This document shows positions 1-64,000 of a stretch of DNA of 64,000 bases, piece by piece. The notes beneath the pieces are model-generated. The model was not told where the DNA came from and searched no databases. It saw nothing but the letters and a program-made list of their open reading frames with translations. Position 1 is the stretch's first letter. Each line of letters starts with the position of its first letter. The stretch comes from Octopus bimaculoides (Eukaryota). The DNA lies in NCBI RefSeq assembly GCF_001194135.2, contig NC_069002.1, forward strand, positions 15,079,466 to 15,143,465, in the 5' to 3' direction. Made by a program: the position numbers and the translations under genes.

Positions 1-224
1 TTATTTTCCCTAAAACTATATATATTTTATATATATATATATATATAAAACCAAGTCTGTGCTTGACTGTTTCTTCCATTCCTTTCATTTACAGTCTTGA
101 TTATTGTGTAATAAGCAACATTTGCATATTTTAAACTGGTGTAATTACATAGTATCTAAAAAAACAGATAAACTAACTATTGCAAAAAGATATGGTAGTA
201 ATAAAGGAAATGCTATTCGTAACA

Positions 225-333
225 GTACTAGCTACGGCAGAACATATTCTAAAATTTGAGCGATACAGAGAAGATTAGCATGTCCCCTGCGTAAGGATGA
301 CATGCAAATTCGTGAAGCATTCCATATCTTTTT
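225..333 (+). pseudogene. U6: Full-length U6 snRNA retrocopy
   Basis: gtactagctacggcagaacata...ACAGAGAAGATTAGC...ttccatatcttttt; about 12 mismatches over ~107 nt to the canonical vertebrate U6 sequence as I recall it; fused to a SINE tail. Confidence 0.92.
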
Positions 334-403
334 GACTTAATCCTTTTGTCTGTCCTTGTTTGTCCCCTCTATGTTTAGCCCCTTGTGGGCAATAAAGAAA
401 TAA
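334..403 (+). mobile_element. 3' 70 nt of tRNA-derived SINE family E, fused to U6
   Basis: Near-identical to 45672-45740 (gacttaat.c.tttgtctgtccttgtttgtcccc...gtgggcaataa). Confidence 0.85.
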
Positions 404-984
404 GTAACAGATGTGGAATCACAACTGCCACATCGTCATTTAGCATCTGCTTTCCATGCCAGCATGGGTTAGGTGGTTTGACTGGAACTGGTAAGCTGTA
501 GGGTTACACCGTGTTCCAATCTGCTCTGGCCTGGTTTCTACAGCTGGATGCCCCTCCTAACACCAACCACACCAAGAGTGTAATGAATGCCTTTTATGTG
601 TCACTGGCATGGTTGCCAGTTACATGACTCCCGCATCAGCCATGACAATGATTTCACTTGACTTCATGGGTCTTCTCAAGCACGGCATATGACCAATGGT
701 CTCTGTCACTTGTCATTGCTTCTGTGAGGTTCAACATTTGAAGATCATGCTTCACCGCCTCATCTCCATGTCTCACAAAAAATAAAATAAAAAAGAAATG
801 TCTTTCCCTGACCTTCTTGTGAGTTTTATTATAAGATTTACTGGTAAACTGAGATACTCCCTTCAAGAACAACATACTCAGGTATACATGAAAGTTTGGA
901 TAAAAAGACTCCAAACATGAGTCGCAAGACTTCAGTAACATGTGGTTGATTTATAATAGCAAACATTTCCCTGGCAAAGAGACA

Positions 985-1160
985 CCTGAGTGCTTTCACA
1001 CACATGATTGACTTTCAGTTTCTGTCTCCCATATTCACTCACAAGGCTTTGATTGACCTGAGGCAGAAGTAAAATCCATTTGCTCAAGTTGCTATTCAGT
1101 GGGACTGAACCTGAGACCACATCATTGGGAAACAAACGTCTCGCTCACACAGCCATGCCT
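985..1160 (-). mobile_element. SINE family A, degenerate 5' half
   Basis: Matches 37795-37957; coordinates approximate. Confidence 0.6.
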
Positions 1161-1607
1161 AGAGGAAGGGATTAAAGTCTTCTCCCTTAAATTAGTAAGT
1201 TGATAACATCCTTTACGATTAGCATAGAACTATAATGGGTGGTCTGATCTGGACAGTCTCAGGTGGTATTTGACTGACAAGTACATATACTGTTGGGTGG
1301 ATACATGTCATACAAGAAGTTAAATGATATTTGCAGATACATCACTTTTAGATAGACTGCTTGTGATGTGACTTCTAGAATCTATGTTTCTGCTGATAAG
1401 TCTTTCAAAATAGTCCAAAGATTATTGGTGGTAAGGATTATGATGGGTTTTTTGGTTGGTACATTATCATAGGACATTTAAGACAAGAAGAAAATAACTG
1501 AATCTACATTACGTGAACATGGTGTTGACCTTTTAGATCTACCATTATTTAGACAGATGCAGTTGGAGAAAAATATTAATTGCAGGAAAAATTTTTATTT
1601 TACTCAC

Positions 1608-1684
1608 CGCCCATCAAATGTGCTGATATGAGGGTCATTTATGGATTTACACAAAACCTTTTTGTCCATGTCAATAACTTTCAC
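1608..1684 (-). CDS. Module 3 exon: VWD start (LCKSINDPHISTFDGR)
   Basis: tttcag|GTG AAA; CG|gtgagt; 77 nt. Confidence 0.9.
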
Positions 1685-1719
1685 CTGAAATGTAACAAGA
1701 AATATACCTCAATAGGTTA

Positions 1720-1773
<54 letters not shown>

Positions 1774-1789
1774 NNNNNNNNNNTGTGTG

Positions 1790-1824
<35 letters not shown>

Positions 1825-4800
1825 GTGTACTTTGTCTTCCTCTCTCTCATAATTTTGAAAATGGGATGTATTTTATTAAAGACACTGGCTTTATCATTAT
1901 TCAATGTGTGTATGCATTTTTTGGGTGTTGCTCAGTAAAAATTGTGTTTGCTTATTTCATTTTAATGTTTCTTTTTGTTTTGCTTTTTTTCCCCATGCTA
2001 ACATGGCTTAGATGGGAGGCAATTGATGTAGGATGTTTTGTGGTCCTCTCCTTACTTTACATTAATCTTGAATGAACATATCTATAATCAAAAATATTCA
2101 ACTATGACTATCCTATAAAGTGAGGTTCAACTTGCAACAGTTTTGATAAATGAATGGTTTGTTAGCCTACTCTGCTAATTTATGCACCTGCCATGAGTAC
2201 TCAGTTGGTCCTTGTTTCAACTGAGTAGACTGAAGCAGGGACACACTACATCATCACCATCATCATCATCATCATCGTTTAACGTCCGCTTTTCATGCTA
2301 GCATGGGTTGGACGATTTGACTGTGGACTGGTGAAACTGGATGGCTACACCAGGCTCCAATCTGATTTGGCAGAGTTTCTACAGCTGGATGCCCTTCCTA
2401 ACGCCAACCACTCTGAGAGTGTAGTGGGTGCTTTTACGTGTCACCCGCACAAAGGCCAGTCAGGCAGTACTGGCAACGGCCACACTCAAAATGGTGTATT
2501 TTATGTGCCACCCGCACAAGAGCCAGTCCAGGGGTACTGGCAACGATCTCGCTCAAAATTCCTACGAAGGCCAGTCAGGCAGTACTGGCAACGGCCATGC
2601 TCAAAATGGTGTATTTTATGTGCCACCCGCACAAGAGCCAGTCCAGGGGCACTGGCAACAATCTCGCTCAAAACTCCTACGAAGGCCAGTCAGGCAGTAC
2701 TGGCAACCTTATGATTGTGAGCTAAATATCCTCACCACTAGACCATGTGCCTTCACATTTGATAAATACTAATCACTTTGTATACACACCATGTCATCAT
2801 TTCAGGCTGTATAAAACAAGTAAGTTATAGGGGACATTACCACCACCACTTACCCACCCAATCTTAAGGAAAGGTGACATTAGACAGAAATCACTTACTT
2901 TCACTCTTCCGGCGTTAAACAACTTCGTGGTGAAGCGATCAAGATGAACTGCAACTGAGATTAAGACACTTTCTTCTTGTGTTTTGTCGATGAGTGAATC
3001 TATAGAAGACTTAACGAATATTTCTTGAACAGTTTGCCAATTCTTTGAATTGAGTGGAATACCACAGACATTTTCCATTATCATTGATTCCTTGCCTGTC
3101 TGCTGAAACACTGATTGTATAATACTCAAACCATTTGGACATTTCTTCATTCGCTTCCCGTCCACAGTAGCTTTCACCTGAACATTACAAGAACCTTCAT
3201 CTCTCTCTGCGTTGGTGCAAAATAAGCTGGGAGGGACGTTGCTTTTGATTTGAATAGCTTTTGCTGGTTTTCCTTCCTCTAAAACCAGTTCTTTCGTTAG
3301 AATCTGCGAAAACAGAAAACATTTTTATATTGGTGTACACAGAAAACAAATCAGAACAACTTAGAAATACAGAATCAAAAACATACGAGGGAGTGCTGAA
3401 AAGTTTCTGGCTTTGGGTAAAAGGAAATACAAGAGGATCAGTTAATTATGATTTTATCCAACATATTCTCCTCTCAGATTCACATGCTTATTGCAGTGCT
3501 CCTGTTTTAAAAAGCCCTGTAAAAGAATATGGAAAGTTGAGCCTCCAGCCAGAGCTTTTATTTGCCCCAAAGAGTTTTAGGAGATGAAACTTCCAATTGT
3601 AAAACTTTCCTCCATAATTTTAAGAATTCTTTGAGATATATACTCTTTTAACTCTTTTACTTGTTTCAGTCATTTGACTGCGGCCATGCTGGAGCACCGC
3701 CTTTAGCCGAGCAAATCAACCCCAGGACTTATTCTTTGTAAGCCTAGTACTTATNNNNNNNNNNNNNNNNNNNNNNNNNNNNNNNNNNNNNNNNNNNNNN
3801 NNNNNNNNNNNNNNNNNNNNNNNNNNNNNNNNNNNNNNNNNNNNNNNNNNNNNNNNNNNNNNNNNNNNNNNNNNNNNNNNNNNNNNNNNNNNNNNNNNNN
3901 NNNNNNNNNNNNNNNNNNNNNNNNNNNNNNNNNNNNNNNNNNNNNNNNNNNNNNNNNNNNNNATATATATATATATACATGTATACGACGGGCTTCTTTC
4001 AGTTTCCATCTACCAAATCCACTCACAAGGCTTTGGTCAGCCCGAGGGTATAGTAGAAAACACTTGCCCAAGGTGCCACGCAGTGGGACTGAACCCGGAA
4101 CCATGTGGTTTGTAAGCAAGCTACTTACCACACAGCCATTCCTATATATTCTTGATATATCTTAATATTGAGAAGATCAGTTATTTTACTAAATACTCCC
4201 AAATTCTTAGTTATCTCCAAAATTTGTTGTAACACATGAATCAAGTTTATCTTTTATCTTTTACTTGTTTCAGTCATCAGACTGTGGTCAGGATGGAGCA
4301 CTACCTTGAACAATTTTTAGTCAAATCAATCAACCTCAGCACTAATTAATTTTTTGAGCCTGATACTTATTCTATCAATCACTTTTGTCAAACTGCAAAG
4401 TTGCAGAGACATATACACTCCAAAACTGGCTGTCAAATGGTGGTGGGGGGGGAACAAACAGACAGACAAACACGTACACACACGGGCTTCTTTCAGTTTC
4501 TATTGAATCCATTCACAAGGTTTTGGTCAGCTCAAGATGGGAGATGCTTACCCAAGGTACCACACTGTGGGACTGAACATGGAACCATGTGATTTGGAAA
4601 TACACTTTGTACTACACAATCATGCCTGTGCCGATATCATATTAGAAATCTTGGGGCTAATGCAGTTTCGCACCTCTCCTTGAAAAATGCATTTTTTTGA
4701 AAAGTCTTTTTTATTTAGATTCCTATGGTTTAGATGTTTGAGATTAGAAATATGCCAAAAAAAATTTACCCCTCCCAACCACCACCATCACCACCCCCAA

Positions 4801-7800
4801 TCTCCCATTTAATGCATTTTTTAAGGAGAGGTGTGAAACTGCATTATCCACAAAATCTTTCCCCCTGGCATGTGATGGAATCTGTTTTGGAATCTGGAAC
4901 AATATAGTCTGAAGTAGACCATTTCTCAAAATAAGAGGGGATGGGCATACGTTAAAAGCAAACACAGGGGTCAATGTAATTGACTATCCCACCCCCGTTT
5001 CAGGCCTTGTGCCTATAGTAGAAAAGATTATTATTATTATTATTACTGTTTTGCAACAGATTGTTACAAAATATCATTACAGCTTCATGTAGTAATGCTT
5101 ATTGTGTTTTATGATGTTTAGAAACTGTTTACCTCAATTGAAACTTTGATGATGTTGCTAACTTTCTTTTTGCCCAGGGTTCCTTGACAATTCTCACGCA
5201 AACATACTGCAACACGGCATTGGATCTGGAGAAAATATATACAACCATACTATTGAATAAGAATCAGATATTTTCAAAGCAAATAATTCTTTTAGCAGGA
5301 TATCAAGATGATAAACATTTTATGAAATAATTCAACACAACTTTAACAAGCAGAGTGAATTTCTATATTTTGCTGATGAGATCATATGTAATAAGACTGA
5401 GACATGTCTGGAATTGTCTCCAATATTTTGCAAAATAGATTATACAGTATATGTACTTGCCATTGACTACTATTGCTCCTTATTTATGCAATAGTAGTTT
5501 CTAATTAGCTGTTTAGTACCCACTACATTAATTATGTGACTCTGTGTCATGCTGAATCTCCCTGAGAACTATGCTAAGGGTGCAAGTGTCTGTGGAATGC
5601 TCAGCCACTTGCACATTAATTTCACGAGCAGGCTGTTCAATTGATCAGATCAACTGGAACCCTTGTCATCATAACTGACAAAGTGCCAGTTTTACATTAA
5701 ACATATCAACACTAACTCATAGGCAAACTAAACATTTTTTGATATAGAATTACTAAATTCATTTGTGGCATATAGCATAATTTTTTTATCTCTCTCTCTC
5801 TTTATCTGGATACTGTATACATATAGAAGAGATTATGGAGGCGCAATGGCCCAGTGGTTAGGGAGCGGACTTGCGGTCATAGGATCACAGTTTCGATTCC
5901 TAGACCGAGCGTTGTGAGTGTTTATTGAGCGAAAACACCTAAAAGCTCTACGAGGCTCTGGCAGGGGATGGTGGCGAACCCTGCTGTACTCTTTCACCAC
6001 AACTTTCTCTCACTCTTTCTTCCTGTTTCTGTTGTGCCTGTAATTCAAAGGGTCAGCCTTATCACACTGTGTCACGTTGAATATCCCCGAGAACTACGTT
6101 AAGGGTACACATGTCTGTGGAGTGCTCAGCTACTTGCACATTAATTTCACGAGCAGGCTGTTCTGTTGATCAGATCAACTGGAACCCTCGACGTCATAAG
6201 TGACGGAGTGCCAAAAGATAGAAGAGATTATTCATTTGAACCAGATGTTTCCTCCATTGTTACTCTGTGTTTTTCTCCTATTATATTCATTCCTGTATAC
6301 CTTCTTATTTCCCCGAATAAACACAAACAATGGAATGAAGTTTGTCCAGTCAAGTAGACTTTCTCTTTTACGCAATGTAACATGACTGGTGTTATTAGCA
6401 GCAGAAATCACTTGGAACACTGCGAGGATTAATAATAAACTAAGCAGGGCTGGATCCCTGCTGTGGGGAGGGGCACGTGCCCCCATTCCACCTTAAGAAA
6501 GGCAGTGTGCCCTTTTAAATAATATTATTATGCTCTTTTCTTCTGAAATTGTATGTATTCCCTTCTGACATTGTGTCTTCCCTTCAAAAAATTCCTGGGA
6601 CCGCGCCTACTAAGTAATGACTATCTGAAGTATTCTGTAGACTTGTTACAATAAAATCTTCAGAAATTCTTGAGAAATCAAAAAATAAGAAACTGTTTCC
6701 AATATTTACCTGACTGTTGTATGAGAAGGTGCCAGGTCTTATAACACTAATACCTGATGCTGCTGATAGATCTTGAAATTTCATTTCGCCATTAATCCAC
6801 CAGGTAACAATGTATTGGACATCATAACCTTGTACAAGAGGGAACTCACAAGTGAAATTAACCTTTTCAGTATCAGAATCATAATGGAGTTTTAATGCTG
6901 GCTCAGTTGTGATTTCAGGCAATCCTGGAGAAGAAAATATAGAAATTGGCCTTCAGACTTTGAAACTGGTGGTAAAGTCATATAGACAAAGAATTTAATA
7001 CCAATGTTAAAAAAGAAAGCCAGTATTTTTTTTTTTTCCTTTTTAAATATAGTTTCAATAACATTTGTGTTGATTGCGGAAAAGACAAACTATTTCAACT
7101 CTTCACCATATTTATATCCAATATCTAATGTGACATGGTAAATGTATTCTTTTATTCTTCTACTTTTTTCAGTCATTTGATTGTAGCTATACTGGAGCAC
7201 TGCCTTAAAGGGGTTTTGAGTCGAAGAAATTGACCCCAGGACTTTACATTGTAAACCTAGCACTTATTCTATCAGGTTCTTTTGCTGAACCACTAAGTTA
7301 CAGGGATATAAACACACCAACATTTAGTTGTCAAGTTGTGATGGAGGGGACATGTACACATAAATATATACATATACAACAGGCTTCTTTCAGTTTCCGT
7401 CTACCAAATCCACATACAAGGCTTTGGTCAGCCCAAGGCTATAGTAGAAGACACTTGCTCGAAGTGCCACACAGTGGGACTGAACCGAGAACCATGTGGT
7501 TGGGAAGCAAGCTTCTTACCACACAACCATACCTGTGTAAGAATTTTTGTTGTTGTTGTTGGAAAGATTTACCTGAGTGTCGAAACTGTGATGAAAGACA
7601 AAATTAAATCTTCAGCTTAATAAAGAGAACAATAACATGTGTACCAGCCTGAAATAAGAGCATGGATGAATGATGGACTTATCCTATTAAATGCTTGAAA
7701 GAGATGAGCCATCATTGCCAAACATCATTGACTGAAAGCAGCAACAAAATAAATAAATAAAGAATATAGATTTATAAATACCTAAAAGGAATCCCAGTTT

Positions 7801-10170
7801 TAGAAGCATTGTCCTTGTTGCAAAATATATTCTCCAGTTTCCAATTTTCATATTGGTATATAGTTTTGAATCCATGGCATCTCTTCCAATTGTCAGTGGA
7901 CAGCTGTTGTAATTAACCATAGCCTTATTCCTTTTCAAAGATAATGACTTGGAAACAATTTTTCCATTCATAAAAACAGTTGCTCCTGCTTCTGCTGACC
8001 ATGAAAGATGGTATTCATTTTCTTGTTTATACATTTCTTGGTCAATATCAACTATTTTAGCTTTATAAACATGGGTTGTTGTGGAGACAGAAAACACCAG
8101 CTCTTCGCTTCCATAGTAAAAACTGAAACCATTATATGTATCTTTGTTTCCACATGTGGTGAAGATATAAGTATTTTCTTTGAAAGTAAGCAGAGACAAC
8201 GTAAATGAATGTGTAATACCATAAGAACATAGGTTAGGGTTAAATAAGCAAAGATTTGTGTAAGGAAGACTCAGGTATTCATTTTTGCCATCAAGTACCA
8301 GCATTAATTCATTTCTTTTTCCTGGAACCAACTGTGGTTGTCCAATAACGGAAATGGTGTTATTTGATGGTAGATATAGTATATTACCTTTAATCTCCAG
8401 AAACTGGAAATTTATAAAAGTAATTTTATCTGCTGCAAAAGAGAAAAAAAAAACAATGAAAACATGCAGAAAACATAATTTAAAATGAAAATATGCAGAA
8501 AATATAATTTAAAAGGAAAATATACAGAAAACATAATTCAAAATGAACAATGAAAATATGCAGAAACACATAATCTAAAATGAACATAATTTAAAATGAA
8601 CAACTAAAACCTAAAATATCTGGGGTCTCCATCCACCATGGCTGGCTAGGTATCTATACCTGCATACACAAGCCTTTGCAAGTTATATTTGTGGAAGCCT
8701 GGCAGTTGCTCAGGCAAGCAATTCTTTTCTCTGCCCATCATTATTGCTATTGTTCAAGGGAAAGGGTACCACCTTCAGGTTGATACAGTTTGGCATTCAT
8801 GTCAGAACAAAGGCCAAGAGCAGACACTACATGGTATCATATCTGATGCTTTAACTGCTGCCACCGTAGTAGTGGTTGTGGTGGTGGTGGTGATACTCCA
8901 GTTCACTGGGCTGTAGAAATGAGTTGTGATGTCACTGTTGCCAAACTGTATTGGTTTTTGCCAAGCTATATCAGTCTGCCATGGAAAGGGGAGACTGGTA
9001 TTCATAGGTGACTGCTGGTCTTCAATAAACAACCTTGCCCAGATATGTGTCTTGGAGGATAACTTTCTAGGTGAAATCCAATGGTCATTCATGACGAAGG
9101 GGGTCTTTATCCTTTACCCTTTGGAGTCATTATAAAAAAACACAAAAAAACTGGATTAATGTCATCACCTTGCCGTTAGGAACTTTTAACAAAGCCCTTC
9201 TCTATTGCAAGCGTTCAGATCAGGAATCTGACCAGACGGTAACTGCATCTATTTCATTATGGCATCATCTTGTTACATTCTCTATTTCATTTACAGTACC
9301 ATTCTATTTTATTTCTCCTCTCATTACAGTATCATTTGGTCTATCAAAGCCTTTAGATGAGCCCACTCTATTGCAACCATTTGACCCATGTGTCCAATTT
9401 CTTCTCCCCTTTTCTCCCAACTCCCAGCTTGGGGGCCATACACAAACGTTCATAGTTGCTACTCAGTCCTCTCGACCCTTTTTCGTCTTTTAGTCAAGAA
9501 CTACAAGGTGAGTGGTAGGGAGAATGGTTTTCTTGCACTGGAGACTTCACATAAATATTATAACAAAGTAAACTATGCTATCGGTTCCTAAGGACCAAAT
9601 GGTGGTGTTAACCCAGGCATTGAAATCAATATACTATTCAGTCAATGTAAGCACAGAGAAAAATGCTGAAAATAATCAGTCATGATTTGGTAATGTGCTA
9701 CCTTTTGACTTTTAATTAATAAAAACTAAAATGGAGACATTACAAGGATGTGAATTGAAACCCAGTGTGGCCGCAGACAACTCAATTGAAACTAATAAAT
9801 GAGTAGTGGTAGAAGGTAAATAAGAAGATAATTATTGCATCTGCATCTCTTTAGCATTTAGATCTCACCTCTCACACATACCCTACTACAATATCATTCC
9901 AAAAAAAGAATATAAAGAAAAAACATTGATATTTACATCGTATTTGAGTCCATTGGGTCTTAGAAAATGTTATATCACAGTATAAAGTAGGACTCTCTGG
10001 GTTAATGACGCCTTGGGGATAGCATTTGTCATTGATTCGACAAACATCTTCCTGATTTTGGAGAGAAAGAAGAAACATTTTGAAATGATGAAGGATTGTG
10101 TAATTAACAAGATCATTTTAAAACTCTATTGCACTATGTATGTGTGTGTACATCTCTCTCTCTCTCTCTT

Positions 10171-10217
<47 letters not shown>

Positions 10218-10363
10218 CAGGTTAATGTTGAACAATGAGAATGAATGCTCAACACTGCATTGGTGGATAATATGTTTTATTTATGTATTAAGGCTACCAT
10301 TGGTTTCATGTTAAGATATTAAGATATTTTTCTTAACATAAAACCAATGGTAGCTTTAATACT

Positions 10364-10412
<49 letters not shown>

Positions 10413-11509
10413 GGTGGTCCAAAGTATATTTTATTCAAAAAGTAGGCTAACAGTTGTATATTTTTTATTCAAAAAGTAGGCTAACTGTGGTATATTTTTA
10501 TTTTTATAGGACAGTGAAGCATGATGGTGGGCAAGCTGACAGACAAGTAAAGAAAGTGAATCCTAAAGAGTTATTGGAAATCTGAAAATGTGAAAACCGT
10601 GCTCCAGAAGTGAACAGGCAATTTACAAAATGATAGACAAATTTAAAGAGACAAGTTCAGTAAAGAATGCCACGAAATCTGGACGTCCTTGAACTATTAC
10701 CACGAAGGAAAACTCAATGCAGGTAGCGTTGACTTTTGTGAATAGCCCTAAGAAGTCTACCAGATGAACATCAGCTGAGTTGGGCATCTCACGAAGGTCC
10801 CTTGGATGTCTCATGTCAAAACTGAACTTCAAACCATACCGACCTAGACTTCTGCAACACTTAACAGAGGATAATCCAAATTGTCATTTGGAGTTCACAG
10901 AAGTCATGCTGAATTAGATTCATAGAAACCTGCAGTTTGTTGACAAGGTTGTTTGGTCAGATGAGGCCTGTTTTAAGTTATCAGGTCATGTCAACTGGCG
11001 TAGCTGTGTTTACTGGTATGACACCCCCACACCCCCAACACACACCTTTGATGCCCACAATGCAGGCTATACCCAACTTTGGTGATGTATTATTCCAACA
11101 GATTGGGGCACAACCTCGTTATGCATTTCATGTGCATAATTTCCTCAGTGAAACATTCCCAGGGAGGTGGATTAGGTGATGTGGAAGCATTGAATGGCTG
11201 CCCCGTTCCCCAGACCTAATGCCCATGGATTTTTTTTTTTTTCTGAGGTATTGTGAAAAAGAGGTATTCTAGAGAAAATCATGCACTCTGCCTCAACTAC
11301 ATAGGTTCATTACAGAGGCCTGACTGGAAATCAAAACTGACCTGGACCTGTGTTGTTGTGAGTATCACAGTGTGGCTGATAGACTCCAAGAATGTGTCAA
11401 TGTACAAGGTGGACATTTTGAGCATTTATGGGACTAACATTGTATAATGTTTTTTGAATAAAAAAAAATATATATATACAACTACTTTTGCACCACCCTG
11501 TATATATAT

Positions 11510-11569
<60 letters not shown>

Positions 11570-14500
11570 GGTATCATTTATAGCCTAATGAAATGTTTTC
11601 ACACATATTGCCTACGAGGAAAATTTTTTATAGAAGACTATTTCCAAAGTGAAAGGTCTTCACACATCCATGTGTACACAAATGTATTAAATATGTCTGT
11701 ATACAAACACACACACACACACACACACAAGTGTGTATATAACTATATGGTGCTGTACAAAAGTCCAACATATATTTATGCATATGTATGTGTGTGCATG
11801 CGTACAGAAATATGTGTGCACTTGTGTGTGTGAATATGCATGCATGCATGTGTGTGTATATGTGTATGTGTGCATGTGAATTTCTTTTTTAACTTAAAAA
11901 TTATGAAAAGAAAAAGGGAATTTTTATGTAAAAATTTTTGCAGGCTTCAGTTTTTCAAAGGAAAAAACAGAATAGTGCTAGGTTGTAGCCTGCTGAGTAG
12001 TAATTGTTAAATTCTTCTCCAGTTTTCCAAATTGATCACCTTCTTCCTTTATTTTGAAAAAGAAGAGAGAATATTTTGAATTTTCCACCCACATAAATGT
12101 CTAAATGTTTATTACATGGAATATTTTTAACAAATTGATCTTTGATTTGTTGTTTACAAATAATAACTTTGCAAAGTAGACTGGAACAAGCTGGACTATG
12201 TAATTTTCAAGTAGAAACAAGCAACTTTTATGGATTACCAAAAATTTATAGATCCAAATAGACTGGCTCTCAGTTTTAAGGACTTCCATACATCATATTT
12301 AAGGATTTTCAAACAGAGTTAAAATTACACCTAAACACTCAATAATTAAGCAATTTACTATACATCACATTGAAACCTGTGTAAATTGGTTCTGAGTTCA
12401 TTCTGCCAAATGATAACTTTGAAGTTGACACTTATAAATAATCAAAGACAACCACCAAACCATCAAAGTCTCTTAACAATGCTGAAATTTACTTTGGAAG
12501 AAGAAATTATACAGGTAACAATGTTTGTTGTGAGTATATGATTATATTGAACAGAGTGAAATCAAAAAGTTCAAGGATGAGAAAGAATTCCAGCTTAGTA
12601 CAAATATGAATTACAAAACAAGTAGCTCTAATCTACTACATTATATATATATCTACAATACAATGAGAAGTATTTCAATGAAAATTTGTTAAACTGAGTC
12701 AGGGTACTTAAACAACAAATCAATGATCCATTAGCGAGAAATGTTCCATGTAATAAATATTTAGATTTCTGTGTGAATGGGAAATCAAGGTATTCTACTT
12801 TTCCAAAATTAAAGAAGAAAATTATGAAAGTCAGTTGATGAGTATTCCATAACGATTTTCAATCCAAAACTAAATCAGAAATAATGACCACCACTACTGA
12901 ATACAGTTACTGCTCTATGGATAACAACAGAGAAAACTTTAGTTTATATAACATGTATGTTTGAAAAGCGGAGGAAAATGAAAGTGCTTCCATAAAAATT
13001 CTTCTCTTGATCTTAGTATTTGAATTCAAAACATGAAGATATGCAACTAAATACCATGAAATACAGGGTTGGCCAAAAGTCACCTGACAGTAAGTCAAAC
13101 CCATTTAATTCCAAGATTTATTTATGTTTAACAACTGAATGAATTTAATAGAAGTATCTAAATATGAAATGTCATGAAAATAGTTCCACCTGCAGTCCTT
13201 CTTGAGTGACACATTTTTCCATTCAAGTCAATACAGAATTACTGATAGTATTTATGAAATCTTGGTTTACTGTCAGGTGACTTTTGGCCAACTGTGTATT
13301 TAGTGTGATAGCCTAGTATTTCTGCCATTCCACCAATACAACTTTAAAAACATTCAGTATCAAACAGTTCCTGATGATGACTTGCTGTGTGCTTATTTTA
13401 CTTACTCGGTCTTGGCATCTAAATTTCAAGTCACAAGTCTTGCAGTTTCCATCATAATACACAACAGTGACAATTGTGATTGAACTATTGGCAAAATTCC
13501 TGATAGAGATATTGAATAAACCATAGCCTGGAAGTTGGCACAGTGCCTCCTCACTCGACACATAAACAAGTTTCTTCTCTTCCACATATTTAGTACCGCT
13601 GAGATTTTCCTGGAAAGAGAAGAACAGAAGAGGTGAGAGAACAATAACCTCACCACCAACAACAACAACAACAGAAACAACAACAACAACAACAGAAACA
13701 ACAACAACTCCATATCTCAATATTTTAACTGTTTCTTCTTACTAGAGACTAATGAAAGTTTTCCATTTGATTTTAATTAAATAAACTTTTATCCAACACA
13801 GTTCCTACCAATGTCACAATGTTTACAGTTCTATGTTTGCCATTAGAATGCTATCCATAGGTCAGTTCTCACAAATATCACAGTGCTCACAGCTCAGTAT
13901 TCACCCCAGCATTATACTGACCATCCCCAAATCTAGATCGAGTCACATTGTCCATCTCTCAATATTCACCTGTATTACACTGACCATCGCTTAACACACA
14001 CTAGTATTACATTGTCTAAATCTCACAAATGTTTCACAGACCATCACTGTCCAAGATTAAGCTACTGACAACATTTATTTTCCCCATTTTTGACATCAAA
14101 TGTTTGCTGATGATTTTGACCTGTTAAGAAGCAGCAAAGCAGAAGTACACAAGTGCATCACAAGACTGGAAAAAATATCAGGAGCATACAGGATGGAGAT
14201 CAGCCCAGAAAAGAGTAAAAATCCTGATTAATGGTAACAACCAAAACATAACAACCAATTTCATGCTGAATGGAAAAAAAACTTGATGAAGTGGACACCT
14301 TCAAGTACCTAGGACTCACTTTGACCAAAGATAGCAGATCTCGAAGGGAGTTAACAACAAGACTCAGCTTAGTCTCTGCTCCCATGACAAAACTGAACAA
14401 CATATGGAAAATCTATTGCATTAGTTTTCCAATGAGATTCATCATCATCATCGTTTAATGTCCGCTTTCCATGCTGGCATGGGTTGGACGATTTGACTGA

Positions 14501-17500
14501 GGACTGGTGAAACCAGATGGCTACACCAGGCTCCAATCTGATTTGGCAGAGTTTCTACGGCTGGATGCCCTTCCTAACGCCAACCACTCTGAGAGTGTAG
14601 TGGGTGCTTTTACATGTCACCTGCACAAAGGCCAGTCAGGCAGTACTGGCAACAGCCACGCTCAAAATGGTGTATTTTATGTGCACAAGAGCCAGTCCAG
14701 GGGCACTGGCAACGATTGTATAAAACTCTGGTGACTTCAATCCTTCTGTATGAGTGTGACTCTTACAGCTGACATGAAGCAAAGAATCCAGGCAGTTGAG
14801 CACAAGTGCTTCAGAGGGCTATCACACATTCTGTACACTGAGCACGAAAGGAACAGCTTTGTTAAATGGCAAGTCAACAAATACACTGGCAGACAGGAGC
14901 CATTCCTTGCACAGGTAAAAAAATGGAAGCTTGCATGGTTTGGTCATATGTCCTACAACAACTTCCTGCCCAAAATCATTCTTCTGGGCACAGTTCAGGG
15001 AAGGTGGAAGAGAGGCAGACAAAGAAAAATCCTGGTCTGACAACATAAATGACTGGACAGGTGACAACACTGACTCTGCTCCGCATGACAGAGAACAGAG
15101 ACCAGTAGTGACATTATCTGGAGTGAGACCCCCAAGGACTAGCTGCATCAGTTAAGGGATCTTGATGATGATTGACAATGTAATTGAATACAGGAGTCAG
15201 CTGTTCATTCAACTAAAGTCAGTTGCGAAAGGCTTAAATAAACTGATTGATCATTTTTTAAAATTCTTTTACTTGTTTCAGTCATTTGACTGCAGCCATG
15301 CTGGAGCACTGCCTTAACGGCTTTTTTAGTTGAAGAAATCAACCCTACGACTTATTCTTTGTAAGCTTAGTACTTATTCTATTGTTCTCTTTTTGTTGAA
15401 CTGCTAAGTTACAGGGAAATAAACACACCAGCATCTGTTGTCAAGTGATGATGTAGTGGCAAACACAGACATACACACACACACACACACACACACACGA
15501 CGGGCTTCTTTCAGTTTCTGTCTACCATATATACTAAGGCTTTGGTTAGCTTGAGGCTATTGTAGAAGACATTTGCCCAAGGTGCCACACAGTGTGACTG
15601 AACCTGGAACCATGTGGTTGGAAAGCAAGCTTCTTGCCACACCACCAAGTTGGCACCTGTCAATGATTTTTAAGTTTTATAGTGATTTTACAAAGACTTT
15701 AAATATATAACAGATTTACAGTACTTTTCACTAAGGTTTTAATTATAATATACCATCGTTAACATGCAATTTCAATTCCCAACATTTTTGTATTTGGTAT
15801 AAATAAGAATCCAAAGTCTAGATCTCTCATGAAGTAAAATGCTTTCCAAAAACCAATTCCATATTTACTTATCAAAAACTTCTTTTAAACCAGTAGGGCC
15901 TCCTAGAGTTTAATATTCCCCAAAGAATTTCTTTACTCATAGTAAACGAAAATGACAAAACAAAGCAAAAACAAAACCACCACCAAAATTCAAATGAAGC
16001 TATTTCTTACGTTAATTTTATAAATAGTGCAAGTCATTTCATATGAAGTAAAATGCTTTCCAAAAACCAATTCCATATTTACTTATCAAAATCTTCTTTT
16101 AAACCAGTAGGGCCTCCTAGAGTTTAATATTCCCCAAAGAATTTCTTTACTCATAGTAAAAGAAAATGACAAAACAAAGCAAAAACAAAACCACCACCAA
16201 AATTCAAATGAAGCTATTTCTTACGTTAATTTTATAAATAGTGCAAGTCATTTCAGATGATCCAGAAAACCTTGAACCTCTTAGACGAATGTAACAATCA
16301 GAAGCATTTACTAAACAGGATTTTGTCAATTCTGCTTGTTCAACGGATGGAGGTTGGGCAATAGATATTGAACAATCTTCTCCAAACCAGTCTTTTTCAC
16401 AAATACAATTACCTAGAATGAGGAGATAAAACATTTACAATTAAGGACAAAAATACAATATGACATGCATTACAGTAAATTAATAGAATAGTTTTAATTA
16501 ATTAGTTTGTTTCAATTCTTTTTGTCCATGGCTTTTGAACCATCACCGTTGATGTTTGACTGCTACTGTTTGAGTTTAGAGTGCCATGTAGATTATCATC
16601 ATCCAGTCTGCTTCCAGTATAGAGGTTTGGCTATGAGTGAAACTAGCAATATTATTGGTTATGATACGTTGAAATTATGATGGGGGAAATTATGATAAAC
16701 ACAAGATTTTATCATTTAACACAACTCTGCCAAATCAGATTGGAGCCTGGTGTAGCCATCTGGTTCACCAGTCCTCAGTCAAATCGTCCAACCCATGCTA
16801 GCATGGAAAGCGAACGTTAAACGATGATGATGATATATAGCATTCGAAACAAATTCTATTTCAACAAGGCGAGTTTAAAAACTGATTGCCAAAGCTCAAA
16901 CCTACTCTGAGAACAGTTGCCATGGTTATTGCAATCATTGATACAAATGTTGTCAAAAATTTCCTCAGGGATTTCCAGTGTATCATTAGTGGACACCCAT
17001 AATGTGACATTGGTTTCTATTTCATTTAGGCATTGTTCTTTGAGGTTTTCCACTGCGTCGGAGACCCAGTCAAATGTGTCGGTTAGCTGTAAAAGAAAGC
17101 AAATTCAGATTCTGAGATTAAAAAGGCCATGCATTATCTTTAAAAAAAAAGGACCATTAAACCCTTTATTCCTTCCGGTACATGACAGGTTCATTATTTT
17201 AAGAGCCACTGAACTATGACAGACAAAGATTCGTAACATGAGAACAATACCAAACATTCTGGAAGGAGGAAGAATCAATTACATCAATCATGAGTATATT
17301 TTATTATTGACCCAGGAAGGATAAAAAGCAAAGCATAGTGATTGAGGCAGAATTTGAACTCAAAAGGTACAGTAATGTAACTAAATATGGTAAAGTATTT
17401 TGCCGACAACTCTTGCAAAGCTTAAATTTCTAGAAAATCCACTTGTAAAAAGAGAATACTTAAAATCCTACATAATAACAGTAATTTTGAAGCACTTATA

Positions 17501-20500
17501 TTAAAATGTCAATTGCATATACTTCACAAAAATAAAAAAAATAAAAAATTCCTTTATATATATATTTTGAAATTCACTCCCAGTGGAACTAAGTAAACTT
17601 AAAACTATAGAAAATGACAATTGCTCAAGGAGTTGCATAATGGGATTGAACTTAGGCCCTTGTGGTTGTAAAGCAAACTTTTTAACAATTCAGCCATGTT
17701 ACATCTATTATGATGCAAGTAAAAGGGTAAAGATCCCTCCTTCGATCATGAATGACCATTGGATTACACCTAGAAAGTTCCCTTCTGAGGAACAAGTCTA
17801 GTTGAAGTTGTTCATGGAAGACCGGCAGTCGCCCATGTATACCAACCTCCTTTCTCCACACTACTGATGTTATCCAAGAGAAAGGCAAAGGCCAATACAG
17901 CTTGGCACCAGTGACATTGCAACTCATTTCTACAACTGAATGAACTGGAGCAACGTGAAGTAAAGTGTCTTGTTCAAGAACACAACAACCAGCTTGGTCC
18001 AGTAATCAAACTCACTACTTCATGATTGTGAGCCCGACAGTCTAATCACTGAGCCATGTGCCTTCACAATGATGCTAGTATTTGATTTATAAAGTATAAA
18101 GTGCTAAGCGTGAGCCATTATTTTAATCTCAGCTTGATTAGATAGTGTGTGACTTTCACTGTCTCTTACCTGTACATCTTCAATACAGCCCTCAATAGTT
18201 GTTTCAACATTGACATTTTCAAACTTCTTACATTTTGATCCAGCAGTAGAAAACAAAATCTTCGTTTTACAAAACTCTTCAACCTCTGTTTTGGTTTTGT
18301 TTGAAGGTGTTGGCCAAGAAACATCCTGAAAGCAGATAATGTAGTTATACAGTAACACATAAGATAGTTATATATTCTTTTAGTCTTTCATTTGTTTCAG
18401 TCATTTGTCTGTGTCCATGCTGGAGCACTGCCTTGAAGGATTTTAGTCAAAATACATCGATCCCCAGGACTTATTTTTTAAAGCCTAGTACTTATTCTAT
18501 CAGACAGTATGCCAAACTGCTAAGTATGCCAAACATGTTGACATTGGTTGTCAAGCTATGGTTGGTGGACAAACACAGACACAAAGGCACACACATAAAT
18601 ATACATACATACATACATACATAAATTGTAAATCCAAAAAATAACAACAAAACTACAAAGGATTCCGTAGTACACGTGTTTCAAGCTTTATATGTGTATA
18701 ATATAATATGTGTATAATTTACAATGTAAAGCTATCCTCAGCCGCAAAATTATTTCTCTCCCAGGAAATTATACCACCTCGGCATTGAAGTAGGAAGAAA
18801 GGTGTGATGTAAGAGGTGAAGATCCTTTCGGTATTCTGTATAGTACTATACCTCGTATAATTCTCCACCCAGACATAATCTCTCCAGTCCTCCGAAAACC
18901 TTCCATACATACATACATATATCTACACATATCGTTGTTATGTTAAACTGTTGTATGACCAAATTTGGCTAATTGCATTTCTTTCAATATTTTTTTCTGC
19001 TTGCAATAGCCAGTTCTTTTGGTCAGACTATCATATCTTCAGCTGCTTCAGATGCCAAGATATTAAAAATTGTCAAAGTGTAGCACAATGTTTTTGCTAT
19101 GGAATGGTGAAACCATTTTTCCATTTTCTGAAAAAGCAACATTTTGGACTTATGACACTTTTGCATAATAGCAACAATATATATATACATATTTATATCT
19201 ATGACAAGCTTCTTTCAGTTTCCATTAGCCAAATCTGCTCACAAGGCTTTGGTTGGTCTGAGGCTATAGTAGACGACACTTACCCAAGGTGTCACAGTGA
19301 GATTGAGCCTAGAACCATGTGGTTCGGAAGCAAGTTTCTTAGCATGTATAAAAATAATAATTTTTTTTCCCCAATATGTAATATAATACAAATTGGCCCT
19401 GTTTATCAAATTGAACATTATTTTGACGGTATGTCTTCTTTCAGTTCACATTATAAAACGAAAATATATTCAGAACCAAAAGAAATGATGATTTCTTATT
19501 TTCAAATTTGTTATTGGATGATACAAAGTTCATTGTCCCAGGACTGGCTTCAACACTGACATATAGTGAAATTAACAGGGTTGACGAGTCCACTGGGGAA
19601 GGAAATAAAATTCAAAAGTTGTAATTCTGTTACAATAATCCTTGGATACCTGATGCTTTCTCCAACTGCCAGAATTTTTAAGCATTCCAAATCTTCTTTG
19701 GTGCAACATAAAATCAATTGTTGTATCATACCTCTGACTCATACCGGTGTGGAAAAGGGGACATTAAATGAATAATAAGAATAGGGATTTAAAGTTTTGG
19801 TGCAAGGCCTGCAATTTCAAGGGTGGGGTGAAGTCAGTTACATCAAACTCAGTGCTCAACTGGTACTTGTTTCACCGATCCTGAAAGGATGAAAGGCAAA
19901 GTCGACCTCGGAATTTGAACTCAGAATGAAAAAAATGGGTGACATACCACTAAACATTTCATCCAGCATGCCAACAATTCTGCCAGCTTGCCAATAGCAA
20001 TAATAAACGCCCTGATGCAGTACCAGGCAGTGGCTCTCATGGCTTCTTATCTTAATTAATTGGAAGTGTTATCATGTGTATGTTTTGTCTTGGCATAAAA
20101 GATAGGCCACAACAAATATTCTACTCTATAACACAGATTTGCTTGCCAGTTGTTTGACCTTAACCGGTTGAGCATGTCCCTTGGTGGCTGACGATATGTG
20201 CATCTCTGATCATGAGCAGAAGTAGTGGGAGAGTATCACAGCCATGTAGTTTTGGGTTTGAATAGTTCACACCTGGAAACATGGGTGTTTCATTCATCAT
20301 CCTTAAACAAACCTTATTCAGGGACCCTTTGGGCAGGATGGGTTACTCGACCTGAAGAAAACTCTAACTGGGGCCCAGCTGCATGGCCATGTGCTGTTTA
20401 TCTTGGTATGAGATCACCATGTCGTGAACATATGGCTCTGATGCATATGGCTGGTGTACCCTTACCAGATGGGTATACTGGGCTTCATATATTTGTATCG

Positions 20501-23500
20501 CTGTGTCACTTTGACGGCATGCACTCCTCTCTCACTCAATAATAATAAATATAGTTTCTTGCATTGGGTAGAAGACTGAATATTATTGGGGAGAGGACAA
20601 GTGACTTTATTGATCTTCAACATTTAACTCATTTCTATTTCATTGGACCACCCCACCTGAAGAACAATATTGATGATGATGATAATGATGGCACTGGTGA
20701 TGGAGCCAGAGATGATAATAATAATAATAATAATAATGATGATGAGGAGGATTAGAAGAAGAAAGAGAATGAATTACTTACTGGTGATGTATAGTTACTA
20801 TCAAATTCAAAATGTACTTTCTCTTCAGGTGCAATGCATTTGGCTGGCATAATACTTTCTTCAATTAACTTCTCAGTGATATCTACTCCTGAAATAAGAA
20901 TATACAAACACTTAGATATGTACAAATAGCATATGTGCATGCACACACAAACACACACATGAACACATGCACATATGCACATACACATGCACACACCTAT
21001 TTAAATAAAATCTCAAATGATATTCCATCAGTACAATCCAAATGATGGCAGTCTACATTATTCTATAAAGAGCACAGGGCTGGTTTCCTGGTTTCTCTGG
21101 TAAATACATTCTTCCTCGATGGAACGACAGTCTGTAATGGGATTTGTTTGATTCTTTTTTTTTTTTTTTTCAGTCATTTGACTGCAGCCATTCTGGGACA
21201 CTGCCTTGAAGGGTGTTACTCGAAGAAATTGACACCAGGACTTATGCTTTGTAAGCCTAGTACTTATTCTATCATTCTCTTTTGCTGAACTGCAAAGTTA
21301 CAGAGACATAGATATACCAGCGTCAGTTGTCAAACGATGGCAAGGAGACATAAACACACGCACACGCACACACACACACAGTAACAACCAAAACCTATCT
21401 CAGTTACAATTATTTCTTGTTAACATTTGAAGCTCATTAAAATACATACTTTCACCAACTTAATTACTAATTTATTACATTAGAACAAGGCCACATATTT
21501 ACTGATAAGATTGAGTCAATCTAATCAAAGAAGGAAGGGGAAAGAGGAGGAGGAGGAGGGCAGGGGAAGAAAGAGGGGAGGGAAAGAAGAAGCTGTTCCC
21601 ACTAGCATAGCTGGTGGTGGGGTAGGGGCGGCCTGCTCCAGGTGGCACTTTTAAAGGCAATATATGTTTTTTGTGGGTTCTGGGGGTGGCAAATGGAAAG
21701 GCTGCCCCAGGTGGCACACACTCTAACTATGCTAGTGGCTGTTCCTCTAACAGTTTTGGGACTTTGAATACTGAACATTGAAATTAAATACAGTCGACCA
21801 TTTAGTTTAGTTTACTTCCAAAGCTCTTGTCCATCACATTTCAGTTAACAAATTGGGTCTTATTTGCATGTGTGTATTGTGGTGTTAGAAAAATTCCATC
21901 AAGATCTTGCATGTTGTAAATGGATTTCTCTCAGATTTCACAGCCAATATTCAATTGTTTGATCAACAAAATTACTGACTCATTGAATTAACATTTCAGT
22001 AATTAAGTCTACCGCATATAAATATGTACCTCAAATGAATTGAGTTATTCAATCACCTGAATTAGCTGCTCATTGAATTAATTAACATGTAAGTGTCTGA
22101 GTATTCCACAGTGGCCTCTGGATTGATAGGAGGAAGAGTGGAAGATATCTTCAAACTCAATACCTAGCCCCACACCTTGGCAGTATGTCTGCAATAAACT
22201 GGATTGCAGTCAGCGCAAGCAGAGTATCAGTCAGTGGTGTTAAAGTGCACAACAGATCAAGTCTACTAACCAATGAGGTCATGGTGCGATTTAAGCCCAT
22301 AATACAGAGCCAGGACAAATACTGCAAGGTCTCTTCCCTGACATTTTAATCCTTCTGAGAGTTCACCTCATAGACAGTTATTTTAATTAGCAACTTCAAA
22401 AGGATGAAAGCAAGGTTCACTATGGTAGGATTTGAACTTGGAGTCCTAGATTCCAGAATAAATATTGCAAAACATTCTATTTTATGCTCTAACAATTGCT
22501 AAGTCACAGTAAAATTCCTTCTTAACCATTTAGCATTTGAACTGACTACATCTGGCCAAATATTCTCCCTGTTTTATGGTCTAATTGGCTAGATCCAGCC
22601 TCTCACACCTACCCTACAATGTCAATCTAAGAATAAACAATCACATCATCAAAATTTTGAAGCCAGAAGATAATGTATGATTAATTCAAAACAATTTGAA
22701 TAAGGAAGCATTACATTTGACAGAATAGTCTCTTTACTCTTCACTCTTTTACTTGTTTCAGTCATTTGACTGCGGCCATGCTGGAGCACCGCCTTTTAGT
22801 CGAGCAAATTGACCCCAGGACTTATTCTTTGGAAGCCTAGTACTTATTCTATCGATTTCTTTTGCTGAACCACTAAGTTACGGAGATGTAAACACACCAG
22901 CATCGGTTGTCAAGCAATGGGGGGAGAGGTCAAACACAGACACACAAACACACATACATATATATACATATATATGGCGGGCTTCTTTCAGTTTCTGTCT
23001 ACCAAATCCACTCACAAGGCTTTGGCCGGACCAAGGCTATAGTAGAAGACACTTGCCCAAGGTGCCACGCAGTGGGAATGAACCCGGAACCATGTGGTTG
23101 GTAAGCAAGCTACTTACCACACAGCCACTCCTGCGTCTGAGTGCTAAAGGGTTAATCTTCATTTTTTTTATATATCTGAAACATGAAGGAATGAAGAGAA
23201 AACCACAACAAACCTTTGCCTTTCTTCTTCTTTATGTTATTGTATTTGCTTAGATGTTGGCATGTCATCTTATCATAGTCAACTCCACACTTGGCAGCCT
23301 GTTTCTGGTTACACTGGCAGAAAACTTGCCCTGTTGGTGTTTTAGTTTTGGTGGGACAATAGCCATCATACAATGACTCATTACGTTTCACTCTGCAATT
23401 CAATTAAAATAAAATTTGAGATACAAAAAATAGCCCGTAAATAGTGAATAGTTACAAGTGTATCTTGGCTGTGTCAAGACAGTCATTTAAATACACACTT

Positions 23501-23664
23501 ACTGTTATATTCGTCTTTGTTTTATTCTATAATAGTGTGAATGTCTTTTGTCTTCCATCTACAACCTGATTAGTGATATGATATTCAAATGAGATACAAT
23601 AGTTTAGAGTTTCATTGATCAAGGCATTGGTATACCTTGAAAGACTTTGACAGTTAATGTCATA

Positions 23665-23715
<51 letters not shown>

Positions 23716-23725
23716 NNNNNNNNNN

Positions 23726-23769
<44 letters not shown>

Positions 23770-24897
23770 TGTTAAGTATGTGAGTGTCTGTATACACAGT
23801 TAATACCGAGGAATGCTATCCTTGACTCTACCTTAGTGCCTTTGTTTTTAAAATACCTTGATTCTATCAATTCCTGAAAATAATTATACATATACATACA
23901 TATATGATTATATATAGTCAGACAATAGATGAGAGCTGGTATATATGCTCAGTATGGAAAGCAGAAAGTAGTGCTCAAAGGATTTGAACTCAAACTCTGA
24001 ATTCTTCATCCAGAGCAAGGCTCACTTCATCAAGAATGGATATACATATAGTTGTCTAAGAATCCATAAATCAGAAAAAATATGAATTTATACACTTGCC
24101 AATAGAGATATAAGTTCATTTTGCTCAAACTTACCAATTGCTTTCACACTGGGTTTGGTTAAATAACATCATGTGCTCTTCAGTGATGGAAGGTACTTTT
24201 TCTGTATTTACCATCTCTGAAGAGCATGTTGTGTTCTCTTATATCTAGTTATTTAATACGCAGTGTGAATTTAGTTGGTAAGATTTGCTAAAATGAATCT
24301 CTAATGCTGTATACAATGACTTTTATGGTCAAAGTCTTTCTAGCCTTGAGTATGCCACCTTTTTGGTATGTCCAGTATAATAGTATTCCTTGTGGCCTTC
24401 TTTGATATAAAGCAGAAGCCTGCAGATGATCCCTCTAAGGGGGATTTGGTTATTTCTAACAGTTCAAACAACTGCAGAGAGGCTTCAGTCATTGTAGAGA
24501 TTTCTCTTGTTGGAGACACTTACTTTATGGCAGTGTCTACAATGCATCCCGTATAGAGATGGATGGCCTAGTTGTTAGGGTGTTGCACTCACAATTACAA
24601 GATTGTGGTTTCAATTCATGGATGGAGTGGTGCATTGTGTCCTTGAGCAAAACATCTCACATTGGTCTGTAATAATTTTGAACCTGATGTACAGTATATC
24701 GTGCACCTGTTATGGCAACATCAATTTGATGAAAAGAGTGAGGTAATGTACAGCACATCCATTTGATTACTATAAGCAAAAGATTTGTGCAGGTTGTTTA
24801 ACAATAAATTGCAAAACTGCTTTTCTTGGACTACGAGAGGAGACTACCTTCATATGAATTCCCTCCTATCAATTATAAAACCAAAAATCATTTTGAA

Positions 24898-24956
<59 letters not shown>

Positions 24957-27900
24957 CAGAAAACACAACTGGTTTTCTAAAATGTTTGGGTTGCATGAAG
25001 AAAGGATTTTGAATTTCAAAACTACCTCCAGCTGAGTGAAAACTCTTTGGGTCTTTTTGTTTTAAAGTTTATAATTTTTCCATCACTTGTAAGTAAATCA
25101 TTTGTTTTGTCATCATCAAATGTTCCACAAAGACCTGAAATAAAAATAGAAATAATTGATTCGCAATAAAAATAATTAATTCATTAAAATGTTTGGTCCT
25201 CATACACTGTGTCCTTCCCACCCATCCTTTCCTTCAAAGGTAAATTTGAAATTGTATGCCGTATGGAGTTAATTGTATATTACAGTATATTATATATCAA
25301 CTGTTTATACAGTATCTTATTATAATATATATGTATGTATATGTGTCGTAAAGTGGGTTCCTGCCACTGGTGTAATGTGTGACTGCCATTATACTGTAGT
25401 TGCTGTTTTATGCAAGAGCCATAATAGTTACTAGTTATCAGATACTGCTGTATCTCTTCATACTAATACACTAACTTCTGTCTTAATATCACTGATAGCT
25501 CCATAAGACACTGACTAGAACTGTTGACTCTCAACTCTGACTCTTGACCCTCTCTTGATGACCAACTACTGGTGTATTTATAATGGCTCATACCTACCAC
25601 TTTTTACTGGGAGGGGTATACAGTTTCATTATACAACATCTCCCCTTTTAATTATTTTACTTAATGGCCTCTTTTTCTTTTTTTTTTATATACTCAATAT
25701 CTTTTCTTCTTGGGGGTCTACTTTCAGGAATTCAGTGTTCTTCCTTTTCCTTTTACACGTAGTTTCGACTTCTTGTAACAGTGTTGGAACCTGAAAAGTA
25801 TCATATAGCCAATCCATGGGTATTTCTACTCTTGTTAGTTCCTTTTCTATGACTCTTTCCTGAAGCTGATTTCTATATCTCCTTTCCAGTCCATTTCTGC
25901 TTCTTACACTATACATCATTCTTCCTATGTATATTACAATTTCTCCTTCTTCCCAGTATTGCTTACCATTTTTGTACATTCTTACATATACCTTATCACC
26001 AATTCTAAAGAATTTTGGCATGTCTCTACTAGCATGTATTTTTTCTTTTACTGGTAACAGTTTGGTGAACTTCCTTCTGGTACATTTGGGTTTGGAGTTA
26101 CCCTGTATACCCTTAAGAATTTTTGGATTGTGACTTCGTCCATGGCTTCCTTATTAGTTCTCTTTAATCTTCTCTTAAAAGTATCTACAAACTGCTTGGC
26201 CCTTCCATTTGATCTAGGGTGATACAGTGCTATAGTTTTATGTTATAATGTGAACTTCTCACAGAATCTTTTAAACTCACAGGATACAAACTGTGTTCCG
26301 TTATCAGAGACATTTATATCCAGTACACCAAATCTTGTGAACAGCTCATTTAAGAAGTTTATTACTGCATGTGAGGTTGGTCATTTACACCTTGCAGCCT
26401 CAGGTCATTTTGTGTAGCTGTCCACTACTATTAAGAAATAATATCCATTTACCGGGCCTGCAAAATCTATATGCAATTGGGACCATGGTACTTTCACTTC
26501 TAGTATAAATCTAATGTGTATGCCAACCAATGAGATGTCTTCAGGTGTAAACTTAATAAGTAAACCAACCAGTGAGCTGCCTTTAGGTATAACTTATTAT
26601 GTGCAAAAGGCAATCAGCAGTCTATTTATAAACAAGATGAGTACAGCAGCCAATCAAATAACACCAGTAATATAATATCTATGACATATAGAAAGAAAGT
26701 CAAAGGTCTATAAATAAAACATTTCACTCACCCACAGTGTGTTCAAAATCTGCAGCTGATGCCTTAAACCAAACATTGAGGAAGTGACTGGAACGGCTGT
26801 TGGAATTCTGGACAGTAACTTGTCCCCCAGTCGGAAGGTAAACCTAAGGTATGGAAAGCAAATGAAATCATTGAGAGTGTTTTGCTAAGGTAATCTCTAT
26901 AGATTTTCTAAGTGATGTAAGAGCACTGCTAACACAGTAGAACATGATATTGACTTATAAAACCATTTAATATAGTTTGTAGTATATTGTGGTTGCATAA
27001 CAAAATACCATGTCCTTGCAAGTCATTGAGAGTGTTTAATGTTTATCTTTTATCTTTTAGTTGTTTCAGTCATTTGACTGCAGCCATGCTGGAGCACCAC
27101 CTTTAGTTGAACAAGTCGACCCCAGGACTTATTCTTTGTAAGCCTAGTACTTATTCTGTTGGTCTCTTTTGCTGGACTGCTAAGTTACGGGGACATAAAC
27201 ACACCAACAACGTTTGTCAAGCGATGGAGGGGGTACAAAATCCACACACATGTACACACACACACACATGCATATACGATGGGCTTCTTTCCGTTTCCCT
27301 CTACCAAATCCACTCACAAAGTTTTGGTTGGCCTGAGGCTATAGTAGAAGACATTTGCCCAGGGTGCCACGTAGTGGTTTAATTTACTTTTCTGGTATAG
27401 GTAGGGCACTTTTTTCTAGGCTGTGGTTTATAGATTATATATTATTATTAATTATGTATTATTATAGATTATATATTATCATAGATTATATATTATGTAT
27501 TATTATAAATTATGTATTATCATAGATTATATATTATCATAGATTATATATTATTGATTGTATATTATTATAGATTATGTATTATTATAGATTATATATT
27601 ATTATAGATCATATATTATCATAGATCATATATTATCATAGATCATATATTATCATAGATTATATATTATCATAAATTATATATTATCATAGATTATATA
27701 TTATCATAGATTATATATTATCATAGATTATATATTATCATAGATTATATATTATTATAGATTATGTATTATTATAGATTATGTATTATTATAGATCATA
27801 TATTATCATAGATCATATATTATCATAGATCATATATTATCATAGATTATATATTATCATAGATTATATATTATCATAGATCATATATTATCATAGATTA

Positions 27901-29014
27901 TATATTATCATAGATTATATATTATTGATTATATATTATTATAGATTATGTATTATTATAGATTATATATTATTATAGATCATATATTATCATAGATCAT
28001 ATATTATCATAGATTATGTATCATTATAGATTATATATTATTATAGATTATATATTATTATAGATTATATATTATGATAGATTATATATTATTATAGATT
28101 ATATGTTATTATAGATTATGTATTATGATAGATTATATATTATTATAGATTATATATCATTATAGATTATATATTATCATAGATTATATATTATTATAGA
28201 TTATATATTATTATAGATTATATATCATTATAGATTATATATTATAATAGATTATTATTATATATTATGTATTATAATAGATCATTATCATTATTATAGA
28301 TTATGTATTATTATGGCTGCCTAACAAAATACCATGTTCCTAAAAAATCATTGAAAGTGTTTTATGTTTGGTTTCTATTCTGGCAAAGGTGGGGCATTTT
28401 TTTAGGCTGTGGTTTATAGATGGCACTCTCTCTGCTGTAACCATTTTAGACATTTCTTCTAACATATAGGGACTCTGTGTTGCTATTCTCAAACTGAGAT
28501 AACATACGGCAATTGGAAAGCCATTGAAATACTTAATAAATTATTTTTGATAATAAACACGAGACATTTATTTGTATCAAGACTGAGTTGAGCATATAAA
28601 GTCAACATTGTTGACTTTGTGTGTGTATATGTGTGTGGGGTGGCGTGTGTGTGTGGTGTGTGTATTTGTGTGTGTTTGATGTTTGTGTGCTTATTTCTGT
28701 CTCCCTCTGTTCCCTGCTCTTTGAATTTGCCTCTCTCACTCTTTTCCTTGCTCCATATACACATCTATTCTCTCTCTCTTATTTGTCTCTCTTTCTCTCT
28801 TATTTCTCTCTCTCTCTCTTATTTCTCTCTCACTCTCTTATTTCTCTCTCTCTCTCTCTCATTTCTCTCTCTCTCTCTCTCTCTAATTTGTCTTTCTCTC
28901 TCTTTCTTATTTGTCTCTCACTCTCTCTTTCTTATTTGTCTCTCACTCTCTCTCTCTCTCTCTCATTTCTCTCTCTCTCTTATTTCTCTCTCTCTCTTAT
29001 TTCTCTCTCTCTCT

Positions 29015-29050
<36 letters not shown>

Positions 29051-32000
29051 CTCTCTCTCTTATTTTTCTCTCTCTCTCTCTCTCTTATTTTTCTCTCTCT
29101 CTCTCTTATTTGTCTTTCTCTCTCTCTCTCCTCTTTGCTCTTTAAATAAATAGAAAGAAACAAAGAGACATATATATTTACCATATACTTTCGACCTCCA
29201 TAAAGCTGTATTATTCTTGTCCCTTCTGTTAGTTCATCGTTTAAGTATAGTTTTACTGTTGTTGAGCCTTTCTTGGTCTTCTTTGTTGCTCCACACCGAT
29301 CAATTACAATCACATCATCTCCAGACTGAATAGCTACGGCACAATTACATGATGCATGTTTGTTGCAGCTTCTGTAGAAGGTATGTATCTAATGGACAGA
29401 AAACAGGTTCATACTTACTAAATGCACGAAGGAGCAAAACCCCTAAATCTATACACTTTATCTAAGACAAATCAGTTTTTGTGAACAATGCTTTGCTGGA
29501 TGTGCAATGTCAGTATGCATGTACAACTACAGAGGTTCCATTAATGAACATGAAAATAAAATGCTTTAAAAATTTGCATCTCATCCTCCTAAAAAGGACT
29601 TAGTGTGAGATTTAATGAGAATTTGGCTGTTACTTCTAGCATATGAAATGTTTTAGTAGAAATTCTTCCATTGGTTCAATATTCAAACGGGTGTTTCATT
29701 TTGTAAATTGTAAAATTTTGAAGATATATCTTAGGTAGTTTCTTACCACATAAGGCAGGGTTGTATGCCTATAAAGAACAAATTCCCCTTCGTAGAAGTT
29801 GTTATAAAATCTGGAAAAAAAAAAGAAAGAAAAACAATTAGATAAACATTTTAAATGTAAATACAATTTATATAGATAGAAATATATCCTATAAAAGGAT
29901 AGTTGTTGTTGGCACTCCGTCGCTTACGACGTCGAAGGTTCCAGTTATCTGATCAACGGAACAGCCTGCTCGTGAAATTAACGTGCAAGTGGCTGAGCAC
30001 TCCACAGACACGTGTACCCTTAACGTAGTTCTCGGGGATATTCAACGTGACACAGTGTGGCAAGGTTGATCCTTTGAATTACAGGCACAACAGAAACAGG
30101 AAGTAAGAGTGAGAGAAAGTTGTGGTGGAAGAGTACAGCAGGGTTCGCCACCATCCCCTGCCAGAGCCTCGTGGAGCTTTAGGTGTTTTTGCTCAATAAA
30201 CACTCACGACGCTCGGTCTGGGAATCGAAACCGCGATCCTATGACCGCGAGTCCGCTGCCCTAACTACTGGGCCATTGTGCCTCCACAATAAAAGGACAA
30301 AACAATATACTAAAAGAAACATTTAGTCTGTTTCTTCCATTCCACGAGAATCTTAATGCTTCTCCATTCTTAAGTATGTCACTCTATCTTAGTATGATCT
30401 TGAGCTGTTTGGTGCATTTCTTTTGGTTTTCTTGGCTTCTTTTTGCAACTTGAGATAAAAATAACTACTTTGGGAAGAATGTGTACATAATTAAACCTTA
30501 CACATCAGTCGTTCTTTGGTAAACATGTCTTCAATATTGGAGCTCTTTGCTAACAACAGGATTCTCTTGTTAGGTTTGATTATGCAGTTCTGCCACTTGC
30601 TCTCAAGTAGATGCCATAGGTGAAGGTTTCAAGATCCTGTATCTTATGTGTTGAGTCCCGATTTCATATCAATAGATAAAAGCAAGCCTCACCACTACTT
30701 TCAATGTACAGCCAGTTTGACATTGATGTCAAAGTCAACCCTTCATACAGAAATGTTATCAAGTTGGCTTAATACAGTCTGTTCTCTATTTGTTTGTCAA
30801 TTCAGAGGATGTTTGTGATGTAACAACTTTAGAAGTAACATGCTAACATTATATTAACAAATATTAACAAATAATGTGTATGGATGAGGACTGTTGCATA
30901 AAGAAGTACCAAGCTCTAATTGTGGTGGGAACTTGTGGGAGGGGTGAACCCAGGAAGATGTGGGACAAAGTGGTGAGAAAGGATCTTTGGATGCTGGGCC
31001 ACACAGAGGGGATGACAAGGGACCAGAAGATGTGGTGATTTGCTGTACTTGATAAGAAATGTTAAGCTAAGTAAAAATCACTGACTTCCACACATACAGG
31101 CTTGTCCTTTCAGGTGCCGGTGCCACTTTAAAAGCACCCGTGCTGGTGCCACTTTGATACATCTGTGCCAGTGTTGCATAAACGCAGTTGTCCCAGTGGC
31201 ACATAAAAAGCACCCAGCACACTCTGCTAAGTGGTTGGCATTAGGAAAAACATCCTGGCGTAGAAACCATACCACAACTGACAGTTGGCGTTTGAACAGC
31301 TCTCTGCTAGTCAGCTCCATGTCAAACCATCCAACCCATGCCAGCTTGGAGAATGAACGCTAAACGATGATGATGAGAATGATGAATATTTGTTGACATA
31401 AAAGATATTTGGTTTTGTAATGCCTTTCCTGTGGGTAAGCATGAATAACTGAACCAAAAGCATTGATAGGGGTTTAAATTTATTTAATGCTTGGTCATAG
31501 AAGGAAGGAGAATGTCTATGATTTTATTGTAAGGCCCCTGAGATTAGCAGGGGCTATAAAGTGGTGGTGAGGGCTAAAGCATAACTCGTGAAATATACAC
31601 AAACTGAAGATCTGGCTCAAATATTTGAAAGAGTCTGTTTTGCTAAAGGTATCCAAAAGCCAAATTTATGAAATGTTGGGCAATGGTGTTAACTACAACA
31701 GATTAAGTCTTCTGTCAACCAGAAAGGAAATATGCAGTGGTGTGAGTTTCACAATAGGAGTTTTGGGGTTGGTTTTTGACAATCCTCTGTAGTGTCTGTT
31801 TATCATCAGATAAACTAGTAACAAATGCATACCTCATACCTCATTACTGTTGAAAATTGAATGAATGATACAAAATCAAACAGATGATAAAAGAATTGAT
31901 GCTTTAACTGAGAATTAGTAAAAAAAGAAAATATAGCCAAGATTTCATCACAGACACTAGCCTTCTTCAGAGTAGGGGTAAAAGAAACTGAAGCCCTCTA

Positions 32001-34432
32001 ACAACAACTCCTACAAAATTTTGTTACATTCTTTAATAGCTTAAGAAGTTTCATCACAATTTTTGTGTCTCCTTAGTCCTGCTCCAGTATGATTTTCAAA
32101 TCAGTTTGTCACCACCTTTTATAACTTTTTTCTGCTGGAGAGCTACATAGACAGCAGGGCTACTAACATGTTCTTACAGATATAACAAGTTTAAATAAGA
32201 GCCTCAATAAAATAATGCTCCACATCTGAGATGCTGCTGCTGCTGGTATACATATTTGCATTGAAAAATAGGCCATCAGATGTGAAAGTACTCAGCATAA
32301 ACAAACTCTTCCCAGGTGTATTACCCATACTCTCTCCTGCATTTATACCACTACTTCTCCTTAGAGCTGCCTAACCTAATACTAACACTACTCACACACA
32401 TGTAATTCACTCATTTCTACTTCTGTTATCACCGTTAGGGAATCAACCCTTACCCTGCAGGTTCCTGAATTAACTACTGGGTTCAGTGCTTCCTGCTCTG
32501 AACATCAGCTCTTTGGGATTTCTTCTCAGCTCTGATTTTTCTGCAGTTGTCAACTTCTTAGTGTTTAACCCTTTTGACACATATCTAAGACCCCCACTCT
32601 TGGTTTTATGATGCAAATTCCTTGTTTTAAAGTGATCGAAATTAAAACCCCCAGTGAAATTTCATGTTGATATATTTTCTAAACACCAGATTAATAAGGA
32701 CAAAGATAGTTTTTCTAAATTCTTCCTTATTTTTGAAATTACTTGAAACAAAGGCAGAGAATTTCAGCAGAAATATGGTATCAAAAAGATGAAAGAAATC
32801 ATTAACCAAATTGATTTCTTTAGTATCAGTAGGGTGAAAAAGGCCACAGTTTCTTTTCTCATGTAGTTCCCAGTTTGGGATCCCCAAAAGGACAATTGAA
32901 GATCTGTGAACTTAATTGGATGTAATTATTCAGATCCATATATCTTTTAACTGGGAGATAAAACTGAGAAAATGAAATGACAAACATTCATAAACCTGGG
33001 GGCTATGAAAAAATTTATTTAAATAAAAGGAGTTTTTGAGAGAGAATAAAAGATTGAAAAGTGTTGCCCTAAACTAAAGAATTAAGGAAAAAATATACAC
33101 ATAAAAGCAATAAAATTAAATATGTTAATCTCCTCCATGGATGATGAAAATAATGGAATTTTATCGACTTACTTTCCATCAAAGGTTGTCATATGGGGAT
33201 CATTGATTGATCGGCAAAGGGCATGCTTATCTCGATCTATGATTGTTACCTGATAAAAAAATAAAAAATAAAACAATATAAATAGAAATTATTAATAAAT
33301 ATAATACTTAGAAATTTCAGCTCTTTTCGTGACAGAGGGCTAAACACAGAGGGGAAAAACAAGGATCGACAAAGGGATTAAGTCGATTACATCAACCCCA
33401 GTGCGTAACTGGTACTTATTTAATCGGCCCCGAAAGGATGAAAGGCAAAGTCAACCTCAGCGGAATTTGAACTCAGAACATAATGGCAGACAAAATACCG
33501 CTAAGCATTTTACTTGGCACCCTAACGATTCTGCCAGCTTGTATTTAGGCAGTGAGTTACATTTTCCAGTGCCCCAATAATTACAGGTATAAAGCTGAAC
33601 TTGTAATCTAGATAGAGTAATCTGTATGTATGTATGGATGTATATGTCTGTAGATGTCTGTGTGTAGTTTAGAAATGGTGATAAAAATTTGATAATGTGG
33701 ATTTCTGTCTTCCACCAGACAAAACACTGTGTGGTTTCTTTTATAAATCAGGAAAATCAAAGTGAAAAATCTTTGTCCACAGGAGTTGAACTCAGGATAT
33801 CCATTTGTAGGGTCTAAGGCAGATGAAGGGACTGTGTCTATTGCTTCTGATGCACCCACCAAGGCTGATAACATCAATGTGATTCTGCTTAAACTGGGGC
33901 AAACCAATGACTGCAGCTAAAATCAGTGGGTCAACATTTTGATGAGAAAAGACTGGGTTTGGTTGTTACTTTGGGGCCTGATGAAATTTGGATACAATAA
34001 GTGAGTTGAGTTTAAAATATTAATTCAGATACATTAATTGATATCAACACACCACTCCCTTAGTCACTGATACATCACTCCTTAATCAGAAAGATGTCAC
34101 CCCTTTAGTGAGAGGGGACAATCAGTTTTATGAAACTAAGGTCATCACTGATGGATATTTTATTGACCCTCAAGGAATAAAAGACAAAGTTGATGGCAGC
34201 AGTATTTACCCTTTACTCTCTTTTACTCTTTTACTTGTTTCAATCATTTGACTGCGGCCATGCTCGAGCACCGCCTTTAGTCGAGCAAATCGACCCCAGG
34301 ACTTATTCTTTGGAAGCCTAGTACTTATTCTATCGGCCTCTTTTGCCGAACCGCTAAGTTACGGGGACGTAAACACACCAGCATTGGTTGTCAAGCGATG
34401 TTGGGGGGACAAACACAGACACACAAACATAT

Positions 34433-34483
<51 letters not shown>

Positions 34484-37400
34484 TACGATGGGCTTCTTTC
34501 AGTTTCTGTCTTCCAAATCCACTCACAAGGCTTTGGTCGGCCCGAGGCTATAGTAGAAGACACTTGCCCAAGGTGCCACGCAGTGGGACTGAACCCAGAA
34601 CCATGTGGTGTGCAGACAAAATCTAACTACACATAACTAAATGTTACAAAGCACTACAGCCAGTTGTACCAATTCTGTCAGTCTAATCCTGCAATTTCTT
34701 AGAAATGATGATTTCTAAATAGGCACAAAGCCTATTTGGCCACATCTGCAAGATGAGAACCAGAGGGCTACCGCACCAACTTTTATGGTGGCAGCAACTC
34801 ACACACAGAAGAATCCAATTTGCACACCAAAGAAGATATGGGTGAAACAAACTGAGGAAGAACTGAGGTCACAAGGTCTTGACCACAAGCATGTTAAGGC
34901 TTTAGGAAAGTGGGTTATACATCATTAGATGTACACCTGACTTTCCTATATTAAATTAGGAATTGAACGGAACGCAGAACTCCAAACTATCAACACAAAC
35001 AACATTTATTCAAGGTGGAAAATATACATCTTTAATCTTGTTTGTTGAGACGTCTTCGGTGTGTGAGAACATGGTTGTTGGGACGTTGGTATATTGATGT
35101 GAGCTGTCTAGCGTGAGTTCGAAAGATGGAGAGACAGCTAGACACGTCCTTGCTCAATTGCTGGCCAGCAAGAAAGAGATCGATCAAAGCGGGAAAGCTT
35201 GGATGTTGAAATCCACGCATGCGTGGCTAAGGATGCAGCAATGGCGACTATGCCTTTTTGGCGCCATATGACGTCACTACAAGGCCAATGCCATGGATCG
35301 AAAAGCATGAAATAACATCACCACCAGATTCTCTCATCTAGTGGTACCGACAGTAAAGTATTGATTGAAAGGACAACCTCCGCATCCAGTCACCAGCTAT
35401 GGATTAAATTATAATAAGACGGTGAAGAGGAGGAACTATATACACAGCTAAACCACATGCAGTTATTTAAATAAATTTATTTCTCAAACGCGTGATAATG
35501 CTATAAATAGTGTGATCAGGATAAATTATCTATTTATTGCAGAAAAATACACTACTGGCCAGCCATGAGACTCGAACTCACATTTCTATTTATAGCATTA
35601 TCACGTGTTTGAGAAATAAATTTATTTCTGTTCTTACAATACATCTCAACACTTCTAAAAAAGAACAAACTTTGTTTGCTTACTTTCATCGTAAAGTTAT
35701 TTAAATGTTTTTTGCTATGTATTATTTACTACTCTTTGCAAGGACAGATAAATAAATCTCTCTCCATGGCCACCACCCAACAAAGTGGCTGCTATACCTT
35801 TCTCAGATCAAACCCTTCTGCCTTAAATAACAACAACAAAAGCAAATAATGAAAGAAAACAAAAATAAAAACAAAAAATGGCTTACTTTTGTGCTACCCA
35901 ATTCCACAGATGTTTCTACAATACTGTTAAAGAGTATTTCAATAGTCAAAGTTACTTGTCGCTTCTGATTCTTGTCACTAAGTCCATCTATCGCTGCTTT
36001 TACAGGAATATGCATGGTATTATTATGGCCTTTTGTATCAAAGTTGTACTTGCAAAAGTTCTCTTCGTTTTCCAGATTTCCTTGCCAAGCAAACACAGCT
36101 TGGGTAATTGAAAGTTTGTTGGAACACTTTAATTCTGAGGATTTCTGTTCAATAACTGGTACTACAAGAACTTGACAGTACTGTTTACGGTCTTCCGTAC
36201 GACATAAGAGACGCGGAGGAATGGTGGAAAAGACTTCAATGAAACCAGATTTTCCTCCTTCTTTGATGGTTAAAGTTTTTGTTTTTAGCTAAAGAGAAAG
36301 AGAGGAAAAACAGAAGATATATAGAAGCAAGGACATTATATTTTCAGAATGTATAAATTTACTAAGCTTTGCCCCAGTCTGGCCACAACTGAATGGCTGA
36401 AAGGAGCAAAAGAGCTACATATATATATAAACATAAGTATATGTAAATATGTCTGCATGATTTATTCTTTTATTCTTTTACTTGTTTCAGTCACTTGAGT
36501 GCAGCCATGCTGGAGCATCACCTTGAAGGGTTTCAGTTGAAAACAATCGACCCCAGGGCTTATTCTTTAAGCTTAATATCAATTTATTCCATCAGTCTCT
36601 TTGGCTGAACTGATAAGTCACTGGGATGTAAACACACCAGCACCAGTTGAGGGACAAACACAGACACAAACACACACACACACACACACACACACAATGG
36701 CTGTCTTTCAGTTTCCGTCTACCAAATCCACTCACAAAATTTTGGTTGGCACGAGGTTATAAGAGAAGGCACTTGTCCAAGGTGTCAAACAGTAAGGCTG
36801 AACCCAGAACCATGTGGTTGGGAAGCGAGCTTCTTACCACACAGCCACACCTGTGCCTATTTGTTTGATTTGTTTTTCAAATAAATAAATTTAAATGCAA
36901 ACAAATTAAAACAAGTAAAAACATCAATATATTAGGCCCCCAAATTCCATCTCTTTCCATTCAAGAAAACGGTTTTAAACAATTTTAAAACTTCAAAAAC
37001 AATAGCAGTGATAAGTTCATTTGCTGGCAGAATTATGAAATGGTCATGCCAAGGACAAATATCCAGATGAAAGAGTAGGATGAAAGAAAAGAGAGAAAGG
37101 ACCCCCTTCATTCATGAATGGCCATGGGATTACACCTAGAAAGCTGCCTTCTGAGGTACAAGTCTGGGCAAGGTTGTTTATGGAAGACCAGCAGTCGTCC
37201 ATGCATACCAGCCTCCCCTCTCCATGCCACTATTGTTACCCAAGGGAAAGGCAAAGGCCAATATAGCTTGGCACCAGCTGAGTGAACTGGAGCAATGTGA
37301 AATAAAGGACACAACACAGCTTGGTTTGGCCATTGGACTCCCTACTTCATGAATGCAAACTTGATGCTCTAACCACTGAGCTATGCACCTTCTACATACA

Positions 37401-40400
37401 ATAACAGGCACCATGTATGCCAAGATGGCCTTTCAATCTTAAAAATCCCTTCAACAATAGATCAGGGTTTCTCAATCATTTTTTGCATATAGAACCCTTT
37501 GATTCCTATTTTACTCTAATGCTCACCCAACCCCTGTTAAAAGAGATTATTCTTTTACTCTTTTACTCTTTTACTTGTTTCAGTCAGTTGACTGCGGCCA
37601 TGCTGGAGCACCGCCTTTAGTCGAGCAAATCGACCCCAGGACTTATTCTTTGTAAGCCTAGTACTTATTCTATCGGTCTCTTTTGCCGAACCGCTAAGTT
37701 ACGGGGACGTAAACACACCAGCATCGGTTGTCAAGCGATGTTGGAGGGACAAACACAGACACACAAACACACATATATACATATACATATATACGACGGG
37801 CTTCTTTCAGTTTCCGTCTACCAAATCCACTCACAAGGCTTTGGTCGGCCCGAGGCTATAGTACAAGACACTTGCCCAAGGTGCCACGCAGTGGGACTGA
37901 ACCCGGAACCATGTGGTTGGTAAGCAAGCTACTTACCACACAGCCACTCCTGCGCCTAAATTTTTATTATTAAATATTACTAGGAACTGCATTGAAAAAA
38001 GGTTAAAATACTTTATGCGTCATACAAGTATAACCAATTTATTGCTCATAAGCTTTAACACCAAAACCTTACATGAACCCCCAAGGGATCATATGGACTC
38101 TGGCTGAGAACCACTGCATCGGATGAAAGGTGTTGAATGACAAAATCATTAGAGCATCACATAAAATGTGTTGCAAAATTTGTTTCTATGCACAACAATG
38201 TGAGATCAAATCCTGCTGAGGTCTGTTTTGCAGTTCAGCTTTCTGGGGTTTATAAAAAGAAAAGAATGTATTAACTGAGTGCTGAAGCAGCCCCCCCCCC
38301 CCAAATTCCCTACCTGGGTCTTTCACTAGATCAAGGGTAGGTTTAAGGTTGAGGGAGTGTCTCTATCACCTGATGACCACATAGGCCATTAAAACACAAT
38401 GCATGTTACCAAATCAGCCTTATTTCTGAGTGACAGCCATAATTCAGTGTTAGATCATCTTGACTCTGAGTGATGCAAGAGGCAACTGGTCGGCAATAAA
38501 GGACAACCAGCTGCAAAATACTATCTCATAAAGCCCTAACCAACACATACCAGCAGGGAAAAGCAGAAAAACAACAAAAACAGCAACATGATGGAGGTAC
38601 TGGTGATAGTAGTGATGATAATGATGATGACTGTATTGGATCATGTGGAAATATTGATTAGTGTCTTATACCAGAGAAGAGCTAAGTATTGCACATCAAG
38701 AGACTTCCCCTTTGTTCTAGAGGGTTTTTAAGGTATTTGACTATTATTTCTAATTACAGAAATACTTACCCCAAAGAGAACATCTAACATTAAACTCTTT
38801 CTCCAAAATGTTTTTGTGGCTGCACAGTTAGACTTCACACAAGCAGAAACTTGGCAATAAATCTGTTGATAAAAAAAATAGTTAACAAATTAATTGATCA
38901 TAATTAGAGAAACATGAATGATTGACAAATGTAATTAACAAATTAGTTGATTGTAATTATGAAACTGAATATTAAAAGAAAAAGAGAAAATTACTGTTTA
39001 ACCCTCCAACATTTAAACCAACCATATCTGCCCAAATATTGGATCTGTTCAAACTGACCAGATCCAGCCTTTCACATTTACTCTACAATGTCATTCTAAA
39101 GAGAAACAATCACATTACCAAAATCTCAAAGTTATGAAATAGTCCATTATTCATTCAAAACAATGTTTATAAATTAGTATTTGAGCAATCTAAATACTAA
39201 AGGGTTAAATATAAGCCAGGATATTTCTTATTCATCAACTCACTTTGTCTCTGAGCTTCAGCTGTTTCATACTGGATTCATTAACTGAGTGGAAATACTG
39301 GCCATCTGGTAAAACTGATGAATCAGAAATGATAACATCATTCAAGCCCCACTGCACGTAGTAATGGAGATTGTCATGTGCAAGACGTTGAAAATTACAA
39401 AAGGCTGTAATAACATCTGCTTTTTCATTGTATTGGAATTTAATTGTTGGCCGTTCTGGGAATTTTAGGGGCTCTGAAAATAAGAAAGAAAAAAAGAAAA
39501 GAATTGAAGAAATGTTCTTTTCACATATTTACATCATTGAAACACTGATTATATTTTTTGAAACCAGTCTATCTCACCCCATTCCTTTCTTTTTTGTGCC
39601 ACAAACACCCCCCCCCACACACACACACACACATCTTCAAAAATGTTTTTATTAAAACTTCATTGAATTTTCCCCGCAAGAGTTCTAGATACAGAGTAGA
39701 GCTATTCTTTCTTCATAGTTTGAAGATAAACTACCAAGTGTCTTTCATCACACACTACTTTCACTTGCTACTTTGTTATGCCCAACCATTCTGAAGTCCC
39801 TTACCATACCAAAATACTCAAAATATCGCCAAGCCCCACTAGCGGGGCTTGGTAATCAGCTAGAGATCAAGTGTTGAATTGAATCAGTGGAGGGAAATTT
39901 AAATCCAGATACGACAACCATATTTTGAGCTTTCTCTCACTTTCCCTTTCTCTGTACATATGCAGATATATGCAGATGTACGTACATACATACATTCAGG
40001 CATACAAATATACAAACATACATGATGATCCATAAAAGCTGATAACATCTAAAAAGGTAGTATGAGAATGCCATACCTGTGAACACATTTAGAGCCTTAA
40101 CAATCTTTATTTCGGCTGTAATTATTCTCCAGCTCCCAGTGGTGAAGTAACTTTTCACATTCGCGGACCCAATCAGTATCTTTGAACTGCACTGTAACTT
40201 CATGGTTTTTAGTAATGTATACACCTTTGTAGAAGTTTTCATCTTCCCATCAATACTCAAAGAGAAGCCAAATTGTTCACTCCAAGAAATTTGTACATCA
40301 ATAAATTTTTCCTTTAGAGATATAGGTGTAGATATGAGCCATTCTTTCTTGATAGTTTGAAGCCGAACTATCAAGTGTCTTTTATCATACATTACATTCA

Positions 40401-43400
40401 AACCACACGTGTCCTTTTCTGTTGTTATAATGTATGAAGTTTTGTCAGTTTTATGAAGCTTCAAATAGAAGGAGAAGGTTACTCCTAAGGGACAATGTTC
40501 TGGATTTAACAAACATTTTGGTAACTCGGTAAGAATTATCCATTTTATTTTTCCATTTATGGATAATGATGGCTCACCAAATGGTCCTTCAACTATGTTC
40601 AACTGATGTGAGAAATTTGCTATTATTAAACTTTTATTGAGAACCTTCTGGAATATTTTTATGTCGGTTTCTGCAGAAATAAACAGAATTTATGTTAAAA
40701 CAATAATAAACAGAGAAAAGAAAAAAAAACAATGGGATGTATAATTACTTAATATATTTATCAAATATCATAATTAATCAAATTATAAAAGTTATTTCAT
40801 TGTCAAATTATGAATTTCTAATATATCAAAGTGCAAAGTGATGTGATTTATGGGATTGTAAAATGATCAATTTATAAAAAGTTTTCCATTTTCTCAGATT
40901 ATGGAGAGACAGGCTCTAATCTTCTGATTCAACTAAGGAATCTAGGTTTCTAAGAGGTTATTCTGTTGCTGGTACAGTCTGTAACACACAACGAGCTGGC
41001 ACTCCGTCGCTTACGACGTTGAGGGTTCCAGTTGATCCAATCAACGGAACAGCCTGCTCGTGAAATTAACGTGCAAGTGGCTGATCACTCCACAGACATG
41101 TGTAACCTTAACGTAGTTCTCGGGGATATTCAGCGTGACACAGAGTGTGACAAGGCTGACCCTTTGAATTACAGATACGACAGAAACAGGAAGTAAGAGT
41201 GAGAGAAAGTTGTGGTGAAAGAGTACAGCAGGATTCGCCACCATCCCCTGCCGGAGCCTCGTGGAGCTTTAGGTGTTTTCGCTCAATAAACACTCACAGC
41301 GCTCGGTCTGGGAATCGAAACTGCGATCCTATGACCGAGAGTCCACTGCCCTAATCACTGGGCTATTGCGCTTCCACATCAGACACAACACCTCACCAAG
41401 AAAGGGTGTTCAGCCATAAAAAACTATGCAAAAACAAACACAGAAGTCTGGTGCAGTCTTCTGCCTAACCAGCTCCTGACAAACAATATAACCCATGCAA
41501 GCATGGAAAACAGATGTTAGATGATGATGATAATGATGAAGTCTTTTGAAGTGTTAAATTCATGTTATGACCTAATACTTACTGTTAATAATGGACCAGC
41601 TATTTGGTAACTTCTCAGGATAACAAACATTGGTAAAATTGGTGACATCCACATATCCCCGAGGATAACACTCCTTGTTAATAGTGCAAATGCTTTTCTG
41701 GAATAAACAATTTTGTATCCAATATAGCAACAATTAAAATTAAATATGACTAAAGAGAACTACATGCAAAAAAATTAAACCAGTTTCTCTTTCCTGTATC
41801 CATTAGGCAGGGAGTAATCTTAAGGCTCACCCCCTAATCTACCTTTCTACATTGTGTCTATTACGCAAAGACAATTCCTCTCTCTCTGCCATATCTATTC
41901 CCATGTGGTGTAATGATTTGATAAACATAATTTGTGGAGATTCAGGTTTTCCAGGAAAACTTGGAATTGGAAGTGTGACTACTTTGTTATGTCCATATCT
42001 TTTATTCTTCTACTGAATTCAAGTGTGTAGCTACTTAAATTAACACAAATACTGGTAAGTTAGTATTTATTTTATTCACCTGGATGACAAAAGACAATGT
42101 TGAAATAGGTAAGATTTGAAAAATTTTCTCACAGTGTTACACAAACCGATAATCAATAAACAGAGTTGAATTAATCAATACACAGTTATAGCAACACCTA
42201 AAGAAAATCATAAGAATTTATCAATCATTGACAATTTTATCAGTTATAAAAGTATTGCTATTGTCCTTTCTGATCAACAGTATAATGCAAATATGATTCA
42301 CCTTTATCACCATCGTTGGCCAACATGCCATGCTTGTAAAGACCTGTTGAACTGAGTGAAATCATTGTCATGGCTGATGCTGGTACCTTCTGACTGGCAC
42401 CTGTGCTGATGGCATGTAAAATTCACCATTCAAGCATGGCTGATGCACACAAATACAGAAAGAGAAAAGTGAGTAACTGAGTGAATACTTACTTTGGTAA
42501 TACATTCAGTAACTGTACAATTTGAGAAACATTTGGAGTCATAGAGAATATAGACCAAAGCGTTGCTCCAAGTGATACCATTGTTACTGACAGACACATT
42601 GTAGGCACTCGCTGGTGGCACTTTGCAGTAGATACTTTGGGTGCTGAGTAAAGTTCCTTGGGTATAAAAAGATTTACCATCCTGAAATGGTGGAAAAAAC
42701 AAGTTTTATATAAAGAACAAATATAAAAATTTTTGTGTTCACTGTTGTTGTTAAAGCCTGGGGTTACCAACCAGGTCAACCATCAGCCTTGAGACCTGGG
42801 GTCAAAAGTGTCTTGATGATAACCTTGCCAAAACAGTGCATCTAATGTGTATTTCATTTCTGAACTGGAAGTAATGAAATTTGAAGGAAATTTTGCTGGT
42901 ATTTCTAGCAGATCAAACAAGAAATAATAAGTAACAAAATACTTAAAAGGCGTTTTTGGTGCCTTGTCATCGTTAGGATTGTAATTAAGTGAGATGATGA
43001 TGGTGGCAGTGATAGTGATTTTTGCTCATGCTGATGGCAATGATGATGATGATGACTTTGGTTTGTTACTGTTGTTGTTATAAGTGTTGCTGGTGGTAAT
43101 GAAGACAGTGATACTGGTGAGGTTGTTGCTGTTGTTTAATGCAAAATCAGCCTTGATCAAGCAAATCTATGACCAAAGACATTCCAACCGAGGCCACCCT
43201 GTCCTAGAAGTATGTGAGGAACCACATTATCCTAGATGTACTTGTGCAGTGTACCATTTTCTTAGTGTGTGATTCAAAAGAGATTTCACTAGTATTTCTA
43301 GAGGGCCGAGTAACAACATGGAGGTACCTAAAGTACCCTTCAGTCCCACATTCACTAAAACCACCATTGCAACATCTTAATCATCATCATCAACAATGTC

Positions 43401-44788
43401 GTCATCGTCGTCATCATCATCATCATAACCACCATCTCTAACAACAACTTTTTTGTTGTTTAGCCTTGAGTAAAAGAACCAATGATCAAAACATTCCAGT
43501 GATGACCATCCTGTCTATCTTAATCAGACTACACTGTCCAATGGATCCTTCCTTTTTTTGTTTTTAAAGAGAGTAGGGGTGTGTTTCAAGGGAGATTTTG
43601 TTGCTGTTTATGCAGGTTGAACATGTATGTAAGGCACCCTTGTTATTGATGATGATGATGATGATGATTAGCTCTCAAGAAGCTATAATGACTGTTGGGC
43701 TTCCTTAAACAACCTTGCCCAGACTTGTGCCTTGAAGGGTAACTTTCTAGGTGCAATCCTATAGTCATTCATGACCAAAGAGGGTCTATCCTTTTACAAG
43801 AAAGGTTCTCTTGTTGTTGTTGGCACTCCGTCACTTACAACGTCGAGGATTCCAGTTGATCCGATCAACGGAACAGCCTGCTCGTGAAATTAACGTGCAA
43901 GTGGCTGAGCACTCCACAGACACATGTACCCTTAACGTAGTTCTCGGGGATATTCAGCGTGACACAGTGTGTGACAAGGCTGAGCCTTTGAATTACAGGC
44001 ACAACAGAAACAGGAAGTAAGAGTGAGAGAAAGTTGTGGTGAAAGAGTACAGCAGGGTTCGCCACCATCCCCTGCCAGAGCCTCGTGGAGCTTTAGGTGT
44101 TTTCGCTCAATAAACACTCACAATGCCCGATCTGGGAATCGAAACCGCAATCCTATGACCGCGAGTCGGCTGCCCTAACCACTGGGCCATTGCGCCTCCA
44201 CTAAAAGGTTCTCTATAGTATGACTAAAAAGCACCCCACCTCTCAACTTTGTGGAGCTACCCCTCTCCTAAACAGTTTACATGATATATGTCTGAAGCCA
44301 GAGCAAAGTAGGTTGAAAGCAGATCCACTTGATAATTTCAATATCATATTACAAAAATCAATATAAAAATGCTTAAATATTCATTTTAAATAATTTTCAG
44401 TTTTTAAACAAAAAAGTTTTTGCTGCTAAACGTATCCATTGCAAAAATATTAAAAGAAAACCGAAACTAAAATACACAGATTTGATACATACCGCGGAAG
44501 AGATGAAGCGACATGTGAGATTAATTTTGTCTGTGAAACCTTCTCCAGAAATTTGAATCCTATTCTGACATTTTGGTAGATTGATATCACAGATGTTCCC
44601 ACCTTCAATGCTATCCAGTTTTGGAGGAACATTCTTTTTAACGGAACAAGTTTCTCCAGTGTAATCTCCAGTACACACACATTCTCCTGAAGAAAAAGAA
44701 AAGAAAAGGAATGGTTCATGTAGTTATGCAATTGAAGTTACAAGTCTATGTAATTATTATCTTGTGTGTGTTTGTGTGTGTGTGTGAG

Positions 44789-44837
<49 letters not shown>

Positions 44838-46850
44838 CAATGAAACAAATTACAAACATGCTGCTCTAATTATGTGTCATGTCTTCTGATTTCTTCTGAC
44901 AAAGCCAACGATGGCCATCCAGCTTGACTCTGTCTAATGGTCTCAATAAACCTTACATACATGTAACATCCTGACTTACTGTTTTACTTCATGTAATATC
45001 TATTTCAGAGACAATTTTTGAAGCACAGTTTTCAGGCCTTCATGTTCTTCTTTCACTTCTGACACTGGGTCCATGTAATCGGCTAGCCCCCCCACCACCC
45101 CGGCCATCCCCTAAATTTCAGGCCTTGTACCTATAGTAGAAAGGATTATTAAACAAAAGTTCTCAATATAAGACACTGAAATGACAAAGGAAGACATTGT
45201 GACAGTCTGTAAAATAGATTTACCTTTCACACATTCACCATTTCCATTGCAATCATCAGTACAAATTGTATCGACAGTGTCAGGTGGCTGGCTGGTACCA
45301 CTGATATTATCCTTCTTCCAATTATCAGTGTCTGTCTTCAAAAGATTCTCACACTGTGCTTTGATGTCTTCATACATGGCCTCTCGCCAACCTAAGTTGT
45401 CTGTCATCTGAAAAATAGTAATAAAAGAAAATTAAGTATCACCATTACCATATCACACACATGGCGAGCTGGCAGAATCGTTAGCACGTCAGGCGAAATG
45501 CTTAGCGGTATTTCGTCTGCCGTAACGTTCTGAGTTCAAATTCCGCCAAGGTCGACTTTGCCTTTCATCCTTTCGGGGTCGATAAATTAAGTNNNNNNNN
45601 NNCGACTTTGCCTTTCATCCTTTCGGGGTCGATAAATTAAGTACCAGTTACGCACTGGGGTCGATGTAATCGACTTAATACCTTTGTCTGTCCTTGTTTG
45701 TCCCCTTTATGTTTAGCCCCCTGTGGGCAATAAGGAAATATATATCACACACACACACACACACATGTACTCTTTACTAGTCACAGTCATTGGTCTGAGG
45801 TCATGCTAGAGCACCAACTACCTCATCCACTCAGTGTGAGGGTTGGCTGGAAAGTTCTTAGGCTGACCAAGATACTCTCATTGAATATGACCAGATGAGG
45901 TTTATCTTTCATAAACATCCACCACACACCTTTCGATTTGCAGTCCATACACTTCTTCCATAGGTGTTGCAGTGGATTGAATCCCATTGGTTAAGAAGTT
46001 TTCATCCTCTCGGTCAAAAATGTCATCAACAGCAGACATGACATGAACATCACTGCAATACTGCTTCTCAGTCAAGTGCTTTTTTCATATTGGGGAACAG
46101 ATGTTAGTCAGATAGAACCAAATCAGAATAGAAAGGGTGATCTATCAGCAAAAAGCCACAGTAACTCACAGAAGACATTGAAACCAAGGACTTATGTGCC
46201 AGTTTCCCTGGGCGTTTGGTCTTGATTTCTGCTGTGATTGCTGCTTTCAGTTCACCAATTGTTTGAGGTTTGTTCTGGTAAGCATTATCCTTGAGATACT
46301 CGCACAGATAAAAATATGGTGGGGTTCAAGTCTGGTGAATCTGGTGCCCACTCAATGCCACACTTCCTGATGAAATCGCTCTCTCAGCCAGGCTAGGGAG
46401 TCATTTCATGCATGGTGGGGTGGCCCCATCTTGTTGGAACCACTGTTCAACTCAATCTATCCCTCTACGTCGTTTTATTCAAAGATATGTGGGTTTTGTC
46501 TTTTTGTGGGGTCATAAAGTAAATTTACAACTTTTGTCTTTATTAATTTTCATAGCATTTCACTGTTAAAAGCTTATAGAATCCATTTTTAGAGTATAGC
46601 TTATAAATTATCACCCATGTTAAGTTAGTTTAGCCATGGTATCTCACCACTTAGTTGGGTGATAGACATAACAACTACTTAACAGGGGTGCTACAAAAAA
46701 AAAGGGAAAAAGTTTAACAATCGCTGATGTTGTGGGATCAGTACCCTAAGGCATGTATGTCAAGACACCTTGGACGAAGGGAACAGCAGAAAAAAGCAAA
46801 GACAGATCGCTAGAACGAGATGGTGAAAAGATCAAGAGCATGATGGTAGA

Positions 46851-46881
<31 letters not shown>

Positions 46882-49800
46882 TAACATGGTAGGTGTGTCC
46901 TTCAATTATATGATAGAGAATAATAACAGGGTATACTTTTACATGTGAATCTCAGATTTTGAAGAATTCTTGCTGATATTTACCATTATGTCAGTCACAC
47001 AAGCTTCCACCGATGTTCCTACATTGAGATCTTTAACTGCTTCACAAGAAGAAAATGATTTCTTGAGAGAAAGGAAGGTTTGACATTGTCCTCTTGCTTG
47101 GTCTTCTGTTATACCACTTTGAGTTACATTGGGTTGTTCCTGGACAGAAAATATGAGAAAGATATATATATATATTAAAGAACAATCAAAGCAAAAACAA
47201 CGAAGTTAATTGTTGAATTTTATATTTCTTCATCATCGACATTGTCATTGTTGACATTATTAACAAAACTACCACTGCTACCAACATTAGAACCATTGCC
47301 TTCTTCCTCCCCTCCTCCTCTTCTACACTCATTCCTCTTCCTCCCCCCTCTCCCCTCTTCTTTCCCCCCTCCTCCTTCTGCACAATGGTGTACAATAGTG
47401 TGTGGATGAAATTTTTAAACTTTTATATTTAAAATTTATTTTTATATTTTTAAAAAATTAATTTTTATATTTTTAATATTTAATATTTTTAATTTATTTT
47501 TATATTTAAAAAAAAATTATTTTTAATATTTTATATTTTTAATTTATTTTCATATCTTTTTAAAATTTATTTTTATATTTCTAATATTTTATATTTTTAA
47601 TTTATTTTTATATTTTTTTAATATTCATTTTCATATTTTTAATATTTTATATTTCTAATTTATTACATATGTTTGGAGGAAGGAGCTGTGCCTGTGTATT
47701 TTGCATCCCCTCTCAGACTATCAAGATTGATTACGTCAAGGAAGAACTGTTTTAAATCATCTAAAAATACAGAAACCCAATATTCACTTTCCATATACAG
47801 TAGAACCTCACAGTACAAGTGCCCTATTGTACCAGTAATTTGCTGTACAAGCTGAGACTAGTGTAAACTTTTATAGTACAAGCAGAAATCCACAGTATGA
47901 GCAAACAAATTATCCCAACTCTGTGTCATGCTGAATCTCCTTGTGAACTATGTTAAGGGTACATGTGTCTGTGGAGTGCTCAGCCACATGCATGTTAATT
48001 TCACAAGTAGGCTGTTCCATTGATCAGATCAACTGGAACCCTCATCATCGTAACTGATGGAGTGCCAGTATAGATGGATAGATGGATGGATGGATGGATA
48101 CATACCCCTGCAACATAGTCTTCATCATATTCAAATTCTTCCGATTCTTCTCCCAAGCACTTCCTTGGATAGGCTGCTTCTTTCCAGTAGAAATCAGTTA
48201 CATCAGTATCTGAGGAGAGAAACCATAATGACAAAAATATAGAGAGGTGGATAAACAAAGACAGAATTTCTTCAGAATTACTGAGACATACAAAAAGTTA
48301 TTACTCTCTTTACTCTTTTACTTGTTTCAGTCATTTGACTGTGGCCATGCTGGGGCACCGCCTTTTAGTCGAACAAATCGACCCCAGGACTTATTCTTTG
48401 TAAGCCTAGTACTTATTCTATCGGTCTCATTTTGCCAAACCGCTAAGTAACGGGGACGTAAACACACCAGCCTCGGTTGTGAAGCGAAGTTGGGGGGACA
48501 AACACAGACACACAAACATATACACACATACATATATACACATATATACATATATACGACGGGCTTCTTTCAGTTTCCATCTACCAAATCCACTCACAAG
48601 GCTTTGGTCGGCCCGAGGCTATAGTAGAAGACACTTGCCCAAGGCGCCATGCAGTGGGACTGAACCAAGAACCATGTGGTTGGTAATTTTTAGAACTTCA
48701 TAAAATAACATTTTAGCCATCTAAAACCACGCAAAAACTACTAAATTCATTTAAAATTTATTCATATATTTTTCTGAGGGTTTTGTTCTTTTTTTGTGTT
48801 GTTGCCTCAGGTCTCTGCCACTCCTGAAACTCACAATGGCATCAAAATAAAATTTCTAAGTATCACAAGCAAAAACAGAAAGAAAACTCTGCAAATTGAT
48901 GACATCAACATTTCCTCTGGATTGACAGAAAAACCAAATCTTGACACCCAGCAAAATAATTGCAAAGTAAATTTCACAGTCTTTGTTTGTTATCAGATGG
49001 TTGAAATAGTCATTCTATGATGTATTTAGGTCTCAGATGCCAGATAAAGACAATTCTAAAATAAACAGTTTGAAACATTTGTGGAAACATTTATACTTGA
49101 ACTCATGAACATGTCTTCAGATTTCCTTCAGCTCAAGTTAATATGTTGTTGACCTAAAAATCAAAGCCATTCTTAATTAGCACCTCTGTTAATGAGCAAT
49201 TCTATTAAAAGGCAACGGTTTGTCACCTCTTTTTAAGTAAACAACTTCAAGCTGTTTTCCTTCAGAACTGACTGGTCTCATACCCTGTCCCCACACCCAG
49301 CTCATTCTTACCTACTCATATCTCAACTGTTCATCCCCTTTACTTTGTCTTCCTCATTCAGGCCCTAACAAATCACTTTTTTTTAGCCCCATTCATTCTT
49401 TTCTTGAACACCATTTCTCTACAATTCTCTCACTGTCCATGTTTTTTCTTTCTTGAAACTGTCAATTTAAACCTATTCAAGATAAACATTAATTGATCTT
49501 ACCAGTCTTGGAGAATTGTGAAGATTATGAGCTTAGTACCTTCTTGTAGACTAGTGCTTTTCAAAGTGGGTCTGAGGACAGTGGAAAATTTTTATGCCTG
49601 TACAAGGAGCAAAGAGGGCACTAGGGGCTTCTTTTAATTGCCCTAAATTTTAAAGATAGTGTTGATTTTTATTCTCTGTATTTGGTTCATATAATTGATT
49701 GAAATAAAGTTGCAAGCAGGCAGAATTGTTTGCACATCAGGTAAAATGCTTAGTGGCATATCATCCATCTGAGTTCAAATCTCACTGAGGTCAACTTTAG

Positions 49801-52800
49801 CTTTTATCCTTTCAGGGTCAATAAAATGAGCACCAGTTGAGCTCTGGGGTTGATGTAATCATCTTATCCCTGACCCAAGAGCTTGCTGACCTTGAAACCA
49901 ATATGAGAGGTTGAAATGTGGCTTTTCCCATTCCATATCATACAAATGAGTTGAATCATGTGTAAGTACGAGTTTAGTAAGGATCAAGCTGTTGGCAGTA
50001 ACAGTTTGTGGAGTATTTCATTTTAGGGGTATTGAAAGGGTGTTAGCAAAAGAAAGGAGTCAATATTTAAAAAAGTTTGAGAAGCAAAACTTTTGGCCAA
50101 ATCCTTATATGAAAAAGGATAAGTTCCAGCATCTTTGATACAAACAACAAAGATGATCTCATGTGAAAAGATTAATTAATTAAGGATTACAGGAGATTAC
50201 GGTACTTACTTGATTTTTTCTTCTGATAACAGAAATTAACATCACCAGTTGCTGAACATTTACTCTTTGTGCCATTCACATTCTGACAATAAATAACAGT
50301 GTCGTTTTTCTCTTCAGTTTCTGGACAGTAGCCATTGTAAAGAGAGTCGGTTTTATTTAACCTGAAAAAAAGATAAACGAGCATTATGTGTATGTGTGTG
50401 TGCTCATGGATGCATGTGTGTATTCATACATACATACATAAATATATATATATATATATATATAGGGAGAATTCACAAAAAAACAACAGACGAAGACAGG
50501 TGGTGTAGAAAACAAACAGATGTATTAGTATAACGCTCAGGAATAGAGAAAGTCTTTAACGTTTCGAGCCTACGCTCTTCAACAGAAAGGAACACAGAAA
50601 GAAACAAGGAGAGAAAAAAAAATGGATGGATGGATGGATGGATGAATAGATAGATAGAAGCATACATACATACATTATACATACCCTCAACACATGCATA
50701 CACACACATATACATACATGCACATACATACACTATATACAAATTATTTCAAATATTGATGCTATTAATAGTTTAATGACCATAATTAAGCATTATTCTG
50801 TAATTTGATTATTTATTCTAATATTTTTAATGATTATGATTTCTTGAGAGAAACCAACTTTGTAAATCTATGTTATAATTTCTTATGTTCACTCAACTCT
50901 TTGACTCTTCTGATATCAGAGTTGGTGGCATCAAGAATACATCAACTTATAATGCTTTTCTTACTGTTAAAGAGTCTGATTAGTTTGAACTTAAGGTTAG
51001 AAAGAAAGTTGGACTTCTGGGCTTTAAGAGTGATGTAGGGTGGTGCAGAGTGAAATATTGTCTCTTTAGAAGGGTGGCTAGTATTTAGTCTTTATGTAGT
51101 CATGCTGAAACGTTACTTTCATTGTATATTATGGTAGTGACATATCAAGGTTTTTAGACAGTTGGAAAACTTGATATATTTACAGTTTTCACTTGTTAGA
51201 AGACATCATGTCCTTTAGCTACCTATTACCTATGTACCTTTGCTAACTCACATCTAACCAGGAATTACACAACAACCATACTATAAACTACAGTTAACAA
51301 ATTTCCCACTATTGAAGACCAAGATGTCCATTCAGCCACTTGTACACCAATTATAGAGAAAATGCATTAAAAAAAAACCCCACTTAACAAACTGCTTTTA
51401 AGAAGAACCTTCTAAATGTCTTTCAAAAGAATAAAGTAAATGATTAAAGGTTCTTCCCTTCCACTATCATCTATAAGAAAGAAGATGAATTATATTTATA
51501 TATCAATCTTTAGTCTCACCTCCAGGCAAGGCAGAAAGTTCGTAGTTTACTGTCCTTTTTAACATAAAGCTTTCCGTTTGGCATTCGCAGGTCGTTTCTT
51601 GTACTTCCATCATAATTACCACACATACCTAAATGAATAAACAATAATAAACAATAATCATCAATAATAATAGCATTATTATATTGTTTGACGCAACAAT
51701 ATAAATATAATTAAATTAATATAAATATAATTAAAAGTTACCTTCAGTTTTATTAAAATCATTTGGAGAAGCTCGCATCCAGAGATTTATAAATGTTGAA
51801 GTAAGTTGGCAAAAAATGACGCTGCCTGTTGGAAGATGAATCTAAAAGACAAAATGTGTTCAAAATTATTTATAAAATTCAAATAAAAGAATTTTACTTC
51901 TCTTACAGGGTGGTTCATAATAGGAATGTCTGCTGGATTATGAAGTTTGTTTCCCAATCACGCTGCATGGCATCTTGGGCAAGTATCTTCTACTATAACT
52001 CTAAGTTAACCAAAATCTTGTGTATGAATTTATTGGGAGATGAAAAATGTAAGAAACCTGCCCCGCGCGCGTGCGTGCGTGCGTGCGTGTGTGTGTGTGT
52101 GGTAGTGGAATGCAGTGTTGTGCTTCTTTGACTTGACATCAGATAATCATTGTTAAAAACAAGGGTTACCAAACTTCCATGAAAGCATAATGATTGCTGG
52201 GGAAATTGTACATCACTTGGAAACAGGTGAGTGCTGGTAACAAGGAGTAGAAAATCTGCCTCAACAAACTGTGTCTGACTGATGCAAACATAGAAAAGCT
52301 GACATTAAAACAATGACAGTAGTGATGAGTGACACCTTGAGTAAGTTTCATCAACCATAATGGATGCAGCATAGCTGAATAATCAAGGAATTCACTTCAG
52401 TATCATAAGGTTCTCCAAGTCTTGCCATGTCACACTGTACCATACTAAGCGAACAATAATTTTTCTTTTGAGGTGGGGGCATGTTGGGAACAGTTATCAC
52501 TTTAGTGCTGATGCCTTGACAAAAGTACTCAGTACAGTGTGTAAACTGGCTGATGTTAGGAAGGGTAACTGGCAACAAAAACTAGAATAAAAATGAAATA
52601 CAGGTGATATTATTCAGCTACTCTAATTACCTGAGAGCAGAATAGGCACACGCTATGTGCCCCAACTTTTGTTAGCTTCCCCTTTGCTCCTTCTCCCCAG
52701 AACCACTTCCATTCTTTATCTTCCTCCAGCCATGCTCTTTCCTCTCTGCTACACCCCATCCATGCTTACACCTTTTTCATCCCCTGAACCACTCCTATAT

Positions 52801-53375
52801 CTCTCACCTTCAATTGCTGCAGCCATCCCTATCCCATCTATCCATCTCCCCACACATTCTTATGAAATTTTCCCCTCTGTTCCCCACCCAGTCCAATCCG
52901 CCATTATCACTTCACTTATGTTTTTTCCACTATACCTTGAGGGTATGTCCTAACACATATCCACCATCATCTCTCCTACTCTCACAATCTCTATCTTTTT
53001 AAGTCTTCTTCTCCCTCCTCCTTCAACTGGGTTATCCTTGTATCTCTTCTACACCCGTCTCTATCACTATTATTCTTTTGAACTCTCATCAACTGGTACA
53101 AAGCCACCTCCCTCAATACAACTGTCCCACCCCAGTCGAGGGAAATTTGCAATTTATTTGGTGACCTTGCTGGTGCTAGTGCCACGAAAAATGTACCCAA
53201 TTCACTCTGTAAAGTGGTTGACACTAGGAAAGGCATACAGCTGTAGAAACCATGCCAAAACAGACAATAGAACTTGGCATGCTCCTCTGGCATCCAAGCT
53301 CTCATCAAACTGTCTTACCCATACCAGCATGGAGTATGGGTGTTAAATGGTGATGATGACGATCTCGTGCATGTG

Positions 53376-53426
<51 letters not shown>

Positions 53427-54794
53427 CTGCATATAGAAAGAGTAAGAAAAATATTTCACTTAATAAGAATGTGAGCAATAAAAATTAAGTTGGTTCTCTG
53501 AGGAATTTGATTTCTAAACCAATATGTTTTAGTTAATTAAAATAATGACTTACCTCATATTTTTTACCATCTGCTAATCTGTGAATGGCTGTTCCAGCGA
53601 GTAAAGTATCACTGCTTTTAAAGATTTTTATTTTTAGTTTACTTCCTTTGCATCTATCCAAGAGAATAACATTGTCTCCAGATTGCACTGCAACACCACA
53701 ATTACAAGATGCTCGACCATTGCAGCTTTTGTAGAATGCATGCACCTGAAAATGAGGAAAAGAGTAATGAAACAACTACAGCACCAGCAACTGAATATCA
53801 TACAAGAACCACATCATCTCAATTTAAACAAAGTTTCTATAACCATGTTCACTCTTTTAGGAACATGGAAACTTCTCTCCCATATATGGGTGGAGAGGTT
53901 GAGTCTAACCTGTGCTTGATGGAAACACTTGCAGTCATAAACCCTAAGAGTGATTTTGTTAACAGGAGTAAGGAAATTTTGATATTGTGCCTACACAAAT
54001 AGTACATAAATAGTGTGAAACTTTCAGGTTCCTTTTTTTTAAATTTCCATCAGTCCAACATACTTAAATCTTTCAATGTGGATCTGTTCACACCTCCTGA
54101 TGCTCTAGCTCTCTCCAGTAAACTCACTTCTTAGTTTGTTCAGATATCATTGGGAGCTTATCACTTTCGTTATTTACTTCCCAAGTCTCTTCAGTCAACC
54201 TACTATTTAGTCAATTTAAATGTCCAGTAATCAGCGTCTCCTACCTCCAATTTAAACTACCATGCAGGAACATCAGTCATATGCACCAGACTCAATCAAA
54301 GATCTGGTTTCACTAGGTTTATCAATGTTGGGAATATCCTATCCATAATATTTTTGCTAATGTGACCAATGTCAGATTTGTGCAGGCTAATCAACCTGAT
54401 GGATGAGTCAATGGAGAAATCCAGTTTGTGGTCCTGCATTGTAATCCGAAGTTGTTCAGGTAGGCATAATCTCATCCTGTCTTGAATGCTGAAGTCCTTA
54501 ACTATTTTGAATCCTTCCATGTTGATATTTTGCAAGGTGGAACAGGGTGTAGTTTTGTGTCCCTTATCAAACCCCTTATGTATATGATACTTGCAGTGAT
54601 CAGTATTGACATTATACAGGTTTCCTGTATTGTCAAACTGCTTTCACAATCCATCACATTTCCTGAGCTCTTCGATAAGATTTCTCAGTTTTCAGCAGAA
54701 TTTTGATCTTGCTTGAAATTTTAGTTCAAAAGCCAGAGTCTTAGGCTGTGTGTTACAGTGGAAATATTCCAATTTTACACCCTTTCAGGACCAT

Positions 54795-54829
<35 letters not shown>

Positions 54830-57455
54830 ACACATTCGTGGGTACATACAAGCAGACATGAAACAACTACAATGTATACTGTGTAATACTTACTGCAAAA
54901 GGAAGGGTTTGATGTCGATACATCAAGAATTCTCCAACTTCAAAACACTTAAAATACTTTCTATCAAAAGTGGTAACATGTGGATCAGTAACTGATTTAC
55001 ATGTAGGTGTATATCTATCCTTTACTGTCACCTGTAGAGTCAGAGAAACAATTGAAGCAAATTTTTTAGATCGCAAATAGATATTTAAATACCTCATCAT
55101 TCAAGAGTATAGTTTGAAAGAAATATATACATAAACGTACATAGGCCAAAGTTCAAAACAATGGAGACATCATAAAATCATATATAGGACTCATAACAAA
55201 CACCTTTAAGGCCTGTTTCATGCAAACACCTTATTATGATCCATAACTGTAGTAACAAAAAGACTACATAGTTATCTACGTAGATTTGGTATCTAAAGGA
55301 CAGTGCTATATATTAATCTCAGCATGAAATGAGGCATTTTAGCAGAAGCAATTTCCTATAATGGATGGGACACAAGTTACATTAAGTGTATAAGTGAAAA
55401 ACTTCACAGCATGTCAGCAACAAACAGTCTAAACTCAAGGGAGGAGATATTTACCCCCTGCCTGTACATTCTTTGAATAAAACACACACACATAAACACT
55501 CGCACACACATAAACACTCGCACACACATAAACACTCGCACACACATAATCTTCTTTTAGTTTCCATCTACATAATCTTCTCACAAGGCTTTAGACTTGA
55601 GCCATTATAGAAGACCTCTGCCTAAGGAACTATTCAGTGGGACTAACCCAGAGGCCACATAGTCAGGAAGTAAGCTTCATAACCTCAAAGTCAGAGAAAA
55701 TAGTTAAGGACCATCTCATGATGTAGAACTTCATGGAGGAAATGACAAATAACCAAGCTGATTGGTAATGCATGGCACTTGGAAAGTTTCATTTATTACA
55801 GCAGACCAAAAGTTCTAGAAGTATAATGTGTACAAGGTCTGATCAGTAAGTATCTGGACTGTTGCCATAGTAACGAAGCTAAGGAACGCAGAGGGAAGCT
55901 GCTTGGCACAGATTGACCTTGATGTCTGCTGTGCATGTGCACTAAATTTTAGCGTTCTAGCTCACTCCCACTGTTTACAGCAGGGCTTTGAAGTAATATA
56001 TGTAACATGTGATCGTCACATTGACCATGAGAGAGAAAGTTGTCATGGTGATACCTGCTCAGAAGCCTATAGTAGAAAGGATTATTATAACCGACTTCAC
56101 TTGTTATTTAGGATAGCTTTTATGATACGCTGGTAACCAATGTTCTGATCAAAGATCTTGTGAGAAACTGTAACTTTACTTTAACCCTCTGCTTGATGCT
56201 CCTACAAATTCATGTATTCATTTCTTTACAATTATAATTGACTGATTATTTAAGAATTACTTACTTTAATTTTATAATCCTTCATTATTGATTTCACACT
56301 TTTACTACAAATGAGGTCACCATTTAGAAGCAATGTCAGTTGTTGGGAGCCATCTTTGATGCTGTCTACTGTTGCTTTCAAAGGAATACGCAGTTTGTTG
56401 TTCATCCAACTACTCTTAGCATTTGTGATTTTGTCTGGACAAGCTGTTCCAGTGCAATTCCTGTTGGCTGAGTAACCAAAGACAAGCTGAATGAGTGGTT
56501 TACCATCTGAGCACTGCCAAGGCATTTTTTGAGGTTCTATGCTACTGCTGATTTCTATTGCTGAAGCAATGGCTGATTGGTGTTTTAAAGGACAGAACAT
56601 TCTTGGTGGTAATGGTGTACTGATAGATATATACTCGGTGTCACCTTCAACAATAGTTAATGAATCTCCATGTACCTACAAATAATAAATAAAAGATTAT
56701 TAATTTTTTTCTTGTTAGTTTACATTTCTTGTTGGCTTATTTTTTCTCAACATTTCGTGTGCATTATTGCTATTATTCTTGATGCTGTTTCACCAGAGGT
56801 CAGCGATCATAGAGAAGCTTTATGTTCAAATACAGTCCAGCTGTCACCATCTTGTCTAAGTTTAGCCAGGAAATACCTGGCACTACAATATCCATGATCC
56901 CCCTCTTATTATCTTATTTCAATGAAGATAGTGAGGTTTCATTTGAGGTGTAGAGGGGGGGCTGGTATTTTTAGCAAGTGGAAACTCTTTCTAGCAAAGC
57001 TCACTCTCCACATCATGTTTATTTATATTGTAAGCGTGAGGGATACACCCCTGAGATGAAGGAAAGTTATTTAGCTAAATGGTGGTCTGTTTTAAGATTG
57101 GAGAGATATGGATTAACAACAAATGGACATATTTTATTTTCTACCCTTTATTCTTTTAATTTTATTTATGTTCTATGTAGCTAGATCCATCTACAGGTTA
57201 TAACTCCAGAATGATTCTACTCTCAGTCAATGTACCCACAAACTATGAGAGAGTACAACATGCACATAGGAACTCAGTATATATAGTAGGATATCTTTTA
57301 TACCAAAACATCTGAGGAGATACAGACCACACTGACTGATGCAACGTAACTAGATGGTCAATATTCTAACAGTAAGGGACAACTGCAGGATGGGTTGAAA
57401 GGATCATTGCATTGAATATAGATTTGTATGAAATCCATTTTCTGTTTCCTTTGTC

Positions 57456-57501
<46 letters not shown>

Positions 57502-59107
57502 NNNNNNNNNNNNNNNNNNNNNNNNNNNNNNNNNNNNNNNNNNNNNNNNNNNNNNNNNNNNNNNNNNNNNNNNNNNNNNNNNNNNNNNNNNNNNNNNNNN
57601 NNNNNNNNNNNNNNNNNNNNNNNNNNNNNNNNNNNNNNNNNNNNNNNNNNNNNNNNNNNNNNNNNNNNNNNNNNNNNNNNNNNNNNNNNNNNNNNNNNNN
57701 NNNNNNNNNNNNNNNNNNNNNNNNNNNNNNNNNNNNNNNNNNNNNNNNNNNNNNNNNNNNNNNNNNNNNNNNNNNNNNNNNNNNNNNNNNNNNNNNNNNN
57801 NNNNNNNNNNNNNNNNNNNNNNNNNNNNNNNNNNNNNNNNNNNNNNNNNNNNNNNNNNNNNNNNNNNNNNNNNNNNNNNNNNNNNNNNNNNNNNNNNNNN
57901 NNNNNNNNNNNNNNNNNNNNNNNNNNNNNNNNNNNNNNNNNNNNNNNNNNNNNNNNNNNNNNNNNNNNNNNNNNNNNNNNNNNNNNNNNNNNNNNNNNNN
58001 NNNNNNNNNNNNNNNNNNNNNNNNNNNNNNNNNNNNNNNNNNNNNNNNNNNNNNNNNNNNNNNNNNNNNNNNNNNNNNNNNNNNNNNNNNNNNNNNNNNN
58101 NNNNNNNNNNNNNNNNNNNNNNNNNNNNNNNNNNNNNNNNNNNNNNNNNNNNNNNNNNNNNNNNNNNNNNNNNNNNNNNNNNNNNNNNNNNNNNNNNNNN
58201 NNNNNNNNNNNNNNNNNNNNNNNNNNNNNNNNNNNNNNNNNNNNNNNNNNNNNNNNNNNNNNNNNNNNNNAATTCAATAATAGGACGAATTCTTTTACAA
58301 GAATTTATCAAGTAGCTAGCGTACATATCCATATATAAATGTATACACAAGAACCAGAAAGGTCTACAATAAGTAAGACTTTTGTTTTTGAGGGTGGGAC
58401 TTGGGAAACAAAAGATTTCTTGAATGGAAAGACAATGTTAGTGCAGGCTACACCATATTCATTATCAACAACTTTGTTGTTAACAGAATAATTTACAATA
58501 AAAAAAACAAAATTATAACTTCCTATAATGGTTGTTACATTTTCATTGTGTCTAATTGGGTCTCTACACTGCTCAGTCTGAATAAATAAATTATGTTAAC
58601 TATGATATTCAGGTTAGCATATTGGGTCCTTTGTACAGCCATTAAGGCTGTGCCTATGCATTCAAAAACAGATATTTGTCATGACCACAGCAGAGATAAA
58701 CATGACAGAATCTCTTATTGAATGGTAGATTTGATTTAATTGGCAATCATTAAACTGACTGGCAATCAAAGTATATAAATATGAATTAAATATGCTTGCA
58801 TGGGGAATGTGTATGTGTGTGTGTGTGTGTGTGTGCATATCTATGAAATAAACTTACAGTTAGTTGTGATACAAACTTCTTACTCCGTCTGAATGGCCCA
58901 ACAGTGTTAGCACAGTCAAATGTAAAGCAAGGAATTATCTCGCAAAACACCTGGAAAAAAATAAATCAATATTTCTTGAGTTATATATATGTAATCAACT
59001 AAGAAGCTATAAACTAGAAATGTAATTAATAAATAAAGATATATATATATATGTATCTAAAGTTTTAAAGTTTTACATTTAAGAAAGAGACTTGACGCCA
59101 ATATCCA

Positions 59108-59166
<59 letters not shown>

Positions 59167-60123
59167 NNNNNNNNNNNNNNNNNNNNNNNNNNNNNNNNNN
59201 NNNNNNNNNNNNNNNNNNNNNNNNNNNNNNNNNNNNNNNNNNNNNNNNNNNNNNNNNNNNNNNNNNNNNNNNNNNNNNNNNNNNNNNNNNNNNNNNNNNN
59301 NNNNNNNNNNNNNNNNNNNNNNNNNNNNNNNNNNNNNNNNNNNNNNNNNNNNNNNNNNNNNNNNNNNNNNNNNNNNNNNNNNNNNNNNNNNNNNTATCAT
59401 TATTATTATTATTAGATCCCCTTCGGTCATGAATGACCATGGGATTGTACTTAGAAAGTTCTCTTCCGAGGCTCAAGTCTGAGCAAAGTTATTTATGGAG
59501 GACCAGCAATTGTCCATGCACCCTCTCCATGCTACAGTGTTGTCCATAGGAAAAGCAAAGGCTGATACAGCTTGGCGCCAGTGATGCTGCAACTTGTTTC
59601 AACAACTGAGGGAACTGGAGCAACGTGAAATAAAGTGTCTTGCTCAAGAACACAACATACAGTCTGGTTTGGCAATCAAATTCACTATCTCATGATTAAG
59701 AGCCAGACACCATCACCACTGAGTCATGCACTAGTCATGACCAATGCTGGTGTCACATAATTAGTGCCTGTGCCAGCAACACATAAAAATCACCTTTTGA
59801 GCATTGGACCTCACAGAGGCAATGACAAATGACCAAGACCTTTGGTAATATGTCAGGCTTGAGAAGGAGACCCATCAAGGCAAGTGAAATTGTAGTCATG
59901 GAAGATACTGGTGTCATGTGAATGGCACCCATGTCGGTGGAATGTAAAAGCGCCCATTACATTTTCAGAGTGGTTGGCATTAGGAAGGGCATTCAGCCAT
60001 AGAAACCATGCCAAATCGGACTGGAGTCTGGTGCAGCCCCTTAACTCACCAGCCCTGGTCAAACTGTCCAACTCATACCTGCATGGATAACAGACGTTAA
60101 ATGAAGATGATGATACAGATACG

Positions 60124-60198
<75 letters not shown>

Positions 60199-61541
60199 CC
60201 TTCTGTCTCCTTGACTTCATATCGTAGCTGTAAATGAGCATCACTGTCATACAAGCAGTGTCATTTATTTTCAATGTTTTGTGAGAACATGGACATACTC
60301 ATGGAGAAAAATTACCTGGCTTGGAAACAAAAGAGAGTTGGTGACAGGAAGAGCATCCAGTCATTGAAAATCTGCCTCAAATAAAGACCATTTAAACGAT
60401 GCAAACAGGGAACAGTGGATGTTAAAATGATAATGATGATGATGATGATGATGACAGAAAAAAACCCAGAATATTCACCTCTGTACCGATGGGATAAGCA
60501 TAGGATTCTGTCTGATTCCATGAGATTTGGGAAATCCCTCTTTCAATGGGTTCTTCGTTTTTCATATTATTATCAACATACCATTTCACACTGTATGATA
60601 CATCTTTTCTTCTGATCATTTCAAATGCACAGGTAAACATAGTCTTTTCAGAGTGATTCAAATTTAGAACAGGCATTGCATTTAGAGTAGGTTCATCTGC
60701 AGGTGGAAAATATTTTAGAAAAATTAAGGAAATCATTAACTTTTTTCATATTTATTGGTTAGGAAGGATGGGCACTGCTTTTGACTCCCCACTTTTTTTT
60801 TTTGATAATACTGAAGAGACAAAGAGCTAATACTTCCACCACCTCCCTGTTAAATATATCAGCCAAAACTCCCTCAAGTTTATTAATTTGAAAACAAAAT
60901 CATAATTTCAGAATATAAGGATGGACAAAATGCTACTAAGCATTTTGCCCGGCGTCTTAACAATTCTGCCAGCACACCACCATTGTAGTAGTAGTAGTAG
61001 TGGTAGCAGCAGTAGTAATAGTAATAATAATAGTTTCAAATTTTACCACAAGAGCAGCTTTTTGAGGGAGGGGATGGGCCAATTACATCCAACCCCCCCC
61101 CAGTATTCAACTGGTACTTAATTTATCAACCCCAAAAGGATGAAAGGCAAAGTCAACCTCAGCAGAATTTGAGCTCAGAATGTGCAGACAGACAAAGTGT
61201 CACAAAGCATTTCACTTGGTGTGCTAACAATTCTGCCAGCTCACTGCCTTTAATAATAATAATAATAATAATATAGAAAGGATTGAGGTAACTCCTCCTG
61301 AAGATATAGAGTCAAAATTAAAAGAAGAGTGCCATTTGTTATCTAGTGAACAACATTTCGACATTTCGCGTGTCTTCAACTGGTTCAAAAAATAAATTTG
61401 TCAATCTACTTCATTTTGGTTAATATAGAAAGGATTGAGGTTACCTCAATCCTTTCTATATCAACCAAAATGAAGTAGATGGACAAATTTATTTTTTGAA
61501 CCAGTTGAAGACACACGAGATGTCGAAATATCATTCGCTAG

Positions 61542-61575
<34 letters not shown>

Positions 61576-62262
61576 TAATAATAATAATAATGATAATAAT
61601 AATAATACCTGTGGTTATTACTAAGGCATCCAAAATTCTCTGTTCTGCTAGCCATACACTGAAGCTTCCAAAAGTAATATCTGAATATTTTTGTGTCATC
61701 TTGACATCACAGTTTATGGACAGTGTATTCTTTGTAGGTACATTCTTTGGTGTATTAGAGAAGTAGTATTTTCCAGATTTTACTTTATATTTATCATTGA
61801 TGTGGAGGGACAATCCCATGGACTTGCTCCAACTAATTTGAAATATTGAGAAATCTCTAATATTTTTGAGTTTAATATAGACTCTCCAAGTATAATGCTC
61901 TGTAGCAACAGTTACAATCAACTTGCTCTTTTTGTAATACATAAACATTCCTGAAGAAGTTGATATATCAGAACCAGTCGACAATATCAAAGAATTTTCT
62001 TGTTGCTTCATGATCTTCATAGAGAATTTCATAGTGAATCCAAAAAGGCATTTGACGCTATTCTTTTTGAAGCATTCAAAGAATTCAGAAAAATAATTTT
62101 CAGTTTGCAGACACTGTCCATTCTTCAAATTAATTGCAAAACCACCTTTCCAGCCATCCACCAAAGAAGGCTTTCCAATGAGTGTCATATTTCCTTGTGT
62201 TGTGGTTAATGTATCACCGATGATGTTTGTAATGTGAACACGTTTCATATCAATCATGTCAG
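1608..62262 (-). CDS. VWDE: Multi-exon VWDE-like giant extracellular protein with tandem ~1000-aa LamG-Ig-VWD-C8-EGF-IPT modules (partial; continues past both window ends)
   Basis: 36 GT-AG exons with compatible phases and no stops. VWD hallmarks: DPH-x-x-TFD, GEFxxYRH, ASCNCxVA, GxCG, W|R. EGF-like: CxxDCNxxGxC, CxCxxxxxGExC. Family assignment is from motif recognition, not a search. Confidence 0.85.
2262..2708 (-). mobile_element. Repeat family B (RTE-type 3' end) with internal 115-bp tandem units
   Basis: (GAT)n tail. Other copies: 427-775 (-), 14439-14716 (-), 16723-16833 (+), 41400-41540 (+), 53150-53365 (+), 59740-60115 (+), 63135-63533 (+). Confidence 0.8.
2899..3303 (-). CDS. Module 3 exon: 135-aa pre-VWD domain
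   Basis: tcgcag|ATT CTA; LVLEEGK...PPSLFC...VKSSIDSLID; AAA|gtaagt. Confidence 0.85.
3386..3600. mobile_element. Mariner-type MITE fragment
   Basis: TA|CGAGGGAGTGCTGAAAAGTTTCTGG mariner-like terminus; second end not seen. Confidence 0.45.
3647..4142 (-). mobile_element. SINE family A (tRNA-derived), spans an N gap
   Basis: A box TGGCTGTGTGG, B box GGTTCAGTCCC, (AAAGAGT)n-type tail. Confidence 0.85.
4247..4632 (-). mobile_element. SINE family A
   Basis: Homology to other copies in the window. Confidence 0.8.
4653..4851. mobile_element. MITE-like element with 35-40 bp TIRs
   Basis: 4659-4693 matches the reverse complement of 4811-4845 at 33/35 positions. Confidence 0.7.
5133..5225 (-). CDS. 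Module 3 exon: 31-aa Cys segment (IQCRVAVCLRENCQGTLG...)
   Basis: ctccag|ATC CAA; GAG|gtaaac; 93 nt. Confidence 0.85.
5836..6212 (+). mobile_element. tRNA-derived SINE family D, full length
   Basis: GGAGGCGCAATGGCCCAGTGG head, GTTTCGATTCC B box; a 3' fragment also lies at 5535-5688. Confidence 0.85.
6710..6924 (-). CDS. Module 3 exon: Ig-like segment (PEITTEPAL...FTCEF...YIVTWWING)
   Basis: ctccag|GA TTG; CAG|gtaaat. Confidence 0.85.
7146..7537 (-). mobile_element. SINE family A
   Basis: Homology to other copies in the window. Confidence 0.8.
7782..8432 (-). CDS. Module 3 exon: LamG/ConA-like domain (651 nt, phase 1-1)
   Basis: ttgcag|CA GAT; LVLDGKNEYLSL...CLFNPNLCSYGITHSF...HLSWSAEAG...PLTIG; G|gtattt. 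Confidence 0.9.
8450..8600. repeat. Degenerate ~27-bp tandem repeat (gaaaatatgcagaaaacataatttaaaat)
   Basis: About 5 copies next to the LamG exon acceptor. Confidence 0.7.
8893..9120 (+). mobile_element. SINE family C, 3' part
   Basis: Reverse-complement homology to 17730-17950. Confidence 0.7.
9937..10051 (-). CDS. Module 2 last exon (EDVCRINDKCYPQG...YCDITFSKTQW)
   Basis: aatcag|GAA GAT; T|gtaaat; 115 nt. Confidence 0.85.
10285..10362. repeat. 78-nt hairpin (32-bp arms, 14-nt loop)
   Basis: 30/32 Watson-Crick pairs. Confidence 0.9.
10410..11500 (+). mobile_element. Degenerate Tc1/mariner-superfamily transposon with TIRs
   Basis: TIRs CAGGGTGGT(C/G)CAAA; TA flanks; relic transposase VVWSDEACFKLSGHVN, FQQxGA, EWLPRSPDLMPMDF with stops and frameshifts. 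Confidence 0.85.
13064..13296. mobile_element. Tc1/mariner-type MITE
   Basis: ~30-bp TIRs (CAGGGTTGGCCAAAAGTCACCTGACAGTAA / TTACTGTCAGGTGACTTTTGGCCAACTGTG) flanked by TA. Confidence 0.85.
13406..13609 (-). CDS. Module 2 exon: IPT-like end (ALCQLP...YYDGNCKTC)
   Basis: ttccag|GAA AAT; CGA|gtaagt. Confidence 0.85.
14098..15175 (+). mobile_element. 5'-truncated RTE-clade LINE (RT C-terminus), interrupted by another repeat at 14439-14716
   Basis: FADDFDLL...VDTFKYLG...WKLAWFGH...GRWKRGRQRK; (gat)n-like tail. Confidence 0.85.
14439..14716 (-). mobile_element. Repeat family B inserted in an RTE LINE
   Basis: Near-identical to 2268-2530. Confidence 0.8.
15263..15658 (-). mobile_element. SINE family A
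   Basis: Homology to other copies in the window. Confidence 0.8.
15829..16255. repeat. 214-bp tandem duplication including an exon 3' end and donor site
   Basis: 15829-16042 vs 16043-16256, 2-3 differences. Confidence 0.9.
16225..16412 (-). CDS. Module 2 exon: EGF end and IPT-like start (CICEKDWFGEDCS)
   Basis: ttctag|GT AAT TGT; AAC|gtaaga. Confidence 0.9.
16723..16833 (+). mobile_element. Repeat family B, 3' 110 bp
   Basis: Reverse complement of ~14439-14555. Confidence 0.8.
16906..17086 (-). CDS. Module 2 exon: C8-like end and EGF start (CINDCNNHGNC)
   Basis: ttacag|CTA ACC; A|gtaggt. Confidence 0.9.
17730..18068 (-). mobile_element. tRNA-derived SINE family C
   Basis: GTGAAGGCACATGGCTCAGTG head. 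Other copies: 37105-37392 (-), 59416-59730 (-), 8893-9120 (+), 43700-43790 (+), 24555-24700 (+). Confidence 0.8.
18170..18325 (-). CDS. Module 2 exon: C8-like region (DVSWPTPSNKT...CIEDVQ)
   Basis: tttcag|GAT GTT; CAG|gtaaga; WPTPS motif typical of VWDE. Confidence 0.9.
18376..18621 (-). mobile_element. SINE family A, 3' half
   Basis: Homology to other copies in the window. Confidence 0.75.
18622..18908 (-). mobile_element. Penelope-like pseudo-LTR fragment with a minimal hammerhead-ribozyme motif
   Basis: CTGAGGA - AGCTTTA...TAAAGCT - GAAACACGTGTA; flanked by (TACA)n on both sides. Confidence 0.55.
19195..19340 (-). mobile_element. SINE family A, 5' half
   Basis: Homology to other copies; may be the other half of 18376-18621. 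Confidence 0.7.
20005..20548. mobile_element. Unclassified interspersed repeat
   Basis: Non-coding, higher-GC block bounded by (AAT)n; no second copy in the window. Confidence 0.3.
20782..20888 (-). CDS. Module 2 exon: linker (...PAKCIAPEEKVHFEFDSNY)
   Basis: tttcag|GA GTA; CCA|gtaagt. Confidence 0.75.
21163..21380 (-). mobile_element. SINE family A, 3' half
   Basis: Homology to other copies in the window. Confidence 0.75.
21600..21737. mobile_element. hAT-type MITE (138 bp)
   Basis: TIRs CACTAGCATAG / CTATGCTAGTG; perfect 8-bp TSD GCTGTTCC (21592-21599, 21738-21745). Confidence 0.9.
22526..23151. mobile_element. piggyBac-type (TTAA) MITE with a SINE-A inserted near its end
   Basis: TTAA|CCATTTAGCA...TGCTAAAGGG|TTAA; body homologous to 39002-39204. 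Confidence 0.75.
22733..23138 (-). mobile_element. SINE family A, full length
   Basis: Intact head and tail; nested in a TTAA MITE. Confidence 0.9.
23214..23392 (-). CDS. Module 2 exon: post-VWD Cys linker (VKRNESLYDGYCP...KKKKGK)
   Basis: ttgcag|A GTG; donor G|gtttgt chosen for phase compatibility, so the 3' boundary is less certain. Confidence 0.75.
25026..25134 (-). CDS. Module 2 exon: VWD end (GLCGTFDDD...FSLSWR)
   Basis: tttcag|GT CTT TGT GGA; AG|gtagtt; 109 nt. Confidence 0.9.
25344..25638 (-). mobile_element. 3' LTR of the Gypsy remnant
   Basis: Polypurine tract aaaaggggaga immediately before TGTTGTA...TACGACA; TATAAATA at 25575-25582. Confidence 0.75.
25686..26510 (-). mobile_element. 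Ty3/Gypsy integrase remnant (K02A2.6-like)
   Basis: PWSQLHIDFAGP...IVVDSYTK...VSDNGTQF...YHPRSNG...FKR with in-frame stops; C-terminal GDKVYVR...W..G segment. Confidence 0.85.
26732..26843 (-). CDS. Module 2 exon: VWD (VYLPTGG...ASAADFEHTV)
   Basis: ccttag|GTT TAC; G|gtgagt. Confidence 0.85.
27044..27378 (-). mobile_element. SINE family A
   Basis: Homology to other copies in the window. Confidence 0.8.
27430..28310. repeat. AT-rich 17-bp minisatellite (tagattatatattatca)n
   Basis: Direct inspection. Confidence 0.9.
28760..29140. repeat. Degenerate (CT)n / CTTATTT compound repeat
   Basis: Direct inspection. Confidence 0.9.
29182..29388 (-). CDS. Module 2 exon: VWD (ASCNCAVAIQSGDDVIVIDRC)
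   Basis: cattag|ATA CAT; ATG|gtaaat. Confidence 0.9.
29747..29810 (-). CDS. Module 2 exon: VWD (FYNNFYEGEFVLYRHTTLPYV)
   Basis: ttccag|A TTT; GTG|gtaaga; 64 nt. Confidence 0.9.
29903..30288 (-). mobile_element. SINE family D, full length
   Basis: Reverse complement of the 5836-6212 type. Confidence 0.85.
30870..31378 (+). mobile_element. RTE LINE 3' end (ORF tail plus 3' UTR, repeat family B)
   Basis: GTCGRGEPRKMWDKVVRKDL...RDQKMW followed by ...ccaacccatgccagc...gatgatgatga tail. Confidence 0.7.
33173..33249 (-). CDS. Module 2 exon: VWD start (LCRSINDPHMTTFDGK)
   Basis: tatcag|GTA ACA; AA|gtaagt; 77 nt. Confidence 0.9.
33320..33545 (-). mobile_element. SINE family E
   Basis: Reverse-complement homology to 45462-45741. 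Confidence 0.8.
34211..34610 (-). mobile_element. SINE family A
   Basis: Homology to other copies in the window. Confidence 0.85.
35469..35627. repeat. 42-bp inverted repeat, 75-bp spacer
   Basis: 35469-35510 vs 35586-35627, 1 mismatch. Confidence 0.9.
35887..36288 (-). CDS. Module 2 exon: 134-aa pre-VWD domain
   Basis: ctttag|CTA AAA; LTIKEGG...PPRLLC...VKAAIDG; AAA|gtaagc. Confidence 0.85.
36463..36858 (-). mobile_element. SINE family A
   Basis: Homology to other copies in the window. Confidence 0.8.
37105..37392 (-). mobile_element. SINE family C
   Basis: Homology to 17730-18068. Confidence 0.75.
37463..38116. mobile_element. hAT (Charlie-like) MITE with nested SINE-A
   Basis: CAGGGTTTCTCAA / CTGAGAACCACTG ends; degenerate 8-bp flanks caatagat / catcggat. 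Confidence 0.55.
37552..37957 (-). mobile_element. SINE family A, full length, young
   Basis: AGGCGCAGGAGTGGCTGTGTGG head; CpGs retained. Confidence 0.9.
38770..38862 (-). CDS. Module 2 exon: 31-aa Cys segment (IYCQVSACVKSNCAATK...)
   Basis: caacag|ATT TAT; GGG|gtaagt; 93 nt. Confidence 0.85.
39002..39204. mobile_element. piggyBac-type (TTAA) MITE
   Basis: TTAA|CCC...TAAAGGG|TTAA; homologous to 22526-22730. Confidence 0.8.
39244..39473 (-). CDS. Module 2 exon: Ig-like segment (EPLKFPERPTIKF...AFCNF...YYVQW)
   Basis: tttcag|AG CCC; AAA|gtgagt; not in the ORF track (no ATG). Confidence 0.85.
40077..40670 (-). CDS. Module 2 exon: LamG/ConA-like domain (594 nt, phase 1-1)
   Basis: ctgcag|AA ACC; CLLNPEHCPLGVTFSF...VQISWSEQFGFSLSIDG; G|gtatgg. 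Confidence 0.85.
40995..41377 (-). mobile_element. SINE family D, full length
   Basis: Homology to other copies in the window. Confidence 0.85.
41583..41697 (-). CDS. Module 1 last exon (KSICTINKECYPRG...CYPEKLPNSWS)
   Basis: ttccag|AAA AGC; A|gtaagt; 115 nt, same length as 9937-10051. Confidence 0.85.
42493..42681 (-). CDS. Module 1 exon: IPT/TIG-like end (IYCKVP...VSVSNNG...YDSKC)
   Basis: tttcag|GAT GGT; AAA|gtaagt. Confidence 0.9.
43812..44201 (-). mobile_element. SINE family D, full length
   Basis: Homology to other copies in the window. Confidence 0.85.
44493..44686 (-). CDS. Module 1 exon: EGF end and IPT/TIG-like start (CVCTGDYTGETC...ISGEGF...LTCRF)
   Basis: cttcag|GA GAA TGT; GCG|gtatgt. 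Confidence 0.9.
45224..45407 (-). CDS. Module 1 exon: C8-like end and EGF start (CTDDCNGNGECVKG)
   Basis: tttcag|ATG ACA; G|gtaaat. Confidence 0.9.
45462..45741 (+). mobile_element. tRNA-derived SINE family E, full length with TSD
   Basis: TGGCGAGCTGGCAGAATCG head, GTTCAAATTCC B box; TSD atatcacacaca (45450-45461, 45742-45753). Partial copies at ~17280-17405, 19830-19992, 49705-49890 and 61080-61250. Confidence 0.85.
45830..46460 (-). mobile_element. Tc1/mariner transposase C-terminal relics (two fragments)
   Basis: WFQQDGATP...EWAPDSPDLNP...YLKDNAYQNKPQTIGELKAAI (46200-46450); SDVHVMSAVDDIF...GIQ plus a mariner-like terminus (45830-46070). Confidence 0.65.
46984..47139 (-). CDS. Module 1 exon: C8-like Cys region (QSGITEDQARGQC...ACVTDIM)
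   Basis: gtccag|GAA CAA; ATG|gtaaat; 156 nt, same length as 18170-18325. Confidence 0.85.
47410..47670. repeat. AT-only low-complexity repeat
   Basis: (tttatatttttaatattt)-like units. Confidence 0.8.
47920..48067 (+). mobile_element. SINE family D, 3' fragment
   Basis: Homology to other copies in the window. Confidence 0.75.
48106..48209 (-). CDS. Module 1 exon: acidic linker (...PRKCLGEESEEFEYDEDY)
   Basis: cctcag|AT ACT; GGG|gtatgt; homologous to 20782-20888. Confidence 0.75.
48300..48685 (-). mobile_element. SINE family A
   Basis: Homology to other copies in the window. Confidence 0.85.
50210..50361 (-). CDS. Module 1 exon: post-VWD Cys linker (LNKTDSLYNGYCP...)
   Basis: tttcag|G TTA; A|gtaagt; homologous to 23214-23392. 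Confidence 0.85.
50465..50620 (-). mobile_element. Probable Penelope-like terminal fragment
   Basis: TTGAAGAGCGTAGGCTCGAAACGTT hammerhead-like relic between microsatellites. Confidence 0.35.
51520..51628 (-). CDS. Module 1 exon: VWD end (GMCGNYDG...FCLAWR)
   Basis: atttag|GT ATG TGT GGT; AG|gtgaga; 109 nt, same length as 25026-25134. Confidence 0.9.
51742..51841 (-). CDS. Module 1 exon: VWD (IHLPTGS...ASPNDFNKTE)
   Basis: ttttag|ATT CAT; G|gtaact; 100 nt. Confidence 0.85.
53554..53745 (-). CDS. Module 1 exon: VWD (ASCNCGVAVQSGDNVILLDRC)
   Basis: tttcag|GTG CAT; GAG|gtaagt; 192 nt. Confidence 0.9.
54240..54720 (-). mobile_element. Very degenerate LINE reverse-transcriptase fragment
   Basis: Residual RLISL...HISKNIMDRIFPTL pattern resembling the RT NYRPISL...K region. 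Confidence 0.4.
54894..55031 (-). CDS. Module 1 exon: VWD start (TDPHVTTFDRKYF...GEFLMYRH), fused relative to modules 2 and 3
   Basis: ctacag|GTG ACA; GCA|gtaagt; 138 nt. Confidence 0.9.
55545..55690 (-). mobile_element. SINE family A, degenerate 5' half
   Basis: Weak homology to other copies. Confidence 0.5.
55833..56140. mobile_element. Mariner-type MITE fragment
   Basis: TA|CAAGGTCTGATCAGTAAGTATC terminus; other end not seen. Confidence 0.35.
56265..56675 (-). CDS. Module 1 exon: 137-aa pre-VWD domain
   Basis: ttgtag|GTA CAT; LTIVEG...PPRMFCP...LKATVDSIKDG; AAA|gtaagt. Confidence 0.85.
58858..58950 (-). CDS. Module 1 exon: 31-aa Cys segment (VFCEIIPCFTFDCANTVGPFRRSKKFVSQLT)
   Basis: ttccag acceptor; ACT|gtaagt donor; same 93-nt length and three-Cys spacing as 38770-38862 and 5133-5225. 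Confidence 0.85.
59416..59730 (-). mobile_element. SINE family C
   Basis: Homology to 17730-18068. Confidence 0.75.
60479..60696 (-). CDS. Module 1 exon: Ig-like segment (218 nt, phase 1-0)
   Basis: ctgcag|AT GAA; DEPTLNAMP...FTCAF...YSVKWYVD; GAG|gtgaat. Confidence 0.85.
61339..61545. repeat. ~207-bp near-perfect palindrome
   Basis: Arms of ~100 bp symmetric about 61442, about 8 mismatches. Confidence 0.95.
61609..62262 (-). CDS. Module 1 exon: LamG/ConA-like domain (654 nt, phase 1-1)
   Basis: tttcag acceptor at 62263; AG|gtatt donor; ORF ...CFKKNSVKCLFGFTMKF...FQISWSKSMGLSLHIN. Confidence 0.85.
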
Positions 62263-62535
62263 CTGAAATAAAAAGAATTTAATTTTAGTAGACATAAATC
62301 ATCATCATCATCATCATAATCAGCATCACCACCATCATCATTTGACATCCATGTTTTGATATGGTTTCTATGGCCTGATACCCTTCCTAATGCTAATCTC
62401 TTCACAGAGTGTACTAAGTACTATATTCTGTGGTACCAGTGTAGTACCAGCATGAGCAACTTTCATGAGGTACTCACACAGGCGCTTTCACTTGGCACTG
62501 GCACAAGCACTTCTTAAGTAACACCAAAATGATAG

Positions 62536-62938
62536 TGGCTATGTGGTAAGTAGCTTCCTTACCAACCACATGGTTCCAGGTTCAGTCCCACTGCATGGCA
62601 CCTTGGGCAAGTGTCTTCTACTATACCCTCAGGCCAACCAAAGCCTTGTGAGTGGATTTGGTAGATGGAAACTGAAAGAAGCTCGTCGTATATATGTATA
62701 TATATATATGTATGTTTGTGTATATGTTTGTGTGTCTGTGTTTGTCCCCCCAACATCGCTTGACAACCAATGCTGGTGTGTTTACGTCCCCGTGACTTAG
62801 CGGTTCGGCAACAGGGCCCGATAGAATAAGTACTAGGCTTACAAAGAATAAGTCTTGGGGTTGATTTGCTCGACTAAAGGCAGTGCTCCAGCATGGCCAC
62901 AGTCAAATGACTGAAACAAGTAAAAGAGTAAAAGAGTA
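62536..62938 (+). mobile_element. SINE family A, the only plus-strand copy
   Basis: gtggctatgtgg...ggttcagtccca...gtaaaagagtaaaagagt. Confidence 0.9.
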
Positions 62939-63134
62939 TAATTAAAGTAAATTAGTTTAATTAAAGATATGTATTAATGATTAGAGGATAAGCTGCTAAA
63001 GAAAAATTCAAATCTGCCACAGATGTTGCATTCCTGATTGCTGTTGTTTAACCCTAGGTCAATGCTAATCCAGCAAATCTCTGATCAGAAGACATTCCAG
63101 CTGTAATCATCATTCTTTTTATATCCATCACGTG

Positions 63135-63533
63135 AAAAGCATGTGAAAAGACATTCGAACGAGATCGTCGCCAGTGTCGATGGACTGGCTCCTGTGCAGG
63201 TGGCACGTAAAATACACCATTTCAAGTGTGGCTGTTGCCAGTAAGACATCTGAGCGAGATCGTTGCCAGTACCGATGGACTGGCTCCTGTGCAGGTGGCA
63301 CATAAAATACACCATTTTGAGCATGGCTGTTGCCAGTACCACCTGACTGGCCTTCATGCGGGTGACACGTAAAAGCACCCACTGCACTCTCGGAGTGGTT
63401 GGCGTTAGGCAGGGCATCCAGCTGTAGAAACTCTGCCAAATCAGATTGGAGCCTGGTGTAGCCATCTGGTTCACCAGTCCTCAGTCAAATCGTCCAACCC
63501 ATGCTAGCACGGAAAGCGGACGTTAAATGATGA
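63135..63533 (+). mobile_element. Repeat family B
   Basis: Reverse-complement homology to 2262-2500. Confidence 0.8.
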
Positions 63534-64000
63534 CAAATTATATATGTGACTTTTTATATTCGCTTCAGTTAAGAAGTTCTAGTGTTATTGAGGGAGAGTC
63601 ACAGTTATTTTTGAATGTTTTATTTTTGAAGGTGATCACCCAGAATTCATTGCTCTTTTAAAAAATTACGATTTATGCATTGTTGTCTCTCAAATATTTA
63701 AAATCTACAATTAAGAGCCCTCTCTACTCGCTGGCGGTACCTACCCACCACCACTACCCATTTTCCTTTATTCAAAAATTCTTATCGCTCCTTAAAATTA
63801 TGGCTTTTAAGTGTTGATTTCTCAGCCCAAGAATTACAGCGTGATGTGCTGCTTGACTGGTCCCCCCTCTCCCTCTCTCTCTCTCTTTATATATATATAT
63901 GATGATGATGATGATGATCTTTTCTCCCGCCATGCCTCTGTCTACCCCTCCATCCCCCTTCGTAGTTTTTCCTTTAAGGTCTTCAGGTTCTGGCTATATA

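What the first reader, a model, noticed from the sequence alone, without database searches (positions are those of the whole stretch)
219..410. U6 snRNA / SINE-3'-end chimeric retrocopy inside one TSD
Seen: a complete U6 copy from nt 1 to its oligo-T (225-333, ACAGAGA box and AGC intact) joins, with no spacer or microhomology, the last ~70 nt of SINE family E (334-403, near-identical to 45672-45740). The whole unit is bracketed by GTAACA(G) at 219-225 and 404-410. Established: mammals have U6/L1 chimeras, attributed to template switching or RtcB ligation of U6 2',3'-cyclic phosphate ends. Inference: an equivalent chimera-forming route works in this mollusc, with a SINE as the 3' partner, presumably mobilised by a non-L1 LINE. 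I am not aware of this being described in cephalopods.
Basis: partly seen in the sequence, partly recalled or inferred. Interest (0 to 1): 0.75.

Follow-up and report, generated by a model that had tools for sequence, protein, structure and literature searches.

The report
Octopus U6 / SINE-tail chimeric retrocopy
A decayed full-length copy of the U6 spliceosomal RNA is fused directly to the last 70 bases of a very abundant octopus SINE and flanked by one 7-bp duplication. It looks like a single retrotransposition of a joined RNA, a kind of event already known in vertebrates.

Summary
The sequence features are all present. Rfam finds a full-length U6 at 225-331 (98 bits), extended by its T-run to 333. 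Bases 334-403 are the 3' end of a hyper-abundant tRNA-headed SINE. GTAACAG occurs at 219-225 and 404-410, exactly at the outer edges (chance about 0.002-0.01). The best reading is one LINE-mediated insertion of a U6 + SINE-tail template. The U6 ends in the five U of the mature snRNA. The junction lies 5 nt upstream of the point where this SINE's body meets its exchangeable tail. It is a single copy, not a family.

Three things could not be done:
- Reads across 333/334 could not be inspected, because a human-likeness filter blocks U6.
- No orthologous site could be recovered.
- No genome-wide census was possible.

Doucet et al. 2015 describe U6 chimeras with non-L1 LINEs and their SINEs (platypus L2/Mon-1, Anolis L2, RTE and AnolisSINE2), with similarly short duplications. 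I found no report for cephalopods. Verdict: a probable new member of a known kind, resting on one locus, of modest interest.

The parts
219..224 (+). 5' copy of the target-site duplication GTAACA. The next base, G225, is shared with U6 nt 1, so the repeat is 6 or 7 bp.
   Evidence: Read directly. Identical to 404-409/410.
225..333 (+). Full-length U6 snRNA retrocopy (a pseudogene): nt 1 through a 5-T run at 329-333.
   Evidence: Rfam RF00026, 98 bits, model 1-105/105. It mismatches 6-7 strongly conserved consensus positions. It differs by 2 of 32 bases from the species' own high-depth U6 5' 31-mers.
334..338 (+). GACTT: the last 5 nt of the SINE body that SINE families with different tails share. 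The chimera junction is 333/334.
   Evidence: Copies at 19992-19831(-) and 49712-49866 share the body up to this point and then carry other tails. 11,760 + 2,626 reads switch to another tail at 45675/45677.
339..403 (+). 3' tail module of the abundant SINE ('family E'), ending at the family's native 3' terminus.
   Evidence: 92.8% to 45672-45740. Read depth is about 10^4 per strand group in a 1-2% sample of each raw run. Only position 344 differs from the family majority. Loose ends cluster at 403/404.
404..410 (+). 3' copy of the target-site duplication GTAACAG.
   Evidence: Exact contigs 381-461 in X1, X4, X8, 380-470 in X13 and 380-410 within a 705-nt contig in X12 carry the SINE end, the repeat and the unique flank.
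45463..45740 (+). Reference full-length copy of the same SINE (tRNA-like head, shared body, same tail). Its own flanking repeat is about 12 bp (ATATCACACACA). It is interrupted by a 10-N assembly gap with duplicated edges.
33332..33539 (-). Second copy of the same SINE, with a deleted or diverged 3' end.

Best explanation
This is a single LINE-mediated retrotransposition of a bipartite template: a complete mature U6 snRNA joined at its 3' oligo-U to the last 70 nt of a SINE transcript.

Proposed sequence of events:
1. The SINE's LINE partner (unidentified, presumably a tail-recognising 'stringent' element) bound the SINE 3' tail.
2. It nicked the bottom strand opposite C218|G219 and primed cDNA synthesis at the SINE 3' end.
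3. It copied through the junction to U6 nt 1.
4. Second-strand cleavage 7 nt away produced the GTAACAG duplication. The single G shared by U6 nt 1 and the repeat gives 1 nt of microhomology at the 5' join.

The two RNAs were joined in one of two ways. They may have been ligated before reverse transcription, with the U6 2',3'-cyclic phosphate end joined to a 5'-OH end of a cleaved SINE RNA by an RtcB-type ligase. I slightly favour this, because the U6 part ends in exactly the five U of the mature form and there is no filler or microhomology. Alternatively, the reverse transcriptase may have switched template from a broken SINE RNA to U6. One locus cannot separate these.

The copy has since decayed and is not a working U6 gene.

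Shown: the anatomy (U6, SINE tail, repeat). Inferred: the single event, the enzyme and the way the RNAs were joined.
For: - Full-length U6 in sense orientation, model 1-105/105, followed by 5 T. Mature human U6 ends in 5 U with a 2',3'-cyclic phosphate (PMC6789731).
- Homology to the SINE starts at the very next base and runs to the family's native 3' end at 403/404.
- An identical 7-mer lies exactly at both outer edges, with chance 0.0017 to 0.012. No repeat flanks U6 alone or the SINE piece alone.
- The TSD size fits the 1-9 bp reported for U6 chimeras made by a stringent LINE (PMC4476161).
- The retained part is the exchangeable tail module plus 5 nt. In other SINE/LINE pairs this is the part that carries recognition by the partner LINE (PMC4476161).
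- The 5' flank 128-223 is absent from every retained contig, yet the word index credits the runs with 81% of the words of 100-520. This is as expected if the flank sits in one contig with U6 that the human filter removed.
- The 3' junction is in exact contigs of five runs.
Against: - There is only one locus, and a 6-7 bp repeat is short.
- No read or contig across 333/334 could be shown.
- At least 3 of the 4 sampled 31-mers starting in 285-352 are not credited to the species' own runs.
- In run X13 a 38-nt SINE contig runs through position 332 without the break that a second incoming path should cause. The junction k-mers are therefore either pruned from the contig graphs or absent.
- The U6 part looks more decayed (6-7 changes at conserved positions) than the tail (1 of 70 against the family majority). 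The species' true U6 is unknown, so the contrast is not significant.
- No empty orthologous or paralogous site was found.
Confidence: 0.75

Rival explanations
1. Two independent insertions. A U6 retropseudogene with the GTAACA(G) duplication came first. A 5'-truncated SINE then landed exactly between the last T of U6 and the 3' repeat without making a duplication of its own (or the reverse order).
For: SINE density is extreme in this genome: tail depth is about 10^4 per strand group in a 1-2% read sample. Adjacent insertions are therefore common. Tail-to-head SINE junctions are frequent, which hints at insertion next to existing elements. Doucet et al. judged one human U6atac/Alu pair without a TSD to be two events.
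Against: It requires base-exact placement and a TSD-less SINE insertion. No repeat flanks 334-403 alone. A stand-alone U6 copy ending in TTTTT, with neither a poly(A) nor a LINE-type tail, has no obvious route to mobilisation by a tail-recognising LINE. In platypus, U6 copies occur only alone (probable genes) or fused to L2/Mon-1.
Confidence: 0.08
2. Assembly artefact. The U6/SINE join, or the sequence between about 315 and 380, was created or collapsed by contig joining or gap closure in a SINE-rich draft assembly. The true locus differs, for example by holding more SINE sequence after U6.
For: The window has 1,235 N and a 10-N gap with duplicated edges inside another copy of this SINE. Sampled words starting in 285-352 are largely missing from the species' own runs. 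No retained contig covers 312-329 in five runs. The X13 contig shows no branch at 332.
Against: An assembler cannot join a T-run to GACTTAAT without reads that contain the join. A misjoin would not be expected to produce a complete U6 3' end abutting a SINE piece whose far end meets a repeat of the U6 5' flank. The missing words have other explanations:
- A short low-coverage path between two repeats is the kind of path that contig-graph simplification can prune.
- The index is demonstrably unreliable for repeated words. Exact words 339-369 and 337-368 are present in the species' contigs, although the index does not credit them.
- Contigs holding U6 appear to be dropped by the filter.
Confidence: 0.1
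3. The event is the same, but the 3' donor was the 3' end of the partner LINE rather than a SINE transcript. It would then be a U6/LINE chimera whose LINE part is only about 70 nt long.
For: The retained piece is essentially the tail module, which in SINEs is normally LINE-derived. The junction lies only 5 nt from the module boundary. Platypus U6/L2 chimeras carry short L2 pieces.
Against: The 5 nt upstream of the module boundary (GACTT) match the SINE body shared by families with other tails. Most genomic carriers of this tail continue upstream as SINE body: 332 contigs with a consensus agreement of 0.73. No LINE with this tail was seen in the window or in the supplement of the octopus LINE paper.
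Confidence: 0.15
4. It is a member of a U6-headed SINE family: a chimera that became a master copy and amplified.
For: SINEs with snRNA heads (U1/U2) exist (PMC4494074, listed). The architecture (pol III small RNA + LINE-recognised tail) is that of a SINE.
Against: Depth over 312-323 is zero at >=90% likeness in three raw-read runs and in contig run X1, and zero at >=98% in four more contig runs. Short pure-U6 contigs did pass the filter, so a multi-copy junction should have been seen. Metazoan U6 genes use an upstream promoter (general knowledge), so a retrocopy would not carry its promoter.
Confidence: 0.03

Closest known systems
U6/SINE and U6/LINE chimeras made by non-L1 LINEs in vertebrates: platypus U6/L2 and U6/Mon-1; Anolis U6/AnolisSINE2, U6/L2, U6/RTE (Doucet et al. 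2015, PMC4476161)
   Same: The U6 is in sense orientation and fused directly to a 5'-truncated SINE or LINE that ends at its native 3' end. A SINE dependent on a tail-recognising LINE is the 3' partner. The TSDs are short (1-9 bp in platypus). There is no poly(A).
   Different: Here the host is a mollusc. The U6 is full length, whereas almost all platypus U6/L2 chimeras have a 5'-truncated U6. The LINE partner is unidentified. Only one locus is known.
Mammalian U6/L1 chimeric pseudogenes (Buzdin 2002/2003; Garcia-Perez 2007; Moldovan et al. 2019, PMC6789731)
   Same: A full-length U6 ending in its oligo-U is joined precisely to a 5'-truncated retroelement inside one TSD. The same candidate mechanisms apply (RtcB ligation of U6>p to a 5'-OH RNA, or template switching).
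   Different: The 3' partner is not L1 and has no poly(A). The TSD is shorter than typical L1 TSDs. No experimental or RNA-level evidence is available here.
Fungal bipartite chimeras WEIRD/MGL (MINE) and WEIRD/Mg-SINE in Magnaporthe grisea (Gogvadze et al. 2007, PMC2104539)
   Same: They show the process outside mammals, with a 5'-truncated SINE as 3' partner and one TSD. Template switches occur at preferred sites, which may parallel the junction lying next to the tail-module boundary here.
   Different: The 5' partner is a fungal non-coding RNA, not U6. The TSDs are 10-20 bp.
SINEs with snRNA-derived heads (SINEU; Kojima 2015, PMC4494074)
   Same: A small nuclear RNA sequence sits at the 5' end with a LINE-related tail at the 3' end.
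   Different: Those are amplified families with U1/U2 heads. This is a single copy with a U6 head and no sign of amplification.

Membership tests
U6 spliceosomal RNA (Rfam RF00026) | Match to the covariance model above the gathering score over the full length | tested here: met
   98 bits against 44, model 1-105/105, window 225-331.
U6 spliceosomal RNA (Rfam RF00026) | Functional gene: invariant core intact and 5' stem paired | tested here: not met
   There are 6-7 mismatches at strongly conserved consensus positions (for example CAUGGCCCC to CAUGUCCCC, UUGgAAC to UUUGAGC) and one non-standard pair in the 5' stem. It also differs by 2 of 32 from the species' high-depth U6 5' words. It is a pseudogene.
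LINE-mediated bipartite chimeric retrocopy (U6/LINE or U6/SINE type) | The 5' part is a complete small RNA in sense orientation ending at its mature 3' end | tested here: met
   U6 nt 1 to a 5-T run. Mature U6 ends in 5 U.
LINE-mediated bipartite chimeric retrocopy (U6/LINE or U6/SINE type) | The 3' part is a 5'-truncated retroelement that ends at its native 3' terminus, fused without a spacer | tested here: met
   Homology to the SINE runs from 334 to 403. The family ends at 403/404.
LINE-mediated bipartite chimeric retrocopy (U6/LINE or U6/SINE type) | One target-site duplication encloses both parts and none encloses either part alone | tested here: met
   GTAACAG at 219-225 and 404-410, with an empirical chance of 0.0017-0.012. 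The repeat is short, so the test is met only at moderate strength.
LINE-mediated bipartite chimeric retrocopy (U6/LINE or U6/SINE type) | An empty pre-insertion site in an ortholog, paralog or other individual | not testable with these tools
   The flank 128-223 does not align at >=80% in four runs of other species. The nearest exon gave only a 1.1-kb contig. All runs of the species appear to carry the locus.
LINE-mediated bipartite chimeric retrocopy (U6/LINE or U6/SINE type) | The junction is present in primary sequence data | tested here: inconclusive
   The filter blocks 257-335. No retained read or contig covers 312-329. The index words for 285-352 are ambiguous.
snRNA-headed SINE family | Many copies share the same head/tail junction at different sites | tested here: not met
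   Depth over 312-323 is zero at >=90% likeness in three raw-read runs and contig run X1, and zero at >=98% in four further contig runs.
CORE-SINE superfamily (for the 3' partner SINE) | The conserved CORE central domain | not tested
   Resemblance of the body (GCCTTTCATCCTTTCGGGGTCGATAAATTAAGTACCAG...) to the MIR/CORE sequence is recalled from memory only. Octopus OR1/OR2 are cited as CORE-SINEs, but no reference sequence was available for comparison.

The most novel reading that the evidence does not exclude
The junction is not at a random point of the SINE. It lies 5 nt from the boundary where this SINE body is joined to interchangeable tails. The locus may therefore record the same recombination step that builds new SINEs in this genome (a pol III small RNA joined to the LINE-recognised tail module). 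That would imply a preferred cleavage or template-switch site at the edge of the tail, and would make this a nascent, never-amplified U6-headed SINE in a protostome.
Probability: 0.12. Interest if true: 0.5.

Novelty: new member of a known kind. Interest (0 to 1): 0.3.

Why it matters
If it holds up and proves recurrent, it would extend U6 chimera formation from vertebrates and one fungus to a mollusc. That would support the view that capture of U6 by LINE machinery, whether by RNA ligation or template switching, is a general property of non-LTR retrotransposition. It would also give octopus genomes, which are saturated with SINEs, a marker for which LINE/SINE pairs were active. As a single decayed locus it has no evident function and does not change current understanding.

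Tried and rejected
- Read laying over 312-470 gave no reads or contigs over 312-323, in three raw runs plus one contig run and in four further contig runs at >=98%. This is uninformative for the true locus. Raw coverage read was only about 0.7x per run, and contigs holding long U6 stretches appear to be dropped: the flank 128-223 is invisible although the runs hold 81% of the words of 100-520.
- Word-index probes gave a pattern I could not fully decode. The index fails to credit words that are demonstrably in the contigs.
- Orthologous empty site: the flank does not align in four runs of four other species. Look-ups of ORFs 104-259 and 385-501 found nothing on record. A homologue search with the nearest good exon gave one hit on a 1.1-kb contig. 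No Pfam domain was found in the neighbouring exons.
- Paralogous empty site: the 5' flank is unique, so none exists.
- Other small-RNA pseudogenes in the window: none. Sub-threshold Rfam hits are low-complexity noise. The 28-nt U6-like blastn hit at 29560-29587 is a chance match.
- LINE partner: no LINE 3' end with this tail is in the window, and the tail was not found in the supplement of the octopus RTE paper.
- A stable structure in the 70-nt tail: z = -1.56, not significant.
- ARAGORN finds no tRNA in the window, so the SINE head was not assigned to a tRNA.

Full report
**What is in the sequence**

Rfam's covariance model finds one snRNA in the 64-kb window. It is U6 at 225-331 on the plus strand: 98 bits against a gathering score of 44, covering model positions 1-105 of 105. 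The T-run continues to 333, giving five T. The ACAGAGA box and the AGC triad are intact. However, 6-7 strongly conserved positions differ from the family consensus, and one pair of the 5' stem is broken. The first 32 nt differ at two positions from short, high-depth U6 contigs of the same species. It is a decayed copy, not a working gene.

From 334 to 403 the sequence matches the 3' end of a SINE. That SINE occurs in full at 45463-45740 (92.8% over 69 nt) and, with a damaged end, at 33539-33332 on the minus strand. In a three-way alignment, homology begins exactly at G334. The SINE copies have C where the unit has T333. The join is therefore ambiguous by one base: it could be four T followed by CGACTT with later CpG decay.

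GTAACAG occurs at 219-225 and again at 404-410. G225 is also U6 nt 1.

**Is it more than chance?**

I slid a 179-nt unit along the window and counted flanking repeats. An exact 6-mer repeat at fixed boundaries occurs at frequency 0.0017. With one base of slack on each side the frequency is 0.012. The repeat is short, but it sits at boundaries that are defined independently by two homologies.

The 3' boundary is well defined. In reads and contigs of the species, thousands of copies of this tail stop matching after 403 or 404. Neither part alone is flanked by a repeat.

**The 3' partner**

The tail is hyper-abundant: about 10^4 reads per strand group in a 1-2% sample of each raw run. Position 344 is the only place where this copy differs from the family majority.

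Laying reads on the full SINE copy shows that the body is 2-3 times more abundant than this tail. About 14,000 reads switch to a different tail at 45675/45677. Two copies in the window (19992-19831 minus strand, and 49712-49866) share the body up to ...GACTT and then carry other tails.

The SINE is therefore modular, and its body/tail boundary corresponds to 338/339 of the unit. The chimera keeps the whole tail module plus 5 nt of body. Those 5 nt, and the fact that most carriers of this tail continue upstream as SINE body, favour a SINE transcript over the partner LINE as donor. This is not decisive.

The LINE partner was not found. Published work names an RTE element as the active octopus LINE (PMC9115989) and lists the octopus SINEs OR1/OR2 as CORE-SINEs. 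I could not test membership of this SINE in that superfamily.

**Support in primary data**

- *3' junction.* It is solid. Exact contigs cover 381-461 in X1, X4 and X8, 380-470 in X13, and 380-410 within a 705-nt contig in X12.
- *U6 body.* Five of the seven sampled 31-mers of 240-345 are held by a dozen runs of the species, drawn from four studies.
- *5' flank.* The flank 128-223 is absent from every retained contig, yet the same runs hold 81% of the sampled words of 100-520. The simplest explanation is that the flank lies in one contig with U6, and that contig is removed by the tool's human-likeness filter. The filter also refuses 257-335 outright.
- *U6/SINE junction.* It could not be shown. 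No retained read or contig covers 312-329. At least 3 of the 4 sampled words starting in 285-352 are not credited to the species' runs. A 38-nt SINE contig in X13 passes position 332 without the break that a second incoming path should cause.
- *How I read the junction result.* It fits pruning of a short, low-coverage path between two repeats when contigs are simplified. It equally fits absence of the junction from the reads. The index is unreliable for repeated words: words 339-369 and 337-368 are in the contigs although the index does not credit them. I put about 10% on an assembly artefact. An assembler needs reads containing the join, and a misjoin would not be expected to yield a complete U6 3' end plus a matching outer repeat.

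**Single copy or family?**

It appears to be a single copy. Short pure-U6 contigs of 31-33 nt did pass the filter, so a multi-copy junction would have appeared as short high-depth contigs or reads over 312-333. None did, in three raw runs and five contig runs. No other small-RNA pseudogene is present in the window.

**Mechanism**

The anatomy is that of a bipartite chimeric retrocopy. I propose the following sequence:
1. The SINE's partner LINE recognised the SINE tail.
2. It nicked the bottom strand opposite 218|219.
3. It primed on the SINE 3' end and copied through into U6 to its first nucleotide.
4. Second-strand cleavage 7 nt away produced the duplication.

The U6 part ends in five U. This is the length of the major mature human form, which carries a 2',3'-cyclic phosphate (PMC6789731). 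There is no filler and no microhomology at the join. That fits ligation of U6>p to a 5'-OH SINE fragment by an RtcB-type ligase before reverse transcription. It fits a template switch from the 5' end of a broken SINE RNA almost as well. I lean slightly to ligation, but one locus cannot decide.

Two independent insertions would need base-exact placement, a TSD-less SINE insertion, and a route for tail-less U6 to be mobilised. I give that about 8%.

The U6 part looks more decayed than the tail, but the species' true U6 sequence is unknown. With about 6 non-CpG changes per 100 nt expected, seeing 1 change in 70 is not significantly low (Poisson p about 0.08-0.09, my own hand estimate).

**Comparison with what is known**

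U6/L1 chimeras are classical in mammals. Doucet et al. 2015 (PMC4476161) showed that the process is not specific to L1:
- In platypus, U6 is fused to L2 or to its SINE Mon-1, with TSDs of 1-9 bp.
- In Anolis, U6 is fused to L1, L2 and RTE elements, and six times to AnolisSINE2.
- In human, U6/Alu chimeras are rare.

Magnaporthe has WEIRD/Mg-SINE chimeras (PMC2104539). The present structure matches the platypus and lizard cases in kind, including the short duplication. It differs in having a full-length U6 and in its host phylum. A full-text search found no paper combining U6 snRNA, chimera and octopus. That shows absence from that library only.

**Verdict**

The single-event chimera reading is the best explanation (about 0.75). 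The claim of a general pathway in cephalopods is untested. The phenomenon is a new member of a known kind. The one feature worth a second look in a genome-wide census is that the junction sits 5 nt from the SINE's body/tail boundary.

Noticed in passing
window 45735-45740 and 403-408; reads: A large share of reads that reach the SINE's 3' end continue directly into a SINE head lacking its first ~11 nt (...GAAATA|AGAATCGTTAGCACGCCGGGCG). For example, 5,749 loose ends lie at 45740, and there are 'goes back 138' joints. Tail-to-head dimers or tandem arrays of this SINE are therefore very common, or a dimeric subfamily has amplified.
   Followed up: partly
window 45603-45680, 19992-19831(-), 49712-49866: The SINE body is shared by families with at least three different tails, exchanged at one point (after ...GATGTAATCGACTT). 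This is modular tail swapping. About 14,000 of about 51,000 sampled reads switch to a CCCCCTCCCCCAAAATT... tail at 45675/45677.
   Followed up: partly
not in the window; contigs seen when laying 224-256: A U6-like locus has the same upstream flank (TTCTCATAATCTAATACCTCAAAATTTAGG) in organism A and in another species (E). It matches U6 from nt 1 through ACAGAGA and then diverges (…GGGAACGATACAGAGATTAATATTTAGGAG). A similar variant is in organism D. It may be a conserved U6 variant, or an old U6 fragment fused to something else.
   Followed up: no
window 45593-45602: A 10-N gap lies inside a SINE, with the same ~40 nt (cgactttgcctttcatcctttcggggtcgataaattaagt) on both sides. This is an unclosed or overlapping contig join, typical of a short-read draft. 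The window holds 1,235 N in all.
   Followed up: no
window 7687-8331(-), 39937-40602(-), 61538-62257(-); also 2797-3177(-), 35803-36096(-), 56250-56600(-); 6584-6922(-), 60422-60736(-): Three sets of paralogous long ORFs on the minus strand recur at intervals of about 20-30 kb. They suggest a large gene with repeated modules, or a tandem gene family. They have no Pfam match, and only one homologue (81% identity, on a 1.1-kb contig) in the 5.8-billion-protein collection.
   Followed up: partly
window 426-795: Another high-copy repeat (depth up to ~10^4 reads at 545-563) with an A-rich 3' end starts about 20 nt downstream of the chimera. Other copies continue upstream with ATCATCATCAT..., so this copy is 5'-truncated or diverged at its start.
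   Followed up: no
word index, window 285-352: The run index does not credit the species' own runs with sampled 31-mers in this stretch, although some exact words (339-369, 337-368) are in their contigs. Either repeated words are capped in the index, or the junction path is pruned from the contigs.
   Followed up: partly
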